Program-made: the position numbers and the translations under genes | The notes under the pieces: generated by a model | Database searches by the model: none | Seen by the model: only the letters and a program-made list of their open reading frames with translations | What the model was told of the DNA's origin: nothing | Origin: an uncultured Elusimicrobia bacterium | GTDB lineage: Bacteria; Elusimicrobiota; Elusimicrobia; 2-02-FULL-39-32 | Direction of reading: 5' to 3' | Assembly (NCBI GenBank): GCA_964523525.1 | Contig: CAZFYO010000003.1 | Location: 92,911-156,910, forward strand | DNA length: 64,000 bases | Shown: positions 1 to 64,000 of the stretch, piece after piece | Position numbering within the stretch: position 1 is the first letter of the stretch | How the letters are laid out: every line of letters begins with the position of its first letter

Positions 1-753
1 GTGGTGCATACGCAGGGCAACGTGGACCCGGTGCGCGACATCGAGATCATTGAAACGGAACTGATGCTGGCGGATCTCCAGTCGATGGAAAAGCAGGCGG
101 ATAAATTGGCCAGCATGTCGAAGTCGGGTGATAAGGAAGCTCGCGCCCGCTTCGAGATCGCGGAAAAGATTCGGAAAGCGCTGGCCGAGGGAAAGCCGGC
201 GCGCGCTACGGGAGCGTCCGATGCGGAGATGAAAGGTTTCGGCCTTTTGACCTCCAAGCCCATTCTTTATCTGGGCAATGAAGATGAAGACGGCGCCAAG
301 GGCGCGGCGCATGTTGAGGCGCTCAAAAAATTTGCGGAAAGCCGCAAGGCCAACTGGCTGACGATTTCAGGAAAGCTGGAAGCCGAGATTGCGCAGCTCG
401 CGACCGAGGAAGAAAAGAAAACTTTCCGCGAGGAGATGGGCTTAAAAGAAACGGGCCTCGAGCGACTGATCAAGGAGTCTTATAAGCTACTCGGCCTGGC
501 TACCTATTTCACCGCGGGGCCGACCGAAGTCCGCGGTTGGACCATCACCCGGGGCGACAATGCCGTTCAGGCCGCGGGAAAAATCCATTCCGATATCTCC
601 AAGGGCTTTATCCGCGCGGACGTCTATAAGTTCGCCGACATAGACAAGTTCGAAACCGAAAAGGCCCTCCAGGAAAAGGGTCTCAAGCGCTCCGAAGGCA
701 AGGAATACCTCGTTCAGGACGGCGACGTCTGCTACTTCCACTTTAAAAACTGA
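1..753 (+). CDS. ychF: Ribosome-binding ATPase YchF (Obg-like GTPase family), C-terminal portion; 5' end lies outside the window
   Basis: ORF open at the window start; translation shows the YchF C-terminal TGS-like region (…GPTEVRGWTITRGDNAVQAAGKIHSDISKGFIRADVY…). Stop TGA at 751-753. Confidence 0.85.
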   Translation: MVHTQGNVDPVRDIEIIETELMLADLQSMEKQADKLASMSKSGDKEARARFEIAEKIRKALAEGKPARATGASDAEMKGFGLLTSKPILYLGNEDEDGAKGAAHVEALKKFAESRKANWLTISGKLEAEIAQLATEEEKKTFREEMGLKETGLERLIKESYKLLGLATYFTAGPTEVRGWTITRGDNAVQAAGKIHSDISKGFIRADVYKFADIDKFETEKALQEKGLKRSEGKEYLVQDGDVCYFHFKN

Positions 754-756
754 TCC

Positions 757-1104
757 ATGCAGGAAATCCTGATCGGGGCGGGCGTTCTCACCCTGATCGG
801 CGGTCTGGCGCTGGCCCAACAGTATCTCCGGTATGATTTTTTTATGGGGATCGGACTTGGATCCATCATCCTGGGCCTTTTACTGGGAGTTCCTGCAGGG
901 TTCATCTACCATTACAAGCTTTGGAAAGCGCTTAAAGACCGGATCGCGCTTCCCAAAAACTGGTGGCTGTTCCCGGGGCCCCTGCGGGAACGGCTGGATT
1001 CAAGGGAATGGGGGGAGCTCGAGCCCTGGTGGACCGCGGGGGGCTTGGGTTTTCTGCTAGCCATCGCGGGCTGCCTGCTGACGGGTATTGGCCTATTTTT
1101 GTGA
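757..1104 (+). CDS. Small hydrophobic membrane protein, hypothetical
   Basis: 115-aa ORF starting 4 nt after the ychF stop; three to four predicted hydrophobic helices; no recognisable family. Confidence 0.5.
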   Translation: MQEILIGAGVLTLIGGLALAQQYLRYDFFMGIGLGSIILGLLLGVPAGFIYHYKLWKALKDRIALPKNWWLFPGPLRERLDSREWGELEPWWTAGGLGFLLAIAGCLLTGIGLFL

Positions 1105-1114
1105 CCCAAAACTG

Positions 1115-1144
1115 TTGATTCGCCCCGCCGATTTGTGCTATAGT
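1115..1144 (+). promoter_or_regulatory. Candidate sigma-70 promoter for the rpsF operon (TTGATT-N18-TATAGT)
   Basis: -35-like TTGATT (1115-1120) and -10-like TATAGT (1139-1144) about 75 nt upstream of the rpsF start. Confidence 0.3.
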
Positions 1145-1220
1145 ATTCCCCGGTCTCCGTCCCCCAGCGGCGCACACCGATATTTCAAAACACAAATAAC
1201 TACATAAAGGAAGTCATCCA

Positions 1221-1649
1221 GTGAGCATATACGAAAGCATTTTTATTTGCCCGGGCGATATTTCGCAGGAGAAGGTTGAATCCACTCTTGAGAAAGTGAA
1301 GGGCATCATTTCCAAGGCCGACGGCAACATCACCACGTCGGAACTCTGGGGACGCCGCCGCCTCGCCTACCCTATCGAACGGCATCGCGACGGGTTTTAC
1401 GTTTACCTCGTTTTCAACGCGCCGCCCGCCAGCATGGCGTCGCTCAACCACCATTACCGCGTAACGGACACCATCATCCGGGGACTCACCATCAAGGTAG
1501 ACCCGAAGAACGTGGACAAGATCAAGCCCGCGGTGCGCCTCGCGCCCGCCGACGGCACGACCTCGCCCGAAGCTTCTGCCGTTGGAGCCGCGTCCGTAAC
1601 CGCAGCGCCGGTTGCCGCAGTTGCCGCTCCCGCTGCGGAGACCAAATAA
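1221..1649 (+). CDS. rpsF: 30S ribosomal protein S6 with Ala/Pro-rich C-terminal tail
   Basis: GTG start; N-terminal region matches S6 (MSIYESIFI…RRLAYPIERHRDGFYVYLVF); conserved rpsF-ssb-rpsR-rplI order. Confidence 0.85.
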   Translation: MSIYESIFICPGDISQEKVESTLEKVKGIISKADGNITTSELWGRRRLAYPIERHRDGFYVYLVFNAPPASMASLNHHYRVTDTIIRGLTIKVDPKNVDKIKPAVRLAPADGTTSPEASAVGAASVTAAPVAAVAAPAAETK

Positions 1650-1650
1650 C

Positions 1651-2106
1651 ATGATGACGCTCCGCCTTCACCAACTCAACGACGTCCGACTGGTCGGCCG
1701 TTTGACGCGGGACCCGGAGCTCCGTTTTACCGCGAAGGGGCAGGCCGTCTGCCGCATCGATCTGGCCATCAACCGCCGCTATAAGGATCAGACGGGCGAA
1801 TGGAAGGACGATACGTCTTACATCCCGGTCGTGGTCTGGCGCGAAGCCGCGCAGCGCTGCAGCGACCGACTCAAGAAGGGCAGCCCGGTTTACGTCGAAG
1901 GCCGCCTTCGTTCCCGCAACTGGGAAACCAAGGATGGGCAGAAGCGCACATCAATCGAAGTCGATTCCCGCAGCATCCAATTTTTGGCCAAGATGGAAAA
2001 CGAGTCGGAAGGCGCCGATGACGAGCCGAAGCCGGTGGAAGTTGCCGCCGGTTCCGCAAGTCCCGATACCGGCAATAACGGCGACGAAGAAGAGATTCCC
2101 TTTTAA
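1651..2106 (+). CDS. ssb: Single-stranded DNA-binding protein
   Basis: OB-fold SSB signature (VRLVGRLTRDPELRFT…VVVWREAAQ…VYVEGRLRSRNWETKDGQKR) and acidic C-terminal tail ending DEEEIPF; ATG at 1651 directly after the rpsF stop. Confidence 0.85.
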   Translation: MMTLRLHQLNDVRLVGRLTRDPELRFTAKGQAVCRIDLAINRRYKDQTGEWKDDTSYIPVVVWREAAQRCSDRLKKGSPVYVEGRLRSRNWETKDGQKRTSIEVDSRSIQFLAKMENESEGADDEPKPVEVAAGSASPDTGNNGDEEEIPF

Positions 2107-2136
2107 GGGCCGAAAGATCAAGGAGAACTATCAGTC

Positions 2137-2448
2137 ATGACCACCACCCCGCCGTCTTCCCATTCATCCAGCAGCCCTAGACCCGCAGGATCAGGCCCTT
2201 CGGCCCGTCCCGGCGGTCCCGGACGCTTCCGCAAACCCTTCGCGCGCCGCAAAGTCTGCCGCTTCTGCGTCGACAAGGTCGACTATATCGATTTCAAGAA
2301 CGTCAACGTGCTCCGGAACTTCATTTCCGACCGGGGTAAGATGCTCAGCTCGCGCTCCACGGGCGTTTGCGCGTCCCACCAGCGCCATCTGTCCGCAGCG
2401 ATCCGCCGCGCGCGCAACATCGCGATGCTGCCGTTCTCATTCATCTAA
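2137..2448 (+). CDS. rpsR: 30S ribosomal protein S18
   Basis: S18 core (…CRFCVDKVDYIDFKNVNVLRNFISDRGKMLSSRSTGVCASHQRHLSAAIRRARNIAMLPF). Confidence 0.85.
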   Translation: MTTTPPSSHSSSSPRPAGSGPSARPGGPGRFRKPFARRKVCRFCVDKVDYIDFKNVNVLRNFISDRGKMLSSRSTGVCASHQRHLSAAIRRARNIAMLPFSFI

Positions 2449-2461
2449 TTCAGGAGCCATC

Positions 2462-2911
2462 ATGAAAGTCCTTTTGTGCGAAGACGTAGATAAATGCGGT
2501 CAGGCCGGTGAAGTAAAGGTCGTTTCGGACGGTTTCGCCCGGAACTTCCTCCTCCCCAAGAAGCTCGCCACCGCCGCGACGGCCGCCGCGCTCCGCAAGT
2601 GGGAGTCGGAAAAGAAAGTCCGCCAGCTCAAGATCGAAAAGAATTTGGAAGCGGCCCGCAAATCGGCCGGAGAGCTGGAAGCGCTCCAAATCGAGATTCC
2701 CGCGAAGGCCGGCAAAGAGGGCCATCTGTTCGGGTCCATTACGAACCACAACATTGCCGACGCCCTGGCCGCCAAAGGCTTCGCCATCGATAAGAAAAAC
2801 ATCCACCTGGACGCTCCCATCAAAGCCGTCGGGGAGTTCACGGTGCCCGTGAAACTGCACGCGCAGGTCAACGCCCAGCTCAAAGTGCGCGTCGCGGCTT
2901 CCGAACAGTAA
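2462..2911 (+). CDS. rplI: 50S ribosomal protein L9
   Basis: L9 N-terminal motif (MKVLL…DVDKCGQAGEVKVVSDGFARNFLLPKKLA) and typical length. Confidence 0.85.
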   Translation: MKVLLCEDVDKCGQAGEVKVVSDGFARNFLLPKKLATAATAAALRKWESEKKVRQLKIEKNLEAARKSAGELEALQIEIPAKAGKEGHLFGSITNHNIADALAAKGFAIDKKNIHLDAPIKAVGEFTVPVKLHAQVNAQLKVRVAASEQ

Positions 2912-3010
2912 GTCCGAAGCAAAGCCGCAAAGTCCGGCAGAAGTCAGCCCCTCGATTCACAGCAGAAGCGCGAAGGCAGCGCGTTTAAATTTTAACCGCG
3001 GCGGGACGGT

Positions 3011-4438
3011 ATGGAACCTTCGACGATTGACGTAAAAATCAAATCCAACACCCTGCGCCCCGCGGGCGGATCCTCCTCAACAGACCTCAAAGTTCCACCC
3101 TATTCCATCGAAGCCGAAATGGCTGTCCTGGGCTGTATGCTCATCGAAAAGGACGCCCTTGAGCAGGCGCTCGAAATGCTGCATCCCGAAAGTTTTTACG
3201 ACGACCGGCATGGGAAGCTTTTCGCCGCCATCAAGGAGATGTCGAGCGGGAGCGCCGCGATTGATATCGTCACGCTGGTGGACCAACTCAAAAAGACCGG
3301 CACGCTGGAAGCCGTGGGAGGAGCCGATTATCTGACGGAAGTGATGAACGTGGTTCCCACCGCGGCCCATGTGGAAGCCTACGCGCGGATCGTACAGCAG
3401 AAAGAGATTTTGCGGGAGCTGATCAATACTTCCACGAACGTGGTCAGCAGCTGCTACAAGCAGGACGAAGAGCCTGGATTCCTGCTGGACAGCGCGGAGC
3501 AGGCCATCTACAAGATCGCCGACCGGCTGAACAGCAAAAAAGGGCTCCTGCCGCTTTCCGAAATGCTGGGCGAAACCATCGAGCAGCTGGAAACCCTGCA
3601 TCAGAAAAAAGCCGCCGTCACCGGCGTCCCGACGGGCTTCACCAAATTTGACACCATGACGTCCGGTTTCCAGCCGGGCAATCTCGTGATCCTGGCCGCG
3701 CGGCCCGGCATGGGTAAAACCGCGCTGGCGCTGGACATCGCCTTGCACGCCGGCGTGGTCAAGAAAATTCCCACCATCATCTACTCGCTCGAAATGAGCC
3801 AGCAGGAAATCGTGATGCGGCTGTTGTCCGCGCTCTCCATGGTCCCGCTGGGCAAACTGCGCACCGGGTTTTTCCGCAAGGAAGACTGGCCGGTGCTGAC
3901 GCGCAAGGCGGAAGTTCTGTCCGAGTCCCCGATTTACCTGGACCATTCCTCGTCGGGCGTTTCCATTATGACCCTGCGGGCCACGGCGCGGCGGCTCGCG
4001 TCGCAGTTGCGCGCCAAGGGCACGCCGCTCGGCCTCATCGTCATCGACTATTTGCAGCTCATGCAGGGTTCGCGCCGCACGCCGGAAAGCCGCCAGACGG
4101 AAATCGCGGAAATTTCTCGTTCGCTCAAAGGCCTGGCGCTCGATCTTAAAGTGCCCATCATCGCGCTTTCGCAGCTGAACCGCAGCCCCGAAGAGCACGG
4201 CCGCGACGGCAAGCCCCAGCTTTCCCACCTCCGCGAATCGGGCGCCATCGAACAGGACGCTGACCTCGTGGGCTTTATCTACCGCGAAGGCATGTACAAG
4301 AAGGACCCCGATCCCGAGACGCAGCGCAAGGCCAAGCTTATCATCGCCAAGCAGCGTAACGGCCCTCTGGGCGAAGTCGATCTCGTCTTCATCGGCGAAT
4401 GCGCGCGCTTCCAGAACCTCGAGCCCGACGCCGAGTAA
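3011..4438 (+). CDS. dnaB: Replicative DNA helicase DnaB
   Basis: DnaB N-terminal domain (PPYSIEAEMAVLGCML), Walker A (ARPGMGKT), DnaB-family motifs (IVIDYLQLM, SQLNR); 475 aa. Confidence 0.9.
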   Translation: MEPSTIDVKIKSNTLRPAGGSSSTDLKVPPYSIEAEMAVLGCMLIEKDALEQALEMLHPESFYDDRHGKLFAAIKEMSSGSAAIDIVTLVDQLKKTGTLEAVGGADYLTEVMNVVPTAAHVEAYARIVQQKEILRELINTSTNVVSSCYKQDEEPGFLLDSAEQAIYKIADRLNSKKGLLPLSEMLGETIEQLETLHQKKAAVTGVPTGFTKFDTMTSGFQPGNLVILAARPGMGKTALALDIALHAGVVKKIPTIIYSLEMSQQEIVMRLLSALSMVPLGKLRTGFFRKEDWPVLTRKAEVLSESPIYLDHSSSGVSIMTLRATARRLASQLRAKGTPLGLIVIDYLQLMQGSRRTPESRQTEIAEISRSLKGLALDLKVPIIALSQLNRSPEEHGRDGKPQLSHLRESGAIEQDADLVGFIYREGMYKKDPDPETQRKAKLIIAKQRNGPLGEVDLVFIGECARFQNLEPDAE

Positions 4439-4527
4439 TTTCTTCCCTAAATAATCGCCTTCCGCAGGGCCTTCCGGAGGTTTGAAAATCCCGCCGGAAC
4501 TTCATAGAATAATCCGACGATAAAACC

Positions 4528-5658
4528 ATGCCTACAACGCAAAAATTCTTCCGCCCCTGCTGGGTCGAAATCGACCACGACCGTCTTCAAAACAACCTGC
4601 AAGCCATCGCGAAACGGCTTCCGCACCGGAACATCCTGGCCGTGATCAAAGCCAACGCCTACGGGCACGGAGTGGTGCCGGTGGCGCGCACTCTGGCGAA
4701 ATCCAAAATCAAACCCAAATTTTTCGGCATCACGTCCATCGAAGAAGCCCTGCAGATCAAAAAAGCGGGCCTCAAAATCCCCAGCCTGATATTGGGCAAT
4801 ATCTTCCCGTTTTCAAACCTCGTGCACGCCGTCAAGAATGATATCCGGGTGACCGTGGCGAGCGCGGAGTCCGCGAAGATGTGCGACCATTACGGCAAGA
4901 AGCTCCGCCGGAAAGTGCATGCGCACGCGAAGATCGATACCGGAATGGGGCGGATCGGCGTCAACGTCTACAAGAGCGCCGAGTTTGTCCGGCAGATCAG
5001 CGCGCTCAGGCACGTCGAGCTCGAAGGGCTCTACACGCATTTTTCCGATTCCGCCGATGATCCCGGCTTCACGCAAAAGCAGATGGGGCTTTTCGCCGGC
5101 CTTGTGAAACAGGTGAAATCGGAAGGCATCTCCATACCGTACATCCACTGCGCCAACAGCGCGGCGATTTTCAAATATGACGCGGCGCACTTCACGCTGG
5201 TGCGTCCGGGCATTTCGTTGTATGGGATTCTCCCGATGCGCGAGCACTCGTTTTCGCTGGAACCCATCCTCGCCTGGAAGAGTCGCATCGTGTTTCTGAA
5301 AGACGTCCCGGTTGGGACGCCGGTCAGCTACGCGCGCACGTTCGTGACGCAGAGACCATCGCGCATCGCGACCGCGGCGTTCGGCTACGCCGACGGGTTT
5401 CGCCGCAGCTTTTCAAACAAGGCGCAGGTGCTGGTGAACGGGAAGCGCGCGCCGGTACTGGGCCGCATCACCATGGATATGACCATGCTCGACGTCACCG
5501 ATATCCCGGGAGTCCGGGTCGGGGACGAGGTGGTGATCCTGGGTCGGCAGGGAAAAGATGAAGTGTCCGTCTGGGAGCTGGCGGCCTGGGCGGGAACGTC
5601 GCCCTACGAAATATTTTGCGGCATCTCGACGCGAGTGCCGCGCGTGGACGTGCGCTGA
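4528..5658 (+). CDS. alr: Alanine racemase
   Basis: PLP-lysine region (AVIKANAYGHG) and C-terminal alanine-racemase domain; dnaB-alr adjacency as in E. coli. Confidence 0.85.
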   Translation: MPTTQKFFRPCWVEIDHDRLQNNLQAIAKRLPHRNILAVIKANAYGHGVVPVARTLAKSKIKPKFFGITSIEEALQIKKAGLKIPSLILGNIFPFSNLVHAVKNDIRVTVASAESAKMCDHYGKKLRRKVHAHAKIDTGMGRIGVNVYKSAEFVRQISALRHVELEGLYTHFSDSADDPGFTQKQMGLFAGLVKQVKSEGISIPYIHCANSAAIFKYDAAHFTLVRPGISLYGILPMREHSFSLEPILAWKSRIVFLKDVPVGTPVSYARTFVTQRPSRIATAAFGYADGFRRSFSNKAQVLVNGKRAPVLGRITMDMTMLDVTDIPGVRVGDEVVILGRQGKDEVSVWELAAWAGTSPYEIFCGISTRVPRVDVR

Positions 5659-6455
5659 TGGAAGAAAAACGGGCTCATAATCCTGTCGCCGCCGTTGGGG
5701 ACAGAGCTTTGAAGCTCGCGCATTCCTTTGGCGAGATCACGGTCTTGACGCAGAAGACATTTATATCCATTTTTCAGTTCACTCCCGGGCGCAATATCGG
5801 CCAGCAGCTTCTGGAGATGGGCGCGCGTTCTTTTTCAGTCACATCGCTCACGCTGCTTTTTACGGGAATGGTGCTGGCGCTGCAAACCGGAACCTCCTTT
5901 CTCAAACTGTTCAACGAGCCGCTTTATGTCGGACGGATCGTGGGCATTTCCATCGTGAAAGAGCTGGGGCCCGTGCTGACGGCGATGGTGTTCGCCGGAA
6001 GGGTCGGCGCCGCGATCGCCGCGGAGCTGGGCACGATGAAGGTCACGGAGCAGATCGACGCGCTCTATACGCTCGGCACCAATCCCATCAAGTATCTCAC
6101 GGTGCCGCGCTTTATCGCTGCCATCGCCATGCTGCCGTTCCTCACCATCTACTCCGATTTTCTCGGCGTCTTCGGCGGCTATCTCGTGGCGACGCTCAAA
6201 TTTTCCATCCCGAGTCCCGTTTATCTGGACGATATCTATGCGCTTCAGATCCGCGAGGTCGCGCACGGCCTCATCAAATCGGTGGTTTTTGGCTTGATCG
6301 TGGTATCCGTGTCCTGCTACAAGGGCCTGACCACCCACGGCGGCGCGGAAGGCGTGGGCAAGTCGACCACGTCGGCCGTGGTGATCTCCATGGTGTCCAT
6401 TTTGATCGGCGACTATTTCCTCTCCGCAGTGCTGGTCGCGCTCCGCATCGGCTGA
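5658..6455 (+). CDS. mlaE: ABC transporter permease, MlaE family (lipid-asymmetry/MCE-type transporter)
   Basis: Polytopic membrane protein with MlaE-like sequence; ATG at 5658 overlaps the alr stop; followed by an ATPase and an MCE protein. Confidence 0.8.
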   Translation: MEEKRAHNPVAAVGDRALKLAHSFGEITVLTQKTFISIFQFTPGRNIGQQLLEMGARSFSVTSLTLLFTGMVLALQTGTSFLKLFNEPLYVGRIVGISIVKELGPVLTAMVFAGRVGAAIAAELGTMKVTEQIDALYTLGTNPIKYLTVPRFIAAIAMLPFLTIYSDFLGVFGGYLVATLKFSIPSPVYLDDIYALQIREVAHGLIKSVVFGLIVVSVSCYKGLTTHGGAEGVGKSTTSAVVISMVSILIGDYFLSAVLVALRIG

Positions 6456-6458
6456 TCC

Positions 6459-7226
6459 ATGGCGATGATCGACGTCCAGGACCTGCATAAATCGTTCGGC
6501 TCCAAGGTTATACATAACGGCGTGACTTTCCAAGTCGAAGAGGGGGAGGTTCTGACCCTTATCGGAGGCTCCGGCAGCGGCAAATCCGTGCTGCTGAAGC
6601 AGCTGGTTGGGTTGCTTAAACCCAACTCCGGGACCATCACCATCGACGGAAAAGAGATCTCGCGGCTCGACGAGGATGAGTTACACAAAGTCCAAAAAAT
6701 GATAGGATATGTTTTCCAGGAAGCCGCGCTTTTTGATTCACTGACCGTCGGAGAAAACGTGGCTTTCGGCCTGCGCAATCTGATGGGCGTCGACAGCGAC
6801 GAAGCCCGCGGGATCGTGGAGGAAAAGCTGGCGCTGGTGGGACTGTCCGGCGCGGAGAACTTCAAGCCCGCGCAGCTGTCGGGCGGCATGAAGAAGCGCG
6901 TCGGCATCGCGCGCGCCATCGCGTTCACGCCCAAGATTTTGCTTTACGATGAGCCCACCACGGGCCTTGACCCCGTGATGTCCGACGTCATCAGCGACCT
7001 GATTTTGAAGCTCAAAAAAGAAACGGGAGTGACCTCCATCGCCGTCACGCACGACATGAAGTCCGCCTACAAGATTTCGAACCGCATCGCGATGCTCTAC
7101 GAAGGCAAGGTGCTTGAGACCGGCACCTCCGAACAGATGCAGCATTCGGCCAACCCTGTCGTCCGGCAGTTCATCTCCGGTTCCAGCGACGGGCCCATCC
7201 CCGTTCCCGACATGGAGACGGCTTGA
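6459..7226 (+). CDS. mlaF: ABC transporter ATP-binding protein, MlaF family
   Basis: Walker A (GGSGSGKS), ABC signature (LSGGMKKRVGIARA), Walker B (LLYDEPTTGLD). Confidence 0.85.
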   Translation: MAMIDVQDLHKSFGSKVIHNGVTFQVEEGEVLTLIGGSGSGKSVLLKQLVGLLKPNSGTITIDGKEISRLDEDELHKVQKMIGYVFQEAALFDSLTVGENVAFGLRNLMGVDSDEARGIVEEKLALVGLSGAENFKPAQLSGGMKKRVGIARAIAFTPKILLYDEPTTGLDPVMSDVISDLILKLKKETGVTSIAVTHDMKSAYKISNRIAMLYEGKVLETGTSEQMQHSANPVVRQFISGSSDGPIPVPDMETA

Positions 7227-8608
7227 ACCTCGAAACCAAGGTCGGATTCTTCGTCCTGCTCGGCCTGGCCATCCTGGCGGTCACCGTCATGAAGCTTTCC
7301 GACGTCCGGCTCGAGCGCCGCTATACAGTCTACATGGTTTTCCAGGACATTCAGGGGCTGAACGACAAGAGCCAGGTGCGGATCGCCGGGGTGGAAGTGG
7401 GCCAGGTGAAGAAGGTCGAGCTCGAAGAGGGCCGCGCGAAAGTCACCACCCAGATCAAGGGCGACGTTCCCATCTACGCCAACGCGGTCGTGCGCGTGAA
7501 GCTGATCGGATTGATCGGATCGCAATTTTTGGATCTGAACCCGGGAACGCCGGAGTCGCCGAAGCTGAAAGACGGCGATACGCTTTACGGCGCGCCGACC
7601 AAATCGTTGACCGATTTAATTGATAAGCTGAACGAGCTGATCGAAGGCAAGCCCGGGAAGCCCGGCATTGGCGACGACCTGAAGGCGACTGTTTCCAATC
7701 TGCGCAGCGTCACGGAATCCCTGAACTTCGCGATCGGCATGCAGCGCGACGAGATGAAAGGCATCGTCAAAAACCTCCATTCCTTCACCGTGGATCTGAA
7801 AGGCCTCGCGTCGGACCTGCACGAGATTTCCTCCAGCAAGAAAGCCGATATCGAAGCCTCCATCACCAAACTGCGATCGGTGCTGGAGCGCGTGGATGAA
7901 ATCATGGCCAAGGTCCAGCGCGGCGAAGGCGCCGTGGGTCGCCTGCTCGCGGACAAAGAAATGGGCGAAGAAGTGAAGAAGACCGTTTCCAATTTGAAAG
8001 ACACGTCCGAATCCGCGAAGGAAGTGCTGGGCCGCTTCACCAAGATCCGCTCCTTCTGGGAATTCCAGGGGCGCGCGGTGCCGGCGGCCGGCGTGGTTCG
8101 GGCGGACGGCGGCATCCGGCTTCAGCCGCGCGACCACAAGTATTATTACCTCGGCGTGTCGAACGCGGGCGACCGGAAAGACGAGTTTAAGACCGAGGGC
8201 GATTACGAGAAGAAAACCACGATCAACGCCCTGCTCGGCAAGGATTTCGGCCCCGTCACCGTGGAAATCGGCGCGGTGCGGTCTTCCGGCGGCCTCGGGT
8301 TCAAATATTATCCGTTCAAACCGTGGGTGGACCGGCGGAGCGCGAATCCCTGGCTTGAGAACATCGAGTTGAACGCCTACGCGTTCGACTTCCCGCGCGA
8401 CGAGATCCGCGGGCGCGCCGGCCGCGAGCGTCACTTCAAGGGCCCGCAGTACAACATCGGCGCCAAATACGGCGTGACGCGCTGGTTGAAAGTCGGCGCC
8501 AACGTGGAAGATCTGAGCGAAGTCCGGCAGTACAACGTCGCGACGCACCTGGTTTTCGAAGACCGCGATCTCGCCTATCTCTTCGGCTTCGTGAGTTTTG
8601 CCCGATAA
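7223..8608 (+). CDS. mlaD: MCE-domain protein (MlaD-like) with long C-terminal extension
   Basis: N-terminal TM helix then MCE domain; TTG start overlapping the mlaF stop; 461 aa, far longer than a canonical MlaD. Confidence 0.75.
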   Translation: MNLETKVGFFVLLGLAILAVTVMKLSDVRLERRYTVYMVFQDIQGLNDKSQVRIAGVEVGQVKKVELEEGRAKVTTQIKGDVPIYANAVVRVKLIGLIGSQFLDLNPGTPESPKLKDGDTLYGAPTKSLTDLIDKLNELIEGKPGKPGIGDDLKATVSNLRSVTESLNFAIGMQRDEMKGIVKNLHSFTVDLKGLASDLHEISSSKKADIEASITKLRSVLERVDEIMAKVQRGEGAVGRLLADKEMGEEVKKTVSNLKDTSESAKEVLGRFTKIRSFWEFQGRAVPAAGVVRADGGIRLQPRDHKYYYLGVSNAGDRKDEFKTEGDYEKKTTINALLGKDFGPVTVEIGAVRSSGGLGFKYYPFKPWVDRRSANPWLENIELNAYAFDFPRDEIRGRAGRERHFKGPQYNIGAKYGVTRWLKVGANVEDLSEVRQYNVATHLVFEDRDLAYLFGFVSFAR

Positions 8609-8644
8609 CGGTAAGCGAATCGGCTTTGATCGAATTCAAACAAT

Positions 8645-10033
8645 ATGTCACTGAAACTATCTAAATCGAAAACGATATTCCGCTGCCAGGAGTGCGGCTA
8701 TTCCACGGCGAAGTGGCTGGGAAAGTGTTCGGACTGCGGCAAGTGGAATTCCCTCGTGGAAGAGCGGCAGGTGGAGCCGAGCGCAGCGACACGGACCCTG
8801 CTGACGGATTTTTCGTCGCAGGTTCGGCTCATCTCTGAGGTTTCCACGGCGCAGCACGATCGCGTCCGGACAGGCATCGTCGAGTTCGATCGTATGATCG
8901 GCGGCGGCATCGTCCCGGGCAGCCTGGTGCTATTGGGCGGCGCGCCCGGAATCGGGAAGTCCACGCTGATGCTGCAGGTCGCGTCGAATCTTTCCAAGAA
9001 ACGCAAAGTCCTTTACGTTTCGGGTGAAGAGTCTCAGGAACAGATCAAATCGCGCTCGGACCGCTTAAAACTGTCATCGCCGGGGCTTTATCTTCTTTCC
9101 GAGACCAGCCTTGAGAACATCCTGGAGAGCATCAAGACGATCTCGCCCGATTTTTTGATCATTGATTCCATTCAGACGACATATCGTTCCGACATCGGCT
9201 CCGCTCCCGGCTCGGTGGGCCAGGTGCGCGAATGCGCCACGGAGTTTCTGCGCGTGGCGAAGTCTCAGAAGGTCACAACGTTCATTCTGGGTCACGTGAC
9301 GAAAGAGGGTGATCTCGCCGGGCCGCGCGTGCTGGAACATATTGTTGACACCGTTTTGTATTTTGAGAGCGAGCGCCACCAGATGTATCGGATTTTGCGC
9401 GCCTATAAAAACCGTTTCGGTCCGACGTCCGAGATCGGGCTTTTCGAGATGGGCGCAAGCGGACTCGAGGAAGTTTCGAACCCGTCGCAATTTTTTCTGA
9501 ACGAGCACCACCGCGGCCCCGGATCCATGCTGGTTTCAACGGTGGAAGGATCGCGGCCCATTTTGCTCGAAATCCAGGCGCTGGTCAGCCGCACGCCGTT
9601 CGGCCTGCCGCGGCGCCAGGTGACGGGACTGGACTTTAACCGCGTGCTCCTCATGATCGCCGTGCTGGAAAACCGGCTGGGAATTAATTTGCAGAACCAC
9701 GACGTTTTCGTGAACGTTACAGGCGGCGCAAAGATCAAAGAGCCGGCGATCGATCTCGGCATCGCCTGCGCCATCGCCAGCGCGTTCGGCGACTTTAACG
9801 CCGATACCGACGGCGTGCTGATCGGTGAAGTCGGCCTCGGCGGCGAAATCCGCAACGTCGGCCAGGTGCTGGAGCGCCTCAAAGAAGCCGAGAAGCTCGG
9901 CATGAAGTGGGCGGTTATTCCCAAGCGCGCGCTCAAAGAAAAATTTGTCTCGAACACGCTTAAAGTCGTGCCGGTAGAGTCGTTGGAAGAGACGGTCCGT
10001 TGGATGCGCCCGGCGGCATCCAAACCGTCTTAA
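8645..10033 (+). CDS. radA: DNA repair protein RadA/Sms
   Basis: N-terminal zinc ribbon (CQECGYSTAKWLGKCSDCGKWNS), RecA-like Walker A (GAPGIGKST), C-terminal Lon-protease-like domain. Confidence 0.9.
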   Translation: MSLKLSKSKTIFRCQECGYSTAKWLGKCSDCGKWNSLVEERQVEPSAATRTLLTDFSSQVRLISEVSTAQHDRVRTGIVEFDRMIGGGIVPGSLVLLGGAPGIGKSTLMLQVASNLSKKRKVLYVSGEESQEQIKSRSDRLKLSSPGLYLLSETSLENILESIKTISPDFLIIDSIQTTYRSDIGSAPGSVGQVRECATEFLRVAKSQKVTTFILGHVTKEGDLAGPRVLEHIVDTVLYFESERHQMYRILRAYKNRFGPTSEIGLFEMGASGLEEVSNPSQFFLNEHHRGPGSMLVSTVEGSRPILLEIQALVSRTPFGLPRRQVTGLDFNRVLLMIAVLENRLGINLQNHDVFVNVTGGAKIKEPAIDLGIACAIASAFGDFNADTDGVLIGEVGLGGEIRNVGQVLERLKEAEKLGMKWAVIPKRALKEKFVSNTLKVVPVESLEETVRWMRPAASKPS

Positions 10034-10081
10034 TTATTCTCATACAGCGTCATTATATTATCGTCATCAAGGAGCCTTTTC

Positions 10082-11104
10082 ATGATTCGATGGTCTGTTC
10101 GGGTGGCAGTGATTATAGCGGGTCCAATGGTCGGCTGGTTTCAGATCGCGCAAACGACGAAGGGTATCCTGGTCGGAGTGGTGTGTTCGCTGGCGATCAT
10201 CGCGGCGGAAATCATCATCGAGAGAATTCCTCTGGATAACCTGATCGCGGGTGCCTTGGGCGGCATCCTGGGCCTCATTTCAGCCAAGCTGATCGATTAC
10301 GGCGTTTTTCTTTTGGACCGCCCGGTTTTTTACGACAAGTTCCACAAGTATTCCCTGTTGATCAACCTCCTGATGACGTACCTCGGCATGGTGGTGGCCA
10401 TCTACAAGAAGGAAGAGGTGGAGCTGCTCGATAAAAACATATTTGTTCCGTCGGCCAAGAAGCGCGGACAGGACGTGCTGGCGCTCGACACCTCGGCGAT
10501 CATCGATGGCCGCATCGCCGACATCTGCGACACCAAGTTTTTGTCGGGGCGCATTCTGGTTCCCCGTTTCGTATTGAACGAGCTGCATACGCTTTCTGAT
10601 TCCGGCGACGCAATCAAGCGGCAGCGCGGCCGGCGCGGCCTGGATATCCTGGCGCGTCTGCAGGAAATGCCGGAAAATCCCGTCACGGTCTTCGAAAAGG
10701 ATTTTTCCAATTTGAAAGATGTCGATGCGAAGCTGGTGGAGCTTGGCAAGGATCTGAACGCCAAGATCGTCACCACGGACTTTAATTTGAACAAGATCGC
10801 CTCGCTCCAAGGCGTGCGCGTGCTGAACATCAACGATCTGTCCAACGCGCTCAAGGCCGTTGTGCTCCCGGGCGAAGCCATGTCGGTCTTCGTCGTGAAG
10901 GAAGGCAAGGAGCGCGACCAGGGCGTCGCGTACCTGGACGATGGCACGATGGTGGTGGTTGAAGAAGGCCGCCGTTTAGTTGGGAAGAAAGTGGAGGTGC
11001 TGGTCGCCTCCATCCTCCAGACGTCCGCGGGCCGGATGATTTTCACCAAGGCCAAAGACCACGGCAAGGGCGCTACCAGCCACAACGAAGGGTTGCCCGC
11101 GTAA
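10082..11104 (+). CDS. PIN/TRAM domain membrane-anchored protein (YacL-like)
   Basis: N-terminal hydrophobic helices, PIN-like region and C-terminal TRAM-like region; conserved position directly after radA and before ispD. Confidence 0.7.
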   Translation: MIRWSVRVAVIIAGPMVGWFQIAQTTKGILVGVVCSLAIIAAEIIIERIPLDNLIAGALGGILGLISAKLIDYGVFLLDRPVFYDKFHKYSLLINLLMTYLGMVVAIYKKEEVELLDKNIFVPSAKKRGQDVLALDTSAIIDGRIADICDTKFLSGRILVPRFVLNELHTLSDSGDAIKRQRGRRGLDILARLQEMPENPVTVFEKDFSNLKDVDAKLVELGKDLNAKIVTTDFNLNKIASLQGVRVLNINDLSNALKAVVLPGEAMSVFVVKEGKERDQGVAYLDDGTMVVVEEGRRLVGKKVEVLVASILQTSAGRMIFTKAKDHGKGATSHNEGLPA

Positions 11105-11125
11105 GGCGGCTGGAAATCGGATTTA

Positions 11126-11875
11126 ATGCGCGCCGCAAAAAATATCATGATCGTGCTTGCCGCGGGTGAGGGCAAGCGGATGAACCGTCCTTATCCCAAG
11201 ATGCTGATCCCTCTGCGAGGCAAGCCTCTGCTGCATTGGACGCTCGCGAACATGGAGCGCTGCGCCGCCGTGGATCAGGTGATCGTAACGGTGCCGAAAA
11301 AATGGCGCGGGCTTTTCGAAAAGAAAATTCCGCTTCGGAATTACTCCAAAGTTTCGGCATGGGTGAATGGCGGCAAGGAGCGCACCGATTCGACGCGCAA
11401 CGCCATGGCGGCGCTGCCGGACAGCTGTGAAGTGGTGGGGATTCACGATGCGGCGCGGCCTTTCGTGGCTGGCGAGCACGTGAAGCAATGTTTTGAAGCG
11501 GCGAAGCGCAAGGGTGCTGCTATTTTGGCGGTGCCGGCCACCGATACCATCAAGGTTGCGGCTAAAAACGGTTCCTCGAGCCAGGTGACAATCGAACGCA
11601 CCGTGCCCCGGGCGCAATGCTGGTCCGCCCAGACGCCGCAGGTTTTTAAGCGCAACATCGCGGAGACTCTGCACCGCAAGGTCCGCTCGGGCTCATTTAC
11701 CGATGATGCTTCCATCGCGGAATCGCTGGGCTATCGCGTTTCCATAGTCCCTGGCTCGCATGAGAATATTAAAGTTACGACACCCAAAGATTTGATTGCC
11801 GCGGAATCATTCGTGAAGTCCTTGAAAATGACAGTTAGGAGTAACGCAGTCCGCGCGAAGGGGAAGCGCTCATGA
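11126..11875 (+). CDS. ispD: 2-C-methyl-D-erythritol 4-phosphate cytidylyltransferase
   Basis: IspD N-terminal nucleotide-binding motif (LAAGEGKRM) and overall similarity; the start may instead be the ATG at 11147. Confidence 0.85.
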   Translation: MRAAKNIMIVLAAGEGKRMNRPYPKMLIPLRGKPLLHWTLANMERCAAVDQVIVTVPKKWRGLFEKKIPLRNYSKVSAWVNGGKERTDSTRNAMAALPDSCEVVGIHDAARPFVAGEHVKQCFEAAKRKGAAILAVPATDTIKVAAKNGSSSQVTIERTVPRAQCWSAQTPQVFKRNIAETLHRKVRSGSFTDDASIAESLGYRVSIVPGSHENIKVTTPKDLIAAESFVKSLKMTVRSNAVRAKGKRS

Positions 11876-12345
11876 TCCGCGTCGGGCTTGGATACGACGC
11901 GCACAGGCTGAAAAAAGGCCGCCCGCTTTATCTCGGCGGCGTGCGCGTCCCGTACTCGAAAGGGTTGGAAGGCCATTCCGACGCCGACGTTTTGCTCCAT
12001 GCGCTTGTGGACGCGCTGCTGGGCGCAGCCGGCCTGCCGGATATCGGCACTTATTATTCGAACAAAGATCCGCGCTGGAAGAATGTATCGAGCCTGCTGT
12101 TTCTAAAGGACGTACGGCAACTGCTGAAGAAACGTAAGGCGAAAGTTTTGAACGTGGACTGCGCGCTGCTCTCGGAAGAACCCAAGATTTCTCCATACAT
12201 CAAAGAAATGAAGCGCCGGATCGCCGACGCGCTGGGCATCAAGGAGTCCGCCATCGGCATCAAGGCATCGACCAACGAACGCATGGGGTTCGTGGGCAAA
12301 AAAGAGGGGATGTGCGCCCATGCCGTCGCCCTGATTCAAAGCTAG
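11872..12345 (+). CDS. ispF: 2-C-methyl-D-erythritol 2,4-cyclodiphosphate synthase
   Basis: IspF signature (IRVGLGYDAHRL…GHSDADVLLHAL); overlaps the ispD stop by 4 nt. Confidence 0.9.
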   Translation: MIRVGLGYDAHRLKKGRPLYLGGVRVPYSKGLEGHSDADVLLHALVDALLGAAGLPDIGTYYSNKDPRWKNVSSLLFLKDVRQLLKKRKAKVLNVDCALLSEEPKISPYIKEMKRRIADALGIKESAIGIKASTNERMGFVGKKEGMCAHAVALIQS

Positions 12346-12358
12346 GAAGGGATACCAC

Positions 12359-13753
12359 ATGAGCATACAATCGGCTATTCAGCTTTCCAATTCCCTGACG
12401 GGCAAACGCGAGGTATTCGCGCCAGCGACGCCGGGCAAGGTGAACATGTATGTCTGCGGCATCACGCCGTATGACGAGTGCCATCTCGGCCACGCCCGCT
12501 GCTACGTATTTTTCGATACGGTGAAACGCTTCCTCAAAGCCGCCGGCTACGAAGTGCGCCACGTCCAGAACTTCACGGACATCGACGATAAAATCATCCA
12601 GCGCGCCCAGCTCCTCGATCAGGATTCCAAAATGATTTCGGAAAAATTTATCGCCGACTATTTCACGCAGATGGGAAAATTGGGCGTCGTTTCGGCCGAC
12701 GTTTACCCCAAGGTCACGGAAACGGTCCCGCAAATCATTAAATTTATCGAAGAGCTGATCGCAAAAGGGTTTGCATACCCCGTCGAAGGCACGGTTTTCT
12801 TTTCGGTGCGGAACTTCAAAACCTACGGGCACCTCTCAAAGCGGAATTTTGACGATATGGAAGTTGGCGCGCGCGTGGAGGTGAACGAGCAAAAGAAGGA
12901 TCCGCTCGACTTCGCGCTCTGGAAGGCCGCGAAGCCCGGCGAACCAGCGTGGCCTTCTCCCTGGGGGGAAGGGCGCCCCGGCTGGCACATCGAATGCTCG
13001 GTGATGTCCATCATGCATTTAGGCGAAAGCTTTGATATTCACGGCGGCGGGCAGGATCTGATTTTTCCTCATCACGAAAACGAGATCGCCCAGTCCGAAG
13101 CCAAAACCGGCAAGCAGTTTTCGAAAGTGTGGCTGCACAACGGTTTCGTGACGGTCAACCGCGAAAAAATGTCAAAGTCGCTTGGCAATTTTTTCACGCT
13201 GCGCGAAGTTTTCGAAAAGTTTCAGCCGCCGGTGGTGCGGCTTTTCCTGCTCTCGCGCCATTACAAGAGCCCGCTTGATTTTTCCGATGATCTGCTCGTC
13301 CAGGCCCAGAGCGCGTACCGCAGTCTCGAGGATGTATATGTCAAAACCGCGTACGTTTTGGACGGCAAAACGGATGGCGGCAAGGTTCTGGAAGACATCA
13401 AGACCAAGTTCATGAAGGCGCTGGCAGAGGACATCAACACAGAAAAAGCCATTGCTGTTTTGTTTGAACTCAACAATTTGATGATCCCCGCGATTAAAGA
13501 TCGGAAGCTCGACTGGCTGAGGGACGCCGTGGCGACCATGAAGCACTGCGCGACGGACCTCTTGGGCATCCGGCTTGAGAGCAAATTGACGGCTGATATC
13601 ATCCGCGACTTTAAGGCCAGCCTCGCGCGGCGCGATGAGTTCCGCAAGCAGAAAGATTGGGCGAACGCCGACAAGGTTCGCATCGAGATCGAGGCGGCAG
13701 GTTACGCCATCGAAGATACCGCTCTCGGCCCCATCCTCAAGCCCAAGCGCTAA
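12359..13753 (+). CDS. cysS: Cysteine--tRNA ligase
   Basis: Class I aaRS motifs: HLGHAR (HIGH-type) and KMSKS; zinc-binding Cys present; SD AGGAAGGGA upstream. Confidence 0.9.
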   Translation: MSIQSAIQLSNSLTGKREVFAPATPGKVNMYVCGITPYDECHLGHARCYVFFDTVKRFLKAAGYEVRHVQNFTDIDDKIIQRAQLLDQDSKMISEKFIADYFTQMGKLGVVSADVYPKVTETVPQIIKFIEELIAKGFAYPVEGTVFFSVRNFKTYGHLSKRNFDDMEVGARVEVNEQKKDPLDFALWKAAKPGEPAWPSPWGEGRPGWHIECSVMSIMHLGESFDIHGGGQDLIFPHHENEIAQSEAKTGKQFSKVWLHNGFVTVNREKMSKSLGNFFTLREVFEKFQPPVVRLFLLSRHYKSPLDFSDDLLVQAQSAYRSLEDVYVKTAYVLDGKTDGGKVLEDIKTKFMKALAEDINTEKAIAVLFELNNLMIPAIKDRKLDWLRDAVATMKHCATDLLGIRLESKLTADIIRDFKASLARRDEFRKQKDWANADKVRIEIEAAGYAIEDTALGPILKPKR

Positions 13754-13757
13754 CCGC

Positions 13758-14492
13758 ATGTGGGAATGGTTTTGCGGCCGGCAGATCGTCCAGGAAGTTC
13801 TCGAAGCCGGCTGTTCCGTTAAAAAACTGCTGGTCGCGACGGACGCTTCCGGCGATACCCTCCAGGAAATTTCACAGATTGCCGCTGCCCGCCACATCAA
13901 CATTGAACGCGTTCCCAAAAGAGTCATTGAGGGTCTGGTTCGCGCAAACCATCAGGGCGTTGCCGTGCAAGCGGCGCTTCCCGGCCCGATGGACTTCAAA
14001 AATTTTCTCGACACGCTTCCCCTGGACAAGCAGACGTTCATCGGCGTTTTGGATGAAGTGCAGGACCCGCAAAACGTCGGCGCGATTCTGCGCAGCGCGG
14101 CGGCGTTCGGCTGCAAAGGCGTCGTCATCTCCAAGTGGCGCCAGGCCGGCATGAGCCAGGCCGTGATGCGCGCTTCCAGCGGCGCCGCCATGAAAGTCCC
14201 GCTGGCCGAGATCGCCAACATCGGAGTGGCCATCGAACGATTGAAGGAAAAAGGGTTTTGGATTTATGGCGCATCAGTGGAAGACGGTCATAAACTCGAG
14301 AATGCCAAAATCCGGTTTCCGATGGCCATCGTGCTGGGCAACGAACACCGCGGCATCAAGCCGATTTTGAAAAACAACTGCGACGAGCTCCTCTCCATTT
14401 CGCAAACCGACGACATACAGTCGCTCAACGTTTCCTGCGCCGCTTCCATCTTTTTTCATGAGATTCACATGCAGGCGCTCAAGGCATCATAA
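13758..14492 (+). CDS. rlmB: SpoU/TrmH-family RNA 2'-O-methyltransferase (RlmB-like)
   Basis: SPOUT methyltransferase motifs (VLDEVQDPQNVGAILRSAAAFG…AIVLGNEHRGI); conserved position after cysS. The track ORF starts upstream, inside cysS; trimmed to the ATG at 13758. Confidence 0.75.
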   Translation: MWEWFCGRQIVQEVLEAGCSVKKLLVATDASGDTLQEISQIAAARHINIERVPKRVIEGLVRANHQGVAVQAALPGPMDFKNFLDTLPLDKQTFIGVLDEVQDPQNVGAILRSAAAFGCKGVVISKWRQAGMSQAVMRASSGAAMKVPLAEIANIGVAIERLKEKGFWIYGASVEDGHKLENAKIRFPMAIVLGNEHRGIKPILKNNCDELLSISQTDDIQSLNVSCAASIFFHEIHMQALKAS

Positions 14493-14501
14493 AAGGGTGA
14501 T

Positions 14502-15233
14502 ATGACCGATAACGTTTCCATTTGGACGTCGTTCGTAGCGGGGGTCGCTTCATTTCTGTCACCCTGCGTCCTGCCGCTGGTTCCGGGCTACATTTCCTAC
14601 GTGTCGGGCCTGTCGCTGGACGAGCTTTCGAACAGCCAGGACCAGGGCGCCACGATGCGCAAAACGCTGGGCGGCGCGGCGCTCTTCGTTATCGGCTTTT
14701 CCATTGTCTTCACAGCGCTTGGCGCCTCCGCCAGCGCGGTCGGACGCATCCTGCTGGGCAATCTGCCCATCATCAACAAAATTGCGGGCGCTCTCATTGT
14801 GATTTTTGGCCTTCACACGATGGGCGTCATTCGCATCCCTTTCCTCTACTACGAGAAGCGCTTTCACACGAGCGGCCAGGCGGTGCGCTGGTTCAGCCCG
14901 CTGGTCATGGGCTTTGCGTTCGCTTTCGGCTGGACGCCCTGCATCGGCCCGATCCTGGCCGGAATTCTGGCGCTCGCCGCGACGCAGGAAACCGTTTTTC
15001 AGGGCACGCTGCTGCTTTTTATCTATTCGATGGGGCTGGGCATTCCCTTTCTGCTCACCGCGCTTGGCGTGCAATATTTCATGCGGTTTTTCGCGAAGTA
15101 TAAAAAATTCATCCGCTGGGGCGAGATTTTCGCCGGCATCCTGCTGGTATTTGTCGGCGTGCTGATTTTCACGAACAAGCTGACGGTTTTGATCAAGTTC
15201 CTGCCGGACTCGCTGTCGAAGTTCGCTATTTAA
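14502..15233 (+). CDS. ccdA: Cytochrome c-type biogenesis / thiol-disulfide transporter CcdA (DsbD-like membrane domain)
   Basis: Polytopic membrane protein with the two conserved Cys motifs of the CcdA/DsbD family (SPCVLPLVPGY and WTPCIGPILAGIL). Confidence 0.75.
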   Translation: MTDNVSIWTSFVAGVASFLSPCVLPLVPGYISYVSGLSLDELSNSQDQGATMRKTLGGAALFVIGFSIVFTALGASASAVGRILLGNLPIINKIAGALIVIFGLHTMGVIRIPFLYYEKRFHTSGQAVRWFSPLVMGFAFAFGWTPCIGPILAGILALAATQETVFQGTLLLFIYSMGLGIPFLLTALGVQYFMRFFAKYKKFIRWGEIFAGILLVFVGVLIFTNKLTVLIKFLPDSLSKFAI

Positions 15234-15255
15234 TCGTTACGGAGGCACTAAGAAC

Positions 15256-15801
15256 ATGAAAAACATTTTGATCGCTCTCGCCGTTATCGCGCTGGCCGCC
15301 GGCGGATATTACATTTACAGGAACAAAAGCCTCGGTAACGTGGGCGTGAAGCGCGGCGTGGAGTCCATGGCGCAGGGCGATTTCAGCAAGATGGGCAAAG
15401 CGCCGGATTTTTCCGTGACGGATCTGGACGGAAAAACGGTGACGCTCGCCGACCTGAAAGGTAAGGTCGTGGTGTTGAACTTCTGGGCCACCTGGTGCCC
15501 GCCCTGCCGCGAAGAAATTCCCGCGCTGATCGCGCTGCATGAAAAAAACAAAGCCAGGGGGTTGGTGGTGCTGGGCGTTTCCATGGACGAGGGCGGCGTC
15601 GCCGAAGTGAAAGAGTTTGTCGCAAAAAATAAGATGACCTATCCCGTGGCAATGGCGAGCAGCACGATTGCCGACGATTACGGCGGGGTGCGCGCGATCC
15701 CGACGACGTTTATCATCAACCGCGACGGCGCCATCATCGAGAAGATCGTGGGCGACCGCTCGCTCGAACAGTTTGAAAAATCGGTGCAACCCTCGCTGTA
15801 A
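15256..15801 (+). CDS. Thiol-disulfide oxidoreductase, TlpA/ResA-like thioredoxin-fold protein (membrane-anchored)
   Basis: N-terminal anchor helix plus thioredoxin active site WCPPC ([15 protein letters not shown]). Confidence 0.8.
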
Positions 15802-15827
15802 CGGAGAGTTGTAATCGAGATTTAACC

Positions 15828-18065
15828 GTGACCGAGACTTTGCAGAAAAAACCCAACCATCTGATTCAGGAGAAGAGCCCCTATCTTCTCCAGCACGCCT
15901 ATAACCCGGTCGAATGGTATCCCTGGGGCGATGAGGCGATCGCGCGCGCCCGGGCGGAGAATAAACCGATCCTGGTTTCCATTGGATACTCCACGTGCCA
16001 CTGGTGCCACGTGATGGAAAAGGAATCGTTTTCAAATCCCGCCGTGGCCGCGGTGATGAACGAACACTTAATCAACATTAAAATCGATCGGGAAGAGCGG
16101 CCGGATGTCGATAAAATTTACATGTCGGCTGTAACAGCCATGATCGGGTCGGGCGGATGGCCGCTGAACGTGTTCTTGACGCCGGACCTGCGCCCGTTTT
16201 TTGGCGGGACGTACTTTCCGCCGGAAGACCGCTTTGGAACCACGGGCTGGTCCAATCTGGTGAAGCGGATCCATGAGGTTTGGACGAACACGGAAAGCCG
16301 CGAGAAGATGCTGGCCTCCGCGGCCGATCTGACCGCGTACCTGCGCGAGACGCTGGGCGGTGTTACGCAGAAGGCGGAAGGAAGCGAGGCCGGGAAAGCG
16401 CCGGAAGCGTTATCCGCCGCCATCACGGAAAGCACGGCGAAGGCGATTCTGGACGTCTACGACCCGCACCTCGGCGGTTTCGGTTCGGCCCCCAAATTTC
16501 CCATGCCGGTTTATCACAATTTTCTGCAGGCGACTCAGACCGGGGCGAACCTTGAAGCCTCGCACCATTCGCTGCGCGCCATGGCGAAAGGCGGAATTTT
16601 TGACCATCTCGGCGGCGGATTCCATCGTTATTCCACGGACGGCCGCTGGCACGTGCCTCACTTCGAGAAGATGCTTTACGATAACGCCCAGCTCGCGTTC
16701 AACTATCTGAACGCATTCGTTCTCACCCGCGAGCCCGTCTTTGAGCGCGTGGCGCGGCAGACCCTGGATTATTTATTGCGCGACATGACGCATCCCCAAG
16801 GCGGCTTCTATTCCGCCGAAGATGCGGACAGCCTGCCGCCCGAACTGGCCGGGAAAGTGATCGATGATACGCACGAGCATCGCACCGAAGGCGCTTTTTA
16901 TGTCTGGGAAGCGAAAGAAATCGCAGAGATCGCGGGCGCCGAGGCTGGAAAAATATTTTCCTATCATTACGGCGTGGCCGATATGGGGAACGTGCGCGAA
17001 GATCCGCACGGCGAGCTGATCGGCAAAAACGTTTTGTTTGAAGCGCGTACGGCGGCAGAGACAGCGGCGCAGTTTTCCAAAAACGAATCGGAGATCGAAA
17101 AAATTCTGGCGGACGCACGAGCGAAGCTTTTTCAGAAGCGCGCGTCGCGGCCGAGACCGCATCTGGACGATAAAATCATCGCTTCCTGGAATGGTCTGGC
17201 CATTTCCGCGTTCGCGCGGGCCTATCAGGTCCTGGAGGATGAGAGATATCTCGCCGCCGCGAAGAAAGCGGGAGATTTTCTCTGGAACGAGATGGTGGAC
17301 CTGCCCAACGGGCAATTGTACCGGAGATGGCGGGACGGGGAGCGGAAGATCAAAGGCATCGCGGATGATTACGCGTTCGCCGCGCAGGGGTATCTGGACC
17401 TTTACGAAGCGGATTTCAACGAGCAGGACCTGCGCCGCGCGGTCCAACTTTGCCAGGATTTGAACGAGCGCTTCTTTGACCCCATTGATGGCGGATATTA
17501 CATGACAGAACCCAGTCATGACCCCAACCTTTTGATCCGCACTAAGGAAGATTACGATAACGTCGAACCTTCTGCCAGTTCCGTTGCCTGCGGGACCCTG
17601 CTGCGCCTTTCCGAAATGACCGGCCGCGGCGATTTTGTGGATGCGGCGGAAAAAACGTTCCATCACTTCGCTCCGACGCTCAACAATCACCCTCGGGCCA
17701 TGCCGCAGCTGGCGATGGCGCTCGATTTCCGGATGAAAAATTCCTGCCAGATCATTTTGATGGGCGATAAAGGCGCCACGGACACGCAGGCCATGCTGCG
17801 CGCCATCCGCGCCCTGCCGGTTTTCAGCAAGACCGTATTATTGATCGATAATTCAAAATTTCAACAGGAGTTGGCCCGTACGCTTCCTTATCTCGCGGGA
17901 TTCAAGCGGGAAGGAAACCGCGCCACGGCGTACGTCTGCGTGAATCAGGCCTGCCGGTTGCCGACGACGGACCCCCAGGCGCTCGCACAAGCAATCGGAG
18001 CGCAATCTAATGGAGCTGCAGGCGCTGCCGCGAATGCGATACCAGAAGCGAGGAAGTTACGATGA
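15828..18065 (+). CDS. Thioredoxin-domain protein, YyaL/DUF255 family (thioredoxin-like N-terminus plus six-hairpin glycosidase-like domain)
   Basis: N-terminal motif (…[22 protein letters not shown]) typical of the DUF255/YyaL family; 745 aa; GTG start. Confidence 0.8.
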
Positions 18066-19150
18066 GACGAAAATTACTCGATATTTTGATATGTCCCTCC
18101 TGCCAGGGCGGGCTGAACCTGACCGCGTTGCAGGAAGTGGAGCAGCGGATCGAAGAGGGCGTCCTGCAATGCGCGCGCTGCGGCGAACGCTACCCGGTCG
18201 TGGACGGGATTCCGCGCTTTGTCCCCAATGCGCTGTCGCTCCATCCCGGTTTCGTCAAAAAATATCCGGATGCGCTGGGCATGAAGGCTTCCAACGGCCG
18301 CGAAGACTTGTTCAAAGAAGTCCATGGCTCCACGCAGGAGCGGTTCAGCTACGAGTGGATGCGCTATCCCGGCTCGCTTCCCGAGGATAAACCCGTTTTT
18401 CTGGATGAAACGCAGATCCCTCCGGATGAGTGGAGGGGAAAGCGCATCATGGACGCAGGCTGCGGCATGGGCCGCTACAGCCGGGTCGCGCACGAGCTCG
18501 GCGCCGACGTGGTAGCGATCGATCTCGGCACCGCGCTCATCCGGCTCAAGGACCTGGCGGATCAATCCGACCGTATGCACATTGTCCAGGGCAATTTGAT
18601 GAGCCCGCCCATCAAAAAAGAAAGCTTTGACATCGTTTACAGTTTGGGGGTCATCCACCATACGCCGTCGGCCCATGCGACGTTTAAGAAGCTGGCGGAG
18701 CTGGTGAAGCCCGGCGGCCAGATTTCCGTCTGGGTCTATGGCACCAACGGGCCTTACGCCAATTTCAAAACCAATCCGCTCAAGTCGTCCCGCGCGTTTC
18801 TGGGCGCTCTCCGCTGGCCCGTCTGGCTGATCGGCCACATCCGGGAATTTTTGAGCGACACGCTGCGTCTCGTCACGGTCCACCTGCCGCACTCGCTGGT
18901 GTACGGTATCAGTTACCCCTTGGCCGCGCTTGGCAAGGTCCCAGGTCTCAAATACCTGACGTTTTCCGTTCACCCGCTCTGGCGCGTGCGCGTGCAGGAA
19001 AATTTTGACTGGCTTTCGCCGCCGTATCAGAGCCATCACACCAAAGAGGAACTTTCGGGCTGGAACGAGGCCTGCGGGTTCAAGGTCCTGAGGATTTTGC
19101 CGCACGGGTTTGTGCCGAAACCGGGCGTGCTGGGAAAGAAATCGTCATGA
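18062..19150 (+). CDS. Class I SAM-dependent methyltransferase with N-terminal Trm112-like zinc ribbon
   Basis: CPSC…CARC zinc-ribbon pattern at the N-terminus, then SAM motif I (DAGCGMGRY); overlaps the previous stop by 4 nt. Confidence 0.7.
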
Positions 19151-19836
19151 TCGGTTTGATCGCGGCGTTTTGCGGCATTATCGGCGCGCTGGCCGCGCCC
19201 GCCTTCGCCCTGGAGCCGGGAACGTTCGTGTCCGACGGGAAACGCGACCGGCAGCAGATCGCCCTCACCTTCGATGACGGCCCGGGAGAGTACACGAAGC
19301 AGGTGCTGGATGTGCTGGACCGCTACGGCGTCAAAGCCACGTTCTTTATGAACGGCGATCAGGTGGAGATGCGCCCCGACATCGCCCGCGACGTGCAGAA
19401 GCGCGGCCACGAGATCGCCGACCACACCTACAGTCACATGAATTTTTACGCGTACCTGAAGAAGCACGGCCTTGAAGCGACGCAGTCGAAGATCCGCTCG
19501 GAGATCAAAAAGTCCAAGGACGTGATCGAGAAGACCTGCGGCGGGACGATCAAAATCTGCCGCATGCCGCACGGTTTTCACAAGCCCTGGATGAAGGATA
19601 TTGCCAGGGAGTTCGGCTATACGCTGGTGAATTGGAGCTTTGGCGAGGACTGGCTGAACATTCCGGAGGCGAAGATGGGCGCGGATTATGTCAAAGCCGT
19701 GAAACCCGGCGCGATCCTGCTCTTCCACGATGGCGGGCGGAAGCGCGGCAAAACCGTGGCGGTGGTGCCTCTCGTCATTGAGGAAGCGAAACGCAAGAAT
19801 TTACAGGTTGTGACGGTGGGAGAGCTGCTGCGGTAA
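19147..19836 (+). CDS. Polysaccharide deacetylase (NodB-homology, CE4 family), secreted
   Basis: Signal peptide, NodB motif 1 (TFDDGP), conserved His motifs (HEIADHTYSH). Confidence 0.75.
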   Translation: MIGLIAAFCGIIGALAAPAFALEPGTFVSDGKRDRQQIALTFDDGPGEYTKQVLDVLDRYGVKATFFMNGDQVEMRPDIARDVQKRGHEIADHTYSHMNFYAYLKKHGLEATQSKIRSEIKKSKDVIEKTCGGTIKICRMPHGFHKPWMKDIAREFGYTLVNWSFGEDWLNIPEAKMGADYVKAVKPGAILLFHDGGRKRGKTVAVVPLVIEEAKRKNLQVVTVGELLR

Positions 19837-19866
19837 GTCCGGTCCAGCGCTCCGGATCTGTCCGGA

Positions 19867-20448
19867 TCAAAACTTGGTGATCGCGCGGATGTAATAGGTT
19901 TCGTTCGCCAGGAAGTTGTCCCTCGAAAAAGTCATCGTGTAGTTCCCCAATGGATACCTCGACCAGTCCGAAAACCCGAAGATCGACGAATAGAAGAGCG
20001 GCACGTCCAGGTTCGTCGAAAACTGCCTTCCGATATTTCCCGAATAGGTAAAAGTGACGACGGAAAATTTGCTCGCGGCCCGGCTGCGCGGCGTATCGTA
20101 AAAACTGTGGCGGATCACGATGCGGTTCGTGTCCAGCACGAATTCGTGGTCGGCCAGGGAAAACTGCCGGGGGATCATCTCGTTGATCTCCTTCAATATC
20201 GGGAAAAGGTTGATGAGGTCGCCCGGTTCATTGTATTTGTAAATCACCGGCGGTGGAAACAGGACGCTTTTATTGATGGCTCGTCGTTTAGCCTGGGTCT
20301 TGGCGGGGCTTCTGGCCTTGGTTCCGGTTGACTTCTGGACCGTATTGGAGTTTTTAGAGTCGGATGTTGCTTGGGCGGCGGCCACCTGCGGCGCCAGGGT
20401 GCCGCAGAGAAGTATCAGCGAAAATGCAACTCGGATCGCGCCAATCAA
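19867..20448 (-). CDS. Hypothetical secreted protein (possible outer-membrane protein)
   Basis: Signal peptide (…CGTLAPQVAAAQA), basic low-complexity linker, C-terminal aromatic residue (…ITKF); no family recognised. Confidence 0.5.
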   Translation of the reverse strand: MIGAIRVAFSLILLCGTLAPQVAAAQATSDSKNSNTVQKSTGTKARSPAKTQAKRRAINKSVLFPPPVIYKYNEPGDLINLFPILKEINEMIPRQFSLADHEFVLDTNRIVIRHSFYDTPRSRAASKFSVVTFTYSGNIGRQFSTNLDVPLFYSSIFGFSDWSRYPLGNYTMTFSRDNFLANETYYIRAITKF

Positions 20449-20825
20449 GACCGGCCCAGAACTGATTGGATTGTTTCTGTTAACGTGACGAGGTCAAACG
20501 GCTTTTCGATGAAAGCCTTGGCGCCGCTGGCGATGGCTTTCTGGGCGTTTTCCGGCTCGGCCTTGGCGGTGATGAAAATAATGGGGATTTTGCTGGCGAG
20601 AGGGTCTTCCCGCAGGGCTATCTGGACGTGAAAACCGTCCACTTTCGGCATCATGACGTCCAGAAGGATCAGGTCCGGGAGAAGTTTTTTGGCCAGTTCA
20701 ATGCCTTCTTCACCGTTCCGCGCCAGATGTCCCTCATAGCCGCGGATTTTCAGGAACAGCGCGATCAGGTCCTGGACTTCGGGTTCGTCGTCGATTAAAA
20801 GGATTCTTTTTGGAGCAGCGGGCAT
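20445..20825 (-). CDS. Stand-alone response-regulator receiver domain protein (CheY-like)
   Basis: Receiver motifs: LLIDDEP, LILLDVMMP, conserved Lys (EKPF); no output domain; 126 aa. Confidence 0.8.
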   Translation of the reverse strand: MPAAPKRILLIDDEPEVQDLIALFLKIRGYEGHLARNGEEGIELAKKLLPDLILLDVMMPKVDGFHVQIALREDPLASKIPIIFITAKAEPENAQKAIASGAKAFIEKPFDLVTLTETIQSVLGRS

Positions 20826-20914
20826 TTCGGCTTATTATACCTACTTATGCGCGGGTTGGTTGCAAGTTTCGCCCGGAAATTTTATTGTATGAATATGGAA
20901 GCGTTTTCAATCTG

Positions 20915-21898
20915 ATGCGGCACCGGATATTAGGGCGCACGAAGATCAAAGTTTCGGAAATCGGATTCGGCGCCTGGGCCATCGGCGGCGACATGTGGGG
21001 CCATCAGGATGACGCGGTGTCCCTGGACGCGCTCCGGCGGTCCATCGACCTGGGCGTCAACTTCGTGGACACGGCCGCGGTCTACGGCGACGGCCGATCC
21101 GAGCGCCTGGTCGGTAAAGTACATAAGGAAAGAAATCGCTCTTTTGCGGTCGCCACGAAGATTCCGCCCAAAAACATGCGCTGGCCCGCCGCGCATGGCA
21201 CCCCCCTTAAAGAAGCGTTCCCGTCCCGCTGGATCCGCGAAAAAACCGAGGCGAGCTTAAAAGACCTCGGCATTGATTGCGTGGACCTGCAGCAGCTGCA
21301 CGTATGGGCGCCGAACTGGGTCCGCGAATGCGACTGGTTCGAGGAGATGGAGAAGCTCAAGAAGGAAGGAAAGATCCGCCACATCGGCGTTTCATTGAAC
21401 GATCACGAGCCGACCGAAGCGGTTCCGCTGGTCGAGTCGGGCATGGCGGACGTGGTGCAAGTCATTTACAACATTTTTGATCAGTCGCCCGAAGACCGGC
21501 TTTTCCCGGCCTGCCTGAAGGCCGACGTCGGCGTTCTCGCGCGCGTGCCCCTGGACGAAGGCGCCCTGACCGGAAAGTTTACGGTGGATACGCGTTTCCC
21601 GCCCGGCGATTGGCGAAGCGACTACTTTTCTCCCGCGATTTTGAAAGAGACCGTGGCGCGAGTGGACCGGTTGAAGGCGTTGGCCGGCAAGCGCTTCCCT
21701 TCCCTGGCCGATTTGGCGCTCAAGTTCTGCCTCGCCCAACCCGCGGTTTCATGCGTGATCCCGGGGATCCGGAACAAGGCGCAGGCCGATCAAAACTGCG
21801 CCGCTTCGGAAGGTCCCGGCGAAGGCGCTTCCGGCGGCGCCGTCCTGGACGCGGGGCTGCGCGAAGAGTTGAAGCGCCACCGCTGGGTCCGGAAATAA
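20915..21898 (+). CDS. Aldo/keto reductase family oxidoreductase
   Basis: AKR N-terminal signature (RILGRTKIKVSEIGFGAWAIGG…FVDTAAVYGDGRSE). Track ORF begins at 20810; first in-frame ATG with AKR-like N-terminus is 20915. Confidence 0.8.
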   Translation: MRHRILGRTKIKVSEIGFGAWAIGGDMWGHQDDAVSLDALRRSIDLGVNFVDTAAVYGDGRSERLVGKVHKERNRSFAVATKIPPKNMRWPAAHGTPLKEAFPSRWIREKTEASLKDLGIDCVDLQQLHVWAPNWVRECDWFEEMEKLKKEGKIRHIGVSLNDHEPTEAVPLVESGMADVVQVIYNIFDQSPEDRLFPACLKADVGVLARVPLDEGALTGKFTVDTRFPPGDWRSDYFSPAILKETVARVDRLKALAGKRFPSLADLALKFCLAQPAVSCVIPGIRNKAQADQNCAASEGPGEGASGGAVLDAGLREELKRHRWVRK

Positions 21899-23367
21899 TG
21901 AGCATGGACCAGCGTCCGGTACTGGTGTTCGGCGGGTCGGGATACATCGGCTCGCGGCTGGTCTTGAGCCTCCTGCAACGGCGCTTTCTCGTGCGCGCCA
22001 CTTCCCGCGACATGGCGCGTCTGCGCAAGCGGCCCTGGTCGGCCTATCCCGGGCTGCAGCGCGTCGAAGCCGACGTTTTCGACGACGATTCTCTAAAGAA
22101 AGCCTGCGAAGGCGCCGTCGTGGCCTTCTACTTCGCGCAATGTTCCGACCGCGGATACTGGAATTTTCCCAAACTGAACCGGCAGGCGGCGGAACGTTTT
22201 CTTAAAGCCGCCGAGGATGCCGGCGTCGAACGGATCATTTATCTTGGCGGTCTGGGCGAATCGGAGAGCGTTTCAAGCCGCCTGCTCAAATCCCGCCTGG
22301 AAGTCGAACAGATCCTAAAGTCGGGCAAAATCCCCGTCACGGTTTTTCGCGCCGGGCTCATCCTGGGCTCCGGCAACCTCGCGTTTGAAATCCTTCGGCA
22401 CCTGACGGACCGATGGCCGCTGTTCGCCGATACCGGCTGGATGAAAACCGACTGCCAGCCGGTTTCGGTGCGCGACGTGGTCGAATGCCTGGCGCGTTCC
22501 CTGGAAACTCCGGGCGCGGTCGGCCAGAGTTTCGACGTGGGCGGCAAGGAAGTCCTTCCCTACGAGCGGTTCCTGCAGATATACGCGGAAGAAGCGGGTC
22601 TGCGCCGTCGCGCCATCCTTCCGTTCCGCTTTCTCGGATCGTGGTTGGGCGCCCGCTGGATCGATTTCGGCACGCCTTTGAATGGCAGCCAGGCGCTTCC
22701 GGTTCTGGAATCGATGAAGGAACGCGCGCTCTGCCGCGACACCAAAATCAACGACGTGATTCCCTTTGAATACGCGGGTCCGCGCGACGCGATCAAGACG
22801 ATCCTCTACGAAACCGTCGAGATTCTCGAACGCACCCTGGCCGCGGACGCCCTGCCTCTGGAATGGAGCATGAAAGGCGATCCCGAGGGGTCGGGCGGGA
22901 CCGTGTTCCGCTTCGCGGATTCCTCCGTGATCGCGGCCCTGCCCGAAGACGCCTGGCGCGTTCTGTCGCGCATGGGTGGGCGGACGGGCTGGTATCACGC
23001 AGACTGGTTCTGGACGCTGAGGGGATTTATGGACCGACTTTTGGGCGGGAAAGGAATGACGCCCGGGCGCAAGAGCGATATTCAGTTGAAAACCGGCGAG
23101 CCGATGGACTGCTGGCGGATCCAAATCGCAGAACCGCTGCGCCGGTTGTTGCTGCTTTCGGAGCTGAAAATGCCGGGCCGCTGTTACTGGGATTTCCGGA
23201 TCGAGGCCGTCGATTCCGAGAAAGTACGGCTGTCCCAGGAAATGATCTTCATTCCGCGAGGCCTGCCGGGTTTCATCTTCTGGCATGCGTTCAAGAAAGT
23301 TCGCCGCCATGTATTCGACGGCGCGGCTGTGGCGATTGCCAAACGCGTCAGCCTGAAAATTATTTAA
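21898..23367 (+). CDS. NAD(P)H-binding (NmrA/SDR-a-like) protein fused to a DUF2867-like C-terminal domain
   Basis: Rossmann motif (VLVFGGSGYIGSRL) at the N-terminus. Track ORF extends upstream to 21610 through the AKR gene; the real start is taken as the ATG overlapping the AKR stop. Confidence 0.7.
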   Translation: MSMDQRPVLVFGGSGYIGSRLVLSLLQRRFLVRATSRDMARLRKRPWSAYPGLQRVEADVFDDDSLKKACEGAVVAFYFAQCSDRGYWNFPKLNRQAAERFLKAAEDAGVERIIYLGGLGESESVSSRLLKSRLEVEQILKSGKIPVTVFRAGLILGSGNLAFEILRHLTDRWPLFADTGWMKTDCQPVSVRDVVECLARSLETPGAVGQSFDVGGKEVLPYERFLQIYAEEAGLRRRAILPFRFLGSWLGARWIDFGTPLNGSQALPVLESMKERALCRDTKINDVIPFEYAGPRDAIKTILYETVEILERTLAADALPLEWSMKGDPEGSGGTVFRFADSSVIAALPEDAWRVLSRMGGRTGWYHADWFWTLRGFMDRLLGGKGMTPGRKSDIQLKTGEPMDCWRIQIAEPLRRLLLLSELKMPGRCYWDFRIEAVDSEKVRLSQEMIFIPRGLPGFIFWHAFKKVRRHVFDGAAVAIAKRVSLKII

Positions 23368-24572
23368 GCTCCGTATTCGTTCAGCTCTTCCCTGACAAAC
23401 TTCTTCACGAAACCAATCAGTCCCGTTGCTTCTTCTCCGGCGATGCCTTCCTTCAGGGTGTAAAACCGAAGCTCATCCTTGCGGCGGTCATAAGCGGAAA
23501 TCAATACGGGTTCCTTCACGCAGATGGCTCCAGACGGCCGGTCCATGAGCGGAACCATCAGGAGCGGGATGCCCATTCCGCATATCCGCCGGATCAGGAC
23601 GTGCATGAAACGAACCCGATAGGGCGTCCCGAGCGCCAGTTCTTCGGCGAATTCCGAGAGCAGGCGCTCCGCCGATTCCCGAGAAACACCCACCTCTGCC
23701 ATCAGTTCTTTGAGCTTTCCGGCCTGAACGGATGCCAGCCTGCCCTGCACTGCGGCGGAAAAATCATCATCGTGCAGTATCGCTTCAACCCGGGCTTCGC
23801 ATTCCCGTTTGGACAGGGATTTCAGCGATTCGAAATAGATCCGCTGCGCGAACTCGCGGAATACATACAGGATGCGGGTATTGTGGATGACCCCGCCGCC
23901 CACCGCCGCGCAGACCGGGTTCCCGCTCTTTAATCCGCGCAGTATGTTGAAGATTGCTTCCCGGACGTGCGCTTTGCGGAAGAACAGGTTCTGCGCCCAG
24001 GTCCCGCTGCCGGGCATCCGGTCCACCGCGATGAAACCCGAGTGCACCAATCCCGCATAGAGTCCTCCGAGCCAGCCGGGGAGAGTGTCCAGGGCGAAGG
24101 GATCGATGGCCTGCATGACCATCAGGTATTTATTGGGAAAACATTGGCCCGAGGTTTGGACCGTATGGTAGATCAGGTCTCCAAGCCTGTACGCTTCCTC
24201 GTTGGAAGTTTCGGGGTGGGAGGTGATAAAAAAAACTGCGGGTTCCTTTTTGAGCGAGTCACGGGCGCGGCGGCTGAGCGCGGAGACCTTTTCGATATTT
24301 ACCCGGCTGGCAGCGTCCAGCGCCGGGGGCGTCCGTTTGGATTTCAGATGGGTAAAGTGCGCGGTGAGCGCGTTTGCGAAACGGGCGGGAGCCATCCGCA
24401 GGCAGACCATGCCGATGGCGTAGCCGGCCGCGTTGAAAAGGATCTGGAGGGCTTTTTGGGAACGGCTTAAGGCGAAGGGTTTTTTACCGTAGAGTTTGCG
24501 GTCGAGCGTAATGGCGAGCGCCATGCGGCGCGCCTGGTGCTGGTTCCCGCCTTGAACCGAGCGGGCATCCAT
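23364..24572 (-). CDS. Hypothetical protein (402 aa)
   Basis: Long ORF convergent with the previous gene; no recognisable motif from inspection. Coding call rests on length and co-linear frame only. Confidence 0.5.
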   Translation of the reverse strand: MDARSVQGGNQHQARRMALAITLDRKLYGKKPFALSRSQKALQILFNAAGYAIGMVCLRMAPARFANALTAHFTHLKSKRTPPALDAASRVNIEKVSALSRRARDSLKKEPAVFFITSHPETSNEEAYRLGDLIYHTVQTSGQCFPNKYLMVMQAIDPFALDTLPGWLGGLYAGLVHSGFIAVDRMPGSGTWAQNLFFRKAHVREAIFNILRGLKSGNPVCAAVGGGVIHNTRILYVFREFAQRIYFESLKSLSKRECEARVEAILHDDDFSAAVQGRLASVQAGKLKELMAEVGVSRESAERLLSEFAEELALGTPYRVRFMHVLIRRICGMGIPLLMVPLMDRPSGAICVKEPVLISAYDRRKDELRFYTLKEGIAGEEATGLIGFVKKFVREELNEYGA

Positions 24573-24582
24573 GGGGGCCGGA

Positions 24583-25605
24583 TTACCGGTGAACGCCTTC
24601 GATGCGGACGGGCAGAATGTACTTCACGTCGCCGCTTCGCACGAACTTTTCCCAGACGCGCAGAATATCGCCGTCCCACCAGCCTTTTTTAACCTCGTCG
24701 TACATGACGTTGAACGCCCGGTCCATGTCCCAGGCTTCCTTATAGGAGCGGCGGGTGGTGAGGGCGTCGTAAATATCGACGACATTGATGATGCGGACCA
24801 GGACCGAAATCTCGTCCTTTTTGAGGCCGTCGGGATAGCCGGAGCCGTTGAGCTTTTCGTGGTGATGGCGGATGAGGGGGATGGCGTCCTTGGCGGAACG
24901 TAACCGTTCGCAAATCGTGCAGCCCATCACGGGATGGCTCTTCATGATGTCGAATTCATCCTTGGTGAGCGGTCCCGGTTTCATCAAAATGCTGTCGGGG
25001 ATCGCCATCTTGCCGATGTCGTGGAGCACGCCGCCGCGGTCGAGGGTGTCGAGCTCCGCCGGGGTACGGTTCAAAAGCTTGCCGAGCGCGACCGCAAAGC
25101 GCGAAACGCGGTCCGCGTGGCCGAGCGTGTAGGAATCCTTGGCTTCGATGACTCGGGCGAGAGTGAAAATGATGGACTCGGCGTCGTCCAGCTGGTCGTT
25201 GAGCGCTTTGACGCGCAGCAGCGAACGGATGCGCGTGAGCAGCTCCACCGGGCGGTAGGGTTTCGTGATGTAATCGTCCACGCCGGCTTCGAGCCCCTCG
25301 AGCTTCGCGCCCAGTTCGCTTAAGGCGGTCAGCATGATGATGGGGACGAAACGCGTCGCCCGGTGAGACTTCAGCTGGCGCGCGACTTCATAGCCGTTTT
25401 CGCCGGGCATATCGACGTCGAGCAAAACGAGGTCGGGATATTCCTTGATGGCTGTTTCAATCGCGTCAATGCCGTTCGAGGCGATAAACGAATGGTAGCC
25501 GTTATCGATCAGCAGCTGCTGAAGGACTTCAGCGTCGGGGCGGCTGTCGTCCGCGATCAGGATCTTTTTCTGGCGGTGCGGGGATTTATCGTCCAGCGGG
25601 AACAT
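24583..25605 (-). CDS. Response regulator with HD-GYP output domain (putative c-di-GMP phosphodiesterase)
   Basis: N-terminal receiver (ILIADD…LVLLDVDMP…KP) plus HD-GYP motifs (HD…HHEKLNGSGYPDGL). Confidence 0.8.
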   Translation of the reverse strand: MFPLDDKSPHRQKKILIADDSRPDAEVLQQLLIDNGYHSFIASNGIDAIETAIKEYPDLVLLDVDMPGENGYEVARQLKSHRATRFVPIIMLTALSELGAKLEGLEAGVDDYITKPYRPVELLTRIRSLLRVKALNDQLDDAESIIFTLARVIEAKDSYTLGHADRVSRFAVALGKLLNRTPAELDTLDRGGVLHDIGKMAIPDSILMKPGPLTKDEFDIMKSHPVMGCTICERLRSAKDAIPLIRHHHEKLNGSGYPDGLKKDEISVLVRIINVVDIYDALTTRRSYKEAWDMDRAFNVMYDEVKKGWWDGDILRVWEKFVRSGDVKYILPVRIEGVHR

Positions 25606-26482
25606 GTTCCGCTCCTTTCGCGAGTAAAACGGTATTTTTGAGCAGCATGGCGATGGTCATGGGGCCGACGCCGCCGGGCACGGGGGTGATCCAGCTGGTT
25701 TTATCTTTTACGGCTTCGAAGTCCACGTCGCCGCAGATTTTTCCGTCCGGCAAACGGTTAATGCCGACGTCCATCACGGCCGCGCCGCTCTTCACCATGC
25801 CGGCGGTAATAAATTTGGGTTTGCCGATGGCCGCTACCAGAACGTCAGCCTGGGCGCAGATTTCCGGCAGGTTTTTCGTCTGGGAATGAACGATGGTCAC
25901 CGTGGCGTGTTTCGACAGCAGCAGCGCCGCCATGGGTTTTCCGACAATCATGGAACGTCCGACCACGACCGCGTTCTTGCCGGCCAGCTGGACGCCGCAG
26001 CGATCCAGCATCTCCATGACCCCGAGCGGCGTGCAGGGAACGGGGAGGGGGCGCTTCGAACCCACGATCTCCTTAAAATCTTTCGCGGCAAAAAGTCTTC
26101 CCAGATTGTAGGGATGAAATCCATCCGCGTCTTTTTCGGGGCGCATGATCTTCAAAACTTCGTCGGGGTCCACCTGCGGCGGCATGGGAAGCTGGACGAG
26201 GATCCCGTGCACTTTGGGGTCGCCGTTCAGCTCTTCTACCTTTCGGAGCACATCCTTTTGCGATGATTCCTTTGGCATCACGTGGTTGAAGGACGTCATG
26301 CCCGCGTCCTGGCAGGCCTTGTGCTTGTTGCGGACGTAAATTTCGGAGGCGGCGTTGTCGCCGACCAGGAGCGTGGCGAGGCCTGGCGTGACACCATTTT
26401 TTTTGAGAGCGTCCACCTCGCGCCGCAGTTCGGCGCGGATGTCGGCCGCGATCTGTTTTCCGTCAATCAATTGGAAGCTCAT
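25586..26482 (-). CDS. folD: Bifunctional methylenetetrahydrofolate dehydrogenase / methenyl-THF cyclohydrolase
   Basis: FolD motifs (…LVGDNAASEIYVRNKHKAC…GILVQLPMP…DADGFHPYNLGRL…GKNAVVVGRSMIVGKPMA). Confidence 0.9.
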   Translation of the reverse strand: MSFQLIDGKQIAADIRAELRREVDALKKNGVTPGLATLLVGDNAASEIYVRNKHKACQDAGMTSFNHVMPKESSQKDVLRKVEELNGDPKVHGILVQLPMPPQVDPDEVLKIMRPEKDADGFHPYNLGRLFAAKDFKEIVGSKRPLPVPCTPLGVMEMLDRCGVQLAGKNAVVVGRSMIVGKPMAALLLSKHATVTIVHSQTKNLPEICAQADVLVAAIGKPKFITAGMVKSGAAVMDVGINRLPDGKICGDVDFEAVKDKTSWITPVPGGVGPMTIAMLLKNTVLLAKGAEHVPAGR

Positions 26483-26504
26483 TAAAATCCTTTATGGGCT
26501 TCGC

Positions 26505-28211
26505 CTATTTCGAGCCGTCATAAAGAGGCGGCGGCAGAATGGGCGGGCGCTGTTTGTCTTCGCGCAGGCGCTGGAGTTCCACTTCGCGCACCAGCGTGTA
26601 GGGCGCGACGGTCGAAACGGGGATGGTGCCGGACTCGGCGACGCAGAACGCGTTGCTCACTTCCTGATCTTCCCCGGCCGCGATGATCTTGTTGATGGTG
26701 ATGAGGGGGGTTCCGACCAGCTCGACGCCGCGGACCAGCGTTTCTATGCCGGTTTCGGCGTCCACCTGGTACACTTCCTCCGGCGTCCCGCGGAACGCCT
26801 GGTAGCGCCCGCGCGTCGTCGAGGTATCGCCCGACCGCGTTTTGCGGATCAGGAGACCGAAGGGTTTATTCTGCCGTTTGCATTCTTCCATGAGCATTTT
26901 TTTAAGAGTTGAAAGGGGAAATGATTTTTCTGATTTTACAAAAAGATTCGACATCCTTCCAATTGGGTCCCTCCCGAACTGGGCGCGGCCGTGGCCGTTG
27001 GATTTCGAATAGCCCGCGATGGGCCGGCGGGAAAGCAGATAGTTCCGCAGGACGCCCTTTTCGATCAGCAAAACTTTCCGGGCCGGCACCGCTTCTTCGT
27101 CGTACCGGTAGTAGCCGTTCAGATCTTTTCCTTTCCATGCCGCGAGCGTGGGGTCGTCTTCCACCGTCAGGAACTCGGGGATAATGACCTTTCCGACCTG
27201 TCCCTTGAAGGTCTGGCCCTCGTCATCATCCCTCTGGCGCTCCCCTTCAAGCCGGTGGCCGATCGCCTCGTGAAACAGCACTCCGGTGGACTCCGGGTCG
27301 AGGATCGCGGGCGAGGTGTAGGGGTCGGCGGTCTTCGCCTGCCGGAGTTTCAGCAGTTGCGCGGACATTTCTTCGCGCGTCCTGGAAAGCTCGGCTTCGT
27401 CCGGCAGCCTGGGGACCGACAGGATCGAAAACGTTCGCGACACGTCGAGCGTCATGCCGTCGGACGCCTGTGTCGTGGCCCACAGGTAGATGAAGAACGG
27501 GTTGCCCGGCGCGCGGGTGACCAGCTCCGTGCCTTCCGAGTTTACGGTATAGTGATTTTTCATCACCCGGCGGAGCATGACGCCGCTGTTTTGAATTTCG
27601 CGGTACTTCTTAAAACCTTCCGAAACTTTTTTGATCGTCTGGCGATAGGAGTCCAGCTGGGGAACGTCGAGCGAAGGCGCGTCCTTTTCCTTCACCGGCT
27701 TTTCCACGGAAAAATCATCCAGCTTTTCCTTTTCGATTTCGGCGACGCGCTTGCCCTGCTTCTGCAGGTAGTCCTTGATCGCCTGCTTGTACGACTGGTC
27801 GGAAAGCAGCCAGAGCTGGTGGCGGATCGCGTCGGAATCGTCTTCGAGCACGGTCCCTTCATAGGCGCCGCGCGACCCTTCGTGGGAGTTGTCGAGCGAG
27901 CGCGACCCGTAGCGCACGTCCACGTAAAGATAACGGTTGCGGAGAGTCTGGTCCTGCGTCAGCGCCCCGTACCGCGCCGTGATCGTGGTATCCATGGAAT
28001 CCATCAGCTGATGCGACGCGTAATAGGGCGTCGAAAAATTTTCGAACGAGAGTTTTTTCATGGTGCGGCGCAGTTCCTGCCGGAGCGGCGCCAGGATTTT
28101 TTCATGGCTGGCCGCGGGATGGGCCCGTGCGGCCGTTGCGTTCAATGCCAGCGCGAAGACCGGCCATAAAATCAGTTGAAAAGCGCCGAACAGGGGGCGT
28201 GCGAATTTCAT
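26505..28211 (-). CDS. TldD/PmbA-family metallopeptidase, secreted form
   Basis: N-terminal signal peptide; HExxxH motif (HEAIGHRLEG) in the expected position; 568 aa. Confidence 0.7.
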   Translation of the reverse strand: MKFARPLFGAFQLILWPVFALALNATAARAHPAASHEKILAPLRQELRRTMKKLSFENFSTPYYASHQLMDSMDTTITARYGALTQDQTLRNRYLYVDVRYGSRSLDNSHEGSRGAYEGTVLEDDSDAIRHQLWLLSDQSYKQAIKDYLQKQGKRVAEIEKEKLDDFSVEKPVKEKDAPSLDVPQLDSYRQTIKKVSEGFKKYREIQNSGVMLRRVMKNHYTVNSEGTELVTRAPGNPFFIYLWATTQASDGMTLDVSRTFSILSVPRLPDEAELSRTREEMSAQLLKLRQAKTADPYTSPAILDPESTGVLFHEAIGHRLEGERQRDDDEGQTFKGQVGKVIIPEFLTVEDDPTLAAWKGKDLNGYYRYDEEAVPARKVLLIEKGVLRNYLLSRRPIAGYSKSNGHGRAQFGRDPIGRMSNLFVKSEKSFPLSTLKKMLMEECKRQNKPFGLLIRKTRSGDTSTTRGRYQAFRGTPEEVYQVDAETGIETLVRGVELVGTPLITINKIIAAGEDQEVSNAFCVAESGTIPVSTVAPYTLVREVELQRLREDKQRPPILPPPLYDGSK

Positions 28212-29090
28212 TTAGTCGAGCAGCTTCATTTTTTTCAGATTTTCGACGATCTTTTTGGTCGAGGTGGATCGGTTCAGCGTGTAAAAATGGATCCCGGGCG
28301 CGCCCTGCTCCAGGAGCTGGGCGCATTGCCGCGTGGCGAATTCGATGCCGTATTTTTGCACGGCTTCCAGGTTGTCCTTGATGGGTTCGAGATCTCTCCG
28401 CACTTCGGGAGGCACCTTGGCGCCGCACATCTCGGTGAACCGCACCAGCTGCCCGAAATTCGTGATGGGCATGATGCCGGGGATGATGGGCGCCGTGACG
28501 CCCTTGGCGCGCATGCGGCCTTCAAAAGCCGTGAAGTCGCGGTTATCAAAGAAAAGCTGGGTGATGATGACGTCGCCGCCCGCGCGGATTTTGGACTGAA
28601 GGTGCGTCCAGTCGGTCTCGCGGTTGGACGATTCGACGTGGCCCTCGGGATAACCCGCGACCGCGACGCAGAAAGAGTATCCGGCCTTAATGAATTCCAC
28701 CAGTTCGCTCGCGTGGGAGAACCCGTCCGGGTGCGGCGTGAACTTCGTCTCGCCTTTGGGGGGATCGCCTCGCAGAGCGATCACGTTTTCGATGCCGGCG
28801 CTTTTGATCTGGTCCAGAATGCCGCGCAGCTCCTCGCGCGAATGGCCGACGCAGGTGAGGTGCGCCATGCTTTCGATGCCAAGCTCCTTCTTGATCTTGC
28901 GAACGATCTCGATGGTCTTCTGACGCGTGCTGCCGCCCGCCCCGTACGTCACGGAAACGAACCCGGGGCCGAGGACTTTGATCTCGCGCGCCGTGGCATA
29001 GAGCTGGTCCATCGCCTCGTCGGTCTTGGGCGGGAAAAACTCGCAGGAGAACACGCGCTTTTTGCCCTTCAGGATGTCGGATATCTTCAT
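28212..29090 (-). CDS. metF: 5,10-methylenetetrahydrofolate reductase
   Basis: MetF signature (FSCEFFPPKT…VSVTYGAGGSTR…HLTCVG…IALRGDPP); adjacent folD suggests a one-carbon cluster. Confidence 0.85.
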   Translation of the reverse strand: MKISDILKGKKRVFSCEFFPPKTDEAMDQLYATAREIKVLGPGFVSVTYGAGGSTRQKTIEIVRKIKKELGIESMAHLTCVGHSREELRGILDQIKSAGIENVIALRGDPPKGETKFTPHPDGFSHASELVEFIKAGYSFCVAVAGYPEGHVESSNRETDWTHLQSKIRAGGDVIITQLFFDNRDFTAFEGRMRAKGVTAPIIPGIMPITNFGQLVRFTEMCGAKVPPEVRRDLEPIKDNLEAVQKYGIEFATRQCAQLLEQGAPGIHFYTLNRSTSTKKIVENLKKMKLLD

Positions 29091-29971
29091 CGCGCGGTTA
29101 AAAACCGGGCCTTGCCGGCCATTTTGAATGTCGCTTCATGAATTTCGGAAAGAGAGGGGACGACTTCTCCGTCCGCCATGATCCAGACCGGCAGATCGCT
29201 CCTTAAAATCATTTCGGAAGCCTTTGATTTCCAGACCGCGGTATCGTGATGGCGCCGCATCATGGCGAAACCGCGCACGCCCAGCAGAAGTTTGGTCAAC
29301 AGGCGGAATTTGCTGATGCTCTTCACGCCGAAAAACTCCAGGTAACCGTCCGATGGGTCGGAATCGTTGGAAAAATGCAATCCATTGGAAAAATATGGAG
29401 CGTTGACGGCGAGCAGCATCAGAAAGGAATCGTCGTGGCGGTGGTTGCCCCAGCGGAGCGACGCGGGCACGGGTTTCAGCGCGCGCAGCGTGCCGAGCAG
29501 TCCGCGCTTTTTTTGCGTCGGATGGCGCCGTCCGAATCCCGCGTTGTTGATAAAGTAGTGCTCGTTCACTTTGGCGACCGCCATTTCCCGGACATGGTGC
29601 TTGTGGATGATGTCTCCCGCGATCTGCAGGTTGCGCCGCAGGGTCCGGCCTTTCCGGAACCCGAGTATCTTAGCAAAATCGTTGCAGGTGCCCAGCGGAA
29701 GCAGGCCCAGCGTATAGCGCGCGAGGGCATTTTTGCGCGCCAGGTAGTTGATCACCCGGTTCAACGTTCCGTCGCCCGCCCCGATGATCAACGTATCGAA
29801 CCCGCCCTGTTCGATCGCGGCCATGTGGCCTTCCAGCGACTGCGGCTGGTCCCGATCCACCGCGAAAAATTCCGACGGGACCGGGATCCGGGCTTGAATG
29901 AGGGATATGAGTTTCGGGAGGGGCGTTCGTTTCCAGCGTTGCGACGGATTCAGTAAGAACGCGGCCTTCAC
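29087..29971 (-). CDS. Diacylglycerol-kinase-catalytic-domain lipid kinase (YegS/BmrU-like)
   Basis: DAGK_cat motifs (LIIGAGDGTLNRV…LPLGTCNDFA). Confidence 0.7.
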   Translation of the reverse strand: MKAAFLLNPSQRWKRTPLPKLISLIQARIPVPSEFFAVDRDQPQSLEGHMAAIEQGGFDTLIIGAGDGTLNRVINYLARKNALARYTLGLLPLGTCNDFAKILGFRKGRTLRRNLQIAGDIIHKHHVREMAVAKVNEHYFINNAGFGRRHPTQKKRGLLGTLRALKPVPASLRWGNHRHDDSFLMLLAVNAPYFSNGLHFSNDSDPSDGYLEFFGVKSISKFRLLTKLLLGVRGFAMMRRHHDTAVWKSKASEMILRSDLPVWIMADGEVVPSLSEIHEATFKMAGKARFLTAR

Positions 29972-30384
29972 TACTCACCCATGACTTTGACGATGACCCG
30001 CTTCTTGCGCTGCCCGTCAAACTCCGCGTAAAAAATCTGCTGCCAGGGCCCGAAATCCAGCTTGCCGCCCGTGATGGGCGCGATGATCTGGTGGTGGACC
30101 AGCATGGACTTCAAATGGGTGTCGCCGTTGGTCTCGCCGGTGCGGTGATGGCGGTAATTGAGGCCGGACGGAGCCAGCTTCTCCAGCCACTCGTCGATAT
30201 CCTCGAGCAGGCCGGATTCGTCGTCATTCACCCAGACGCCCGCCGTGATATGCATGGCGCTGACCAGCACCATCCCTTCCTTGATCTTGGATTTCGCCAG
30301 GATCTCTTCGACCTGAGGCGTAATATTGATGTACTCGCGGATTTTTTTGGTGTTGAACCAGAGGTACTCCGTGTGCGACTTCAT
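29971..30384 (-). CDS. yjbQ: YjbQ-family protein (UPF0047; secondary thiamine-phosphate synthase-like)
   Basis: Characteristic YjbQ length and motifs (…[31 protein letters not shown]…[20 protein letters not shown]). Confidence 0.8.
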
Positions 30385-30393
30385 TGTGGGCTA

Positions 30394-30891
30394 TTAGCGA
30401 TAGTTGGTGAACTGCAGATCGAGCCCGAAATCCTGCGGCCGCAGGAAATTCATGACGGCCTGGAGCTCGTCCTTGCTTTTGGAAACGATGCGGAGCTGAT
30501 CGCCCTGAATGGAGGGCGTGACTTTCATCTTCGCATCCTTAATAAGCCGCACGATCTCCTTGGCTTTCTCGGAGGGGATGCCCTGCTTCAGCTTCACGAG
30601 CTGGCGCACCGTGGCTTTCTCGGCCGTCTCGATGGCCTGGTAGTCGAGCGCCTTGAGCGAAACGTTCCGCTTGATAAATTTGTTCTGAACGATATCAATG
30701 ACGCTCTTCAGTTTTCCTTCATCGTCGGAAAAAAGCGTGATGGAGGGGGCCTTCTTGTCGAAGTCGACGCGCGAGACCGAGCCGCGGAAATCGAAGCGGG
30801 TCGTCATTTCCTTGTTCATCTGGTTAACGGCATTTTCCACTTCCTGCAAATCGAGTTTGGATACAACGTCAAATGAGAATTCATCCGCCAT
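30394..30891 (-). CDS. yajQ: YajQ-family nucleotide-binding protein (UPF0234; reported cyclic-di-GMP effector family)
   Basis: YajQ family similarity across 165 aa (MADEFSFDVVSKLDLQEVENAVNQ…). Confidence 0.8.
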   Translation of the reverse strand: MADEFSFDVVSKLDLQEVENAVNQMNKEMTTRFDFRGSVSRVDFDKKAPSITLFSDDEGKLKSVIDIVQNKFIKRNVSLKALDYQAIETAEKATVRQLVKLKQGIPSEKAKEIVRLIKDAKMKVTPSIQGDQLRIVSKSKDELQAVMNFLRPQDFGLDLQFTNYR

Positions 30892-30909
30892 GTGAGACTC
30901 CTTTTTCGG

Positions 30910-31767
30910 TTATGTGTGGATCCGCGCGGCGCGCGTGACGAAGGTCTTTCCCCGCGGTTCGACCATCAGCAGATGGCCGTTGGGGACGTCGCGCCAGGCT
31001 CGGGCTCCTGACCGGTCCATCGGCTCGGAAGCGAACGCGACGGCGCCTTTTGACTTATTGTAACACATTTGGAAGTAGGGCCTTTTCGGCCAGCAGAAGG
31101 AACGGGCCTTGGATGGAAAATAGCTGCATTGCGCCGCCAGCATCTTTCCATCCGTGACAATGACGTTCAATCCCTCCGCAAAACTCCGGTACTTCCGCCT
31201 GGACTTGGGAATAGAGTCCCATACCTTTTTCATTTGTCTCCGCGCTTCAATAAAGATGCGCGGCCAATCCGTCTTGACGCCCTTTTTAGCGTGTTCTTCC
31301 CAAATTTTGACGATCAGCAGGAACAAAACCTCGCTGTCGTTGTTGCCGGTGCGGTATTTTTTGAAACGTCCCAGAGTTTTGGCGACTTCATTCGGTATGT
31401 TCAGCGTCCCATTATGGATAAAGGTCAGGTTTTTATATCGAAAGGGCTGGGTGTGCTTGCGCCCGATCAGTTTGCGATGGGGAAGCTTGTCGGGATTGGA
31501 GGCATAGCGGATATGGGCGAGGATCGCGACTGGTTTTATATCCGCCACCTGCTTTTTGAAGAGGGCCTTTTCCCTAAAGACGGGTTTGCAGGACTTGAAC
31601 GTCCGCCAATCAGCTTCACTGCCTTCCTTATATGTGATGCCCCAACCATCCTTTTGCCGCGATTTGGGGTTCCAATCGCTTTGCTTCAGAAGGGAGAAGG
31701 GCGCGTCGAGCAGGTAACGGGATGGATTGCGCGGCGCGACGGAAATCTGGGCGAAAAGCCGGCACAT
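30910..31767 (-). CDS. Class II (Ntn-type) glutamine amidotransferase-like protein (YafJ-like)
   Basis: Cys at position 2 (MCRLFA…), typical of Ntn amidotransferases; 285 aa. Confidence 0.6.
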   Translation of the reverse strand: MCRLFAQISVAPRNPSRYLLDAPFSLLKQSDWNPKSRQKDGWGITYKEGSEADWRTFKSCKPVFREKALFKKQVADIKPVAILAHIRYASNPDKLPHRKLIGRKHTQPFRYKNLTFIHNGTLNIPNEVAKTLGRFKKYRTGNNDSEVLFLLIVKIWEEHAKKGVKTDWPRIFIEARRQMKKVWDSIPKSRRKYRSFAEGLNVIVTDGKMLAAQCSYFPSKARSFCWPKRPYFQMCYNKSKGAVAFASEPMDRSGARAWRDVPNGHLLMVEPRGKTFVTRAARIHT

Positions 31768-31826
31768 GTCGATGAAATCGTATCATAAATGAAATTGATT
31801 TTGTATGATGTGGCCGAGGCGCCGAC

Positions 31827-32228
31827 ATGACCAGCCCCAACACCAAGACTATTCTGATCGTAGATGACGACGAGTTCATCTGCCTCTTCATCAAAACCAT
31901 CCTTGAAAAAGACGGTTTCAACGTTGCCATCGCCTATAACGGCGAAGAGGCGCTGAAAACCATCGAAACCGCAAGCGTTGACCTGATTTTGCTCGACTGG
32001 ATGATGCCGGTCCTGAGCGGCTTCGACGTTCTTAAAAATTTACAGAACAACCAGGATAAAAGCAGGATCCCCGTGATGGTGGTGACGGCCAGCGTGACGG
32101 ACTCCGACACGGTTTCCTTTATTCGCAAGCAGATGAACGTCGTCGAGTTCATGCCCAAACCCATCGAACACGTCTACCTTTTGCAGCGCGTCCACGAAAC
32201 CTTGAAAACCCAGCCGGAGAAGGCCTGA
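31827..32228 (+). CDS. Stand-alone response-regulator receiver domain protein (CheY-like)
   Basis: Receiver motifs (ILIVDDDEF, LILLDWMMP, conserved Lys in MPKPI); first gene of a four-gene overlapping operon. Confidence 0.75.
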   Translation: MTSPNTKTILIVDDDEFICLFIKTILEKDGFNVAIAYNGEEALKTIETASVDLILLDWMMPVLSGFDVLKNLQNNQDKSRIPVMVVTASVTDSDTVSFIRKQMNVVEFMPKPIEHVYLLQRVHETLKTQPEKA

Positions 32229-32698
32229 TGGCCCTCAAAGATTCGCGCTGGGTGAAGAACGCCCTTTGGATCGCAAGTACCATTGCCATTCTTTACGGGA
32301 TGGTTTATGTTGATGTGATCCTGCGAGCGCGTGAATCCTACATGGAAGGCGAGAAGTATTGGCGCTGGAGCGAGCATCCGGAAGAAAAGTCGGCCGCCTT
32401 GGAGCAGGAGTTTAACAAGGAAAAGGCCGGGCTGGATGAAAAGCTGGCCAAAAACAAATTGACGAAAGACGAGTACGACCGCCGGCTGGAGATCGCGCAG
32501 TTTGACCGCGACCGCAGCCTGGACGAATCGTCCATCAAATACGCCTACGTCTGGTACAAGACCGCTTACGAGCTATTTTCTCCGCCCGAATCCAAATGGG
32601 TCCGGCTGTCCCGCGAAAAAGCCCCTCTCGCCAAGGAAAAGTGGCGCGAGGAACTGCGAGCCAGGAAAATTCCCTTCGAAGAATACATGTTGGATTAG
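32228..32698 (+). CDS. Hypothetical membrane-anchored protein
   Basis: ATG overlaps the preceding stop (ATGA-type coupling); one N-terminal TM helix then a charged coiled-coil-like region. Confidence 0.5.
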   Translation: MALKDSRWVKNALWIASTIAILYGMVYVDVILRARESYMEGEKYWRWSEHPEEKSAALEQEFNKEKAGLDEKLAKNKLTKDEYDRRLEIAQFDRDRSLDESSIKYAYVWYKTAYELFSPPESKWVRLSREKAPLAKEKWREELRARKIPFEEYMLD

Positions 32699-32701
32699 CG
32701 T

Positions 32702-34456
32702 TTGCGCGGACGCGCCGTTCTTCCGATTATTATCCTCCTTCCTCTCCTCTTACTCGCCGCAGCCGTCCGAATCCCGTACATTTACTATTGGGACGTTTTC
32801 TATAACGCCGATTACGCGTTGATGAACCTCGTGGGTTTGCACGCCATGCGGGGCGAGTTTTCCTTCTATCTTTGGGGTCAGAACTACCATGCGGCGGTCG
32901 AGCCCCTTTTGATGGCGCCGCTCTTCAGGATTTTCTCGCCCACGCCGATGGTGGCCGCCGTGATCCCCGCCGTTTTCTCGCTGCTCTTCCTGTTTTTGTA
33001 TCACCGCTATTTGACTCGCGTGACCGATACCTGGACCGCCGGGATTGCGACTCTGATTCTTTGCGTTCCCGCGCCCTTTTTTCTGTCCATCGCGTCGCGC
33101 AACGGAAATTACATCGAGATCTTGTGCCTGGGGATGATTCAGTTCCTGCTTTTTCAAAAGATCATGGAGGGCGACCGGCGTAAATCGCTTTTGCTTCTTT
33201 TCGGTCTGGCGGCGGGCTTTTCCTGGTTTTATCTGCGCCTCATCCTGATATTCTGGGCCGCGATGTTCCTGCATTGGCTTTCCCGGACGCTGGAGCCGCG
33301 CGACTATGACCGCGCCCGCCGGTTCGTAACGTCGCTTTCGCCTTCCATTTTCTGGAACCGCCTGATCTTGCTGCGGGGAGTGGAAGTTCATCCCTGGCTG
33401 CGCATCCCGCTTGCGGTACTCAACATCTATAACCTCGGGAATTTCCTGCTGTCTGCGATTCTCTGGTTTCACGGACCTTACATCCGGATGATCGGGTCCA
33501 CCAAACTGAGCCTGGATTTCTGGCCGCTGCTGGAATCTTCGATTAAGATGACGGTCGCGGCGCTTTTCCTCGTCCATTGGCGCGCACTGCTCGACCGGGC
33601 CAAGGCGGCCTGGCGCGATCCCGTGCTCCGGATGCTTCCCATTGGATTTTTGATCGGCTATTCACCGGCGATCATCGGGATGTTTTTCGGCGAGTTTCCC
33701 GATTCGCGGAACGGGATCGCGAATGCGGCGGAGCTGATCCGCAACTTCAAGCTGGTCGGGGCGTCGCTCCTGCCGATGTTCGCCGGGGAGGGAACGATCT
33801 TGCCGCTCCGGCTGTTCGCCGTCGCCGCGTCGGGGCTGGCGCTGCTGTATTTTTTCCGCGAATTCTTTTCGTCCCTATCCGGCGTGATGGCGCTCGACCA
33901 GAAAACTCCCGACTATTTTCCTCTGCTCTGCCTGGGCGCGGTCACCTTTTTGCTGGGCATCAGCTATGACCGGCTCATCGATCCGTCGACTCTGCGCTAC
34001 TTTTTTCCGCTCTTTTTGTGTCTCCCGGTCGGCCTCGCCTGGATTTTGAAGCGCTTTCAACCGCTGCTGCGCTGGGGAATCTACGGTCTGCTGGCCCTAT
34101 TTCTAGCGAACAGTGTCGATGCGAACATGGAAGCGCTCCGCCGCCATGAAGATCCGCTCCCGCAGCAGGTTCTGGCGGACCGGCTGATCGAGCAGGGCGT
34201 GACGGGAGGTTATTCCAACTACTGGCTGGCCTATTATGTGACGTTCATCAGCCAGGAGAAGCTCATTTTGGTTTCAACGGAGGATCAGGATCGGTACGTG
34301 CCGCATTTGGAGTTTGTGCGAGGGTTGGAGCGTCCGGTATTTGTGGGGGAACCGCATCCGGGTTCCGGAACCGAAGTTACGATTAAAGGGACGCATTATC
34401 GTGTGACCCATTCTGAAACCATCGCCGGGACAGCGGTCGCTTATCTTGAGAAATGA
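32702..34456 (+). CDS. Large polytopic membrane protein (possible GT-C-like glycosyltransferase; function uncertain)
   Basis: 584 aa with more than ten hydrophobic helices and a large periplasmic-like C-terminal domain; the glycosyltransferase call is an architecture-based guess only. Confidence 0.6.
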   Translation: MRGRAVLPIIILLPLLLLAAAVRIPYIYYWDVFYNADYALMNLVGLHAMRGEFSFYLWGQNYHAAVEPLLMAPLFRIFSPTPMVAAVIPAVFSLLFLFLYHRYLTRVTDTWTAGIATLILCVPAPFFLSIASRNGNYIEILCLGMIQFLLFQKIMEGDRRKSLLLLFGLAAGFSWFYLRLILIFWAAMFLHWLSRTLEPRDYDRARRFVTSLSPSIFWNRLILLRGVEVHPWLRIPLAVLNIYNLGNFLLSAILWFHGPYIRMIGSTKLSLDFWPLLESSIKMTVAALFLVHWRALLDRAKAAWRDPVLRMLPIGFLIGYSPAIIGMFFGEFPDSRNGIANAAELIRNFKLVGASLLPMFAGEGTILPLRLFAVAASGLALLYFFREFFSSLSGVMALDQKTPDYFPLLCLGAVTFLLGISYDRLIDPSTLRYFFPLFLCLPVGLAWILKRFQPLLRWGIYGLLALFLANSVDANMEALRRHEDPLPQQVLADRLIEQGVTGGYSNYWLAYYVTFISQEKLILVSTEDQDRYVPHLEFVRGLERPVFVGEPHPGSGTEVTIKGTHYRVTHSETIAGTAVAYLEK

Positions 34457-35160
34457 AAAAGTTTACCTGGGGTCTCATCCTCCTGCCTTTTGGTCTCGCT
34501 ACTTTTTACGAATTGCCTGCGCTCCTATTCGTTTTGCGCGCGCAGGTGCCGCCCCTGATGTGGCTGGCCGGGGGAGCGGTCGCCTACTGCGCGTTTGAAG
34601 TCATTTTCAGCCGGCCGATGCGGACTTATGTTTTCGGCCACGAGCTGACGCACGCCATCGCCGGTCTCGCCGTCGGGAGCAAAATCCATTCGTTCAAGGT
34701 TTCGAAGAAGGGCGGCAGCGTCACCATGTCCAAATCCAATTTCGTGATCGCCCTGGCGCCCTATTGCGTTCCTCTTTACACGTTCGGCGCGCTCGCGCTT
34801 TATGCGGGGCTGAGCTATTTTTATCCGCTTCCCTATTTGTCAGAAGGCGCGCAGTTTCTGGTCGGCGCCACGCTCGCGTTTCACGTCTCGCTGACGCTGT
34901 ACGCAGTCCAGCAGCGCCAGCCCGACATCCACAAGACGGGACTGTTTTTCTCCGCGATTTTCATTCTGATGATCAACGCCTGGGTTCTCGTTGGCTTGGC
35001 CAAAATTCTGTTCTGGAACGACGTTTCCCTGCGGGATTTTGCGATGCGGACGCTCCGGACGCAGAACGAAATATGGGTCTGGTCCGCGCACCGCGCTTAT
35101 GAGGGCGTGATGTGGGGGTTCAGCTCGTTGAAGTCTTTGAAGGTTCCGTCGGCTCACTGA
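34453..35160 (+). CDS. Integral membrane protein with HExxH motif (putative intramembrane metalloprotease-like)
   Basis: HELTH motif at the edge of a TM helix (YVFGHELTHAIAGL); overlaps the upstream stop by 4 nt. Confidence 0.55.
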   Translation: MKKFTWGLILLPFGLATFYELPALLFVLRAQVPPLMWLAGGAVAYCAFEVIFSRPMRTYVFGHELTHAIAGLAVGSKIHSFKVSKKGGSVTMSKSNFVIALAPYCVPLYTFGALALYAGLSYFYPLPYLSEGAQFLVGATLAFHVSLTLYAVQQRQPDIHKTGLFFSAIFILMINAWVLVGLAKILFWNDVSLRDFAMRTLRTQNEIWVWSAHRAYEGVMWGFSSLKSLKVPSAH

Positions 35161-36101
35161 CCCTGGGCGGCGGGTTTTTTCCTGAAGCGGGTCGTGAGTT
35201 TTTGCCACAGGCCGGGTTTGACCGGAGCGGCGGGCACGGCGAGCGCGGACGGCGCCGGCGGGTTGAGAATTAATTTTTTATCCTGATAAGACATCAGTTC
35301 AGATACGCGCGATTCGCCGTTGGCCGTTCCCACCGAAGCTAAAACAAATCCTACATCCGGCGCGTAATATTCCAGCTTCCAGCTTTCATCTTCCGGCGCG
35401 TTCTGGATCCGCAGCTTGAGGCAATGCGTGAATTCTCCGGCCTGGATCGCCACGGTCTCGTCGTCGCCTTCGATTTTGAACAGCGTTTTCTTTCCGTCCC
35501 GGATTGTTTCCCATTGCTTCCCCGGCTCGATGGGAAACGAGAGGATCGCGGCGGCCGCGGCGGAGCCGAGCGGATACTCGTTGACCCCGTTGCCAGTTTT
35601 TTCGTAAATCCTTTCGAACGTGCTCACGATCCGGTCCCCGGCATAGATCGTCCGCTTCATCCTAAAGCGCCCGGCGGGCTGGGCCAGCGCTTCCAGCCGG
35701 TCTTCGGTCTGCATGTATTTCCCGCCGCTCTGCGAATCGCCCGTCCTGCGGACGAAATCCGGCTGCAACGGAAAATAGTCGGGGCAATGAGCGAGGGCTT
35801 TCTGGGCCAGGCCGGACCAGGACGTTCCGGGGTGCCGCGCGGAAACCTCGGCGTAAAACGCGCGCGCTTTGGGGTAATCGCGGAAGACGGTCCGGTAAAT
35901 CTCGGCGGAGCGGTACCGCGCCTCCGCTGCGCCGGAGGGATCCTGCGCGATCTTCTTTTCGTAAGAGGCGAGCGCCGATGGATATCGTCCCAGCCGCTCC
36001 ATCCGTTTCGCTTCGGCCAGAGAATCTTTCCCGCAGGCGGAAAATAACGGCAAAGCGCAGGATAAAAATACAAAAATCGCTAAAATTCGGGGGTTCATCA
36101 T
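35154..36101 (-). CDS. Lipoprotein with TPR-like N-terminal region
   Basis: Signal peptide with lipobox (LFSAC) then TPR-like repeats; 315 aa. Confidence 0.6.
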   Translation of the reverse strand: MMNPRILAIFVFLSCALPLFSACGKDSLAEAKRMERLGRYPSALASYEKKIAQDPSGAAEARYRSAEIYRTVFRDYPKARAFYAEVSARHPGTSWSGLAQKALAHCPDYFPLQPDFVRRTGDSQSGGKYMQTEDRLEALAQPAGRFRMKRTIYAGDRIVSTFERIYEKTGNGVNEYPLGSAAAAAILSFPIEPGKQWETIRDGKKTLFKIEGDDETVAIQAGEFTHCLKLRIQNAPEDESWKLEYYAPDVGFVLASVGTANGESRVSELMSYQDKKLILNPPAPSALAVPAAPVKPGLWQKLTTRFRKKPAAQGQ

Positions 36102-36244
36102 TCCATGTCCCTGGAAATCTCTTTTCGGACGGAGTCTTTGGATTTATTGCGGCGGTACAACTTGTCGCTTTCCTTAACTTTGGTGGCGGGTTTGGTCTTC
36201 CAGGTCCGGCGCACCTTGATGGCGCGCTTTTTGTTTCTTGGCAT
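36098..36244 (-). CDS. Candidate small basic protein (48 aa, MPRNKKRAIKVRRTWKTKPATKVKESDKLYRRNKSKDSVRKEISRDME)
   Basis: Not in the ORF track (below length cutoff). ATG at 36244; TGA overlaps the ATG of the downstream lipoprotein gene. Overlaps the 3' end of the VanZ-like ORF in another frame, so only one of the two readings can be fully correct. Confidence 0.25.
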   Translation of the reverse strand: MPRNKKRAIKVRRTWKTKPATKVKESDKLYRRNKSKDSVRKEISRDME

Positions 36245-36554
36245 TTCTTAGATCATAATAAAAACCGATCATGGCTCCAAGAGAATCGATGAACACGTCG
36301 CGGATGGTTCCCGTGCGGCCGAAAACGAAGGATTGGTGCCACTCGTCGCCGGCGGCGTAAAGGACGACAAGGACGAAGCTCAGGAGGAAATGCCAGCGCC
36401 AGAAATCCGGCCGGGTCTTTTGGACCGCTCCGTGGATCAGAACGAACAAAACGGCATACTCCAAAAGATGGGCGATCTTGCGGGCAACGAAATTGAGGGC
36501 GCCCAGCCAGCTGTCCAGTTCGCGGTAGGGCCCGTAGTCCGGCCGGGACGACAT
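36174..36554 (-). CDS. VanZ-family membrane protein
   Basis: VanZ-like hydrophobic core (…HLLEYAVLFVLIHGA…LYAAGDEWHQSFVFGRTGTIRDVFIDSLGAMIG); the C-terminal 20-25 codons overlap the small basic ORF and may be over-extended. Confidence 0.6.
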   Translation of the reverse strand: MSSRPDYGPYRELDSWLGALNFVARKIAHLLEYAVLFVLIHGAVQKTRPDFWRWHFLLSFVLVVLYAAGDEWHQSFVFGRTGTIRDVFIDSLGAMIGFYYDLRNAKKQKARHQGAPDLEDQTRHQS

Positions 36555-36622
36555 ATAAAATATCAGGCAGCACCAGGCGAGCGCCTTGATCCAGGCGATA
36601 AGGAGGTCCTGTTTCGGGGAGG

Positions 36623-37102
36623 TCAGTTGACGGCGGCGCGGCGCGCCTGGGGATTGAGGCGCCGCATGATTTTGGCTTTACGTTCTTCGGAGGTGGCGGG
36701 CCAGGCAAAATGTTCGGGAACATCGAGAGGAATCGTGATCGTCATGCCGGCCTCGAGGTGGTCGAAATCGCCGATCTTTTCCTCGTTGGCCTTCCAGATG
36801 TCGTACCAGCGGCGTCCCGCGCCGAAATGTTCCGGCATCTTGGCGATTTTCCAAAAAGTGTCGCCCTTTTGAACGGTGTAGTTGACGGGGACGGGCAGAG
36901 CCGCTTGCGCGGAGGGGGAAGCCGGCCGCGACGCGCTATCGGTCGAGGAGGCCACGGTTTCGGACTGACGCTGTTCTTCCATCCGCAGGGCTTCTTCCCT
37001 GAGCTTTATCTCTTTCTTCTTCTGCTTGAAATAATAATGGCCCGAAAACGCGAGCGCGCACATCAGGAAAAGTCCGAGCAGGTGCAGTTTTGTAATTCTC
37101 AT
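36623..37102 (-). CDS. LysM-domain protein, membrane-anchored
   Basis: N-terminal TM helix; LysM motif (YTVQKGDTFWKIAK…WKANEEKIGDFDHLEAGMTITIP). Confidence 0.7.
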   Translation of the reverse strand: MRITKLHLLGLFLMCALAFSGHYYFKQKKKEIKLREEALRMEEQRQSETVASSTDSASRPASPSAQAALPVPVNYTVQKGDTFWKIAKMPEHFGAGRRWYDIWKANEEKIGDFDHLEAGMTITIPLDVPEHFAWPATSEERKAKIMRRLNPQARRAAVN

Positions 37103-37132
37103 CTCTAAATTCTGTTTTCTCCGTGCCTCGGA

Positions 37133-38248
37133 TTATCTTACAACATTTTCCTTGGACAGTTTTTCGCTGACTTGAATTCCCATCCGGATGCTGTCCGCCA
37201 AACCCTTGAAAATGACGGCCACGATATAGATGATGAGGCCGACGAGCAGCGAACCGAAGACCGCGAAGATAAAATTTTGCGTGATGAAGCTGATGAACAC
37301 AACCACCGCCATGACGACGCCCGTGGTCGCGGAGAGCCAGGAAAGATACTGGAACGCGTTGGAAATGAGTTCCAGGCCGCGGAAGGGCGTGACGGTGATC
37401 TGATCGCGGGTCGCGGCCACCTGAAGCGCCGCGCCACAGGTCGCGCAGTACCAGGCGCGGAGGCCGTTTTCCGACTGGCAGTGGTCGCAGACCTTCTTGC
37501 TGCTTTCGCCGAGCTGTCGCCGTTTGAATATGTAGAGTTTTTCGGCGATGCCGAGCACGAACCATTGCAGAACGCCTACCACGCCGCCCGCGCAAAGCTC
37601 GAGGCTGCGTCCCACGGCCCAGGACAGGTTCTCGCGGCCGTGAATCTCGATCAGCATCGCGCCGTACATCTGCGCTCCCACTCCGCCGCCCAGCATCCCG
37701 CCGACGAGTCCGCCGATGGTTCCGGCCAGAATTTTGCTCTTCGTGCCTTCCAGGATGCCGCTGGTGAGCCCCAGCATCGCGCCGGCGATGCCCCAGGCGC
37801 CCGCCATGGAGAAAGAATAGCTGTAGAGATAACCGGTAAAAATTTGTTTGAAGTGCGGGTATGAAAGGCTGCCGAGAAGCCCGCCCAACGCGCCCAGGAT
37901 ACCGCCGAGAAAACATTTGTAGGTGGATCGCTCGATCATGCCGCCGACGGTGCCGATGAAACAGCCGGCGACCGCGGTGGAAAGGGGAATTTGTCCGGGA
38001 AAATAGTCCAGCGTGCGGGCGAAGGCGTCGGTGGAGACGCTTTCAAACTGCAGAGTGCGCGCGATGGCGATGGCGACCGTGCATCCGACCGCTCCCGCGG
38101 AGAATCCGCTGAGCGCGCGGCGCGCCACCCAGCCGAAATTACCGATGACCTTCGCGACCTGGATGCTGCGTTGGTTGATGGCGATGCCGCAATGCGTGCA
38201 ATGCGCCGGACGGTCTGCTAAGGACTCGCTGCAGCTAGGACAGATCAA
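37133..38248 (-). CDS. Membrane protein with two zinc-ribbon motifs and Gly-rich helices
   Basis: CPSC…CTHC at the N-terminus and CDHC…CATC internally, separated by Gly-rich hydrophobic segments; 371 aa. Confidence 0.6.
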   Translation of the reverse strand: MICPSCSESLADRPAHCTHCGIAINQRSIQVAKVIGNFGWVARRALSGFSAGAVGCTVAIAIARTLQFESVSTDAFARTLDYFPGQIPLSTAVAGCFIGTVGGMIERSTYKCFLGGILGALGGLLGSLSYPHFKQIFTGYLYSYSFSMAGAWGIAGAMLGLTSGILEGTKSKILAGTIGGLVGGMLGGGVGAQMYGAMLIEIHGRENLSWAVGRSLELCAGGVVGVLQWFVLGIAEKLYIFKRRQLGESSKKVCDHCQSENGLRAWYCATCGAALQVAATRDQITVTPFRGLELISNAFQYLSWLSATTGVVMAVVVFISFITQNFIFAVFGSLLVGLIIYIVAVIFKGLADSIRMGIQVSEKLSKENVVR

Positions 38249-38263
38249 TGGTTCGGCTGAAGA

Positions 38264-38527
38264 TCACTTCTTGCCGGCGGTTAAGGAAAGAATCTCGATG
38301 AGGGTGCAGACGGTGCGGAGGGTGGCGATGTGAATTTCGTCCGTCGGGGCTTCGTTGAAAATAGCCTGATTGATCTGGGAGGATTCCTGATCGAAGTTTC
38401 TGCGAAAATCCTTCAGGGATTTTGAGGAGTCGTCGTATTGCGCCCGGTTTTCTTCGACGCTTTTTTTAATCTGGTCCAAGATCGACGATAAATCCTTCCC
38501 GTTCATCGTTCCGTTGGAAGCTGCCAT
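38264..38527 (-). CDS. Hypothetical small protein (87 aa)
   Basis: ORF between the BatD-like gene and the zinc-ribbon membrane gene on the same strand; no family recognised. Confidence 0.4.
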   Translation of the reverse strand: MAASNGTMNGKDLSSILDQIKKSVEENRAQYDDSSKSLKDFRRNFDQESSQINQAIFNEAPTDEIHIATLRTVCTLIEILSLTAGKK

Positions 38528-38580
38528 GATTTGAATATATCAAATTCATTTTCTGTTATCAACGAAAAATGACGATTTGA

Positions 38581-41226
38581 TCAGATTTTCTCGAACGCGT
38601 TCTTCCCGATCCACCCGCGCACGCCGGCTTTGGGGATGCCGATCTCGGTCCATTCCGCGTCGTCGCGCTCGTTTAAAATCAGGACGCGGCGGCCTTCTGG
38701 AACGGTGAAGCCGACGCGGAACCTCTGGCCGGGGCCGGAGCGCACTTCCGCGCTTTGCTGGGTGATCACGGCTTCGGTTTGAACCTGTTCGCGGTAAACC
38801 CGCCCGATCCACCAGGCGCCGATCATTATGAAAAACGCCAGCGCCAGAAAAGCCCTGGCGCGGAAGAGCGAGTTTCCGGAAAATAAAATCAAAGTCCAGT
38901 AGATGCAAAGTCCCCAGAATGACATGAGATAGAGGATCGAAAGCTGGTTCAAATTGAGGATGTGAGCCGCGCGATAAAGCATGCGAGTCAAAAACGATTC
39001 CGGCTCGAAGGTTTCGCCAGTTTGAACGCCGACGAGCTGGAGATTGCTTTTTAGATCGGCGTCTGCCGGCTTCATGCGCCGCGCTCTTAACCAATGGGCG
39101 ATGGCCTTTCCGTTCATCCCCAATTTCTGATAGGTGTTGCCCAAATTGTATTCGACGGCAAAGTTTGGTCCGGTTTCCATCGCAAGCGATTCGTAAAGCG
39201 CCCGGGCATTTTCGAATTGGCCGGATTGATAATAATTGTTAGCTTCTTTGAAGGCATCGGCGGGGCTTTGCGCAGAGTTTTGTGATTGCGCGATTGTTGC
39301 ACCTGCTGCAATCAGCAACGGGATGAAAAACGGAAGCAGTATTGCCGCAAGCCGGTTAGATTTTTTCTTATCGCCTCCCTTCGCGACGGACTTCATGCTT
39401 TTTCGCAGTTCGGAGTCGATTTCTTCGATCAAATTTCGCGCTTCGCCCAGCAAACGGTCCGCGTCCTGTGTGCGGAATTGGGCTGGCGCGTAGCTGGCGA
39501 GCTCAAATTCGCTCCAGATTTTCTGCAGGCGCGATTTAAGCGTGGCCGCGGTTCCCGGGATTGCTGCGTGAGCTTCCAGAAACGCCGCAACGCTTTTTGA
39601 AGAGAGCGATGTTTCGCGCGACAGCATTTTATCGGCAAAATAGTCCTGAAACGCCTGGAAAATCCGGCCCGTTGCGTCTGCATCCTGCGTCCGGATCGAC
39701 TTAACCGCCGCATTCCATTTCCCGAGCGCCCCGCTCGCGCGTCTCCGCTCCGGATCCCGCGCGATCCAGGCCAATCTCACCCGGCGCCCGATGCCCGCCA
39801 GCAGTCCGAGCGCCGGCAGGAGGTGCAGAATTAAAAACAGCGGCGTTTTGTTCAGCCATCGGAAAGGTTTCAGCTCGCCTTCCTGCTTGATGTAGCTGAT
39901 CTCGCGGCTGACATTGGCGATCTGCGGCGCCATCGATCCGGGCCCGATCGCAAAGGTCTGCGATTTGCCCGGCGCCACTTCAATGGACAGCGCCTGCGTG
40001 GTCAGCGTCTTGTAGGATTTTCCGGGCAGATTAAAATAGCTGAATTTAATCGGCGCGATGTTGTGCGTGCCCGAAGTCTGCGGCACGAGCACGATCTTGT
40101 AAACCTTTGATCCCTCAACAAACCCCTTGGACTTCTCGATGTTCAGAGAACTCGCGGTATCGTATTTGCGGAAGCCGTCGAACTCGGGGAAAACAGGATC
40201 GCCCAAAGCCTTGATGTTGCCCTTGCCGCTGATCGTGAGCGTCAGGGTCAAGGGTTCGCCGACGGACGCTTTGCGTTTGTCGGCCATGATCGCAACGTTG
40301 AATTCGCCGACGCCGCCCGAAAATCCGTCCGGCTTTCCGGAGGGAAGGGGAACCGCGGTTAATTTGGCGGGATCGGACTTCAGCATATACTCCCGCGCGC
40401 CGCCGCCGAAAAACTGCTGGAAAATATCTTCCTGCGATCCGCTGAAATCCTGCACCGCGATTTTCAGCTGCGCGGGAGAAAGCGTTAAAGCGCCGTCGCG
40501 CGCGGGAAAAAGCGCGGTTTTGATTTCGGTGACATTATAAGGAACGCCGCCCACGCTTTCCGTAAAATTGCGCGGCGGCGGAAGGTCTTCGGTCAAAAAC
40601 CCGGAAGTGTCGGGCGGCTGGTAGTTTGGATTTGCGACCATGCGAACGCGGTAATAAAAACGGAACGCCATCGTGACCTGCTCATTGACGTACGCTTTCG
40701 GTTTGTCCAGGGATAGTTTCACGAACGCTCCAGGCGCCTGGCGGTTTCCCTGCGCGGCATTCCCCTGCGCTCCACCGGCTGCGGGAGCGGGCGCAGCCTG
40801 ACCCGCGGGCACGACTTCGATCGCGATGGGTTGAGACTGGGCCGTTTTGCCGTCCAACGTCGCGCTGAAAGGCCCGATCGTGAATTTGCCCAGGCTCTTC
40901 GGGGAAAGCATATAGGTGAAGTTCACTGACGAAGACATTTTTCCGTTTACGAATGACACATTTTGCGCCTGTCCGGAGGGGTAGACGGAAAATGCGGAAA
41001 GGTCGGGCATCTGCGGCTGGGGCATGCTCGCCGCGTCTCCCGCGATGGTCACGAGCAGCCGGACGGAATCGTTCAGAGCGACCTGCGTCTTGTCGGCGCT
41101 CGCCGATACCGTGAGATCCGCGGAAGCGCGCGCGGTCAGCGCGCAGGCGAGCAGAGCGGATGCGCAGGCCGCGCTAAAAATTTTTCCGAATGCGCGTTGG
41201 TTCAATTTACCAGTCTTCGTCATCAT
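38581..41226 (-). CDS. BatD-like oxygen-tolerance family protein fused to TPR and a C-terminal SH3-like domain
   Basis: 881 aa: signal peptide, BatD-like repeated beta-rich region, TM helix, TPR-like segment (ANNYYQSGQFENARALYESLA…), further TM helices and a C-terminal SH3b-like tail; last gene of the MoxR-DUF58-VWA operon. Confidence 0.7.
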   Translation of the reverse strand: MMTKTGKLNQRAFGKIFSAACASALLACALTARASADLTVSASADKTQVALNDSVRLLVTIAGDAASMPQPQMPDLSAFSVYPSGQAQNVSFVNGKMSSSVNFTYMLSPKSLGKFTIGPFSATLDGKTAQSQPIAIEVVPAGQAAPAPAAGGAQGNAAQGNRQAPGAFVKLSLDKPKAYVNEQVTMAFRFYYRVRMVANPNYQPPDTSGFLTEDLPPPRNFTESVGGVPYNVTEIKTALFPARDGALTLSPAQLKIAVQDFSGSQEDIFQQFFGGGAREYMLKSDPAKLTAVPLPSGKPDGFSGGVGEFNVAIMADKRKASVGEPLTLTLTISGKGNIKALGDPVFPEFDGFRKYDTASSLNIEKSKGFVEGSKVYKIVLVPQTSGTHNIAPIKFSYFNLPGKSYKTLTTQALSIEVAPGKSQTFAIGPGSMAPQIANVSREISYIKQEGELKPFRWLNKTPLFLILHLLPALGLLAGIGRRVRLAWIARDPERRRASGALGKWNAAVKSIRTQDADATGRIFQAFQDYFADKMLSRETSLSSKSVAAFLEAHAAIPGTAATLKSRLQKIWSEFELASYAPAQFRTQDADRLLGEARNLIEEIDSELRKSMKSVAKGGDKKKSNRLAAILLPFFIPLLIAAGATIAQSQNSAQSPADAFKEANNYYQSGQFENARALYESLAMETGPNFAVEYNLGNTYQKLGMNGKAIAHWLRARRMKPADADLKSNLQLVGVQTGETFEPESFLTRMLYRAAHILNLNQLSILYLMSFWGLCIYWTLILFSGNSLFRARAFLALAFFIMIGAWWIGRVYREQVQTEAVITQQSAEVRSGPGQRFRVGFTVPEGRRVLILNERDDAEWTEIGIPKAGVRGWIGKNAFEKI

Positions 41227-42868
41227 CCTTCTTCTTGTTTTTGTTCTTGGGGTCCGGCTTGAAAATTGGTTTGTCGCCGTTATCGCCCGCCGCGCTCTTC
41301 AAAACGCGCTTTGCGTTCTCTGCTTTGTCCTTTTTTTTGTCATCTTCTTTCGCTTGCCCGCCCTGCCCCTGTTTTTGGTCCTTATTTTTATCATTCTGCT
41401 TGTTCTGATGTTGTTGCTGCGGCGGGTTGCGCATATATTGCAGTGACAGCTTCAAATTGTGGCGCGCATCCGCATCGTAAGGGCTCAGCTTGAGGCTTTG
41501 CTTGTAGGCTTCGGCCGCTTCCTGATATTTTCCCTGCTGAAAATATGAATTCGCCAGATTGTACAGCGACTGCGCGCTCAAGCCCCGGCTGCTGCCGATG
41601 GCGCTCTTTTGAAACTCTTCCTGCGCCCCTTCAAAATTGTTCATTTTGTAGAGCGCCCCGCCCCGGTTGAAGTTCGCGCGCCGGTCGGAAGGCTTTTCCT
41701 TTTGCGCTTCATTGTAACTTTCCGCGGCCTCCGAATACATCCCTTCATCGTACTGCTGGCCGCCCCGGCGCATTTTGTCGCGGAATCCGGCGGCGTCCGA
41801 ATTCGAGGGAAGCATCGTGAATCCAAGGCCGAACAGAATCAGAAGAGCGGTAATTGCGGAAAATCCAGACGGTTTTTTGCGCGGCAGATAGGCCAGCGAT
41901 TCGGCGCTAATCAGGCAAAGGAGGCCGATCAAAAGGAACCATTGATAGCGATTTTCATAAACGTTTTTGCGTTGCGTGAGCGTATTGCCGCCGCCATGCA
42001 GTTGATCGGCCAGCAAATCGATTTCGGATTCGGCGTCCGAGGCGCGGTAGTAAGAGCCGCCGGTTTCCGTGGCAATTTTGGCGAGGGTCGCTTCGTCCAG
42101 GCGGCTCAGCACGACTTCGCCGTTCTTTTGCTTGCGATAACCCGTCACGCTGCCGCTTCCATCGCGGATCGGAATGGGTTCTCCCTCCGGATTGCCGATA
42201 CCGATCGCGAAAATACGGATGTCCTGCTCCTTGGCTTCCTTCGCCGCGCCTTCGGGGTCGGATTTGTGGTCCTCGCCGTCGGTCAGGAGCACGATGGATC
42301 CCGAGCCGCGCTCGCCGCCCATGCGCTCGAGGGCGAGGCGGATCGCGGTGCCGATGTGCGTCCCCGGCTGCGGCACCATGCCGGGCTCGATGCCTTTCAG
42401 AAATTGCTTGGCGGTGGATAGATCAAACGTCATCGGGCAGTAAACGTAGGCTTCGCCGGCAAACGCGATGATGCCGACGCGGTTGCCATGCATCTTTTCC
42501 AGCAGCCCGGTGAGCATGCGCTTGGATTTCTCAAGGCGGGTGGGCTTAAAGTCCTCGGCCAGCATGGAGTCCGAGCAATCAAAGAGGATAAAGACGTTGC
42601 CGCCTTTAATCGTGATGGTTTCAAGTTTCTGTCCGACCTCGGGACCGGCCAACGCGAGGACGACAAAGAAGAGCCCGGCAGCAAGCAACGCATACTGGGT
42701 GAGCGTTCGGGAGCGCCAGGCGGCGAATGGGAAAACCTTTTCGATCAGCCCGAAGTCTATCAAGCCGCGCAGCGCGCCGCTCCGCGACTTTACGCTCCAG
42801 AGCAGCGCTCCGAAGAGCAATGCCAGGGGAATCAGCCAGAAGAATTGCGAGGAATGCGCGAGGTCCAT
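41207..42868 (-). CDS. VWA-domain protein with TPR repeat and charged low-complexity tail (BatB-like)
   Basis: N-terminal TM helices, VWA MIDAS motif (DCSDSM), TPR (YNLANSYFQQGKYQEAAEAYKQSLKLSP), C-terminal K/D/N/Q-rich tail. Confidence 0.8.
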   Translation of the reverse strand: MDLAHSSQFFWLIPLALLFGALLWSVKSRSGALRGLIDFGLIEKVFPFAAWRSRTLTQYALLAAGLFFVVLALAGPEVGQKLETITIKGGNVFILFDCSDSMLAEDFKPTRLEKSKRMLTGLLEKMHGNRVGIIAFAGEAYVYCPMTFDLSTAKQFLKGIEPGMVPQPGTHIGTAIRLALERMGGERGSGSIVLLTDGEDHKSDPEGAAKEAKEQDIRIFAIGIGNPEGEPIPIRDGSGSVTGYRKQKNGEVVLSRLDEATLAKIATETGGSYYRASDAESEIDLLADQLHGGGNTLTQRKNVYENRYQWFLLIGLLCLISAESLAYLPRKKPSGFSAITALLILFGLGFTMLPSNSDAAGFRDKMRRGGQQYDEGMYSEAAESYNEAQKEKPSDRRANFNRGGALYKMNNFEGAQEEFQKSAIGSSRGLSAQSLYNLANSYFQQGKYQEAAEAYKQSLKLSPYDADARHNLKLSLQYMRNPPQQQHQNKQNDKNKDQKQGQGGQAKEDDKKKDKAENAKRVLKSAAGDNGDKPIFKPDPKNKNKKKDDDEDW

Positions 42869-42869
42869 G

Positions 42870-43856
42870 TCAGGGCACCGTCTTCCAGACCGTGGCTTCG
42901 AGCAGCGCGGCCGTAAAAATGCAAGCCATCGCCGCGATCAGCAGGCCGAGATATGCATCGTGAACTTTGGAAGTGGACTCAATGTCAATTTTGGTCTTTT
43001 CCATCGCATCGATCTCGTTATAAATCTCCTTAAAACGTTTGGCGCTGGTGACGCGGAAATATTTGGCGTTCGTCACGCGGGAAATTTCGAGCAGGGTCGT
43101 TTCGTCCAGATCTTCCGCCATTTGGACGAGGCGTTTTCCAAAAACGGGGTCTTCAACCGGAACGACGCCGCCGCCCGGCACCGCGGTTCCGATCGCATAG
43201 ATTTTGATACCTAAATCTTTCGCCGCGTTCGCCGCCGTGACCGGATCGATGTTCCCAACGTTGCTCCGCCCGTCCGTCAGCAGAATCACAATTTTCGTTT
43301 TCGCTTCGCTTTGCGACAGCAGGTTCGCGGATGCGGCCAGCGCCGTTCCAATTGCGGTCCCATCCGTCTGCGTCGCGTTCATCGGAATCGTCTTCAGAAA
43401 ATCCCGCAGCGTTTCGTGGTCCAGCGTCAGCGGGCATTGCACAATCGCCCTGCCGCCGAACACCACGAGTCCGATGCGGTCGTAAAGCCTCTTGCTGATG
43501 AACTCATCGGCCGCCTTCTTCGCCTGATCGAGCCGGTTCTGCGGATCAAAGTCCAGCGCCGACATGCTCATGGACGTGTCGAGGCAGAGCACAATGTCCA
43601 CCACCGGTTTGGGCGGCTCGTTCATCTTCGATACCGTTTGTGGCCGCGCCAGCGCGACAATCATCAGCGAAAATGCCACGAGCTTCAACACGTCCAAAAT
43701 CACCTCTTCCTTATGATAAGAAACCGCATGGGCCTTCACGAGCGAAAGGTCGGAATAGGTGAGCGCGGGTTTGTTTCGGCGCGCGGTAAAAATCCACCAG
43801 GCCCAGAGCGCCAGGGGAATGAACGTTAAAAACCATTCGGGATTAGCCCACCGCAT
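42870..43856 (-). CDS. VWA-domain membrane protein (BatA-like)
   Basis: Two N-terminal TM helices, VWA MIDAS motif (DTSMSM), C-terminal TM helix. Confidence 0.8.
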   Translation of the reverse strand: MRWANPEWFLTFIPLALWAWWIFTARRNKPALTYSDLSLVKAHAVSYHKEEVILDVLKLVAFSLMIVALARPQTVSKMNEPPKPVVDIVLCLDTSMSMSALDFDPQNRLDQAKKAADEFISKRLYDRIGLVVFGGRAIVQCPLTLDHETLRDFLKTIPMNATQTDGTAIGTALAASANLLSQSEAKTKIVILLTDGRSNVGNIDPVTAANAAKDLGIKIYAIGTAVPGGGVVPVEDPVFGKRLVQMAEDLDETTLLEISRVTNAKYFRVTSAKRFKEIYNEIDAMEKTKIDIESTSKVHDAYLGLLIAAMACIFTAALLEATVWKTVP

Positions 43857-44766
43857 GGGTTTTCCTCACGAAGTCCTGAATTTTGGCGAAGTCGTCCTCA
43901 ATTTCCTTGGCGGACGGCGCGAATTTGGCGAACTTTACCAGATCGCATTGGGATAGCAGGTCTTTTGATTCCAGATTAAGCCGTCGATCGACATTCGCAT
44001 TCTTCATGGCCGAATAAATTTCCGACGTGGTTTTCTCGAGGCTGTCGAAATTAAACCGCTTTCCCAGATATTCGCGGAAGATGTCGGAGAGCGCCGCATA
44101 AAACTCCTTTAATTGGCCGGAAGATTGATAGGCGGCGCGCGCGGCCTCCAGTTTTTCCAAAATCACTTGATCGAGCGGGCGCGGCGGTTCGGGCGGCGTA
44201 ACCATTTCGGGGGTCGCTAACTGGCGCTGGCGGCGGTAATGGATCACGGCGGCAATCCCGGCCAAAACCAGCGCCGCAACAATCCAGGGCCAGATGGGGC
44301 CGAAGCGGATCGGCTCTTTGATATCGCGCAAACCTTCCTGCGGAGCGCCGGGCGTGGGCGCCGCCGCGGGCGCGACCGTGATTTTAACCGGCGGCGATTG
44401 AATGAAGCCCGATCCACCCTTCCCTTTATAAGGAATGGAGAGGCTCGGAATGTCGAACGTCCCTTCGCCGAGCGGCAGGATGTCGATCTGAATCATCGAT
44501 GCCCACTGCCCGCCGGATTCTTTGAAAGGTGCGGTCTTGGCGCGGAGAAATTGCAGGTCTTCGATGGAGGGGAGCGCGACGCTGGAAATCGAAATGTCCT
44601 GATTGGATGTGATGTAAATGTTCAGGCCCGCCGGATCCGCGACCGCGAGCGTCGTGGAGGGCAACACCTCATTCCGCACGGAAAATATTGCCTCTGCCCT
44701 AGCCGCGTCAGGCGAACCTATCGCGCAAAAAATACCGGCGACCCAAAGAATTGCGGATAGCTTCAT
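43843..44766 (-). CDS. Hypothetical secreted/membrane protein of the MoxR operon (DUF4381-like position)
   Basis: Signal peptide, Pro-rich linker, one TM helix; sits between DUF58 and VWA genes as in Bat-type operons. Confidence 0.55.
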   Translation of the reverse strand: MKLSAILWVAGIFCAIGSPDAARAEAIFSVRNEVLPSTTLAVADPAGLNIYITSNQDISISSVALPSIEDLQFLRAKTAPFKESGGQWASMIQIDILPLGEGTFDIPSLSIPYKGKGGSGFIQSPPVKITVAPAAAPTPGAPQEGLRDIKEPIRFGPIWPWIVAALVLAGIAAVIHYRRQRQLATPEMVTPPEPPRPLDQVILEKLEAARAAYQSSGQLKEFYAALSDIFREYLGKRFNFDSLEKTTSEIYSAMKNANVDRRLNLESKDLLSQCDLVKFAKFAPSAKEIEDDFAKIQDFVRKTHAVG

Positions 44767-44768
44767 GG

Positions 44769-45671
44769 TTAGCGCTGTCGCTTAGCGCGTTTGCGGAAAA
44801 ACGCGAGCATCTGCTTTACGTAGGATTCCCCGGTCTGAAGCTCAATGACATCAATATTGAGCTTCTCGATGCCGCGCTTCCAGTTTGAGAAGCGCCGCTC
44901 GTTGTCGGATTTCATTTTTGAGAGATCTGCGGCGGAGAGACGGACGAGCGCGGGTTGACCCGTCTCGGCGTCGCGGAAACGGAACCGTCCGGGTACCGGA
45001 ACTTGCGCTTCCATCGGGTCTCCGATCCGCAGAGCAATCACGTCATGCTTCTTCGAGAGGCCGCGGAGCGCGCTCTCGTAATTAAAGGGAGACAGAAAAT
45101 CGGAGATCAAAAAGCAGACCGCACGCCGCTTGATCACTTTGCCGAGGAACTCGAGGCCCGCGCCAATGCTAGTGGCGTTTCCTTGCGGACGGAACGTCAA
45201 AATTTCGCGCACGAGACGCAAAATGGAGCGGGAACCCTTGGCGGGCGGAATATATTTTTCGACGGTATCGGTGAAGATCAGCAGGCCGACCTTATCATTG
45301 TTGCGGATGGCGGAGAAGGAGAGGAGCGCGGCGATTTCTGCGGCGATTTCGGATTTCAGATTACCGCGGCTGCCGAAGAACAGGCTGCGGGATGCGTCGA
45401 TCAGGATAAGAACCGTGAGTTCGCGCTCTTCCAGAAACTCTTTCGTGAAAAGCCCGCCGGACGAACGCGCCGTAACGTTCCAATCAATCTGTTTGGGATC
45501 ATCCCCCGGTTGATATTCCCGCACCTGCGCGAACTGCATGCCGCGCCCTTTGAAAATGCTGGAATATTGCCCCGAAAAAATCTCGTTGACGAGTTTCCGC
45601 GTGCGGATCTCGATGCCGCGGACTTGTTTCAGGACTCCTTCGGGAATGGAGCGGGTGGGGCTTTGAAGCAT
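44769..45671 (-). CDS. DUF58-domain protein (MoxR-associated, VWA-like fold)
   Basis: DUF58 signature region (…EYQPGDDPKQIDWNVTARS…LTVLILIDASRS…). Confidence 0.8.
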   Translation of the reverse strand: MLQSPTRSIPEGVLKQVRGIEIRTRKLVNEIFSGQYSSIFKGRGMQFAQVREYQPGDDPKQIDWNVTARSSGGLFTKEFLEERELTVLILIDASRSLFFGSRGNLKSEIAAEIAALLSFSAIRNNDKVGLLIFTDTVEKYIPPAKGSRSILRLVREILTFRPQGNATSIGAGLEFLGKVIKRRAVCFLISDFLSPFNYESALRGLSKKHDVIALRIGDPMEAQVPVPGRFRFRDAETGQPALVRLSAADLSKMKSDNERRFSNWKRGIEKLNIDVIELQTGESYVKQMLAFFRKRAKRQR

Positions 45672-45696
45672 GGCGGCTTCGCGCGGGCCCGAAAGG

Positions 45697-46686
45697 TTAC
45701 GGAACTTCGACCGCGTTAAAAATCGTCTTAACGATCTCTTCCGAGGTGGTTTCTTCCGCCTCGGCTTCGTAGGTGGGGATCACCCGGTGGCGCAGGACGT
45801 CGGGTCCGACCGCTTTCACGTCTTCGGGCGTCACATAGCCGCGTCCCTGCAGGAACGCGAAGGCCTTGGCGGCCTGCGTCAGGTAAATCGTGGCGCGCGG
45901 CGACGCTCCATAAAGAATCAGCTTCTTCAAATCCGCGACCTTGAAGTCTTCGGGCTGGCGCGTCGCGATCACGAGATCGAGAATGTAATTCTTGATCTTA
46001 TCATCGATATAAATCTGCTTGATGGACTGGCGCGCGTTCAGGATTTCCTGCGGCGAGACGACGGACTTGGCGGAAGGCAGCCCGGCCTGCGTCATGCGGT
46101 TCAGGATTTCGCTTTCTTCCGCGCGGGAGGGATAAGTGACTTTCAGCTTCAGCATGAAGCGGTCGATCTGCGCTTCAGGCAGCGGATACGTGCCTTCCTG
46201 CTCGATCGGGTTCTGCGTGGCGAGCACCAGGAACAGCTCCGGCAGGGCATGCGACGTGTCGCCGATTGTTACCTGTTTTTCCTGCATCGCTTCGAGCAAA
46301 GCGGATTGCACTTTGGCGGGCGCTCGGTTGATTTCATCGGCCAGCAACAGGTGCGTGAAGATGGGCCCCTTGCGCATCGTAAACTCCTGCGTCTTCGGGC
46401 TGAAAATCATAGTGCCGATGAGGTCGGCCGGCAGCAGGTCCGGCGTAAACTGGATGCGTTTGAACTCCGTCTGAATCGCGCTCGCCAGGGTTTTAATCGT
46501 TAACGTCTTCGCCAGGCCCGGGACGCCCTCGAGCAGGATATGCCCGCCCGCGAACAGTCCCACCAAAATTTTTTCGATCAGCTCATCCTGTCCCACCACC
46601 ACTTTAGCCAGCTCATTTTTGAGCGCGTGGATGAAGGCGCTTTCCTTCTGAATCTTCTCATGAATTTGCTTGATGTCGTTATCCAT
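45697..46686 (-). CDS. MoxR-family AAA+ ATPase
   Basis: Walker A (GVPGLAKT), Walker B (LLADEINRA) and MoxR-family length (329 aa); perfect SD AGGAGG upstream. Confidence 0.9.
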   Translation of the reverse strand: MDNDIKQIHEKIQKESAFIHALKNELAKVVVGQDELIEKILVGLFAGGHILLEGVPGLAKTLTIKTLASAIQTEFKRIQFTPDLLPADLIGTMIFSPKTQEFTMRKGPIFTHLLLADEINRAPAKVQSALLEAMQEKQVTIGDTSHALPELFLVLATQNPIEQEGTYPLPEAQIDRFMLKLKVTYPSRAEESEILNRMTQAGLPSAKSVVSPQEILNARQSIKQIYIDDKIKNYILDLVIATRQPEDFKVADLKKLILYGASPRATIYLTQAAKAFAFLQGRGYVTPEDVKAVGPDVLRHRVIPTYEAEAEETTSEEIVKTIFNAVEVP

Positions 46687-46743
46687 GAAGTTCCTCCTTA
46701 AGGCTTATATTAAAATGATTACTTCTAAAATCCACTCTGAAAA

Positions 46744-47535
46744 TCAGCGAAAATCGTTGGGGTCGCTCGATCGGAACTTCCAGGCCAGCCACTCGACGAA
46801 CTTCGGGAAAAAGAAATGCAGCCCGTACAGCACGTGGGTCGCGAAAGGCACAAAAACCTCGTCTTTCCTTTTCTCGATGGCTTCCAGCACCGATTCGGCG
46901 ACGTCTTCGGCCTGGATATAGCGCACTTTCTTGCCGCGCGCTTTCGCCTTTTCCAATATATCTTTCGTGAGCGGGGTGTACACGGTTCCGGGGTTCACCA
47001 GGCCCACGTGTATGCCTTTGGATGCAACTTCCTGCCGCAAAGTTTCAGAAAAACCGGTGAGAGCAAACTTGCTGGCGGCGTAATAACCGAGGTTGGGAAA
47101 TCCCACGCGGCCCGAAACCGACGCGAGATTGATGATCGTCCCCGACCCCTGCGTTAAAAAGTGGGGCATGACGGTCCGGGCGCAGACCACCTGCGCGAAA
47201 AAGTTCAGCTCCATGACGCTCCGGATCTCGTCCATGGAAGTATCGTTCATTGGCTTATAAATGAGCAGGCCGGCGTTATTGATCAGGATATCGACGCGCC
47301 CAAACTTTTCGATCGCCTGGTCCACCAGGCGGCGGACGTCGGACTCTTTCGTAACGTCCGCCGGAACCGCCAGCGACCCGGGCAGTTCGCGCGCGGCCTC
47401 GTTCAGCCGGTTTTCGCGCCGCGCTGCCAGCACCACTTTCGCTCCCTTGCGGTGCAAAAGCCGCGCGATCGCAAGCCCGATCCCCTCGGAGGCTCCCGTA
47501 ATAATCGCGACTTTATTTTGAACGGTGTATCTCAT
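46744..47535 (-). CDS. Short-chain dehydrogenase/reductase (SDR) family oxidoreductase
   Basis: TGASEGIG cofactor motif, NNAG, catalytic YAASK. Confidence 0.85.
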   Translation of the reverse strand: MRYTVQNKVAIITGASEGIGLAIARLLHRKGAKVVLAARRENRLNEAARELPGSLAVPADVTKESDVRRLVDQAIEKFGRVDILINNAGLLIYKPMNDTSMDEIRSVMELNFFAQVVCARTVMPHFLTQGSGTIINLASVSGRVGFPNLGYYAASKFALTGFSETLRQEVASKGIHVGLVNPGTVYTPLTKDILEKAKARGKKVRYIQAEDVAESVLEAIEKRKDEVFVPFATHVLYGLHFFFPKFVEWLAWKFRSSDPNDFR

Positions 47536-47581
47536 GGATTTTTTGGAATAAGAAAATTACGCATTGGGATCATCATTCAGT

Positions 47582-48217
47582 TCATATCTCTCTGGCCGGG
47601 CAGACCGCGACGAGCGGGCATTCCGGACATTGCGGGTTGATGGCTTTGCAAATTTGGCGGCCGTGGGTGATCATCGCGTGGGAAAACCAGATCCAGTCCG
47701 GTCGCCTCAAAACTTTGATCAGGTCCGCCTCGACTTTGACCGGATCTGTCTGCCGCGTAAAGCCCAGTTTTTTGGCGATCCGCTTCACATGCGTGTCCAC
47801 GACCACGCCGGAGGCGACCTTGAACGCGGTTCCCATGACGACGTTGGCGGTCTTGCGCCCCAGACCGGGAAGCTGCGTCAATTGATCAAAATTCTGCGGC
47901 ACTTCGCCGCCATATTTCTGATCGATAATCTTGCAGGCGCCCTGGATCCACCGCGCTTTCTGCCGGAAAAATCCCGTGGACTTGATGAGCGTCTCCAGTT
48001 CCTTAATAGGCGCATTGGCAAAGTCCCGCGCGGTCTTAAATCGCGCAAAAAGCGCGGGCGTCACCATGTTCACGCGTTTGTCGGTGCATTGCGCGGACAG
48101 AACCGTGGCCACCAGCAATTGCAGGGGCGTCTCGTGCGCCAGAGCGCACTCCACGTCGGGATAATTTTTCTTCAGAATTTGGAGGGCCTTGGAAAGATTT
48201 GCTTTGGGTTTTGGCAT
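47582..48217 (-). CDS. nth: Endonuclease III (DNA glycosylase/AP lyase)
   Basis: HhH-GPD motif (LPGLGRKTANVV) and C-terminal 4Fe-4S cluster Cys motif (CKAINPQCPECPLVAVC). Confidence 0.9.
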   Translation of the reverse strand: MPKPKANLSKALQILKKNYPDVECALAHETPLQLLVATVLSAQCTDKRVNMVTPALFARFKTARDFANAPIKELETLIKSTGFFRQKARWIQGACKIIDQKYGGEVPQNFDQLTQLPGLGRKTANVVMGTAFKVASGVVVDTHVKRIAKKLGFTRQTDPVKVEADLIKVLRRPDWIWFSHAMITHGRQICKAINPQCPECPLVAVCPAREI

Positions 48218-48286
48218 GAGAATAAATATATATCATTTTTTGCTGCACCGTGATAGAATATGCCGAACGTGCGGGGGCGCGAAAAT

Positions 48287-49354
48287 ATGCCAAAATTTTA
48301 CGCCAAGATTGACGAAGCCGTCGAAGGCCCCTTCGAGCCGCGCTTATTAAGGTATCTCCCCGGGTTTAATGAGGAAACCCTCGTTTCGCCCGAGGATTTG
48401 AACAGCCAGGATTGGACCCAGGCGCATCACGTCCCCGAGATCCGGCCGCATCTCCACCTCACTCCCGAGCTTTTGCCGCCCTCCGCCTTCGCGCCTCGCG
48501 CGGCGGCTCCGAATGTGTCCGCGCCGCCGGTTTCACCCGCAGAGTCTACTCAGCGCCTCAGCGATCCGGCGGTCTATCCGCCCATGCAGGCCAAGGCGGC
48601 TCCCGATCAGGAGCTCCTGGACGTCATGGAACAGTTTTCCGGCCAGATTCCAGCGGCGTCCGCTCAAAAGCCGGCCGCTCCCGCTGATATTCCGACTTTC
48701 AACCCGCCCGATCTGGGCGCGGCCGATGTATCCACGCTGGTCCCGCCCATGCAGGAGAAGTTCATCCCCAAAAAGGCGGTCAAATCCCGCAAGACACTCT
48801 GGATTTTGCTGGCGATCGCGGTCGTTTCGGCTGCCTTGGGTTATTTGGCCTGGACTATGGGCCTGCTGGACGCCTGGTTGAACCCGGCCGCGCCGCCCGT
48901 CCAGGTTGCACCCCCTCTCGAACCGGTCGCGCTGCCCATTGCGGAGAAGCCGGTTGAGCCGCCCAAGCCGCCGGAAGCGAAAAAGCCCGCCAAGAAGGCG
49001 AAGAAAGCAGTCACTCCGCCTCCCCCGGCGCCCAAACCCAAACCGGTCCGCCAGGATCCGCTCAAAATGCAGAAGTACATGATGCCCGGCGTCCCGTCGC
49101 CCAAGATGGAGGAAAAATCCAAGACTCCCGAAGTGCCAAAGCCGGAAGCGGAAGAGGCAAAGCCGGCGGATGAAGCGGGTCGGGACGCGGCCAAGCCGTC
49201 CCCCGAAAAACCGGACGACGAATATGAGCGCGAATTAAAGAAGGCCAAGAAGAAAGAAGCCGCGGAGAAGAAAAAACCCAAGCCAAAGTCCGCCAACGAT
49301 GAGGATTATTTCGATTTCCAATGGATCGGAGCCGACCCCGGCGAGAAGCGCTGA
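48287..49354 (+). CDS. Proline-rich membrane-anchored protein, hypothetical
   Basis: Single TM helix (LWILLAIAVVSAALGYLAW) flanked by Pro/Ala/Lys-rich low-complexity sequence; start taken as the ATG at 48287 (the track ORF begins at 48260). Confidence 0.5.
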   Translation: MPKFYAKIDEAVEGPFEPRLLRYLPGFNEETLVSPEDLNSQDWTQAHHVPEIRPHLHLTPELLPPSAFAPRAAAPNVSAPPVSPAESTQRLSDPAVYPPMQAKAAPDQELLDVMEQFSGQIPAASAQKPAAPADIPTFNPPDLGAADVSTLVPPMQEKFIPKKAVKSRKTLWILLAIAVVSAALGYLAWTMGLLDAWLNPAAPPVQVAPPLEPVALPIAEKPVEPPKPPEAKKPAKKAKKAVTPPPPAPKPKPVRQDPLKMQKYMMPGVPSPKMEEKSKTPEVPKPEAEEAKPADEAGRDAAKPSPEKPDDEYERELKKAKKKEAAEKKKPKPKSANDEDYFDFQWIGADPGEKR

Positions 49355-49406
49355 TCCGTTGAAGCCGCCCTCGGGCTTTGGTATCATATAAGACAACAGG
49401 TTGAAT

Positions 49407-49479
49407 GTGCCCGTAGCTCAGTTGGTAGAGCACTCGACTTTTAATCGAGTTGTCGAGAGTTCGAATCTCTCCGGGCACA
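49407..49479 (+). tRNA. tRNA-Lys (anticodon UUU)
   Basis: Cloverleaf folded by hand: acceptor stem GTGCCCG/CGGGCAC, D-arm GCTC-AGTTGGTA-GAGC, anticodon stem-loop CTCGA-CTTTTAA-TCGAG, T-arm GAGAG-TTCGAAT-CTCTC, discriminator A; 73 nt. Confidence 0.85.
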
Positions 49480-49523
49480 CCCTTTAACCTTCCTCCTCCC
49501 CAAAGAAAAAAACGCGCAGGATA

Positions 49524-49552
49524 TTGACAATCTGAAGCGTTGGGTGTATAAT
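49524..49552 (+). promoter_or_regulatory. Consensus sigma-70 promoter (TTGACA-N17-TATAAT) upstream of the TetR gene
   Basis: Perfect -35 TTGACA (49524-49529), 17-nt spacer and perfect -10 TATAAT (49547-49552); imperfect palindrome AACCAATC/GGATGGTT just downstream (49553-49568) could be an operator. Confidence 0.5.
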
Positions 49553-49573
49553 AAACCAATCGGATGGTTATTT

Positions 49574-50185
49574 ATGGCTAGACCACATAATTTTGAGGCA
49601 AAACAGCGCATCCTCTGCGCGGCGTACGGGCTCTTCCACGAGAAGGGGTTCCGGGGCGTCAGCATGGATGACGTGGCCGGGGCCGCCAAGGTCAAGAAGG
49701 CCAACCTCTTCCACTATTTCCCGAGCAAGGAAGACCTGGGGCTCGCGGTTTTCGATTACGCCGCCGCCTGCCAGAAGGAGCGGATCCTGAACACCTACGC
49801 CCCGGAAAACAGCGAAGACCCGGTCCGGTTCGTCGGGCAGATCTTTGCGGCGTCGCAGGAGAACATGAAAAAGAACAGCTGCTGCCGGGGCTGTTTCATG
49901 GGGAACTTCGCGCAGGAGATGAGCGACCATAACGAGAAGATCCGCAAAAAGATCGAGCAGTATTTCGATTTCTGGCTGGAACAGATGGCGGACGTGCTGG
50001 AACGGGGGAAGGAAAAGGGCTTCTTCAGGAAGGACCTGAAGCCCAGGGAGTCGGCAGGGGCCATTTTGGCATTACTGGAAGGGGCTCTGATGTTTTCCAA
50101 GACGCGCAAGAACGTGACGGCGCTGCAAAACGCCGGGCGGATGGCCTCGGAATACCTGGAAAATTATCGGACCGCGAGAAATTGA
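49574..50185 (+). CDS. TetR/AcrR-family transcriptional regulator
   Basis: N-terminal HTH typical of TetR (…GFRGVSMDDVAGAAKVKKANLFHYFPSKEDL…); start at the ATG at 49574. Confidence 0.85.
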   Translation: MARPHNFEAKQRILCAAYGLFHEKGFRGVSMDDVAGAAKVKKANLFHYFPSKEDLGLAVFDYAAACQKERILNTYAPENSEDPVRFVGQIFAASQENMKKNSCCRGCFMGNFAQEMSDHNEKIRKKIEQYFDFWLEQMADVLERGKEKGFFRKDLKPRESAGAILALLEGALMFSKTRKNVTALQNAGRMASEYLENYRTARN

Positions 50186-50203
50186 CACTACTAAGGAGAT
50201 AAC

Positions 50204-51100
50204 ATGTCCAACGAGTTGATTGTAGTGACGGCGGCGACGGGGAATATCGGAAGCAAACTGTCCGGGTTGCTGCTGGCGAAGGGAAAAAAGATCCGGGTCG
50301 TGGGGCGCGACGCTTCGAAGCTCGAAACGTTCAAGAAGAAGGGCGCCGAAGCCGCGGTCGGGAACGTGGAAGATCAAGGATTTGTCGAGAAGGCGTTTGC
50401 CGGGGCCGGAGCGGTCTTTACGCTCGTGCCGCCCAATTACGGGACGCCCCAGTTTCGCGCTTATCAGAATAAGGTAGGCGATATTTACGCGAAGGCTCTT
50501 GAAAACTCCGGTGCAACGCACGTGGTAAACCTCAGCAGCGTTGGGGCGCACCTCCCCGAGAAAGTGGGCCCGATCAAGGGGCTTTACGATATCGAGCAGA
50601 AGCTGAACCAGTTAAAGGCGAATGTGATCCATCTGCGCCCGACGTTCTTCATGGAAAACACGCTGATGAACATCGGCCTGATCAAGCAGATGGGAATTAA
50701 CGGAACGCCGATGAAGGCCAGCCTCAAAGTTTCCATGATTGCCACCGCGGATATCGCGAAGGCGGCGGCGGAACGGCTAACGAATCTGAACTGGACGGGA
50801 AAATCGGTGCTGGAGCTTTTCGGCCAGCGGGACCTGACCATGGCGGAAGTGACGGGCATCATCGGAAAGGCGATCAATAAAAGCGATCTAAAGTACGTCG
50901 AGTTTCCTTACGCGGACGCCGAGAAGGCGCTGCTGGGAATGGGGATGTCGGCGGATGCCGCCAAAAACATGGTGGAGATGTATCAGGCCTTTAACGACGG
51001 GATCGTGAAGCCGACGCAGTCGCGGAATGCCGAAACTACGACGGAAACATCCATCGAAAAGTTTGTTGAAACTGTATTCGCAAAAGCGTATCTAAATTAG
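50204..51100 (+). CDS. NmrA-like NAD(P)H-binding protein
   Basis: Rossmann motif (IVVTAATGNIGSKL) and NmrA-like length; adjacent to TetR, a common regulator-target pair. Confidence 0.8.
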   Translation: MSNELIVVTAATGNIGSKLSGLLLAKGKKIRVVGRDASKLETFKKKGAEAAVGNVEDQGFVEKAFAGAGAVFTLVPPNYGTPQFRAYQNKVGDIYAKALENSGATHVVNLSSVGAHLPEKVGPIKGLYDIEQKLNQLKANVIHLRPTFFMENTLMNIGLIKQMGINGTPMKASLKVSMIATADIAKAAAERLTNLNWTGKSVLELFGQRDLTMAEVTGIIGKAINKSDLKYVEFPYADAEKALLGMGMSADAAKNMVEMYQAFNDGIVKPTQSRNAETTTETSIEKFVETVFAKAYLN

Positions 51101-51184
51101 AGAGCTTTGAAGTTATCTTTATAAGGAGGTGAGCATTATGGGTCCGAAAAGTCCTTGTGGTTGCTAGTTCTGAATTATCAGTAA

Positions 51185-51231
51185 AAAAGAGAAAGGCCTG
51201 ATCGCTAACGCGATTACGGCCTTTCTCTTTT
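51185..51231. terminator. Bidirectional intrinsic-terminator-like hairpin between the NmrA-like gene and aceK
   Basis: 14-bp stem (AAAAGAGAAAGGCC / GGCCTTTCTCTTTT) with inner ATCGC/GCGAT stem; U-rich 3' flank on both strands; the aceK stop codon lies in the loop. Confidence 0.5.
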
Positions 51232-52974
51232 GAGGCGGGACGGTTCCTTGTAGGGGAGTATTTCCGCGATTTCGCCGGCTGCGAGGCGCTTCTGGAGGTC
51301 CTGCCAGTAGCGCACCGTGAAGAGGTCGCCGTGGAGCGGGTCGAAGACCTTGCGCATCCTCGGGTCGAGTCCGATGAACGTCCTGAACTCCTGGGGAAAG
51401 ATGTCGGCATCGCCCACGTAGAACCAGGGTTCGCTTTCCAGCTCCTCGCTTTCGTCCCGCGCCGCCGGGACCTCGCGGATATTGCAGTCCGTCAGCAGGC
51501 ATAGCTCATCGTAGTCGTAAAAGACCACCCGTTCGTTGCGGGTCACGCCGAAATTCTTCAGCAAAATGTCGCCCGGAAAGATGTTGGCCTTGGCCATGTC
51601 CTTGATGGCGCTCCCAAAATCCACCGCCGCATCCCGCGCCAGCTCTTCCGGCGCTTCCTTCAAGTAAATGTTGAGCGGCACGACGCGGCGCTCCGTATAG
51701 AGATGGCGGATGATCACGGTGTCGCCGGAAATCGAGACGGATTTGGCGGCCTGTTGAGTGAGCTCCTGCAGAAGCTCTTCAGTGAAGCGGCTCTTATCGA
51801 ACTCCAAATGTTCAAATTCTTGCGCATCCACAAGGCGCCCGGCGCGGTCGTGCTGGAACACGAGGTGGTACTTGGCCAATACCTGCTGGCGCGACGTGCG
51901 TTTTGTGTAACTGAATTTGTCTTTAATGATTTTGAAAACTACGTCATAAGATGGCAGCTCGAACACGGTCATCACCATGCCCTTTTCGCCCGGGGAGATG
52001 CGGAATTTATCTTTTGATTCCTGAAGGTGGCGGTAGAGGTCGCGGTAGAGCTCGGTTTTTCCGTGCTTGTTGAATCCGATGGAAATGTAGAGCTCGGCTT
52101 TGGGCTTTTGCGGCATTATAGACTGCAGGAAATCGACCAGCTCCCGGGGCTTTTTGACCTTCACGTGAAAATAGGAGCGCGTGAAGCTGAATACGATGCT
52201 GACTTCGGAATCATTGAGCAAAACCGCGTCCACCAGGATCTGGCCCGCAGGGTTGCGGAGCGCCAACACCAGCGGCAGTTCGCCTTTGGCGGCGCGGATT
52301 TTACCGACGATAAATGCGCCGTTGCCGCGATAAAAGACGGGCTTGATCACGTCGATCTGTTCGAACTTTGCCGAGCCGAAACGGGATTGGAGCTGCTGTT
52401 CAATGCGCCGCGCGCACAGTTCCGCGTCTCCGCCGATATCTTCGAATGGCGCGTTGAATTCGTAGCGTTTCAGAAGCTCTATCAAAAGGTTCGGCAGGGG
52501 CCCGTTGCTGGGATAGGAACGGTAAATGGGTTTTTCGCTCTGGATCGGCGGCGTATCGAGCTCGGAGTCGAGATACTCCGCGCCGGGCTCGGTGCCAATC
52601 ACCACCATGACCTTGCGCAGGGTGGAGTTGTAAAACGTTTTGGCCAGTTCGATATCCTGCCGCGCCGCTACGAGAGCGGTAAAATTCATTTTAGCCTGCG
52701 ACCAGAGGCGGCTGTCGTTGTGTCCGCTGCCGACCAGCTCCTTGACCTTGGGGATCAGCTGGTTGATGATCTTGGTATAGAGGTCGAGGCGCTCGATGGC
52801 GTCGCGCTGCGCGCCGGTCCAGTCGCACTTCTCGAAACGGGTGCGGGCCCGGGAGGTGATCTCCGTAAATTTTTCCTGATAGATGTTGAACGCTTCGAGG
52901 ATGAGCGCGGCGCAGCCGGCGGCGGCGGCCGCGCGGGCGGCGGGGTCGGAGGAGGAGGACGGTTCGCGGCTCAT
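51214..52974 (-). CDS. aceK: Isocitrate dehydrogenase kinase/phosphatase
   Basis: AceK-family similarity over 586 aa (…NIYQEKF…, kinase-like C-terminal region); divergent from aceB. Coordinates are taken from the ORF track; my own base indexing disagreed by 1 nt near 52.92 kb. Confidence 0.85.
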   Translation of the reverse strand: MSREPSSSSDPAARAAAAAGCAALILEAFNIYQEKFTEITSRARTRFEKCDWTGAQRDAIERLDLYTKIINQLIPKVKELVGSGHNDSRLWSQAKMNFTALVAARQDIELAKTFYNSTLRKVMVVIGTEPGAEYLDSELDTPPIQSEKPIYRSYPSNGPLPNLLIELLKRYEFNAPFEDIGGDAELCARRIEQQLQSRFGSAKFEQIDVIKPVFYRGNGAFIVGKIRAAKGELPLVLALRNPAGQILVDAVLLNDSEVSIVFSFTRSYFHVKVKKPRELVDFLQSIMPQKPKAELYISIGFNKHGKTELYRDLYRHLQESKDKFRISPGEKGMVMTVFELPSYDVVFKIIKDKFSYTKRTSRQQVLAKYHLVFQHDRAGRLVDAQEFEHLEFDKSRFTEELLQELTQQAAKSVSISGDTVIIRHLYTERRVVPLNIYLKEAPEELARDAAVDFGSAIKDMAKANIFPGDILLKNFGVTRNERVVFYDYDELCLLTDCNIREVPAARDESEELESEPWFYVGDADIFPQEFRTFIGLDPRMRKVFDPLHGDLFTVRYWQDLQKRLAAGEIAEILPYKEPSRLKRERP

Positions 52975-53062
52975 GCTATTTCTTATCAGGAATGGCCCGT
53001 TTAATCAAGAGGCAGAAACGAGCCGAAAAAGGCGTGGCAAGTGCGTTGCGTCTCGATGTCCG

Positions 53063-53102
53063 GCGGAAAAAAATAAACTGAAATTTCCGCTTGAAATTTT
53101 CC
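53063..53102. promoter_or_regulatory. Candidate operator in the aceK-aceB divergent intergenic region
   Basis: Inverted repeat GCGGAAA-N14-TTTCCGC (53063-53090) plus direct repeat TGAAATTTCC / TGAAATTTTCC (53079-53102), overlapping a -35-like TTGAAA about 35 nt upstream of the aceB ATG. Confidence 0.3.
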
Positions 53103-53130
53103 TTAACTTCATTAGAGTTAGAGAGCCATT

Positions 53131-54732
53131 ATGCCAAACGACCCCTATTCCGCCCTCGGAGTCCGGTTCACGGAACCGGTCGCGCCGGACCAGCAAAGCA
53201 TCCTTTCGGAGGCCGCGGTCTCCTTTTTAGCCAAACTCGTCCGCGAATTCGGGCCAAGGCGCGCGGAGCTGCTGCGTAAACGCACCGAACGGCAGATGCG
53301 GATTGACGACGGCCTGAGGCCTTCATTTCTGCTGGAAACCCACGGCGTGAGGGAAGGAAACTGGACCTGCGCTCCCATCCCGAAGGATTTGATGGACCGC
53401 CGGGTTGAGATCACCGGTCCCACCGACCGCAAGATGATCATCAACGCGCTCAATTGCGGCGCCAACGTCTTCATGGCGGACTTTGAGGACTCGAACGCTC
53501 CCACCTGGAAGAACATGATCCAGGGCCAGATCAACCTGCGCGACGCGGTCCGCGGCAAAATCGATTTTACCAGCCCCGAGGGCAAGGAATATAAGCTTAA
53601 ACCCAAAACCGCGACCCTGATGGTCCGGCCGCGCGGCTGGCACCTCGAAGAAAAGCACGTGCTTGTCGACGGAAAACCGGTCTCGGCTTCACTTTTTGAT
53701 TTTGCGGTCTTCTTCTTCCACAACGCGCAGGCGCTCATCGATAAAGGCACCGGCCCTTACTTTTATCTGCCCAAAATGGAGAGCCATCTGGAAGCGCGGC
53801 TCTGGAACGACGTATTTTTGCGCGCTCAGGACGAGTTGAAGATTCCGCGCGGCACGATCCGCGCGACCGTGTTGATCGAAACGATCCTGGCGGCCTTCGA
53901 GATGGACGAAATCCTCTATGAGCTGCGCGACCATTCCGCCGGGCTCAACTGCGGGCGATGGGACTACATCTTCAGCTTCATCAAGAAGTTCTGCGCCTAT
54001 CCCGATAATATATTCCCCGACCGCGCCCAGGTCGGCATGACCACCCATTTCCTCCGTTCCTATTCCAAACTGCTCATTCAGACCTGCCACCGGCGCGGCA
54101 TCCACGCGATGGGCGGCATGGCGGCGCAGATTCCCATTAAAAACAATCCCGCGGCCAACGACGCGGCCATGGCCAAGGTGCGGGCCGACAAGGAACGCGA
54201 AGTCACCGACGGCCATGACGGCACCTGGGTGGCGCATCCCGACCTCGTGGGCATCGCCAAAGAGATTTTTGACAAACATATGAAGGGCCCGCATCAAATT
54301 GATAAAAAAATCACCGATCTGAAGGTGACGGCCGAGGATTTATTGATGGTTCCCAAGGGCGATATCACCGAAGCAGGGCTGCGCACCAACATCGACGTGG
54401 GTGTGGCGTATCTCGAAGCCTGGCTGCGCGGACAGGGCTGCGTTCCCATCTACAATTTGATGGAAGACGCCGCGACCTCCGAGATTTCTCGGGCGCAGGT
54501 CTGGCAGTGGATCCATCACCGGGCCAAAATGACCGACGGGCGGATGGTGACCGCCGAGCTGTACCGTTCGCTGCTGAAGGAAGTCATTGAAGCGGTGCGC
54601 TCGCATCTGGGCCAGGAAAAATTTGAGCAGAGCAAATTCGCCTTGGCCAGCCTTCTTTTCGAAAAGATGGTGACGGCCGAACACTTCCCGCAGTTTCTGA
54701 CGCTGGAAGCCTATGGCAAACTCGAGGGATAA
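53131..54732 (+). CDS. aceB: Malate synthase A
   Basis: Malate synthase A family similarity across 533 aa (…[22 protein letters not shown]…[40 protein letters not shown]…). Confidence 0.9.
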
Positions 54733-54736
54733 CTCC

Positions 54737-56035
54737 ATGAACGAATCACAGCGGATCGCGCAGGACTGGAAAAGAAATCCCCGTTGGAAAGGAATCGTTC
54801 GCAATTATTCGCCTGCCGATGTACTGCGTTTGCGCGGGTCCATGAAGATTGAGCATACGCTCGCGCGGCGCGGAGCGGAAAAATTTTGGAAGCTGCTGCA
54901 TTCGGAGCCCTACATTCACGCTTTGGGCGCCATGACGGGCAACCAGGCCGTCGAGATGGTGCAGGCGGGGCTGAAAGCGATCTATTTGAGCGGCTGGCAG
55001 GTTGCCGCCGACGCCAACAATACGGGGCAGATGTATCCCGACCAGAGTTTATATGCCGTGAGCTCGGTGCCCGAGAAGGTGCAGGCGATCAACCGCGCGT
55101 TGCAGCGCGCCGATCAGGTTTGGCACCTCGAGCGGAAGTCCAAGATCGACTGGTTTGCGCCCATTGTGGCCGATGCCGAGGCTGGGTTTGGCGGGGCGTT
55201 GAATGCCTACGAGCTCATGAAGGCGATGATCGAAGCGGGCGCCGCCGCGGTTCACTTTGAAGACCAGCTCGCCAGCGAAAAAAAGTGCGGACACATGGGC
55301 GGCAAAGTCCTCGTGCCCGCGCAGGAGTTTATTCGCAAACTCGAGGCGGCGCGCCTCGCTTCCGACGTGCTCGGGGTCCCGACTTTGATCGTGGCGCGCA
55401 CGGATGCCGATGGAGCCAAGCTTTTAACCAGCGATATCGACGAGCGCGACCAGGAATTCATGACCGGCGAACGGACCGCGGAAGGGTTTTACCGCATCAA
55501 GGCCGGCGTGGACTGCGCCATCGCGCGCGGCGTCGCCTACGCGCCCTACGCGGACCTGGTCTGGTGCGAAACCTCCAAGCCCGATCTGCATGACGCCAAA
55601 AAATTCGCGGAAGGCGTGCTCAAAAAGTATCCCCGCAAGCTGCTGGCCTACAACTGTTCGCCTTCCTTCAACTGGAAATTGAACCTGAGCCCGTCGCAAA
55701 TCGCAAAATTCCAACAGGAAATCGGCCGGATGGGTTATAAATTCCAGTTTGTGACGCTCGCGGGCTTCCACGTGCTGAACGCGGGCATGTTTGAGCTGGC
55801 CTCCGGCTACAAAAAGGCCGGCATGGCCGCCTACTCCAAATTCCAGGAAAAAGAATTCGAGATGGAAAAGAAACAGGGATTTGCCGCCGTCAAACATCAG
55901 AGTTTCGTCGGCGCGGGCTATTTCGATGAGATTCAAAACGTACTGACCGGCGGCCAATCGTCCACAAAGGCGCTCAAAGACTCCACCGAGGAAGACCAGT
56001 TCAAGCCGGGTCAGAAGAAAGGCCGGCGCAAGTAA
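54737..56035 (+). CDS. aceA: Isocitrate lyase
   Basis: Isocitrate lyase active-site region (KKCGHMGGK) and family similarity; start at ATG 54737, 5 nt after the aceB stop. Confidence 0.9.
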
Positions 56036-57169
56036 GTGACGTCAAAAATTTCTTCCTTTAACCCTCCTATCCGCACCCTCCTGGGGCCCGGACCCTCCAA
56101 CCTGCACCCGCGCGTTCTGGCCGCGATGGCCAAACCCACGATTGGGCACCTCGATCCCGAGTTTATCCGCATGATGGACGAGCTGCAGCTGCTTCTGCGC
56201 GACGCTTTTCAGACCCGGAATGAAATGACGATGGTCGTCTCCGGCCCCGGGTCGGCCGGAATGGAAACCTGCTTCGTGAATTTGATCGAACCCGGCGAGA
56301 AAGTGATCGTCTGCCAGAACGGCGTCTTCGGAGGCCGGATGAAGGAGAACGTCGAACGCGCGGGCGGAACCTGCGTTTTGATCGAAGACCCCTGGGGCCG
56401 CGCGGTGGACCCGCAAAAGCTCGAGGACGCGCTCAAGAAAAACCCCGACGCGAAACTGGTCGCTTTCGTCCACGCGGAAACGTCCACGGGCGCGCTGAGC
56501 GACGCGAAGACCCTGGCGCAGATCGCGCACAGCGCGAATTGCCTCGTGATCGCCGATACCGTGACATCTTTGGGCGGCGTTCCGCTTCTGGTGGACGAGT
56601 GGGAGCTGGACGCGGTCTATTCCGGCAGCCAGAAGTGCCTGTCCTGCGCTCCGGGACTGTCGCCCATCACGTTCAGCGAGCGGGCCATGAAGAAAGTGAA
56701 GGGACGCTCCGGCAAGGCGCGCAGCTGGTTCCTGGACCTGAACCTCGTCACGGCCTATTGGAACGCCGGGACAGGGGCCGGCGGCAAGCGGGTCTATCAC
56801 CATACCGCTCCGGTCAACGCTCTTTACGGGCTGCACGAGGCGCTGGTTCTCCTGCAGGAAGAGGGGATCCAAAATTCCTGGGCTCGCCATCAAAAAAATC
56901 ATGAAATTTTGAAAAAAGAGCTGGCCGCGCTGGGCATGACGTTCTTCGTGCCCGAGAAAGAGCGGCTGCCGCAATTGAACGCGGTCGTGATTCCCGAGGG
57001 AAAAGACGACGCGCAGATCCGTTCCCGCCTCCTGAACGAGTTCGGCATCGAAATCGGCGCGGGGCTGGGCGTGCTCGCCGGAAAAATCTGGCGTATCGGC
57101 CTGATGGGCTACTCCTCCAACCCCGAAAACGTCAGGCACCTTAAAGAAGCGCTGAAGAAACTGATTTGA
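56036..57169 (+). CDS. Class V aminotransferase (alanine/serine--glyoxylate aminotransferase-like)
   Basis: PLP fold-type I class V features (…FVHAETSTGAL…VDEWELDAVYSGSQKCLSCAPGLS…); GTG start abutting the aceA stop. Confidence 0.8.
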   Translation: MTSKISSFNPPIRTLLGPGPSNLHPRVLAAMAKPTIGHLDPEFIRMMDELQLLLRDAFQTRNEMTMVVSGPGSAGMETCFVNLIEPGEKVIVCQNGVFGGRMKENVERAGGTCVLIEDPWGRAVDPQKLEDALKKNPDAKLVAFVHAETSTGALSDAKTLAQIAHSANCLVIADTVTSLGGVPLLVDEWELDAVYSGSQKCLSCAPGLSPITFSERAMKKVKGRSGKARSWFLDLNLVTAYWNAGTGAGGKRVYHHTAPVNALYGLHEALVLLQEEGIQNSWARHQKNHEILKKELAALGMTFFVPEKERLPQLNAVVIPEGKDDAQIRSRLLNEFGIEIGAGLGVLAGKIWRIGLMGYSSNPENVRHLKEALKKLI

Positions 57170-57197
57170 TGGCACGCAAAATGAAGGTGAAATCTTG

Positions 57198-58292
57198 ATG
57201 GCGCGCGAAATCCGGCCCGCTCTGAGAACGGGCGTCAGCGTCAAAGCCCAGCTGATCGCCCGGCTGCGCTTCAGCCACGTCCTCACGCTTTCCGAGAAGG
57301 AATTTGCCCGGATGATCAGCGACATCGAGAATGATCCGCTTTTCCAGAAATTTCTATACCCCAAAGATTCCGGACCCAAGGCCATTTTCAAGCGGCGCGT
57401 CCCGCACCAGCGCCTGTCCCCCGCCTTCTACGAAGCGAAGGACGAGATCAGCGCCGGCGCGGAAGGCGTGGACGTTGAGAATATCCTGGAGCAGCACCGG
57501 GGAGTGATCGATTTGATCCGCAAAATCGGCCAGGAGTCCTTTGAAAAGCATTTCCTCTACAAGGAGGGGACCGAATCCGCCGCTTCCATCGCCGAGAAGT
57601 GCGGGGTTTTCCCGGAGGACGTGATGAGGGTTCAGGCGGCGGTCACCCAGCTTTCCGTGCATTCGGAGTTTTTCAATCCGACCACACTGCCGGCCGAAAC
57701 GGGCCTGCGCTACACCCTGATCGCCCGGATCGACCCCGATGAACAGGGCTCGTTCTGGATCTCGTTCACGTCGCCGCACCTGGCGGCGGGGCGTTACGTC
57801 ATCAATCCGGAGCGCGTGGACGCGCTCAAAAAAGATTTGGCCGCCTCCGAAAGAAAAGCGGTCACGAACCTGATTCAGAAGCTGGAGCTCATCAACCTGC
57901 GGCAGGACACCCTGCACAAGATGCTGCAGGAAGTCCTGGTCCGGCAGAAAGGCTATCTGAGCTCCAACGACGCGTCGCGCCGCCTGCCGCTTTCCCAGCG
58001 CGACATGGCCGCCCACCTCGGCGTTGCCGCCTCCACGGTTTGCCGGGCGCTCTACGGAAAAAGCGTGCTCGCTCCCTGGGGCCGGGAAATGCCGCTCAAG
58101 GATTTCTTCGTCAACAAGAAAAACGCCGCCGAGGAGTGGGTCCGGCAGATCCTCGAGGAAATGCCCGAGGAAAAAAGGGACCAGTTGAGCGACAATGATT
58201 TGCGCGGCCTCCTCGCCCAGCGTTTTCGGTGCAAGGCGTCCCGCAGGTCCGTCAATCTCTATCGCCGCGCGGTTGAACAAAAATCAAAGTAG
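57198..58292 (+). CDS. rpoN: Compact sigma-54-like factor (RpoN family), about 365 aa
   Basis: Region-I-like N-terminus (VLTLSEKEFARMISDIENDPLFQK), sigma-54 HTH (LPLSQRDMAAHLGVAASTVCRAL…LKDFF) and RpoN-box-like C-terminus (SRRSVNLYRRA). Shorter than typical RpoN. Confidence 0.65.
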   Translation: MAREIRPALRTGVSVKAQLIARLRFSHVLTLSEKEFARMISDIENDPLFQKFLYPKDSGPKAIFKRRVPHQRLSPAFYEAKDEISAGAEGVDVENILEQHRGVIDLIRKIGQESFEKHFLYKEGTESAASIAEKCGVFPEDVMRVQAAVTQLSVHSEFFNPTTLPAETGLRYTLIARIDPDEQGSFWISFTSPHLAAGRYVINPERVDALKKDLAASERKAVTNLIQKLELINLRQDTLHKMLQEVLVRQKGYLSSNDASRRLPLSQRDMAAHLGVAASTVCRALYGKSVLAPWGREMPLKDFFVNKKNAAEEWVRQILEEMPEEKRDQLSDNDLRGLLAQRFRCKASRRSVNLYRRAVEQKSK

Positions 58293-58466
58293 TTTCTCCG
58301 ACGGAAAAGTGCCTCCCGCGGCCCCAAATTGTTACACATTATTTACATTAACTTCAGGTCTAATTTAACTCCCGACTGATATACTTTTGGCTCTGACGCA
58401 GAGCTTAAATAAGGAAAGGAGAACCTCCTGAAAGAGGCCAGCCTCGGGAAAAACCGTCCAACCGCC

Positions 58467-61400
58467 GTGAATCGGGGCCGCAAAGCGGTCGCCTGCGCTC
58501 TCGTGCTGTCCCTTTTACAGTCCGTGCTGCTCGCCCCGGCGGTTCAGGCGGGGTTGTGGCAGGACCGCCGCGAAGCGGCGAAGTCGCTTCCCTTGCTGGC
58601 GCAGCTGCCGGCGGACCTGGCCCCTATGGGTCCGTCGAACTGGCAGATGGACGCGCCAGCCAGCCCGCTCGCTTCGAGCCTGCAGAATTTCGCCGCTCCT
58701 TCCTGGCTCCGAAACCTTCCCCTCCAATACGCCAGTCTGAGGCGTTTGTCATTCCCGCCCGGCTGGAACCCTTCCGACCCCATCGTCATCCATATCCAGG
58801 ACGTGCACCAGAACGCCGAGGCGCAGGAGAACATCAGCCTGACGCTGCGTGAGCTGATCCGCGGGGGCCGGTTGAACCTGGTCGCGCTCGAAGGCTCGTT
58901 TGAAACGATGGATTTCAGCCGGTTCCGCTCCTACGAGGACGCGGATTCGGTGCGAAAGGTAACGGACTATCTGCTGCGCGAGGGGAAAATTTCCGGCGCG
59001 GTGCATGCCGCGTTCGCCAGCGAGAAGGCCCCGCCCAAATTTGCCGGCGTCGATGACCGCGAGCACTATTTCGCGCATGTCGATGCATACAAGAATTCGC
59101 GGGGCGCGGCGCAGGAAGTGAAAAAGGCTCTGGCGTCCCAAATGCAGGCGCTGGAAACGGAGAAAGCCGCGAAACTGAACCCCGATCTCAAAGCATTTGA
59201 CGCCGCCGTGCGCGATTTCCGCGCTGAAAAAACGAAGCTGGGCGCTTACGTCCAGTTTTTGACGGCCCGAAGCAAGAAGACCCTTCCCGAGGTCCAGAAA
59301 TTCCTGAAAGCCTTCAAAGCCGAATCGAGCCTCGATTTCGCGCGGGCGGAAAAAGAGCGCGGCGAGATCATCAACAAGCTCGTGAAGAACCTCGGCCGCG
59401 ATCAGGTCAACGGACTTTTGAATGCCAGCCTCTCTTATCGCGTGGGCCGAACGCGCCACGGCGATTTCTACGTCTATCTCCGCGATCTTTGCGCCAAGAA
59501 CGGCGTCGAGTTTGCAAAGTACGCCGCGATGGACGCCTATCTCCAATATGTTTTGTTGTCGGACAGCATCAACGCCGAGAAGCTGCTGCATGAAGTGGAT
59601 TCAATGGAAGCGGCGGGCTATCAGGCGCTCGCCAAAACCCCGCAGGAAACCATCCTGATTAAAAAATCCAAATGGCTTCATCTGGCGGACAAGCTGGTGG
59701 ATTACTCGCTGTCTCCCAAAGAGTGGAAGGAATATCACTCGATGCGGGACTTGGGAGATTCCATGCTGCGCGATCTGGAGCCTTTCGAGGGATTCTTTAA
59801 AGAGGCCCTGATTCGCGATGAGGCGATGGCCGCCAACTTCATCCGCTCCATCGGGACGGATAGGAATGCGGCGGCGGTGCTGGTGACCGGCGGATTCCAT
59901 TCCGAGGGCATTGAAGAGCGTCTGAAACGCAAAGGGATCGCGGTGTTGACGCTGGCACCCAAAATCAGCAAGGTCGAGACGAAAGACGGCGCGGCGTACC
60001 TCAACGTTTTCACGCAGGAAAAAACCCCGCTCGAAAAACTCTTCCAGGGAGAAAAGCTTTTCGTCACTCCGGAAGTGTTTTCACATTCCACGGAATTGTC
60101 TGCTGCGGCCTTTATCGCCCTCTTCAAACGGACAGTTGAGTCAGCCAACGACGCATTCCACCGGCTGAGCGGTTCAAAAGGCGCCGCCTACAATATCATT
60201 TCGGTTGAGCTCACTGAGGGCATCGTCGGTACATTGGAAGGGCCGCAGGGCTCGGAGCGCTTCAAAATCCAGGCCAACGATGAATCCATCGAAAGCGTTC
60301 AATTCATTCCGTTTTCAGGCATGCGCGGCGTCATGGGTCTTTTCCTGGGGAAGGCCAAAGCCATGGGCCTGTACGGCGAAAAATTATGGACGTTTGTCAG
60401 CCGGATCAATTCCGCGCCGATGTCGGTCAAAATGGTGATGGCCGCCGCGGTCGCCCTGCCGCTGTCGTTCCTGTTCAATGAAATGGCGCCCGGACTGGTG
60501 ATGATGGCCACGGTCGGAAGCTCGATGGGGCCCGGCGAGACCGGAAACGAAGCGCGCGCCAAAGTGCTCTGGCACATCGGCTTCGCGCCCGTGCCGAACG
60601 CGCCGGAACGGACCCTTTTTCTGCGAAGCGAAGCGGAGGCCGCCCGCCTCATGCCGGTTCCCCCGGCGGACACGTGGGTCGAAGTCCGTTACCTGGGAGA
60701 GCGGTCCGAATTCCTGCGCATGTCCATGTACCGGCGCGATCCGGGTGAGACCGAGGACCAGTTTTGGGGACGGCACATGCGCGATTCCGAGGAACGGAAA
60801 CTTTTCGACCTGTACCTCACCATCGATCCGTCGTTTTCCGACACGGTCTGGCTGAGTCCGGGCAAGGCGTATCCGGCGCTCCGCGAATTGTTCGGCCCCG
60901 GCGGCTATTCCAGCGAGGCCTGGATACGCGACACGCTCCTGCCCTGGCTGACCGAGCGCGGGTTCGTGGAAGTAAAAGTCGGCCTGCAGGAATCCAGCGA
61001 TAAGCTTTTCAAATCCCTGGGGTTCACGAAATTCGGCGGAGGGACGATGCGAAAAGTCCTGAACGCCAAGTTAAGGCGGCGTTCGGCGCGTTCTCTGACT
61101 CGGGCACCCGCGCCCTGGACGCTCGAAGAGCGGAGGAAGGACGCCATCCTGCGGATATTGAACGGTAGGACGGAGTCGGCCAACATTGTCCAGCTGTACG
61201 CGGAATTCGCGAAGGACCCGGCCTTTGAAGACGCGACCCAATCCGAGTTCGCCGACCTGGTGATGCGGACGCCCGCGATCCTTGACCACCCGATGCTGAG
61301 CCGGTCCCGGAGCGGGGCGTGGCACGTAGGTGATATGGCTCAAATCGTGGCCAAACAGCTGGTGTCCTCAAGCGACCGGCTTGTTTCCAGGTTTACGGCC

Positions 61401-64000
61401 GATTTAGCAGAACCCCTGAGGCAGGTTATTCTCTCGGCCCTTGCGAAATCAAGAGAAGCCGGGAGTGGAGGATATCAGACTTTTATCGATAACTTAACTT
61501 TTGAGGATCGTCCGATAAGCGAAGAAGAATATATGGATATGCTCTATACGTGGTCTGAAAAGTCCACTGTTGAATTTAACAGCGATCTTCAAAAAAGAGT
61601 TGAGGACAGCATTGTCAGGCAATACCAGCGCAATGGGTCAAAAGTAGAGTCGAGGAGAGGGGCTCAGGCGCGAGTATCCGGCAAGGGAAATTATTCGATG
61701 ACGGTTCTGATCAGCCAGCAGGGTTATCCCGCTCTGACATTCAACATTCTCTTGTCCAACAGAAGGAGGTTTTTCGCGGATCCGGACAACCATATTCTCG
61801 CCCAGCATCGTCCTATATCGTTCGGCGCTTATAATTACTTGCTGCTCCTCCAATCAAGGGTTTTTGATCTGGATGACGCGATACTTGATCTTGTTATCAA
61901 GCATGAGATTGAAGAGATGATGGTAAAACACCGGTCCAGGAACCGGATCGGCGCGGCGGAGGCTCACCGCCTTGCGCTTCAATCCTCGGGGGATGAGCGC
62001 TCTGTTGGAAAAGTGCAGGCCGCGCTTCGCGCACAGAATCAAAAAGACGTTTCCGTCCGCAGGGTGCAAAAATTCCTGGGATCCGCGATCGACGAATCCT
62101 TCATCCGGGAAAATGTGGATGCGCTGGAATTGGTGTGCCTGGACGCTGACGACTATCTGGAACTCCTGCCTTCGGATTATTTGGAGGTTAAGAAATATGC
62201 AGCTAACGTCAGTCCGATTCATTTGATGCTGGATTTGATATTTCTAAATTGGAAAGACCCCGCGGAGCCTGCCGAGTTCATCGCGAATTTGCCCCGCATT
62301 CAGCGGCTTTTGGGGAAGGATTGGTTTACGCACAATTGGACCAATCTGGTAACGCAGTACAGCCAGATGGGCGCGGAGCAATTCAATGGAATTTTTGAGC
62401 GTCAGAGGAACGATCCTTGGATCAGGAATAAAAGCCGGGACTGGCTGAGAGAGTATTTTCTGGACATTCCCAATATCCGCCCCATGAAGGAGGAAAAGGA
62501 CATTGAAGCCGTTTTTGAAGGCGGCCTGGAAAACAGCGGATCCGAATTTGACGACTTAAGATCCGCGATCCGGTCCTATCCCGATATATTGACCGAATCC
62601 ATCAAGGCAATTTACAGGGTTCAAGCGGTCGATTTCAGGACGGATGACATCGTTAAGGTAGGGGTCAAAAAAATCGGCGACGGCACCAGCAACGCGGTTT
62701 TCCTGCTGACTGAAATCGTTTTGTCCAATGGCAGGGTGGTTTCCCAATATCCGATCGTCATGAAGGTCAGCAAGGAATCGACCTATGATCTGACCCATCA
62801 GGGAATGCAGCAGATCGTTCAGGCCGCGCGGGAGCTTGCCGCTCAGGATCCTCCGCTGTATCCCAGGATCGGGGGGCAGTGGATTTTTGACTATCTGCAT
62901 GAGTTTTGGATTGTGAGCGAAGAGTTTGTCCCGGGTCCCACGCTTTGGAACGAGATAGCAGGAGTCCGGATGGATCCCGATCTCGGCGATGCCGAAAAGG
63001 AAAGAAGGATCATCGATCTCCTTGCCAGGCAGTTCGACGTGTATCTTCGAGCCTGGAAAACGTGGAACGAACGTTCCGGGGCCCCGCATTGGATCGAAAG
63101 CAAATTTATCGGCGATCCCAATTCTCTTAATATCATCGGAAGAATGATTGTTGACCTGAACTCGCTGCAGGAGTCCATGACACCGGCCGAAATCGTCGAA
63201 CAGATGATACCGGAGGATGTTCTGGCGGATTCGTCTCCACTGTATTCAATATTTGTCCGGCTGGCCCAGGATATCATGGGCGGAGACAGCGGCCGCCAGT
63301 TTCTGTACAGCTCGCACAATCTCAAAATTTTGAGCGCGCTGGAAGAGTATGAGGAATCCGAGGCCGAAAATGACGGCGGCATTGAGCCCGTTAACTCTCT
63401 CGCCTACTGGATCGCCGATCTGGCGCGCTTGAGCCCGTCCAAAGCGAGAGCGGTCGGCCTCGCGGGGCTGGCCGTGGAAATCCCGGCGCTGATCGCGGCC
63501 GGACTGGTGTTGCCGTTCTTCGGCATGGCAGCCTTCCTGGGAGTCTTCGCGGGCGCCCACATCCTCCTGGAAAAAATTTCTGCCGGCCGCCAGAACCGCG
63601 GCCCCCCGACTTTACGCCAGACGGCCGCCCAAATCATCGCGTTCCTTCCGTATCTGCTGATTTCCATCGCAGGAATTTTTTCCGACTCCATTTTAAGTCA
63701 GTATTTCCTTCCCGCTCTCACCGCGGTCTTCGTCCACGCGAAATTTGACCTGCCACTGATCACCCGGCGTTTCCCCAAAGCCGTTTTCAGCCCTGCCGCG
63801 GCCGCCGGGCCTGCGATGCGCCTGTCGGGACAGGGATTGACGGCCGCGCAGCACGTCGTGGTCAACGAAGCGGTCGCAGGATTTTTCAACCGTCCGGTGA
63901 CGGCAAGTGAGCGGCGCATGCTGATCCCAAGAACCCAGGACTACCGCGCTCTGGATCCCACCGGCGCGCTGGCGGCGGAAGGCGTCCGCATCTATGCCCT
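58467..64000 (+). CDS. Giant secreted/membrane multidomain protein, 5' portion (frame open to the window end; more than 1,840 codons in window)
   Basis: Frame 0 has stops at 58377-58379 and 58410-58412 and then none to position 64000 (checked by hand at several coordinates). Not in the track, presumably because no stop lies in the window. Strong SD AAGGAAAGGAGA at 58411-58422; candidate starts CTG 58428 or GTG 58467; signal-peptide-like N-terminus (NRGRKAVACALVLSLLQSVLLAPAVQA). Confidence 0.75.
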   Translation, partial: MNRGRKAVACALVLSLLQSVLLAPAVQAGLWQDRREAAKSLPLLAQLPADLAPMGPSNWQMDAPASPLASSLQNFAAPSWLRNLPLQYASLRRLSFPPGWNPSDPIVIHIQDVHQNAEAQENISLTLRELIRGGRLNLVALEGSFETMDFSRFRSYEDADSVRKVTDYLLREGKISGAVHAAFASEKAPPKFAGVDDREHYFAHVDAYKNSRGAAQEVKKALASQMQALETEKAAKLNPDLKAFDAAVRDFRAEKTKLGAYVQFLTARSKKTLPEVQKFLKAFKAESSLDFARAEKERGEIINKLVKNLGRDQVNGLLNASLSYRVGRTRHGDFYVYLRDLCAKNGVEFAKYAAMDAYLQYVLLSDSINAEKLLHEVDSMEAAGYQALAKTPQETILIKKSKWLHLADKLVDYSLSPKEWKEYHSMRDLGDSMLRDLEPFEGFFKEALIRDEAMAANFIRSIGTDRNAAAVLVTGGFHSEGIEERLKRKGIAVLTLAPKISKVETKDGAAYLNVFTQEKTPLEKLFQGEKLFVTPEVFSHSTELSAAAFIALFKRTVESANDAFHRLSGSKGAAYNIISVELTEGIVGTLEGPQGSERFKIQANDESIESVQFIPFSGMRGVMGLFLGKAKAMGLYGEKLWTFVSRINSAPMSVKMVMAAAVALPLSFLFNEMAPGLVMMATVGSSMGPGETGNEARAKVLWHIGFAPVPNAPERTLFLRSEAEAARLMPVPPADTWVEVRYLGERSEFLRMSMYRRDPGETEDQFWGRHMRDSEERKLFDLYLTIDPSFSDTVWLSPGKAYPALRELFGPGGYSSEAWIRDTLLPWLTERGFVEVKVGLQESSDKLFKSLGFTKFGGGTMRKVLNAKLRRRSARSLTRAPAPWTLEERRKDAILRILNGRTESANIVQLYAEFAKDPAFEDATQSEFADLVMRTPAILDHPMLSRSRSGAWHVGDMAQIVAKQLVSSSDRLVSRFTADLAEPLRQVILSALAKSREAGSGGYQTFIDNLTFEDRPISEEEYMDMLYTWSEKSTVEFNSDLQKRVEDSIVRQYQRNGSKVESRRGAQARVSGKGNYSMTVLISQQGYPALTFNILLSNRRRFFADPDNHILAQHRPISFGAYNYLLLLQSRVFDLDDAILDLVIKHEIEEMMVKHRSRNRIGAAEAHRLALQSSGDERSVGKVQAALRAQNQKDVSVRRVQKFLGSAIDESFIRENVDALELVCLDADDYLELLPSDYLEVKKYAANVSPIHLMLDLIFLNWKDPAEPAEFIANLPRIQRLLGKDWFTHNWTNLVTQYSQMGAEQFNGIFERQRNDPWIRNKSRDWLREYFLDIPNIRPMKEEKDIEAVFEGGLENSGSEFDDLRSAIRSYPDILTESIKAIYRVQAVDFRTDDIVKVGVKKIGDGTSNAVFLLTEIVLSNGRVVSQYPIVMKVSKESTYDLTHQGMQQIVQAARELAAQDPPLYPRIGGQWIFDYLHEFWIVSEEFVPGPTLWNEIAGVRMDPDLGDAEKERRIIDLLARQFDVYLRAWKTWNERSGAPHWIESKFIGDPNSLNIIGRMIVDLNSLQESMTPAEIVEQMIPEDVLADSSPLYSIFVRLAQDIMGGDSGRQFLYSSHNLKILSALEEYEESEAENDGGIEPVNSLAYWIADLARLSPSKARAVGLAGLAVEIPALIAAGLVLPFFGMAAFLGVFAGAHILLEKISAGRQNRGPPTLRQTAAQIIAFLPYLLISIAGIFSDSILSQYFLPALTAVFVHAKFDLPLITRRFPKAVFSPAAAAGPAMRLSGQGLTAAQHVVVNEAVAGFFNRPVTASERRMLIPRTQDYRALDPTGALAAEGVRIYA

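Follow-up and report, generated by a model that had tools for sequence, protein, structure and literature searches.

The protein encoded at positions 24583–25605 on the minus strand of the window, the whole 64,000-nucleotide stretch of DNA that was analysed, is by its sequence a canonical RpfG-family response regulator. It belongs, as an ordinary member, to a well-known enzyme family; what is unusual is its gene neighbourhood, which is conserved. It apparently acts as a phosphorylation-controlled c-di-GMP-degrading enzyme. The explanation that we favour, and consider probable, is that of an RpfG-type regulator in an inherited housekeeping block, in which the nearby YajQ protein is not its dedicated partner.

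Organization of the Locus

The window comes from a soil/groundwater Elusimicrobiota genome. Nine co-directional minus-strand genes, running from 31767 to 23364 with spacings between −20 and +22 nt, form a tightly packed array of which the HD-GYP gene is the eighth. The first gene encodes a class-II glutamine amidotransferase-like protein (30910–31767; PF13230, E 2.3e-9). It is followed by the genes for YajQ/DUF520 (30394–30891), YjbQ/UPF0047 (29971–30384; PF01894, E 1.5e-37; TIGR00149, 118.6 bits, cut-off 67.75), a YegS/DAGK-like lipid kinase (29087–29971; PF00781, PF19279) and the methylene-THF reductase MetF (28212–29090; PF02219, E 2.9e-102; TIGR00676, 346.9 bits, cut-off 293.7). Next come a TldD/PmbA-like metalloprotease (26505–28211; PF19289, E 7e-30), the methylene-THF dehydrogenase/cyclohydrolase FolD (25586–26482; PF02882, E 2.7e-67; PF00763, E 2.7e-40; NF010783, 345.7 bits, cut-off 333), the regulator with its receiver (REC) and HD-GYP domains, and an orphan protein (23364–24572). 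The computed spacings, from amidotransferase to orphan, are 18, 9, −1, −4, 0, 22, −20 and 10 nt. For the lipid kinase, the NCBIfam lipid kinase models reached scores under their cut-offs. The TldD-like protein has a HEAIGH motif at residue 314 and a signal-peptide-like N-terminus (MKFARPLFGAFQLILWPVFALALNATAARA).

Both genes that the original prediction had singled out, those for the HD-GYP receiver protein and YajQ, were recovered at the coordinates given above, and the genes listed between them (FolD, the TldD-like protein with its signal-peptide-like N-terminus, MetF and the lipid kinase) were found as well. The YjbQ gene had not been mentioned. Divergent from the array, a stand-alone receiver protein is encoded on the plus strand (31827–32228; PF00072, E 1.5e-25); homologues of this protein flank YajQ in two of the related loci (L027 and L033). 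A scan of the block for promoters and terminators was uninformative, since shuffled sequence gave counts at least as high. An Rfam scan for c-di-GMP, THF and ZTP riboswitches returned a single tRNA and no riboswitch or other regulatory element.

The HD-GYP Response Regulator

The regulator is 340 amino acids long and combines a receiver domain at about residues 15–127 (Pfam Response_reg, PF00072, E 2.9e-25), the N-terminal receiver typical of the RpfG family, with a phosphodiesterase domain at about residues 149–313 (HD_5/HD, E 1.7e-34). The phosphorylation set of the receiver is intact (D19/D20, D63 in DVDMP, T93 and K115 in KPY). Alignment to PmGH (PDB 4mcw), with the PmGH ligands H189, H221, D222, H250, H276, H277 and D305 as reference, placed all seven core metal ligands in the window protein (H163, H195, D196, H224, H248, H249 and D277). 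Residues 248–258 read HHEKLNGSGYP and conform to the HHExh[D/N]GxGYP motif, with GYP at 256–258, and both KPG (209–211) and R286-S-Y-K289 are present, the pattern of c-di-GMP-specific HD-GYP domains; these motifs, RxY[K/R] among them, and the role of E185 are taken from Galperin & Chou (10.1101/2021.11.05.467447). The metal-ligand motifs are retained in the block-bearing orthologues and RxY[K/R] is intact in all orthologues. The choice between an active and a degenerate site, which had been proposed as a check, thus falls to an intact site with all ligands and motifs kept. In the RpfG family, activity depends on phosphorylation of the receiver (10.1101/2021.11.05.467447).

The position of PmGH E185 is occupied by Y159, and orthologues carry Tyr, His or Phe there. 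With neither Glu nor Asp at this position the protein falls outside the trinuclear, PmGH-like subgroup; since Tyr replaces the Glu of the third metal, the protein was assigned to the binuclear class.

Other c-di-GMP signalling genes were sought in the window by Pfam scans of about 55 ORFs and a motif scan. No GGDEF, EAL, PilZ or histidine kinase gene was found in the 64 kb, only the stand-alone receiver, so that the window lacks the nearby cyclase, receptor or cognate kinase that would mark a dedicated c-di-GMP locus. About 170 kb from related Elusimicrobial loci, in contig fragments of at most 21 kb, was also scanned for GGDEF, EAL, PilZ and H-box motifs. This gave no GGDEF motif; in L034 it detected one Pfam-confirmed PilZ protein, and in L027 a PAS-histidine kinase that lies downstream of the block. 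A literature search on c-di-GMP in Elusimicrobia found nothing relevant.

The best PDB matches of the regulator in a phmmer search were V-cGAP3 of Vibrio cholerae (5z7c, E 3.9e-34) and PmGH (4mcw, E 2.3e-33). Since certain HD-GYP enzymes hydrolyse cGAMP, this ranking and the lack of GGDEF genes in the window and the related loci would agree with a domain that acts on 3′3′-cGAMP or another cyclic dinucleotide instead of c-di-GMP. We regard such a specificity as very unlikely. The margin of V-cGAP3 over PmGH is negligible, R286-S-Y-K289 conforms to RxY[K/R] and not to RxxQ/RxxN, the variant associated with a preference for cGAMP, and neither CD-NTase nor Hypr-GGDEF genes were seen.

Conservation of the Block and the folD Junction

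The core order lipid kinase-MetF-(TldD)-FolD-HD-GYP-orphan was found, entire or up to the contig edge, in nine relatives (L002–L007, L027, L028 and L035) whose loci range from 38 to 66% GC. Around this core, gene content varies: TldD is missing in L007 and L027 and the orphan gene in L003, and the amidotransferase gene holds the same position in L027. YajQ, YjbQ, TldD and the amidotransferase thus differ between relatives, whereas the order kinase-MetF-FolD-HD-GYP-orphan persists. Because this order recurs, the proximity of the genes is more than a feature of one genome; for YajQ, recurrence is limited to some of the relatives.

Across the nine loci, identity is 67–95% for the HD-GYP protein, 61–78% for FolD, 60–75% for MetF, 39–44% for the lipid kinase and 31–39% for the orphan; in eight of the nine, no other block member is as well conserved as the regulator. 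Identity above that of FolD, MetF, the kinase and the orphan indicates strong purifying selection on the regulator.

At the junction, the ATG of the HD-GYP gene (25605–25603) lies upstream of the folD TAA (25588–25586), and the two genes overlap by exactly the 20 nt that had been predicted (25586–25605). The folD 3′ end contains a Shine-Dalgarno-like AAAGGAG (25612–25618), which precedes the ATG by 6 nt. No alternative canonical start codon would yield a complete receiver domain. A tight junction is present in every relative with an HD-GYP protein of at least 67% identity and readable upstream sequence: the genes overlap by 4 nt in L002, L005 and L007 and by 17 nt in L006, and are separated by 7 to about 35 nt in L003, L004, L027, L028 and L035. 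The adjacency to folD is missing for the orthologues at 66% (L031), 57% (L029) and 52% (L030) identity. Coupled expression of the signalling protein with folD, as originally suggested, is a reasonable inference because the intact tight junction recurs among these relatives.

The Downstream Orphan and Possible Metabolic Coupling

The orphan gene starts 10 nt downstream of the HD-GYP gene and encodes a protein of 402 amino acids with a predicted LPLAT/AGPAT-like acyltransferase fold. The HX4D/E catalytic motif of the LPLAT/AGPAT acyltransferases is absent: although His119 is conserved within [ST]HP[EDQ][TP], position His+5 varies between N, S, G and P. Only 138 representatives among 1.84 billion belong to this very small family, and Pfam scans of its distant members detected no domains except one methyltransferase fusion.

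The adjacency of folD and the HD-GYP gene could mean that c-di-GMP turnover is functionally coupled to the metabolism of one-carbon units and membrane lipids, with the kinase and the orphan as conceivable links. The persistence of the core order across 38–66% GC while flanking genes come and go, the recurrent start/stop overlaps, the high conservation of the regulator and the placement of the orphan within a few nt of the HD-GYP gene, as gaps or overlaps, in the window, L027 and L035 are all consistent with this. We nevertheless consider it improbable. The more distant orthologues are not beside folD, L003 lacks the orphan, no regulatory element was found in the Rfam scan, and the conservation may just represent inherited order in a slowly rearranging clade. 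An extended version, in which the folD-coupled HD-GYP protein and the orphan act together, possibly with YajQ as nucleotide sensor, to tune lipid- or folate-dependent metabolism to a phosphorelay signal, likewise seems to us to have little chance of being correct.

YajQ and the Proposed c-di-GMP Pair

The YajQ/DUF520 nucleotide-binding protein (165 amino acids) matches PF04461 over its full length (E 6e-62; 208.9 bits, cut-off 23.2) and NF003819 (203 bits, cut-off 146). Its PDB matches are 1in0, 8k4i and 5b7w, and it scores 109–119 bits against all three solved members; its similarity to XC_3703 does not exceed that to HI1034. A similarity-based placing in the c-di-GMP-binding subgroup was dropped, as similarity to the three was equal.

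The original prediction treated YajQ and the HD-GYP protein as a c-di-GMP-related pair. In its strongest form this would be a co-expressed module in which the phosphodiesterase sets the level that YajQ senses. The two genes do belong to a single co-directional array in which no gap exceeds 22 nt, and L027 and the distant locus L035 (38% GC) both preserve the complete stretch from YajQ to the orphan, with a partial version in L003. The family is listed in NCBIfam as ‘YajQ family cyclic di-GMP-binding protein’, and R36, K140 and D141 align with R33, R137 and D138 of STM0435, which are implicated in c-di-GMP binding. However, these residues are family-wide, occur also in members that do not prefer c-di-GMP, and so do not discriminate; STM0435 mutants at the three positions still bind c-di-GMP, merely more weakly (Kd 15–33 uM). 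Only a subgroup of YajQ proteins bound c-di-GMP in the founding study, and those of E. coli, Clostridium and B. cereus preferred ATP/GTP (PMC4199771). Five genes, about 5 kb, separate YajQ from the HD-GYP gene. Of the seven assessable genomes, four carry YajQ at the head of the block (the window, L027, L003 and L035) and the other three lack it there (L005, L006 and L028); in the MAG that supplies L005, YajQ is found on a separate contig (L033), while the HD-GYP block is intact. The window contains no LysR-type partner gene near YajQ and, as noted, no cyclase or kinase gene. A module of this kind is therefore unlikely, and the pair is not borne out as originally put. It is a case of synteny, not a demonstrated module, because c-di-GMP binding is not a family-wide property of YajQ.

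Proposed Role and Implications

For the RpfG-type regulator in an inherited block, which we favour, the following model can be proposed. An unlinked histidine kinase would phosphorylate Asp63 of the receiver, and this would regulate the binuclear-metal HD-GYP domain, which would hydrolyse c-di-GMP with pGpG as its probable main product. Co-transcription and translational coupling with folD are probable for the gene, so the amount of the protein would follow the one-carbon/lipid housekeeping operon and its activity would be set post-translationally. The block itself would be the inherited gene order of one Elusimicrobiota clade, and YajQ would be a general nucleotide-binding protein whose position at the head of the block is ancestral but dispensable; that it is no partner of the regulator we infer from this pattern. 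Counting against this explanation are the absence of a cyclase or cognate kinase from the 64 kb and of a GGDEF motif from the related loci scanned, and the best PDB match being a cGAMP-specific enzyme. The most divergent relative, L035, also keeps the full block from YajQ to HD-GYP, so that a functional link might yet exist.

If the ordinary reading is true, its value lies mainly in annotation: an RpfG-type phosphodiesterase that is highly constrained and apparently active occurs in uncultivated Elusimicrobiota of soil and groundwater, and the name of its family is no ground for taking a YajQ protein to be a c-di-GMP effector. Still, FolD and MetF have diverged faster than the regulator, and the same kinase, one-carbon genes and acyltransferase-fold orphan flank it across 38–66% GC. 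This could imply an unrecognised second-messenger link to core metabolism or the cell envelope.

Comparison With Known Systems

The closest known systems for the regulator are the RpfG family, with RpfG of Xanthomonas as an example, and the HD-GYP domains of solved structure PmGH (4MCW) and PA4781 (4R8Z); two-domain architecture, receiver phospho-acceptor set, seven metal ligands, HHExhNGxGYP, KPG and RxYK are shared. PmGH is trinuclear with Glu185, whereas the window protein has Tyr and is predicted to be binuclear like PA4781. While RpfG is encoded beside RpfC, the window gene has no linked sensor kinase and, unlike RpfG, stands at the end of a one-carbon/lipid housekeeping block. V-cGAP1/2/3 of Vibrio cholerae are cGAMP-specific HD-GYP proteins, and the window domain is most similar in sequence to 5z7c; V-cGAP3, however, has tandem HD-GYP-like modules and no receiver, and the window protein has the c-di-GMP-type RxYK.

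The orphan has no sequence-level match with the LPLAT/AGPAT superfamily (PlsC, GPAT, LpxM, PatA, tafazzin), from which it differs in its [ST]HP[EDQ] motif, with no acidic residue at His+5. The window YajQ belongs to the same two-domain fold family as XC_3703 (5B7W), PA4395, Smlt4090, STM0435 (8K4I/8K5Q) and HI1034 (1IN0), with a full-length match of about 165 amino acids. The Arg and Asp implicated in STM0435 are kept and the second Arg is replaced by Lys. The known members have a different gene context, whereas the window YajQ heads a YjbQ-kinase-MetF block.

Organization of the Gene Block

The HD-GYP gene belongs to an array of nine tightly packed minus-strand genes, which were identified from the ORF list and Pfam/NCBIfam scans. 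From first to last, the array encodes a class-II amidotransferase-like protein (30910–31767), a full-length YajQ/DUF520 protein (30394–30891), YjbQ/UPF0047 (29971–30384), a YegS/DAGK-like lipid kinase (29087–29971), MetF (28212–29090), a TldD/PmbA-like protein that carries a HEAIGH motif and a signal-peptide-like N-terminus (26505–28211), FolD (25586–26482), a 340-aa protein that combines Response_reg with HD_5/HD domains (24583–25605) and a 402-aa orphan (23364–24572), at spacings of 18, 9, −1, −4, 0, 22, −20 and 10 nt. All genes named in the original prediction are present where it placed them; the YjbQ, amidotransferase-like and orphan genes were missing from its list. The 20-nt overlap that it described between folD and the HD-GYP gene is exact in the window sequence, where AAAGGAG lies 6 nt ahead of the HD-GYP ATG at 25605 and no alternative canonical start yields a complete receiver domain. 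Translation of the HD-GYP gene is probably coupled to that of folD in this genome.

At 28209–28214, the ATG of the TldD-like gene directly follows the metF stop codon in an unchanged frame. Two related loci (L005 6561–9089, 842 aa; L006 5106–7013) have a stop-free single ORF comprising MetF, a hydrophobic signal-like stretch and the TldD-like protein, which is either a fusion or uses a non-canonical internal start. In L003, metF and the TldD-like gene overlap and are in different frames. The orphan (minus strand) has a predicted LPLAT/AGPAT-like fold in which a conserved [ST]HP[EDQ] replaces HX4D. Its family is tiny (138 representatives among 1.84 billion), has no Pfam model and includes one distant member fused to a SAM-dependent methyltransferase.

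The HD-GYP Response Regulator

In phmmer searches against PDB sequences, the N-terminal half matched PleD/PhoB-type receivers and the C-terminal half best matched V-cGAP3 (5z7c, E 3.9e-34) and PmGH (4mcw, E 2.3e-33). Residues were counted along the PmGH alignment (PmGH to window protein). The core metal ligands are retained (H189 to H163, H221/D222 to H195/D196, H250 to H224, H276/H277 to H248/H249, D305 to D277), as are further active-site residues (E278 to E250, Y285 to Y257), the c-di-GMP-binding residues (K235-P-G237 to K209-P-G211, R314/K317 to R286/K289) and the receiver residues D19/D20, D63, T93 and K115. The site is thus intact, whereas a degenerate one would have counted against the original prediction, and by its sequence the protein is a standard and probably active RpfG-family response regulator.

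The diagnostic HD-GYP motif is HHExh[D/N]GxGYP; the RxY[K/R] pair largely accounts for c-di-GMP specificity, and RxxQ or RxxN shifts preference to cGAMP (Galperin and Chou, 10.1101/2021.11.05.467447). Although V-cGAP3 is among the best matches, the window protein has the c-di-GMP form of both motifs, and a cGAMP-type substrate seems very unlikely. Glu185 of PmGH is a third-metal ligand that correlates, not absolutely, with hydrolysis through to GMP (10.1101/2021.11.05.467447). This position is Tyr159 in the window protein and Tyr, His or Phe across all orthologues, which places the enzyme, as judged from its sequence, in the binuclear class, with pGpG as the more likely main product.

Among about 55 ORFs scanned with Pfam over the 64 kb there was no GGDEF, EAL, PilZ or histidine kinase gene, and Rfam revealed no riboswitch in the window; the sole additional signalling gene encodes a stand-alone receiver (31827–32228). 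Across about 170 kb of related loci, motif scanning revealed one canonical, Pfam-confirmed PilZ (RRxxR...NxSxxG), in L034, and no GGDEF. In L027, whose regulator is 83% identical, the block is closely followed on its own strand by a PAS-PAS-HisKA-HATPase histidine kinase gene (12602–14668), which is absent from the window and is a candidate cognate kinase. Elsewhere the window contains a glyoxylate-shunt cluster (51214–56035; AceK isocitrate dehydrogenase kinase/phosphatase on the minus strand, malate synthase and isocitrate lyase on the plus strand) and a plus-strand ORF of at least 1862 aa (58413–63998) that extends past the window end and matches no Pfam family at E <= 1e-4.

Conservation of the Block

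A GTDB genome scan and protein searches placed the window with soil and groundwater Elusimicrobiota MAGs. Comparison by tblastn of the block proteins against all fetched loci, with reading of ORFs and gene calls, showed that the order lipid kinase-MetF-(TldD-like)-FolD-HD-GYP-orphan is retained, to contig limits, in nine related loci with GC contents from 38% (L035) to 66% (L027). The TldD-like gene is absent from L007 and L027, YjbQ from L003 and L006, and the orphan from L003. At their junction, folD and the HD-GYP gene share 4 nt (ATGA) in L002, L005 and L007 and 17 nt in L006, and they are separated by 7 to about 35 nt in L003, L004, L027, L028 and L035.

Identity of the regulator to the window protein is 95% in L002, 82% in L003, 81% in L004, 78% in L005, 77% in L006, 80% in L007, 83% in L027, 72% in L028 and 67% in L035. 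It is the best-conserved block protein in eight of the nine loci (tblastn; regulator 67–95%, FolD 61–78%, MetF 60–75%, kinase 39–44%, orphan 31–39%), the exception being L035, where FolD, YajQ and YjbQ equal or surpass it. Such constraint is unusually strong for a signalling protein. Its neighbours FolD and MetF are outscored in the same eight loci (72–95%); in L002, for instance, the regulator is at 95% and FolD at 78%, whereas in L035 both are at 67%.

This conservation, the persistence of the block at very different GC contents although its flanks vary, and the orphan that tightly follows the regulator gene could imply that c-di-GMP turnover is functionally wired to one-carbon or lipid metabolism. 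However, such wiring has no known mechanism, and more distant orthologues occupy other contexts: those of L031 (66% identity), L029 (57%) and L030 (52%) have no adjoining folD, and the latter two follow a PMT_2 glycosyltransferase-like gene. We consider it improbable. In L035, too, the HD-GYP gene or the orphan has a PMT_2 gene as its neighbour. In L029, the orthologue adjoins part of a Bat/MoxR-type run that the window carries at 38581–46686 on the minus strand (MoxR AAA ATPase, DUF58, an unannotated 307-aa ORF, BatA-like VWA, VWA-TPR and BatD-TPR).

Relationship to YajQ

The YajQ gene is found at the head of the block in the window, L003, L027 and L035, and is missing there in L005, L006 and L028. 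In JAKFYJ01, the MAG of L005, it is on a separate contig (L033), next to homologues of the stand-alone receiver and a 156-aa protein, which are encoded divergently beside it in the window. In a further MAG (L034) it is flanked by EamA and RNase H genes, and no HD-GYP gene is close by. The linkage looks ancestral but since broken, with neither partner lost. The divergent unit (31827–34456, plus strand; receiver, the 156-aa protein without Pfam match and a PMT_2-like membrane protein) has counterparts in L027 (3058–5430) and L033 (1021–1964), and still adjoins YajQ where YajQ is separate from the folD/HD-GYP block. In L034 (3096–5257, 8001–8495), YajQ is in a co-directional run with the PilZ gene, a low-molecular-weight phosphatase and SHMT (glyA), again near a one-carbon gene and also near a genuine c-di-GMP receptor.

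Published evidence on YajQ function is contradictory. Only XC_3703, PA4395 and Smlt4090 were seen to bind c-di-GMP, and the proteins of E. coli, Clostridium and B. cereus had a preference for ATP/GTP (An et al., 2014, PMC4199771); Salmonella STM0435 was reported to bind c-di-GMP via R33, R137 and D138 (2024 study, PMC10978029). R36, K140 and D141 occupy these positions in the window protein, but they cannot discriminate c-di-GMP binders because they are conserved throughout the family, and the protein is equally close to HI1034 (119 bits), STM0435 (112) and XC_3703 (109). The genes originally described are thus confirmed, and the interpretation placed on them is supported in part: the HD-GYP site is intact and the block is conserved, but a c-di-GMP pair with YajQ lacks support in the form proposed, and a true YajQ/HD-GYP module is unlikely.

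We favour, with fair confidence in the whole, a reading in which 24583–25605 encodes a typical c-di-GMP phosphodiesterase, predicted to be controlled by phosphorylation, and co-transcription links its expression to the conserved housekeeping block; YajQ would co-occur through shared ancestry of gene order rather than as a demonstrated effector partner. Compared with characterized systems, this is a known enzyme type in a clade-specific conserved neighbourhood.

Follow-up and report, generated by a model that had tools for sequence, protein, structure and literature searches.

Known intramembrane metalloproteases are gated by a PDZ or CBS domain or by an inhibitor protein, and the site-2 protease SpoIVFB is encoded beside its partners BofA and SpoIVFA. 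The pairing of ArnD, of the deacetylase family, with ArnT, of the PMT_2 family, is also a known pathway. Nearly all Elusimicrobiota have yet to be cultured, and hardly anything is known about the biology of their cell envelope. To our knowledge, a receiver domain and a TPR-like protein have not been described as partners of M50 enzymes; a literature search returned no report of an M50 enzyme with such partners and no functional study of a bacterial PF13398 member. Here we describe an operon of this composition in a 64-kb window, the whole stretch of DNA that was analysed, which holds the following features.

31827–32228, + strand: receiver gene, 133 aa, a single-domain response-regulator receiver without an output domain (PF00072)
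32228–32698, + strand: P2 gene, 156 aa, a membrane-anchored TPR-like protein
32702–34456, + strand: GT-C gene, 584 aa, TTG start, a probable divergent PMT_2/ArnT-type glycosyltransferase, assigned via its relatives
34453–35160, + strand: M50B-like gene, 235 aa, a polytopic membrane protein with an HExxH motif (HELTH), a putative intramembrane zinc metallopeptidase (PF13398)
31768–31826, no strand: AT-rich spacer of 59 nt between a divergent GATase_4 gene (minus strand) and the receiver gene
18062–19150, + strand: Trm112-type zinc-finger/SAM methyltransferase (Pfam), outside the operon here
19147–19836, + strand: polysaccharide deacetylase (Pfam), outside the operon here

An ORF check found the four + strand genes of 31827–35160 exactly where the preliminary description had placed them, and the public annotation of the identical Logan contig contains the same four gene calls. 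The genes had been said to overlap by 1 to 4 nt, which holds for two of the three junctions: the receiver and P2 genes share 1 nt (TGATG) and the GT-C and M50B-like genes share 4 nt (ATGA), but P2 and GT-C are separated by a 3-nt spacer (TAG cg TTG). The 59-nt spacer upstream is presumably the promoter region of the operon, and a scan for the sigma-70 consensus found nothing in it, with region-wide counts at chance level. The four-gene operon stands as proposed; since dozens of genomes carry the arrangement amid different neighbouring genes, it is more than a product of chance.

We examined the linkage in a set of 82 non-redundant P2 loci, whose shared ancestry means that the counts are not independent events. 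The receiver gene lies directly upstream of P2 on the same strand in 52 of the 82 loci, with a median gap of -4 nt; 33 of these pairs overlap, and a 4-nt overlap is the commonest junction. Downstream of P2, 75 loci offer at least 1.5 kb of sequence, and 53 of these have an M50B-like gene there in the same orientation; in 28 it immediately follows P2 (median gap 3 nt). The receiver-P2-M50B-like triad is found in 35 loci, strictly adjacent in 22. About a third of the P2 loci have no adjacent receiver, and about 30% of those with enough sequence have no nearby M50B-like gene (17 of 57 when at least 6 kb of downstream sequence is available). The close relatives of the window share its whole neighbourhood, from YajQ to DZR, while across the set the flanking genes vary widely and some P2 proteins are only 32–50% identical to that of the window; a MAG labelled Candidatus Endomicrobium trichonymphae (L055) keeps the order receiver-receiver-P2-M50B. 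From these linkage counts, therefore, the conserved core is, on present gene orders, receiver-P2-M50B-like, recurring across the Elusimicrobiota. The four genes had been taken as one unit, of which the linkage of these three is borne out, but the GT-C gene is inserted only in some lineages. Gene-neighbourhood analysis also places the receiver with the P2 gene set and not with another two-component pair, and neither of the two membrane proteins has a match in a well-characterised housekeeping family.

Of the proteins in the set, P2 is the best conserved, and the linkage centres on its gene. Its best 120 relatives are 55–85% identical, and named relatives are almost all from Elusimicrobiota. The preliminary description of a membrane-anchored coiled-coil protein was right about the single N-terminal hydrophobic helix, but the all-helical predicted model (pLDDT 92.5) has a fold resembling TPR-like repeats rather than a plain coiled coil. 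The window P2 has no Pfam match at E up to 0.1, the 120 relatives listed have no precomputed Pfam match, TPR sequence profiles are not matched, and no Pfam or NCBIfam model covers the protein. The C-terminus, IPFE[DE]YM[LI], is almost invariant, and four residues where the membrane helix ends (Y23, D29, V30 and R33) do not vary, which seems to exceed the needs of a simple anchor. The N-terminal tails are basic, being some 20–45 aa long in some proteins and about 6–10 residues in most family members, and the P2 N-terminus is probably in the cytoplasm with the TPR-like domain in the periplasm. Conserved, almost phylum-restricted and without a family model, P2 is a good signature gene for Elusimicrobiota and a candidate for an important envelope function.

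The receiver matches PF00072 with 90 bits (cut-off 30.2; E = 1.5e-25) over residues 9–122 of 133, which leaves no room for an output domain and agrees with the CheY-like, output-less receiver first described. The phospho-acceptor residues D13/D14/D15, D57, T87 and K111 are present; D57, T/S87, K111 and the acidic pocket are kept in all 50 P2-linked receivers. The receiver is duplicated in tandem in one clade, and in all 13 double-receiver loci the second copy keeps the acceptor Asp, acidic pocket, T/S and Lys. Against an HMM of P2-linked receivers, the window receiver reaches 191 bits and the two other receivers of the window 117 and 101 bits; P2-linked receivers form a subfamily of their own. 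The NCBIfam matches of the window receiver include the DivK-type DVU0259 model. That the window lacks a histidine kinase, as had been claimed, is confirmed at three levels: an HMM built from HATPase_c proteins adjoining relatives had no match in the 64 kb, a six-frame translation contained no G1/G2-box pattern, and a Pfam scan of 29 different window proteins returned no kinase family. A giant ORF from 58467 lay outside the Pfam scan but within the HMM and six-frame searches, and two minus-strand window proteins (23364–24572 and 56042–57391) had no Pfam match and count formally as unassigned. In 11 other loci, a HATPase_c protein is encoded upstream of P2. The conserved, often translationally coupled linkage and the invariant phospho-acceptor residues thus point to control of the module by the receiver.

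For the HELTH protein, the preliminary guess of a peptidase family (M50, CPBP or M48) is supported by 35 of 38 relatives, which match PF13398 (E up to 0.01, best 1.7e-8); 7 match PF02163, and the family matches of the relatives are to peptidase models only. The window protein itself reaches 25.2 bits against PF13398, just under the cut-off of 26, over residues 58–118 only. Ten residues are invariant in the 38 sequences (H63, E64, H67, G88, P103, Y104, H144, Q156, D158 and S167). The HELTH motif had been placed at a helix boundary of a polytopic protein; the protein is polytopic, and the motif (residues 63–67) lies inside a predicted helix (58–73). The AF2 model has a pLDDT of 95.4; two of its top three Foldseek matches in the PDB are entries of SpoIVFB and the remaining one is the M. 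jannaschii site-2 protease, all weak and without significant global similarity. Using hhalign, residues 60–84 align with residues 19–43 of RseP, that is, the HExxH helix and the following strand, whereas a profile search of PDB sequences retrieved no M50 entry. The LDG/NxxPxxxxDG motif is absent, its nearest counterpart being N96...P103-Y104...P107 without DG, and H144 or D158, both invariant, are candidates for the third zinc ligand. By the positive-inside rule, the HExxH motif, a Lys-rich hairpin, H144 and D158 are all predicted on the cytoplasmic side. Hence, the protein probably belongs to the uncharacterised M50B-like family PF13398, with a similarity to site-2 proteases that is local only.

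The 584-aa protein has no Pfam match and none to PF13231 at E up to 1. However, PF13231 (PMT_2) is matched by 7 of the 8 family members (best E = 6.5e-9), including relatives 59–70% identical to the window protein, in line with the earlier guess of a GT-C family. A hydropathy scan gave about 11–13 hydrophobic segments up to about residue 452, followed by a charged C-terminal tail of about 130 aa (132), a soluble domain; the protein is thus polytopic as described, but the "large" extracytoplasmic domain attributed to it was generous. The first loop (31–69) contains 4 acidic residues and 1 basic residue and is presumably extracytoplasmic, and the Asp of its [NS][AS]D motif is conserved in every subfamily member having this region. 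Sequence searches found no solved relative and only 8 relatives in all, a very small subfamily, through which the protein is best read as a divergent PMT_2/ArnT-type GT-C glycosyltransferase. In L008, L014 and L019 the same operon slot holds PMT_2 genes from another subfamily, in L082 a related, end-truncated gene directly follows P2, and in L060 and the P0060 contig a PMT_2 gene comes after the M50B-like one. Judged by gene order, GT-C has been inserted between P2 and the M50B-like gene in particular lineages only, and the repeated recruitment of PMT_2 genes to the same slot suggests a regulated surface glycosylation step.

The neighbours of these loci suggest where such a module might act. 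Polysaccharide deacetylases are present in 21 P2 loci, CdsA-like proteins in 18, an ABC transporter pair in 16–18, an AsmA/YhdP-like protein in 10, GT4 in 9, and TamB directly upstream in 6. Recurrent orders are M50B-like, CdsA-like, deacetylase; M50B-like, 200-aa protein, deacetylase, PMT_2; M50B-like, methyltransferase, deacetylase; and M50B-like, CdsA-like, ABC pair. In two relatives, a gene pair equal in size to the methyltransferase and deacetylase pair of the window comes immediately after the M50B-like gene: L007 has, by annotation, a methyltransferase (363 aa) and a deacetylase (230 aa) there, and L019 has genes for 363 and 229 aa, matching the L007 order by gene size only. The window deacetylase scores 306 bits against an HMM of deacetylases adjoining the relatives' loci; it lies 12.6 kb from the operon, and CdsA-like and ABC genes are absent from the window. 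In metagenome contigs without receiver or P2, the M50B-like gene sits beside PyrE-like, PtsN, ArgRS, CoaE and LptFG genes, with LptF/LptG adjoining it. PanD is within the operon in 29 loci, SdhB and SucC also occur there, often with 4-nt overlaps, and the operons of relatives have genes for dihydropyrimidinase-type amidohydrolases and for a GGDEF protein interspersed among the others. The recurrent neighbours point to envelope biogenesis; however, since unrelated housekeeping genes also sit in the operon, often with 4-nt overlaps, adjacency alone is weak evidence of shared function. The preliminary proposal of a phosphorylation-controlled envelope modification or proteolysis module is therefore upheld in its envelope theme, while proteolysis, glycosyl transfer and phospho-control are parts of it that we infer.

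We tentatively favour, at somewhat less than an even chance, a phosphorylation-controlled cell-envelope module that would be the local version of an Elusimicrobiota-wide gene module. A kinase encoded elsewhere would phosphorylate the receiver at D57, and the receiver, because it has no output domain, would act by protein contact at the cytoplasmic face of a membrane complex, supplying in trans the regulatory domain missing from the minimal M50B-like enzyme. P2, inserted with its N-terminus in the cytoplasm, would dock its conserved membrane helix on this enzyme, with the TPR-like domain serving as a periplasmic adaptor or sensor. The M50B-like protein would cleave or otherwise hydrolyse a membrane-embedded target near the cytoplasmic leaflet, and the output of the module may tune envelope biogenesis, including the polyprenyl-phosphate-sugar-dependent glycosylation by GT-C, which in this lineage would be co-transcribed between P2 and the M50B-like gene. 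Gene structure, family assignments, linkage and the conservation of catalytic and phospho-acceptor residues are direct observations, from which we infer interactions, topology, enzymatic activities and physiological output. Against this mechanism, a periplasmic TPR-like domain would be out of the receiver's reach, which makes the tight receiver-P2 coupling harder to explain.

A more far-reaching form of this proposal, which we consider improbable, is that P2 and the receiver are a largely Elusimicrobiota-confined invention placing a minimal site-2-protease-like enzyme under direct phosphorelay control, with the receiver as in-trans regulatory domain, P2 as periplasmic TPR adaptor and the enzyme governing outer-membrane and glycolipid biogenesis, a role taken from the AsmA/TamB, PMT_2 and deacetylase context. 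If true, it would be a kind of regulated intramembrane proteolysis new to the literature.

Synteny without shared function is a rather unlikely alternative, in which the genes are kept side by side through descent in compact operons while the M50B-like protein is a housekeeping membrane enzyme, the receiver is part of an unrelated phosphorelay and P2 has a separate role. It would account for the interleaved PanD, SdhB, SucC, amidohydrolase and GGDEF genes with their frequent 4-nt overlaps, for the M50B-like gene among housekeeping genes in contigs lacking both receiver and P2, for the 17 P2 loci without a nearby M50B-like gene, and for the shared YajQ-to-DZR neighbourhood of close relatives. 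Nevertheless, the linkage persists where all flanks differ and P2 identity is 32–50%, a 4-nt overlap is the commonest form of the receiver-P2 junction, the P2-linked receivers are a subfamily of their own, and the slot after P2 is taken by two PMT_2 subfamilies and, in L054 and L076, by a different intramembrane protease (Rce1-like) instead of the M50B-like gene.

Two other explanations keep a shared function and change the chemistry. With an Arn-like logic, the M50B-like protein could be a metal-dependent membrane hydrolase acting on a polyprenyl-phosphate-linked glycolipid intermediate, together with GT-C, the deacetylase, a CdsA/dolichol-kinase-like protein and the ABC transporter, and with receiver and P2 as regulators. 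The ArnD-ArnT pairing is a precedent, and the recurrent orders with CdsA-like, deacetylase, PMT_2, methyltransferase and ABC genes and the weak fold match to site-2 proteases would fit; yet the HExxH motif with its invariant Glu and the strand aligning with RseP are a peptidase signature, only peptidase models match the family, the window has no CdsA-like or ABC genes and keeps its deacetylase 12.6 kb away, and we know of no enzyme of this family that acts on lipids, so that we would give this explanation little credence. Alternatively, P2 could be the substrate, a type II single-pass protein whose membrane helix the M50B-like enzyme would cut, perhaps once a site-1 cleavage in the periplasm has recognised the conserved C-terminus. 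Site-2 protease substrates have the N-in orientation favoured for P2, both the helix end and the C-terminal tail are conserved, and a periplasmic PDZ lipoprotein gene follows P2 in L021, with genes of the same cluster in L017 and L024. However, the cytoplasmic tail of about 6–10 residues in most P2s would release no effector, P2 has no sigma/anti-sigma signature and no Pfam match, and the most conserved protein of the set fits a stable partner better than a sacrificial substrate, making this highly improbable.

In summary, comparison with known systems separates what the module may share with them from what sets it apart. With ArnT and other PMT_2 GT-C enzymes, the 584-aa protein shares a polytopic architecture, a soluble domain at the C-terminus and a conserved Asp within an acidic first loop; its relatives match PF13231, and polysaccharide deacetylase genes recur nearby. 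It differs in lying below PF13231 detection, in a subfamily of 8 relatives, and no equivalents of ArnC or ArnE/F were identified at this system. The TPR adaptors that work with envelope proteases, as in LapB(YciM)-FtsH, NlpI-Prc and BepA, offer only an analogy to P2: the soluble part of P2 amounts to only about 120 residues, the protein has neither a Pfam TPR match nor a rubredoxin domain, the charges of its tails speak for the orientation opposite to that of LapB, and its partner protease is of another family. The receiver resembles CheY, DivK and Spo0F in its size of 133 aa, its complete phospho-acceptor residues and its missing output domain, so it must act through protein contacts or phosphotransfer. 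In contrast to these proteins, it has no chemotaxis, phosphorelay or kinase genes beside it, and it is translationally coupled to a membrane protein, with a tandem duplicate in one clade. For further work, the module offers a starting point in the few cultured Elusimicrobiota.

A further comparison is with the site-2 proteases RseP, SpoIVFB and M. jannaschii S2P. The M50B-like protein shares with them a polytopic architecture, an HExxH helix followed by a beta-hairpin, as aligned with RseP, and a predicted catalytic site near the cytoplasmic leaflet; as with SpoIVFB, its gene adjoins that of a small membrane-anchored partner. It differs from them in lacking the NxxPxxxxDG/LDG motif and any PDZ or CBS regulatory domain, and in having a receiver domain and a TPR-like protein as partners. 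If the receiver gates the M50B-like enzyme, this would be a new control mode for intramembrane metalloproteases and the first functional handle on PF13398.

An ORF check confirmed the four + strand genes that the preliminary description had read from the sequence as a receiver-led operon of membrane proteins, and the gene calls are identical in the public annotation of an identical Logan contig:

31827-32228, + strand, receiver (133 aa)
32228-32698, + strand, P2, a membrane-anchored TPR-like protein (156 aa)
32702-34456, + strand, GT-C, a putative PMT_2/ArnT-type protein (584 aa, TTG start)
34453-35160, + strand, M50B-like HExxH (HELTH) membrane protein (235 aa)

The four genes form a tight operon. 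Overlaps had been described throughout; they are present between receiver and P2 (1 nt, TGATG) and between GT-C and M50B-like (4 nt, ATGA), whereas P2 and GT-C are separated by a 3-nt spacer directly before the TTG start. On its 5′ side, the operon lies 59 nt from a GATase_4 gene on the minus strand, and at its 3′ end it overlaps a convergent TPR gene by 7 nt. Scans for promoter and terminator consensus sequences gave counts at chance level, Rfam found no RNA element near the operon (the sole tRNA of the window is at 49407-49479) and PADLOC returned no anti-phage defence match beyond generic receiver similarity. The G+C content of the window averages about 57-58%, as read off the composition table, and named homologues come nearly all from Elusimicrobiota MAGs. 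Other features of the window include:

36174-38527, minus strand, conserved string of VanZ, a LysM protein, a 371-aa double-zinc-ribbon membrane protein (Gly/Ala-rich) and an 87-aa protein
38581-46686, minus strand, gene run beginning with an 881-aa BatD-like protein
51214-52974, minus strand, AceK isocitrate dehydrogenase kinase/phosphatase
53131-54732, malate synthase
54713-56035, isocitrate lyase
58467-63998, + strand, very large ORF (>1,840 aa) that runs past the window end

The VanZ-LysM string co-travels with the operon in close relatives. The run that follows it looks like a Bat/MoxR-type aerotolerance operon, an assignment based on synteny with two homologous loci, L003 and L005 (Pfam: BatD, VWA-TPR, BatA-VWA, DUF58), and on phmmer labels. 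The three genes at 51214-56035 make up a glyoxylate-shunt cluster; AceK is described mainly in Proteobacteria, and its presence in an apparent Elusimicrobiota genome may be worth a look.

In close relatives, the four-gene order is kept along with the whole neighbourhood. Since such synteny alone proves little, we gathered 80 genome loci around P2 homologues, nearly all labelled Elusimicrobia or Endomicrobia, called their ORFs and labelled these by means of HMMs derived from the window proteins and from relatives. A receiver lies directly upstream of P2 on the same strand in 52 of 82 non-redundant loci, with a median gap of -4 nt and 33 overlapping pairs. In 75 loci, the sequence continues for 1.5 kb or more beyond P2; 53 of these have an M50B-like gene downstream in the same orientation. 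It comes immediately after P2 in 28 loci (median gap 3 nt). All three occur together in 35 of the 82 loci, strictly adjacent in 22. These counts are lower bounds, because at least one receiver (in locus L008) escaped the crude ORF calling, and they are not independent, because the loci are related by descent; the linkage is nevertheless seen despite widely differing flanks and with P2 identity down to 32-50%. The preliminary description is confirmed as to the genes and supported in part as to their interpretation: what recurs across Elusimicrobiota as the actual unit is the triad of receiver, P2 and M50B-like, and GT-C is a lineage-specific insert into it. Proteins of 356-388 aa upstream of P2 in five loci were also tested as receivers and are not.

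The window's GT-C subfamily was seen in only a handful of loci. A different PMT_2 subfamily fills the same slot in three loci (L008, L014 and L019); our own GT-C HMM, built from eight sequences, missed it, and Pfam searches on individual neighbours were needed. In a further locus (L082), a related, end-truncated gene directly follows P2, and a PMT_2 gene lies 3′ of the M50B-like gene in locus L060 and in the P0060 contig. The window GT-C itself matched no Pfam model, and a family-profile search for solved relatives gave nothing meaningful. However, seven of its eight detectable relatives match PF13231 PMT_2 (best E = 6.5e-9), and by this family membership it is a putative, divergent PMT_2/ArnT-type enzyme. 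By hydropathy, some 11-13 predicted membrane segments extend to about residue 452 and leave a charged tail of 132 aa; the first loop (31-69) is acidic and holds an Asp that is conserved across the whole subfamily. Other large inserts between P2 and M50B-like are not GT-C proteins; by Pfam they are amidohydrolases, PD-(D/E)XK-GAF-GGDEF proteins or Cys-rich proteins. In some Endomicrobia (L045:2211-4019 and L047:10192-11985), the insert is a PD-(D/E)XK nuclease-GAF-GGDEF protein of about 600 aa, and a Cas4-like nuclease fold with a diguanylate cyclase in one protein is an unusual combination. The proteins of about 580-600 aa near M50B-like genes on metagenome contigs, suspected to be GT-C, turned out to be ArgRS, ProRS, sulfatase or acyl-CoA ligase.

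The receiver matches PF00072 over residues 9-122 of 133 (E = 1.5e-25) and is predicted to be a competent phospho-receiver, as the acidic pocket (D13-D15), the acceptor D57, T87 and K111 are all present. D57, T/S87 and K111 are conserved in 50/50 receivers encoded ahead of P2 and likewise in 13/13 second receivers of a clade with tandem receivers. An HMM of P2-linked receivers gave the window receiver 191 bits, against 117 and 101 bits for the other two receivers of the window:

20445-20825, minus strand, orphan receiver (126 aa), without a kinase nearby
24583-25605, minus strand, REC-HD-GYP protein, without a kinase nearby

The gene after the latter (23364-24572, minus strand) encodes a 402-aa protein with no Pfam match. 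In line with the preliminary description, a search of the 64 kb found no histidine kinase.

P2 lies outside every described family. It has no Pfam or NCBIfam match, and none of the 120 listed relatives (55-85% identical to the window P2, from 358 detectable ones) carries a Pfam domain; the few of those listed that have names bear the label 'hypothetical protein' or, in one case, 'uncharacterized membrane protein'. When 1.84 billion cluster representatives were searched with a profile, only 111 matched. In the alignment, a single N-terminal hydrophobic helix with an invariant end (Y23, D29, V30, R33) is followed by a variable middle and a strongly conserved C-terminal half terminating in IPFE[DE]YM[LI], and the AF2 model is all-helical and confident (pLDDT 92.5). 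P2 is regarded as a strongly conserved membrane-anchored TPR-like partner. Across 95 family members, the membrane helix is flanked by a net charge of +2 on the N-terminal and about -0.5 on the C-terminal side, and in several relatives the N-terminus is drawn out into a basic tail of 20-45 aa; because of these charges and tails, an N-in orientation with a periplasmic TPR-like domain is probable. In some relatives (P0234, P0249, P0254, P0277 and others), the protein continues past the conserved ...YMLD into a further C-terminal domain of about 80 aa, for example 'TLMVYSTR...GLKVIVPREKFWEAHEAL', which has no Pfam match and, by eye, resembles small beta-alpha-beta signalling domains.

The M50B-like protein falls just below the PF13398 cut-off (25.2 bits vs 26, residues 58-118), and 35 of its 38 relatives match this family, with seven matching PF02163. 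In this HExxH membrane protein, the putative metal ligands are invariant: the invariant residues include H63, E64, H67, G88, P103, Y104, P107, Y109, H144, Q156, D158 and S167, with H144 or D158 as candidate third ligands. Loop charges place the HExxH motif, a Lys-rich hairpin, H144 and D158 on the cytoplasmic side. The AF2 model (pLDDT 95.4) begins with two helices, followed by the HExxH helix (58-73) and a beta-hairpin (78-92); more helices come after these, and the C-terminal one is long. Solved relatives were sought by family profile, with nothing meaningful; Foldseek against the PDB gave weak matches (E = 0.03-0.36, TM about 0.2), the top ones being SpoIVFB (two entries) and the M. jannaschii site-2 protease, and hhalign paired residues 60-84 with residues 19-43 of E. 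coli RseP, the catalytic helix and following strand.

In a separate metagenome scan centred on this protein, with contigs lacking organism names, only two of the 40 longer loci also carry P2. In the others, the gene adjoins PyrE-like, PtsN, ArgRS, CoaE or LptF/LptG genes, and in three without P2 and receiver (L106, L107 and L110) it comes after a pair of genes, one of about 391-394 aa and the other of about 360-361 aa. Among these, Pfam confirmed the 361-aa gene of L110 as LptF/LptG, a hint that the family may be connected with the outer membrane or LPS in general. From these contexts without P2, the M50B-like gene is widespread and looks housekeeping-like, its coupling to receiver and P2 being seen only in P2-carrying contigs.

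Linkage of the triad with envelope-biogenesis genes recurs. Recurrent neighbours in the P2 loci include polysaccharide deacetylase (21 loci), a CdsA/dolichol-kinase-like protein of about 199 aa (18), an ABC transporter pair (16-18), an upstream HATPase_c kinase-like protein (11), YdjM (10), an AsmA/YhdP-like protein (10), GT4 (9) and, directly upstream, TamB (6). Two Endomicrobia MAGs have ClpB/C-like and TamB genes before P2 and, after it, not M50B-like but the gene of an Rce1-like (CPBP) intramembrane protease (L054, 8430-9305; L076, 8456-9319); here a protease of another family may have taken its place. In the window, genes for a Trm112-zinc-finger SAM methyltransferase and a polysaccharide deacetylase lie at 18062-19836, 12.6 kb upstream of M50B-like. 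A methyltransferase-deacetylase pair of the same size follows M50B-like by annotation in locus L007 and by gene size only in L019, which suggests a rearrangement in the window's lineage.

Conservation of the triad is striking; the functions of its members we infer. The receiver, phosphorylated by a kinase encoded elsewhere, would act on a complex of P2 and M50B-like from its cytoplasmic side, in the role of the regulatory PDZ or CBS domains missing from the minimal M50B-like enzyme. The conserved P2 helix would dock in the membrane, with the TPR-like domain working in the periplasm; the enzyme would then cut a membrane-embedded target, and the output would tune envelope glycosylation or lipid homeostasis. 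As a whole, this chain from kinase to envelope is a tentative proposal, plausible but short of an even chance.

The three genes could also share synteny without a shared function. Other genes are indeed interleaved with them (PanD, Sdh and SucC), and PanD is an immediate neighbour of P2 on one side or the other, in many cases with a 4-nt overlap, in 29 of the 83 loci with P2 (L010, L015, L017, L021, L024, L043, L046, L057 and others), which may reflect a real link or hitch-hiking in the operon; we consider synteny alone rather unlikely, yet a serious alternative. A pathway for lipid-linked glycans, with the HExxH protein as something other than a protease, is improbable, and it is more doubtful still that P2 is the proteolytic substrate, a role weakened by its very short cytoplasmic tail. 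If the phospho-controlled complex is the correct reading, two-component control, a membrane metalloprotease-like enzyme and envelope glycosylation would meet in a new combination around an unannotated protein family.

Our literature searches returned nothing on a receiver-P2-M50B-like module (including searches for Elusimicrobia response regulators and metalloproteases, and for single-domain receivers with site-2 proteases) and no functional study of a bacterial PF13398 member. Unlike the M50 family, the M50B-like protein does not contain the defining LDG motif; because of this and the weak fold match, we place it in the uncharacterised PF13398 and not among bona fide site-2 proteases. The pairing of P2 with this protein recalls the TPR adaptors of envelope proteases (LapB-FtsH, NlpI-Prc and BepA), as a functional analogy only. 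In its working, the module would come closest to a site-2 protease that is assisted by membrane partners.

Follow-up and report, generated by a model that had tools for sequence, protein, structure and literature searches.

The six minus-strand genes at positions 46686-38581 of the window (the whole 64-kb stretch of DNA that was analysed) are most probably the canonical eight-gene Bat (Bacteroides aerotolerance-type) cluster, reduced to six genes by the batB-batC and batD-batE fusions, with topology and domain placement unchanged and a proposed role as an envelope-stress complex. The five genes that follow would be a separate, Elusimicrobia-specific block with its own conserved promoter-like element, merely adjoining the cluster. 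We place the probability of this reading at about 0.82. The host is an uncultured Elusimicrobia bacterium, and all 11 minus-strand open reading frames of the preliminary description are present, with their coordinates correct. The same-strand run itself is longer than the 11 genes proposed, at 13, since endonuclease III (Nth, 48217-47582) and an SDR (47535-46744) lie on the same strand upstream of MoxR, at spacings of 46 and 57 nt. Inside the first six genes the intergenic gaps are, in order, 25, 2, -14, 1, and -20 nt; the five downstream genes are preceded by gaps of 53, 15, 30, 68, and 72 nt, respectively. The features are as follows.

45697..46686, minus strand: moxR, MRP-type MoxR AAA+ ATPase, 329 aa, first Bat gene (AAA_3 4.4e-66, AAA_lid_2 4.6e-23)
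44769..45671, minus strand: DUF58 protein, 300 aa (DUF58 1.1e-67, VWA_2 1.1e-14)
43843..44766, minus strand: third Bat-cluster gene, 307 aa (sub-threshold BatD 7.2e-4 and DUF4381 5.6e-3)
42870..43856, minus strand: batA, membrane-anchored VWA protein, 328 aa (VWA 1.1e-22, BatA_Lepto 3.5e-61)
42868-41207, minus strand: VWA+TPR protein, 553 aa, BatB-BatC fusion (BatB_Lepto 2.4e-38, BatC_Lepto 5.5e-25)
41879..42868, minus strand: its BatB-derived part, residues 1 to ~330 (BatB_Lepto 2.4e-38, VWA 1.8e-19)
41207..41878, minus strand: its BatC-derived part, residues ~331-553 (BatC_Lepto 5.5e-25, TPR_2 6e-16)
41226-38581, minus strand: BatD+TPR+SH3 protein, 881 aa (BatD 1.1e-45, TPR_2 27.5 bits, SH3_3 3.6e-4)
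39367..41226, minus strand: its BatD-derived part, residues 1 to ~620 (BatD 1.1e-45)
38581..39366, minus strand: its BatE-derived part, residues ~621-881 (alignment to the BatE of L089, SH3_3 in homologues, AF2 model)
38534..38562, minus strand: sigma-70-type promoter-like element, TTGATA-17 nt-(TG)TATATT (10/12 matches plus TG)
38264..38527, minus strand: 87-aa protein, first gene of the downstream block (homologues only, no family)
37133..38248, minus strand: zinc-ribbon polytopic membrane protein, 371 aa, TTG start (DZR 2.2e-5, below cutoff; CxxC motifs)
36623..37102, minus strand: LysM protein, 159 aa, N-terminal membrane anchor (LysM 5.3e-8, 33.1 bits, cutoff 20.9)
36174..36554, minus strand: VanZ-family membrane protein, 126 aa from the first canonical start (VanZ 9.7e-15, vanZ_1 1.2e-21)
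35154..36101, minus strand: putative lipoprotein, 315 aa, last gene of the block (TPR_19 4.7e-4, TPR_16 6e-4, both below cutoff)

Domain annotation upheld the MoxR, DUF58, BatA-type VWA, VWA+TPR, BatD+TPR+SH3, LysM, and VanZ assignments, and the domain content agrees with the earlier identification of the first six genes as a Bat-type (MoxR-DUF58-VWA-TPR-BatD) operon. Of the remaining labels, DUF4381-like is weakly supported (5.6e-3, sub-threshold) and the TPR of the lipoprotein falls below Pfam thresholds. An eight-gene Bat operon has been described previously (PMC7500135). The canonical order, MoxR-DUF58-hyp-BatA-BatB-BatC-BatD-BatE, is common to most of 80 loci from many phyla, where the contig extends far enough. 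The window has six Bat open reading frames, not eight, because batB is merged with batC and batD with batE; the operon is otherwise an ordinary copy of this widespread bacterial type. The moxR gene is preceded by a strong Shine-Dalgarno sequence (AAGGAGG), and its translation, read directly, contains a Walker A-like GVPGLAKT and a Walker B-like LLADE; MoxR identity across all Bat loci is 56-87%. The DUF58 protein has a VWA-like core with the MIDAS motif DASRS, no transmembrane segments were found in it, and it is presumed to be the cytoplasmic partner of MoxR. The 307-aa product of the third gene consists of a signal peptide, a periplasmic beta-rich domain, one transmembrane segment (~residues 153-177), and a cytoplasmic helical tail. 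Most of the 80 loci from other lineages have a homologue at this point of the cluster, and by position the gene corresponds to the one called "hypothetical/DUF4381" in canonical Bat operons; in pairwise comparison its similarity to BatD was not significant. BatA carries the MIDAS motif DTSMS, a C-terminal transmembrane segment, and a BatA N-terminal domain (27.7 bits, cutoff 25.9).

The 881-aa protein was upheld as a merger of BatD, a TPR unit, and an SH3-like tail by profiles, homologues, and the AF2 model, in which the order is signal peptide, beta-sandwiches, transmembrane helix, helical domain, transmembrane helix, TPR, transmembrane hairpin, and SH3. Its BatD part begins with a signal peptide; three beta-sandwich domains of Ig/MG-like type occupy residues 38-418, and the transmembrane helix at 462-490 is followed by a helical domain in the cytoplasm (492-618). 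The AF2 model has a pLDDT of 78.7, and Foldseek matches this part to proteins with Ig-like/MG domains in tandem, among them FdeC and alpha-2-macroglobulin. In the remainder, a former signal anchor spans residues 620-643; TPR helices follow at 655-736 (nt 39019-39264), then a transmembrane hairpin at 759-815 and finally the SH3-like barrel at 817-880 (nt 38584-38778). SH3_3 is weak in the 881-aa protein alone and is matched in 13/15 aligned homologues (best 1.6e-9), and the beta-barrel is confident in the AF2 model. The alignment to the stand-alone BatE of L089 (35% identity, E=5e-35) shows that this TPR-SH3 tail is BatE and the fusion batD-batE. A second fusion, batB-batC, makes up the neighbouring 553-aa protein. 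Its BatB part spans the membrane twice at the N-terminus, carries a VWA domain whose MIDAS motif is DCSDS, and has a third membrane-spanning segment, while in the BatC part the former signal anchor is a transmembrane segment (335-353), followed by TPR repeats (364-480) and a K/D/Q/N-rich tail; this part is 35% identical to the stand-alone BatC of L089 (E=8e-24). Unfused Elusimicrobia relatives carry all eight genes, in the order MoxR-DUF58-hyp-BatA-BatB (358 aa)-BatC (213-246)-BatD (608-612)-BatE (247-280, TPR+SH3).

Neither fusion is unique to the host lineage. Fused batB-batC occurs in 6/6 clade loci and, outside the clade, in five loci from five other lineages; it has already been published for Leptospira biflexa, where bat gene fusions were reported before (PMC3557215). 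Whether the batD-batE fusion is lineage-specific had been raised earlier, and it is not, as it recurs in Prevotella/Segatella-type Bacteroidales. It was found in 12/80 loci, one from Elusimicrobia and 11 from Bacteroidales, including the cultured Segatella copri; these loci were collected by a genome scan with a peptide pattern taken from the BatE TPR, so that the ratio of fused to unfused reflects a biased sample.

In the downstream block, the promoter-like element lies past the BatDE stop and ahead of the 87-aa gene, with 6 nt from the end of the -10 hexamer to the ATG and no Shine-Dalgarno sequence before the gene. Its core, TTTGATATATT, occurs once in the window. A-TTTGATATA-T is invariant in eight loci, always heading the block, and two of the eight have the SDR, not BatDE, upstream; the element, TTG-17/18 nt-TTTGATATAKT, stands at the block head in 8/8 block-carrying loci, whatever lies upstream. 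The element was absent from the five block-less comparison loci checked. The 87-aa protein gave no significant family in profile searches; it has homologues of 50-60% identity in L082, L084, L091, and L093 and none in L002, L087, and L092. The 371-aa protein has glycine-rich helices and two zinc ribbons, CPSC...CTHC (residues 3-20) and CDHC...CATC (254-271). Only 26 homologues were found among 5.8 billion clusters, and the few with a source name are Elusimicrobia or Endomicrobiales, pointing to a family specific to Elusimicrobia; its AF2 model (pLDDT 76) had no fold match in the PDB. The LysM protein has its transmembrane segment at residues 3-21, and VanZ homology extends ~20 codons upstream of the first canonical start. 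The 315-aa protein has a signal peptide ending in a lipobox-like LFSAC, one weak TPR-like pair (29-100), and a C-terminal domain without known family. In the PDB it matches designed TPRs only (4.5e-4), and homologues are present in L082, L084, L091, L092, and L093. Its gene is convergent with the next.

The preliminary description had proposed an "envelope-associated supermodule", in which the Bat genes would be transcribed and function as one unit with the five genes downstream. In keeping with this, all share one strand and the gaps measure 15-72 nt, no terminator separates the two sets, the products of both are all membrane or periplasmic, and the block directly follows BatDE in the window, L082, L084/85, L093, L002, and L087; this arrangement, seen in six of eight distinct relatives carrying the block, could be read as weak linkage. 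We nonetheless consider the proposal quite unlikely, and it was not sustained, because the two sets occur separately: L091 and L092 have Nth-SDR-(p87)-DZR-LysM-x-VanZ-lipoprotein without Bat genes, and L083 and L086 have the Bat cassette followed by unrelated genes (sharing a sample and a tetranucleotide r of 0.99, L083 and L091 are probably one genome). In addition, no block-gene homologues were detected beside Bat in the 80 loci from other lineages (flanks up to 10 kb per side, many contigs being shorter), the block is headed by its invariant element regardless of the upstream gene, and relatives have housekeeping genes (PGI, RadC) inserted within it. Upstream Nth and SDR are equally close and also conserved as neighbours, which suggests that synteny mirrors lineage rather than function. 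We thus read the five genes as what appears, from these comparisons, to be a separate block adjoining the Bat cassette. No terminator-like hairpin was found between the BatDE stop and the element, so read-through into the block could still occur. A long read-through unit of 13 functionally unconnected genes, from nth to the lipoprotein gene and topped up by the internal promoter, is a doubtful though serious alternative. Terminator-like sites across the region number 25 against 22.9 expected, with none in intergenic gaps; in L082 and L086 the SDR stop is only 11-15 nt ahead of the MoxR start; and the sequence before moxR shows no conserved promoter. However, so strongly conserved a promoter-like element implies independent initiation at the block, and an 11-gene same-strand bat cluster in L. 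biflexa proved to have independent promoters (PMC3557215).

Two further explanations concern the Bat genes themselves. As the genes are separate in most lineages, the 881-aa and 553-aa frames might have been joined falsely in assembly or sequencing, for instance through a lost stop codon, but we regard this as having a negligible chance: identical frames occur in an independent assembly (Logan SRR16481186, L001), the same full-length fusion is found in 12 further relatives from different samples (42-70% identity, junction regions alignable), and the BatBC fusion is present in every one of the clade loci. It is also highly improbable that the cluster is a conflict or anti-phage system of the MoxR-vWA-beta-propeller ternary type. 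The MoxR protein does have a secondary bpMoxR match (2.5e-15), yet its match to MRP-type AAA_3 is far stronger, no beta-propeller or effector gene was found in the cluster, PADLOC families had no match in the ten proteins scanned (all but VanZ), and Bat operons across phyla share this gene order.

Among known systems, the window shares its gene order with the Bacteroides fragilis BatI operon (batA-E with upstream moxR, DUF58, and hypothetical genes), the eight-gene type also seen in Parapedobacter indicus (PMC7500135) and Riemerella anatipestifer (PMC11834572). The shared domain set comprises a MoxR AAA+ ATPase, DUF58, a small membrane protein, two MIDAS membrane VWA proteins, TPR, BatD, and TPR+SH3; the window differs in having six frames instead of eight, through both fusions, and in its uncultured Elusimicrobiota host, known here from sequence alone. 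The Leptospira biflexa batABD cluster shares the batB-batC fusion, moxR in the same-strand cluster, and a long co-directional run, but is without BatE and has htpG as downstream neighbour in place of the zinc-ribbon/LysM/VanZ block (PMC3557215). Segatella copri H-2632 BatD-BatE (L060, 867 aa) shares the end-to-end architecture and is collinear over its full length (26% identity, E=1e-62), and a Prevotellaceae MAG (L077) has both fusions. Sequence identity between the Prevotella/Segatella-type BatD-BatE and the window is low, and the Bacteroidales fusion is probably an independent event, because other Bacteroidota loci, the Endomicrobiales locus L006, and Elusimicrobia L088 and L089 have unfused batD and batE. 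Borrelia burgdorferi BB0170-BB0176, in which BB0173 is the BatA-type protein (PMC5700661), likewise has MoxR followed by DUF58 and membrane VWA proteins, but with another fusion pattern, and BB0172 is reported as an outer-membrane integrin-binding protein. The only mechanistic precedent for Bat, in remodelling or metal insertion, comes from the NorQ/NorD, RavA/ViaA, and CbbQ/CbbO pairs (PMC9976466, PMC13036017, PMC10585395, PMC4660213), which share a MoxR-class AAA+ ATPase with a MIDAS-bearing VWA partner; they differ in belonging to other MoxR subfamilies and in having soluble VWA partners and defined client enzymes, while Bat systems have no known client.

For the fused Bat cluster, we propose a topology based on that of the BatA homologue BB0173, for which experiments placed the protein in the inner membrane and its VWA domain in the periplasm (PMC5700661). 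In both fusions the upstream protein would end in the cytoplasm and the former signal anchor of the downstream protein would serve as the next membrane pass; with topology unchanged, domains would stay placed as in the unfused system. From family knowledge, the cytoplasmic MoxR AAA+ hexamer would likely work with the VWA-like DUF58 protein to assemble or remodel a complex anchored in the inner membrane and facing the periplasm, as MoxR/VWA pairs are remodelling or metal-insertion chaperones (PMC9976466, PMC13036017). This complex would contain MIDAS-bearing VWA domains (BatA, BatB), TPR scaffolds (the BatC and BatE parts), and Ig-like ectodomains (BatD and the product of the third gene), and its SH3b-type tail could bind the cell wall. 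It would contribute to tolerance of envelope or oxidative stress; moxR and batA mutants have stress phenotypes (PMC11834572), whereas, against this role, L. biflexa bat deletions had no oxidative-stress phenotype (PMC3557215). The fusions would fix a 1:1 stoichiometry, which suggests that BatB and BatC, and BatD and BatE, are direct neighbours in the complex.

All eleven minus-strand open reading frames of the preliminary description were recovered with the same coordinates, and a domain check by profile searches upheld its main assignments. The run was indeed found to be co-directional, but it is longer than described, as an endonuclease III and a short-chain dehydrogenase gene also precede MoxR to give a run of 13 genes on one strand.

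Genes of the same-strand run, with profile matches
48217-47582, minus strand: endonuclease III (Nth), same-strand run, 46-nt gap to SDR
47535-46744, minus strand: short-chain dehydrogenase (SDR), directly upstream of MoxR, 57-nt gap
46686-45697, minus strand: MoxR, MRP-type (AAA_3 4.4e-66, AAA_lid_2 4.6e-23)
45671-44769, minus strand: DUF58 protein (DUF58 1.1e-67; MIDAS motif DASRS)
44766-43843, minus strand: 307-aa membrane protein (BatD-domain and DUF4381 matches, both sub-threshold)
43856-42870, minus strand: BatA-type VWA protein (BatA N-terminal domain above the Pfam cutoff; VWA 1.1e-22; BatA_Lepto 3.5e-61; MIDAS motif DTSMS)
42868-41207, minus strand: 553-aa VWA and TPR protein, BatBC (BatB_Lepto 2.4e-38 and BatC_Lepto 5.5e-25)
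41226-38581, minus strand: 881-aa protein, BatDE (BatD 1.1e-45, TPR, SH3_3 3.6e-4)
Downstream block, minus strand, in order: 87-aa protein (no family); 371-aa membrane protein with two CxxC...CxxC zinc ribbons; LysM protein; VanZ protein; lipoprotein-like protein

The intergenic distances split the eleven genes into two groups: gaps inside the first six are 25, 2, -14, 1, and -20 nt, and those ahead of the five later genes, one by one, are 53, 15, 30, 68, and 72 nt. The first six genes are a Bat-type cluster, in which MoxR, DUF58, two VWA proteins, and the BatC, BatD, and BatE parts were all identified. The Elusimicrobiota lineage of the window thus carries a standard Bat system, and the reading of these genes as a Bat operon is right but ordinary. 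An eight-gene Bat operon has been described before (PMC7500135, PMC11834572), and the gene order recurs, where contigs are long enough, among 80 Bat loci from other lineages (a biased sample, gathered by a genome scan with a BatE-TPR peptide pattern), including Zixibacteria, KSB1, Ignavibacteriota, Bacteroidota, Planctomycetota, Omnitrophota, and others. The closest named homologues are from Elusimicrobiota. Among species representatives, an Elusimicrobia MAG gives the best locus, the window's own genome not being among the loci retrieved.

The MRP-type MoxR, with its AAA_3 domain, heads the tightly spaced run and is directly followed by the DUF58 gene (227.9 bits vs. a cutoff of 23.4). Two membrane-anchored VWA units with MIDAS motifs are present, BatA (DTSMS) and the BatB part of the 553-aa protein (VWA 1.8e-19, DCSDS); their matches to the Leptospira-specific NCBIfam models (BatA 3.5e-61, BatB 2.4e-38) lie below the high curated cutoffs of those models. 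The C-terminal half of the 553-aa protein is the BatC TPR unit. BatD (PF13584; 154.7 bits vs. a cutoff of 24.1) comes with a signal peptide and a transmembrane helix at residues 462-490, and BatE, consisting of TPR and a C-terminal bacterial SH3 domain, occupies residues ~621-881 of the same 881-aa protein. The SH3_3 match is weak (3.6e-4) in the window sequence alone, is found in 13 of 15 aligned homologues (best 1.6e-9), and coincides with a confident small beta-barrel at residues 817-880 of the AlphaFold model. The third gene, between DUF58 and BatA, scores below the cutoffs for both DUF4381 (17.4 vs. 27.2 bits) and the BatD domain (20.6 vs. 24.1 bits), and has positional homologues in most other Bat loci at 21-38% identity; its orthologue in the relative L083 has a weak DUF4381 match. 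We considered that it might be a short BatD paralogue, and pairwise comparison was not significant (E=0.18). A MoxR-vWA-beta-propeller ternary conflict or anti-phage system was also considered and rejected, as the cluster has no beta-propeller or effector gene and PADLOC returned no defence-family matches for the ten proteins scanned (all but VanZ).

The merging of BatD, TPR, and SH3 units into one protein, as previously noted, is real; the tail is BatE, and there is a second fusion, of batB and batC. In two unfused relatives from more distant Elusimicrobia (L088 and L089), the cluster has eight genes: MoxR, DUF58, a hypothetical protein of ~300 aa, BatA (328 aa), BatB (358 aa), BatC (213-246 aa, TPR), BatD (608-612 aa), and BatE (247-280 aa, TPR and SH3). 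Residues 666-881 of the 881-aa protein align with the stand-alone BatE (35% identity, E=5e-35) and residues 365-485 of the 553-aa protein with the stand-alone BatC (35% identity, E=8e-24), which means that the window holds the standard cluster with end-to-end batB-batC and batD-batE fusions. Assembly or sequencing artefacts were rejected, since identical open reading frames are found in an independent assembly and the full-length architecture is common to twelve relatives (42-70% identity).

It had been asked whether the fusion is lineage-specific, and our comparison shows that neither of the two is: batD-batE recurs in Bacteroidales, and batB-batC in Leptospira and several further lineages. 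A single open reading frame spans BatD and BatE in 12 of the 80 loci, one from an Elusimicrobia MAG and 11 from Bacteroidales of the Prevotella/Segatella type; the single open reading frame of a further locus, L017, covers BatD only. In the cultured Segatella copri H-2632, for example, an 867-aa protein is collinear with the 881-aa protein over its whole length (E=1e-62). The batB-batC fusion is present in all members of the window's clade and, outside it, in one locus each from Endomicrobiales, Zixibacteria, Eisenbacteria, Bacteroidota, and Prevotellaceae. Both fusions occur together in the Prevotellaceae MAG RUG12487 (BatB-BatC ~546 aa, BatD-BatE ~886 aa), which has apparently converged on the six-gene layout of the window. 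Stewart et al. had already described batB and batC as fused in Leptospira biflexa, together with further bat fusions from Borrelia, Spirochaeta, and Francisella (PMC3557215). The two fusions thus turn up, probably independently, in Elusimicrobia, Prevotellaceae, Leptospira, and further lineages. Fusions of this kind are known from the literature, and the result carries little weight beyond annotation. What is mildly new is a hint about subunit neighbours: as 'Rosetta-stone' fusions, they hint that BatB contacts BatC and that BatD contacts BatE.

The layout of BatDE was drawn from hydrophobicity analysis and an AlphaFold model.

Predicted layout of BatDE (881 aa)
N-terminus: signal peptide
Residues 38-418: three Ig/MG-like beta-sandwich domains (fold matches: FdeC, invasin-type adhesins, alpha-2-macroglobulin MG arrays)
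Residues 462-490: transmembrane helix
Residues 492-618: helical domain
Residues 620-643: second transmembrane helix, formerly the signal anchor of BatE, with an AQS-type motif still after it
Residues 655-736: TPR helices
Residues 759-815: transmembrane hairpin
Residues 817-880: SH3-like barrel

A fold search with this model returned generic tandem Ig/MG-like arrays at low TM-scores; such model-based matches confirm the domain class and give no functional lead. Searched against PDB sequences, the BatDE profile matched only TPR proteins and no BatD homologue. BatBC starts with two transmembrane segments, followed by the VWA domain, a pair of further transmembrane segments (310-328 and 335-353), and the TPR domain. 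Its BatC-derived end is a long tail of low complexity with many Lys, Asp, Gln, and Asn residues (QQQHQNKQNDKNKDQKQGQGG...KNKNKKKDDDEDW; residues 485-553, 41207-41413, minus strand), and the last 20 nt of the 553-aa gene are shared with the beginning of the BatDE gene. BB0173, the Borrelia BatA homologue, sits in the inner membrane and has its VWA domain in the periplasm (PMC5700661). If this topology is adopted, each junction consists of the last out-to-in helix of the upstream protein followed by the in-to-out signal anchor of the downstream protein, and because the helices pair in this way the fusions are topologically neutral, probably the reason for their recurrence. Such junctions are useful for modelling the Bat complex, which has so far been structurally uncharacterised. 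A signal-peptide-like segment (RLAAILLPFFIPLLIAAGATIAQS) of low pLDDT is kept at the old BatE N-terminus (39277-39366, minus strand; residues 621-650), where cleavage, if it happens, would give back two polypeptides.

Considering the precedents of other MoxR-VWA pairs, NorQ/NorD, RavA/ViaA, and CbbQ/O (PMC9976466, PMC13036017, PMC10585395, PMC4660213), cytoplasmic MoxR and the VWA-like DUF58 protein may drive the assembly or remodelling of an inner-membrane-anchored, periplasm-facing complex. By the same analogy, this complex would be made of VWA, TPR, and Ig-like domains, and its SH3 tail may bind the cell wall. Phenotypes in aerotolerance, oxidative stress, or heat stress have been reported for B. 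fragilis, F. tularensis, and R. anatipestifer (PMC11834572); L. biflexa is without such a bat phenotype (PMC3557215). A stress role for Bat in the window would thus be by analogy, being known only from other organisms and not universal.

The five envelope genes that follow BatDE had been proposed to form a supermodule with the Bat genes. In favour of this, Bat is followed by the block in the window and in the relatives L082, L084/L085, L093, L002, and L087. Block and cassette nevertheless each occur without the other: in L083 and L086 the Bat cassette is followed by unrelated genes on the opposite strand, and two loci have the block with no Bat genes, in the order Nth-SDR-96-aa gene-zinc-ribbon protein-LysM-RadC-VanZ-lipoprotein in L091 and Nth-SDR-zinc-ribbon protein-LysM-PGI-VanZ-lipoprotein in L092. 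L083, with the fused cassette in a different neighbourhood, and L091, with the zinc-ribbon block straight after Nth-SDR, both come from sample ERZ1761205. Their GC contents, 67.6% and 66.3%, are close and their tetranucleotide frequencies correlate at 0.99; the two contigs probably belong to a single genome, with the cassette sited elsewhere or moved. No homologues of the five block genes were detected near Bat in the 80 loci from other lineages, within the available flanks of up to 10 kb per side. Between LysM and VanZ, relatives also carry a glucose-6-phosphate isomerase gene (PGI; L082 14647-15960, L092 11740-13095) or RadC (L091 11762-12421, L093 2839-3498), and with housekeeping genes inside it the block is not a tight operon everywhere.

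Since the Nth and SDR neighbours are as conserved as the block, we read the adjacency as synteny of the lineage on either side of a discrete cassette of six genes, bounded precisely by the MoxR start and the BatDE stop. It is very improbable that the block functions with the Bat complex as a previously undescribed Elusimicrobia-specific envelope module, its frequent position directly after batDE being a true partnership secondarily broken in a few genomes; in that case, the LysM protein could tie the SH3/TPR end of BatDE to peptidoglycan. As judged from gene order across these genomes, the supermodule is not supported, and lineage synteny is the reading we retain. Beyond the block lies a convergent plus-strand set (31827-35160) of a response regulator, two proteins of 156 and 584 aa (the latter without family), and an M50B-like membrane protein. 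The set also adjoins the block in L084/L085, and a similar one lies beside it in L091, so the synteny of the lineage reaches well past the Bat and block region.

A consensus scan found TTGATA-17 nt-TATATT, with TG before it, at 38562-38534 (minus strand), in the gap that separates the BatDE stop from the 87-aa gene. This promoter-like element (ATTTGATATAKT), of the form TTG-17-TTTGATATATT, heads the block and is invariant across the loci carrying it. Its core, TTTGATATA[T/G]T, is present in exactly one copy per block-carrying locus (8/8), always just 5' of the block's first gene, is single in the 64-kb window, and was not found in the five comparison loci checked that are without the block. 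When the intergenic regions are aligned, A-TTTGATATA-T stays invariant amid DNA that otherwise diverges, and a TTG precedes it by 17-18 nt; the same is true of L091 and L092, where SDR replaces BatDE upstream.

Positions of A-TTTGATATA-T
Window: 38534-38562 (minus strand)
L002: 3922-3932
L082: 12479-12489
L084: 7215-7225
L087: 8337-8347
L091: 9650-9660
L092: 9978-9988
L093: 864-874

In the loci that have the 87-aa gene with its called start beside the element (window, L082, L084, and L091), the -10 hexamer ends 6-9 nt ahead of the ATG. No Shine-Dalgarno sequence was found before this gene; moxR, by contrast, has AAGGAGG. This suggests that the block transcript may be leaderless or near-leaderless. 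The terminator scan was at background (25 found vs. 22.9 expected), with none in the relevant intergenic gaps, including that after BatDE, and read-through into the block is therefore possible. Upstream of moxR, no conserved promoter motif was found in relatives, and in two of them only 11-15 nt separate the SDR stop from the MoxR start. An Rfam search of the whole window found neither riboswitches nor small RNAs in the region. The window's only Rfam or ARAGORN match is a tRNA-Lys (anticodon UUU) at 49406-49482 (plus strand). A second leaderless-looking start lies at endonuclease III, where an extended -10-like sequence (TGATATATAT; 48218-48247, minus strand) precedes the ATG by 8 nt with no Shine-Dalgarno; this start is the head of the 13-gene same-strand run. 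The block element offers a possible handle on the transcription signals of a phylum of which very few members have been cultured.

Also mildly new is the block itself, an orphan found so far only in Elusimicrobia-type sequences and carrying an invariant promoter element. The family of its zinc-ribbon protein (37133-38248, minus strand) has only 26 members in a database of 5.8 billion clusters, and the few with a source name are Elusimicrobia or Endomicrobiales. The protein is conserved above BatDE in the same genomes (58% vs. 44% identity in L082). Its model is a glycine-rich helical bundle (pLDDT 76), for which a PDB fold search gave no match (best E=0.18). The last gene had been called a TPR lipoprotein; it is lipoprotein-like, but its TPR signal is below threshold. 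For VanZ, homology to relatives extends ~20 codons 5' of the first ATG/GTG/TTG (36555-36626, minus strand) and spans the first transmembrane helix (LLIAWIKALAWCCLIFY). A candidate in-frame start is the CTG at 36626-36624, overlapping the stop codon of LysM (CTGA), and another is an ATC further downstream, so that the gene would appear to have either a non-canonical start or an N-terminal truncation.
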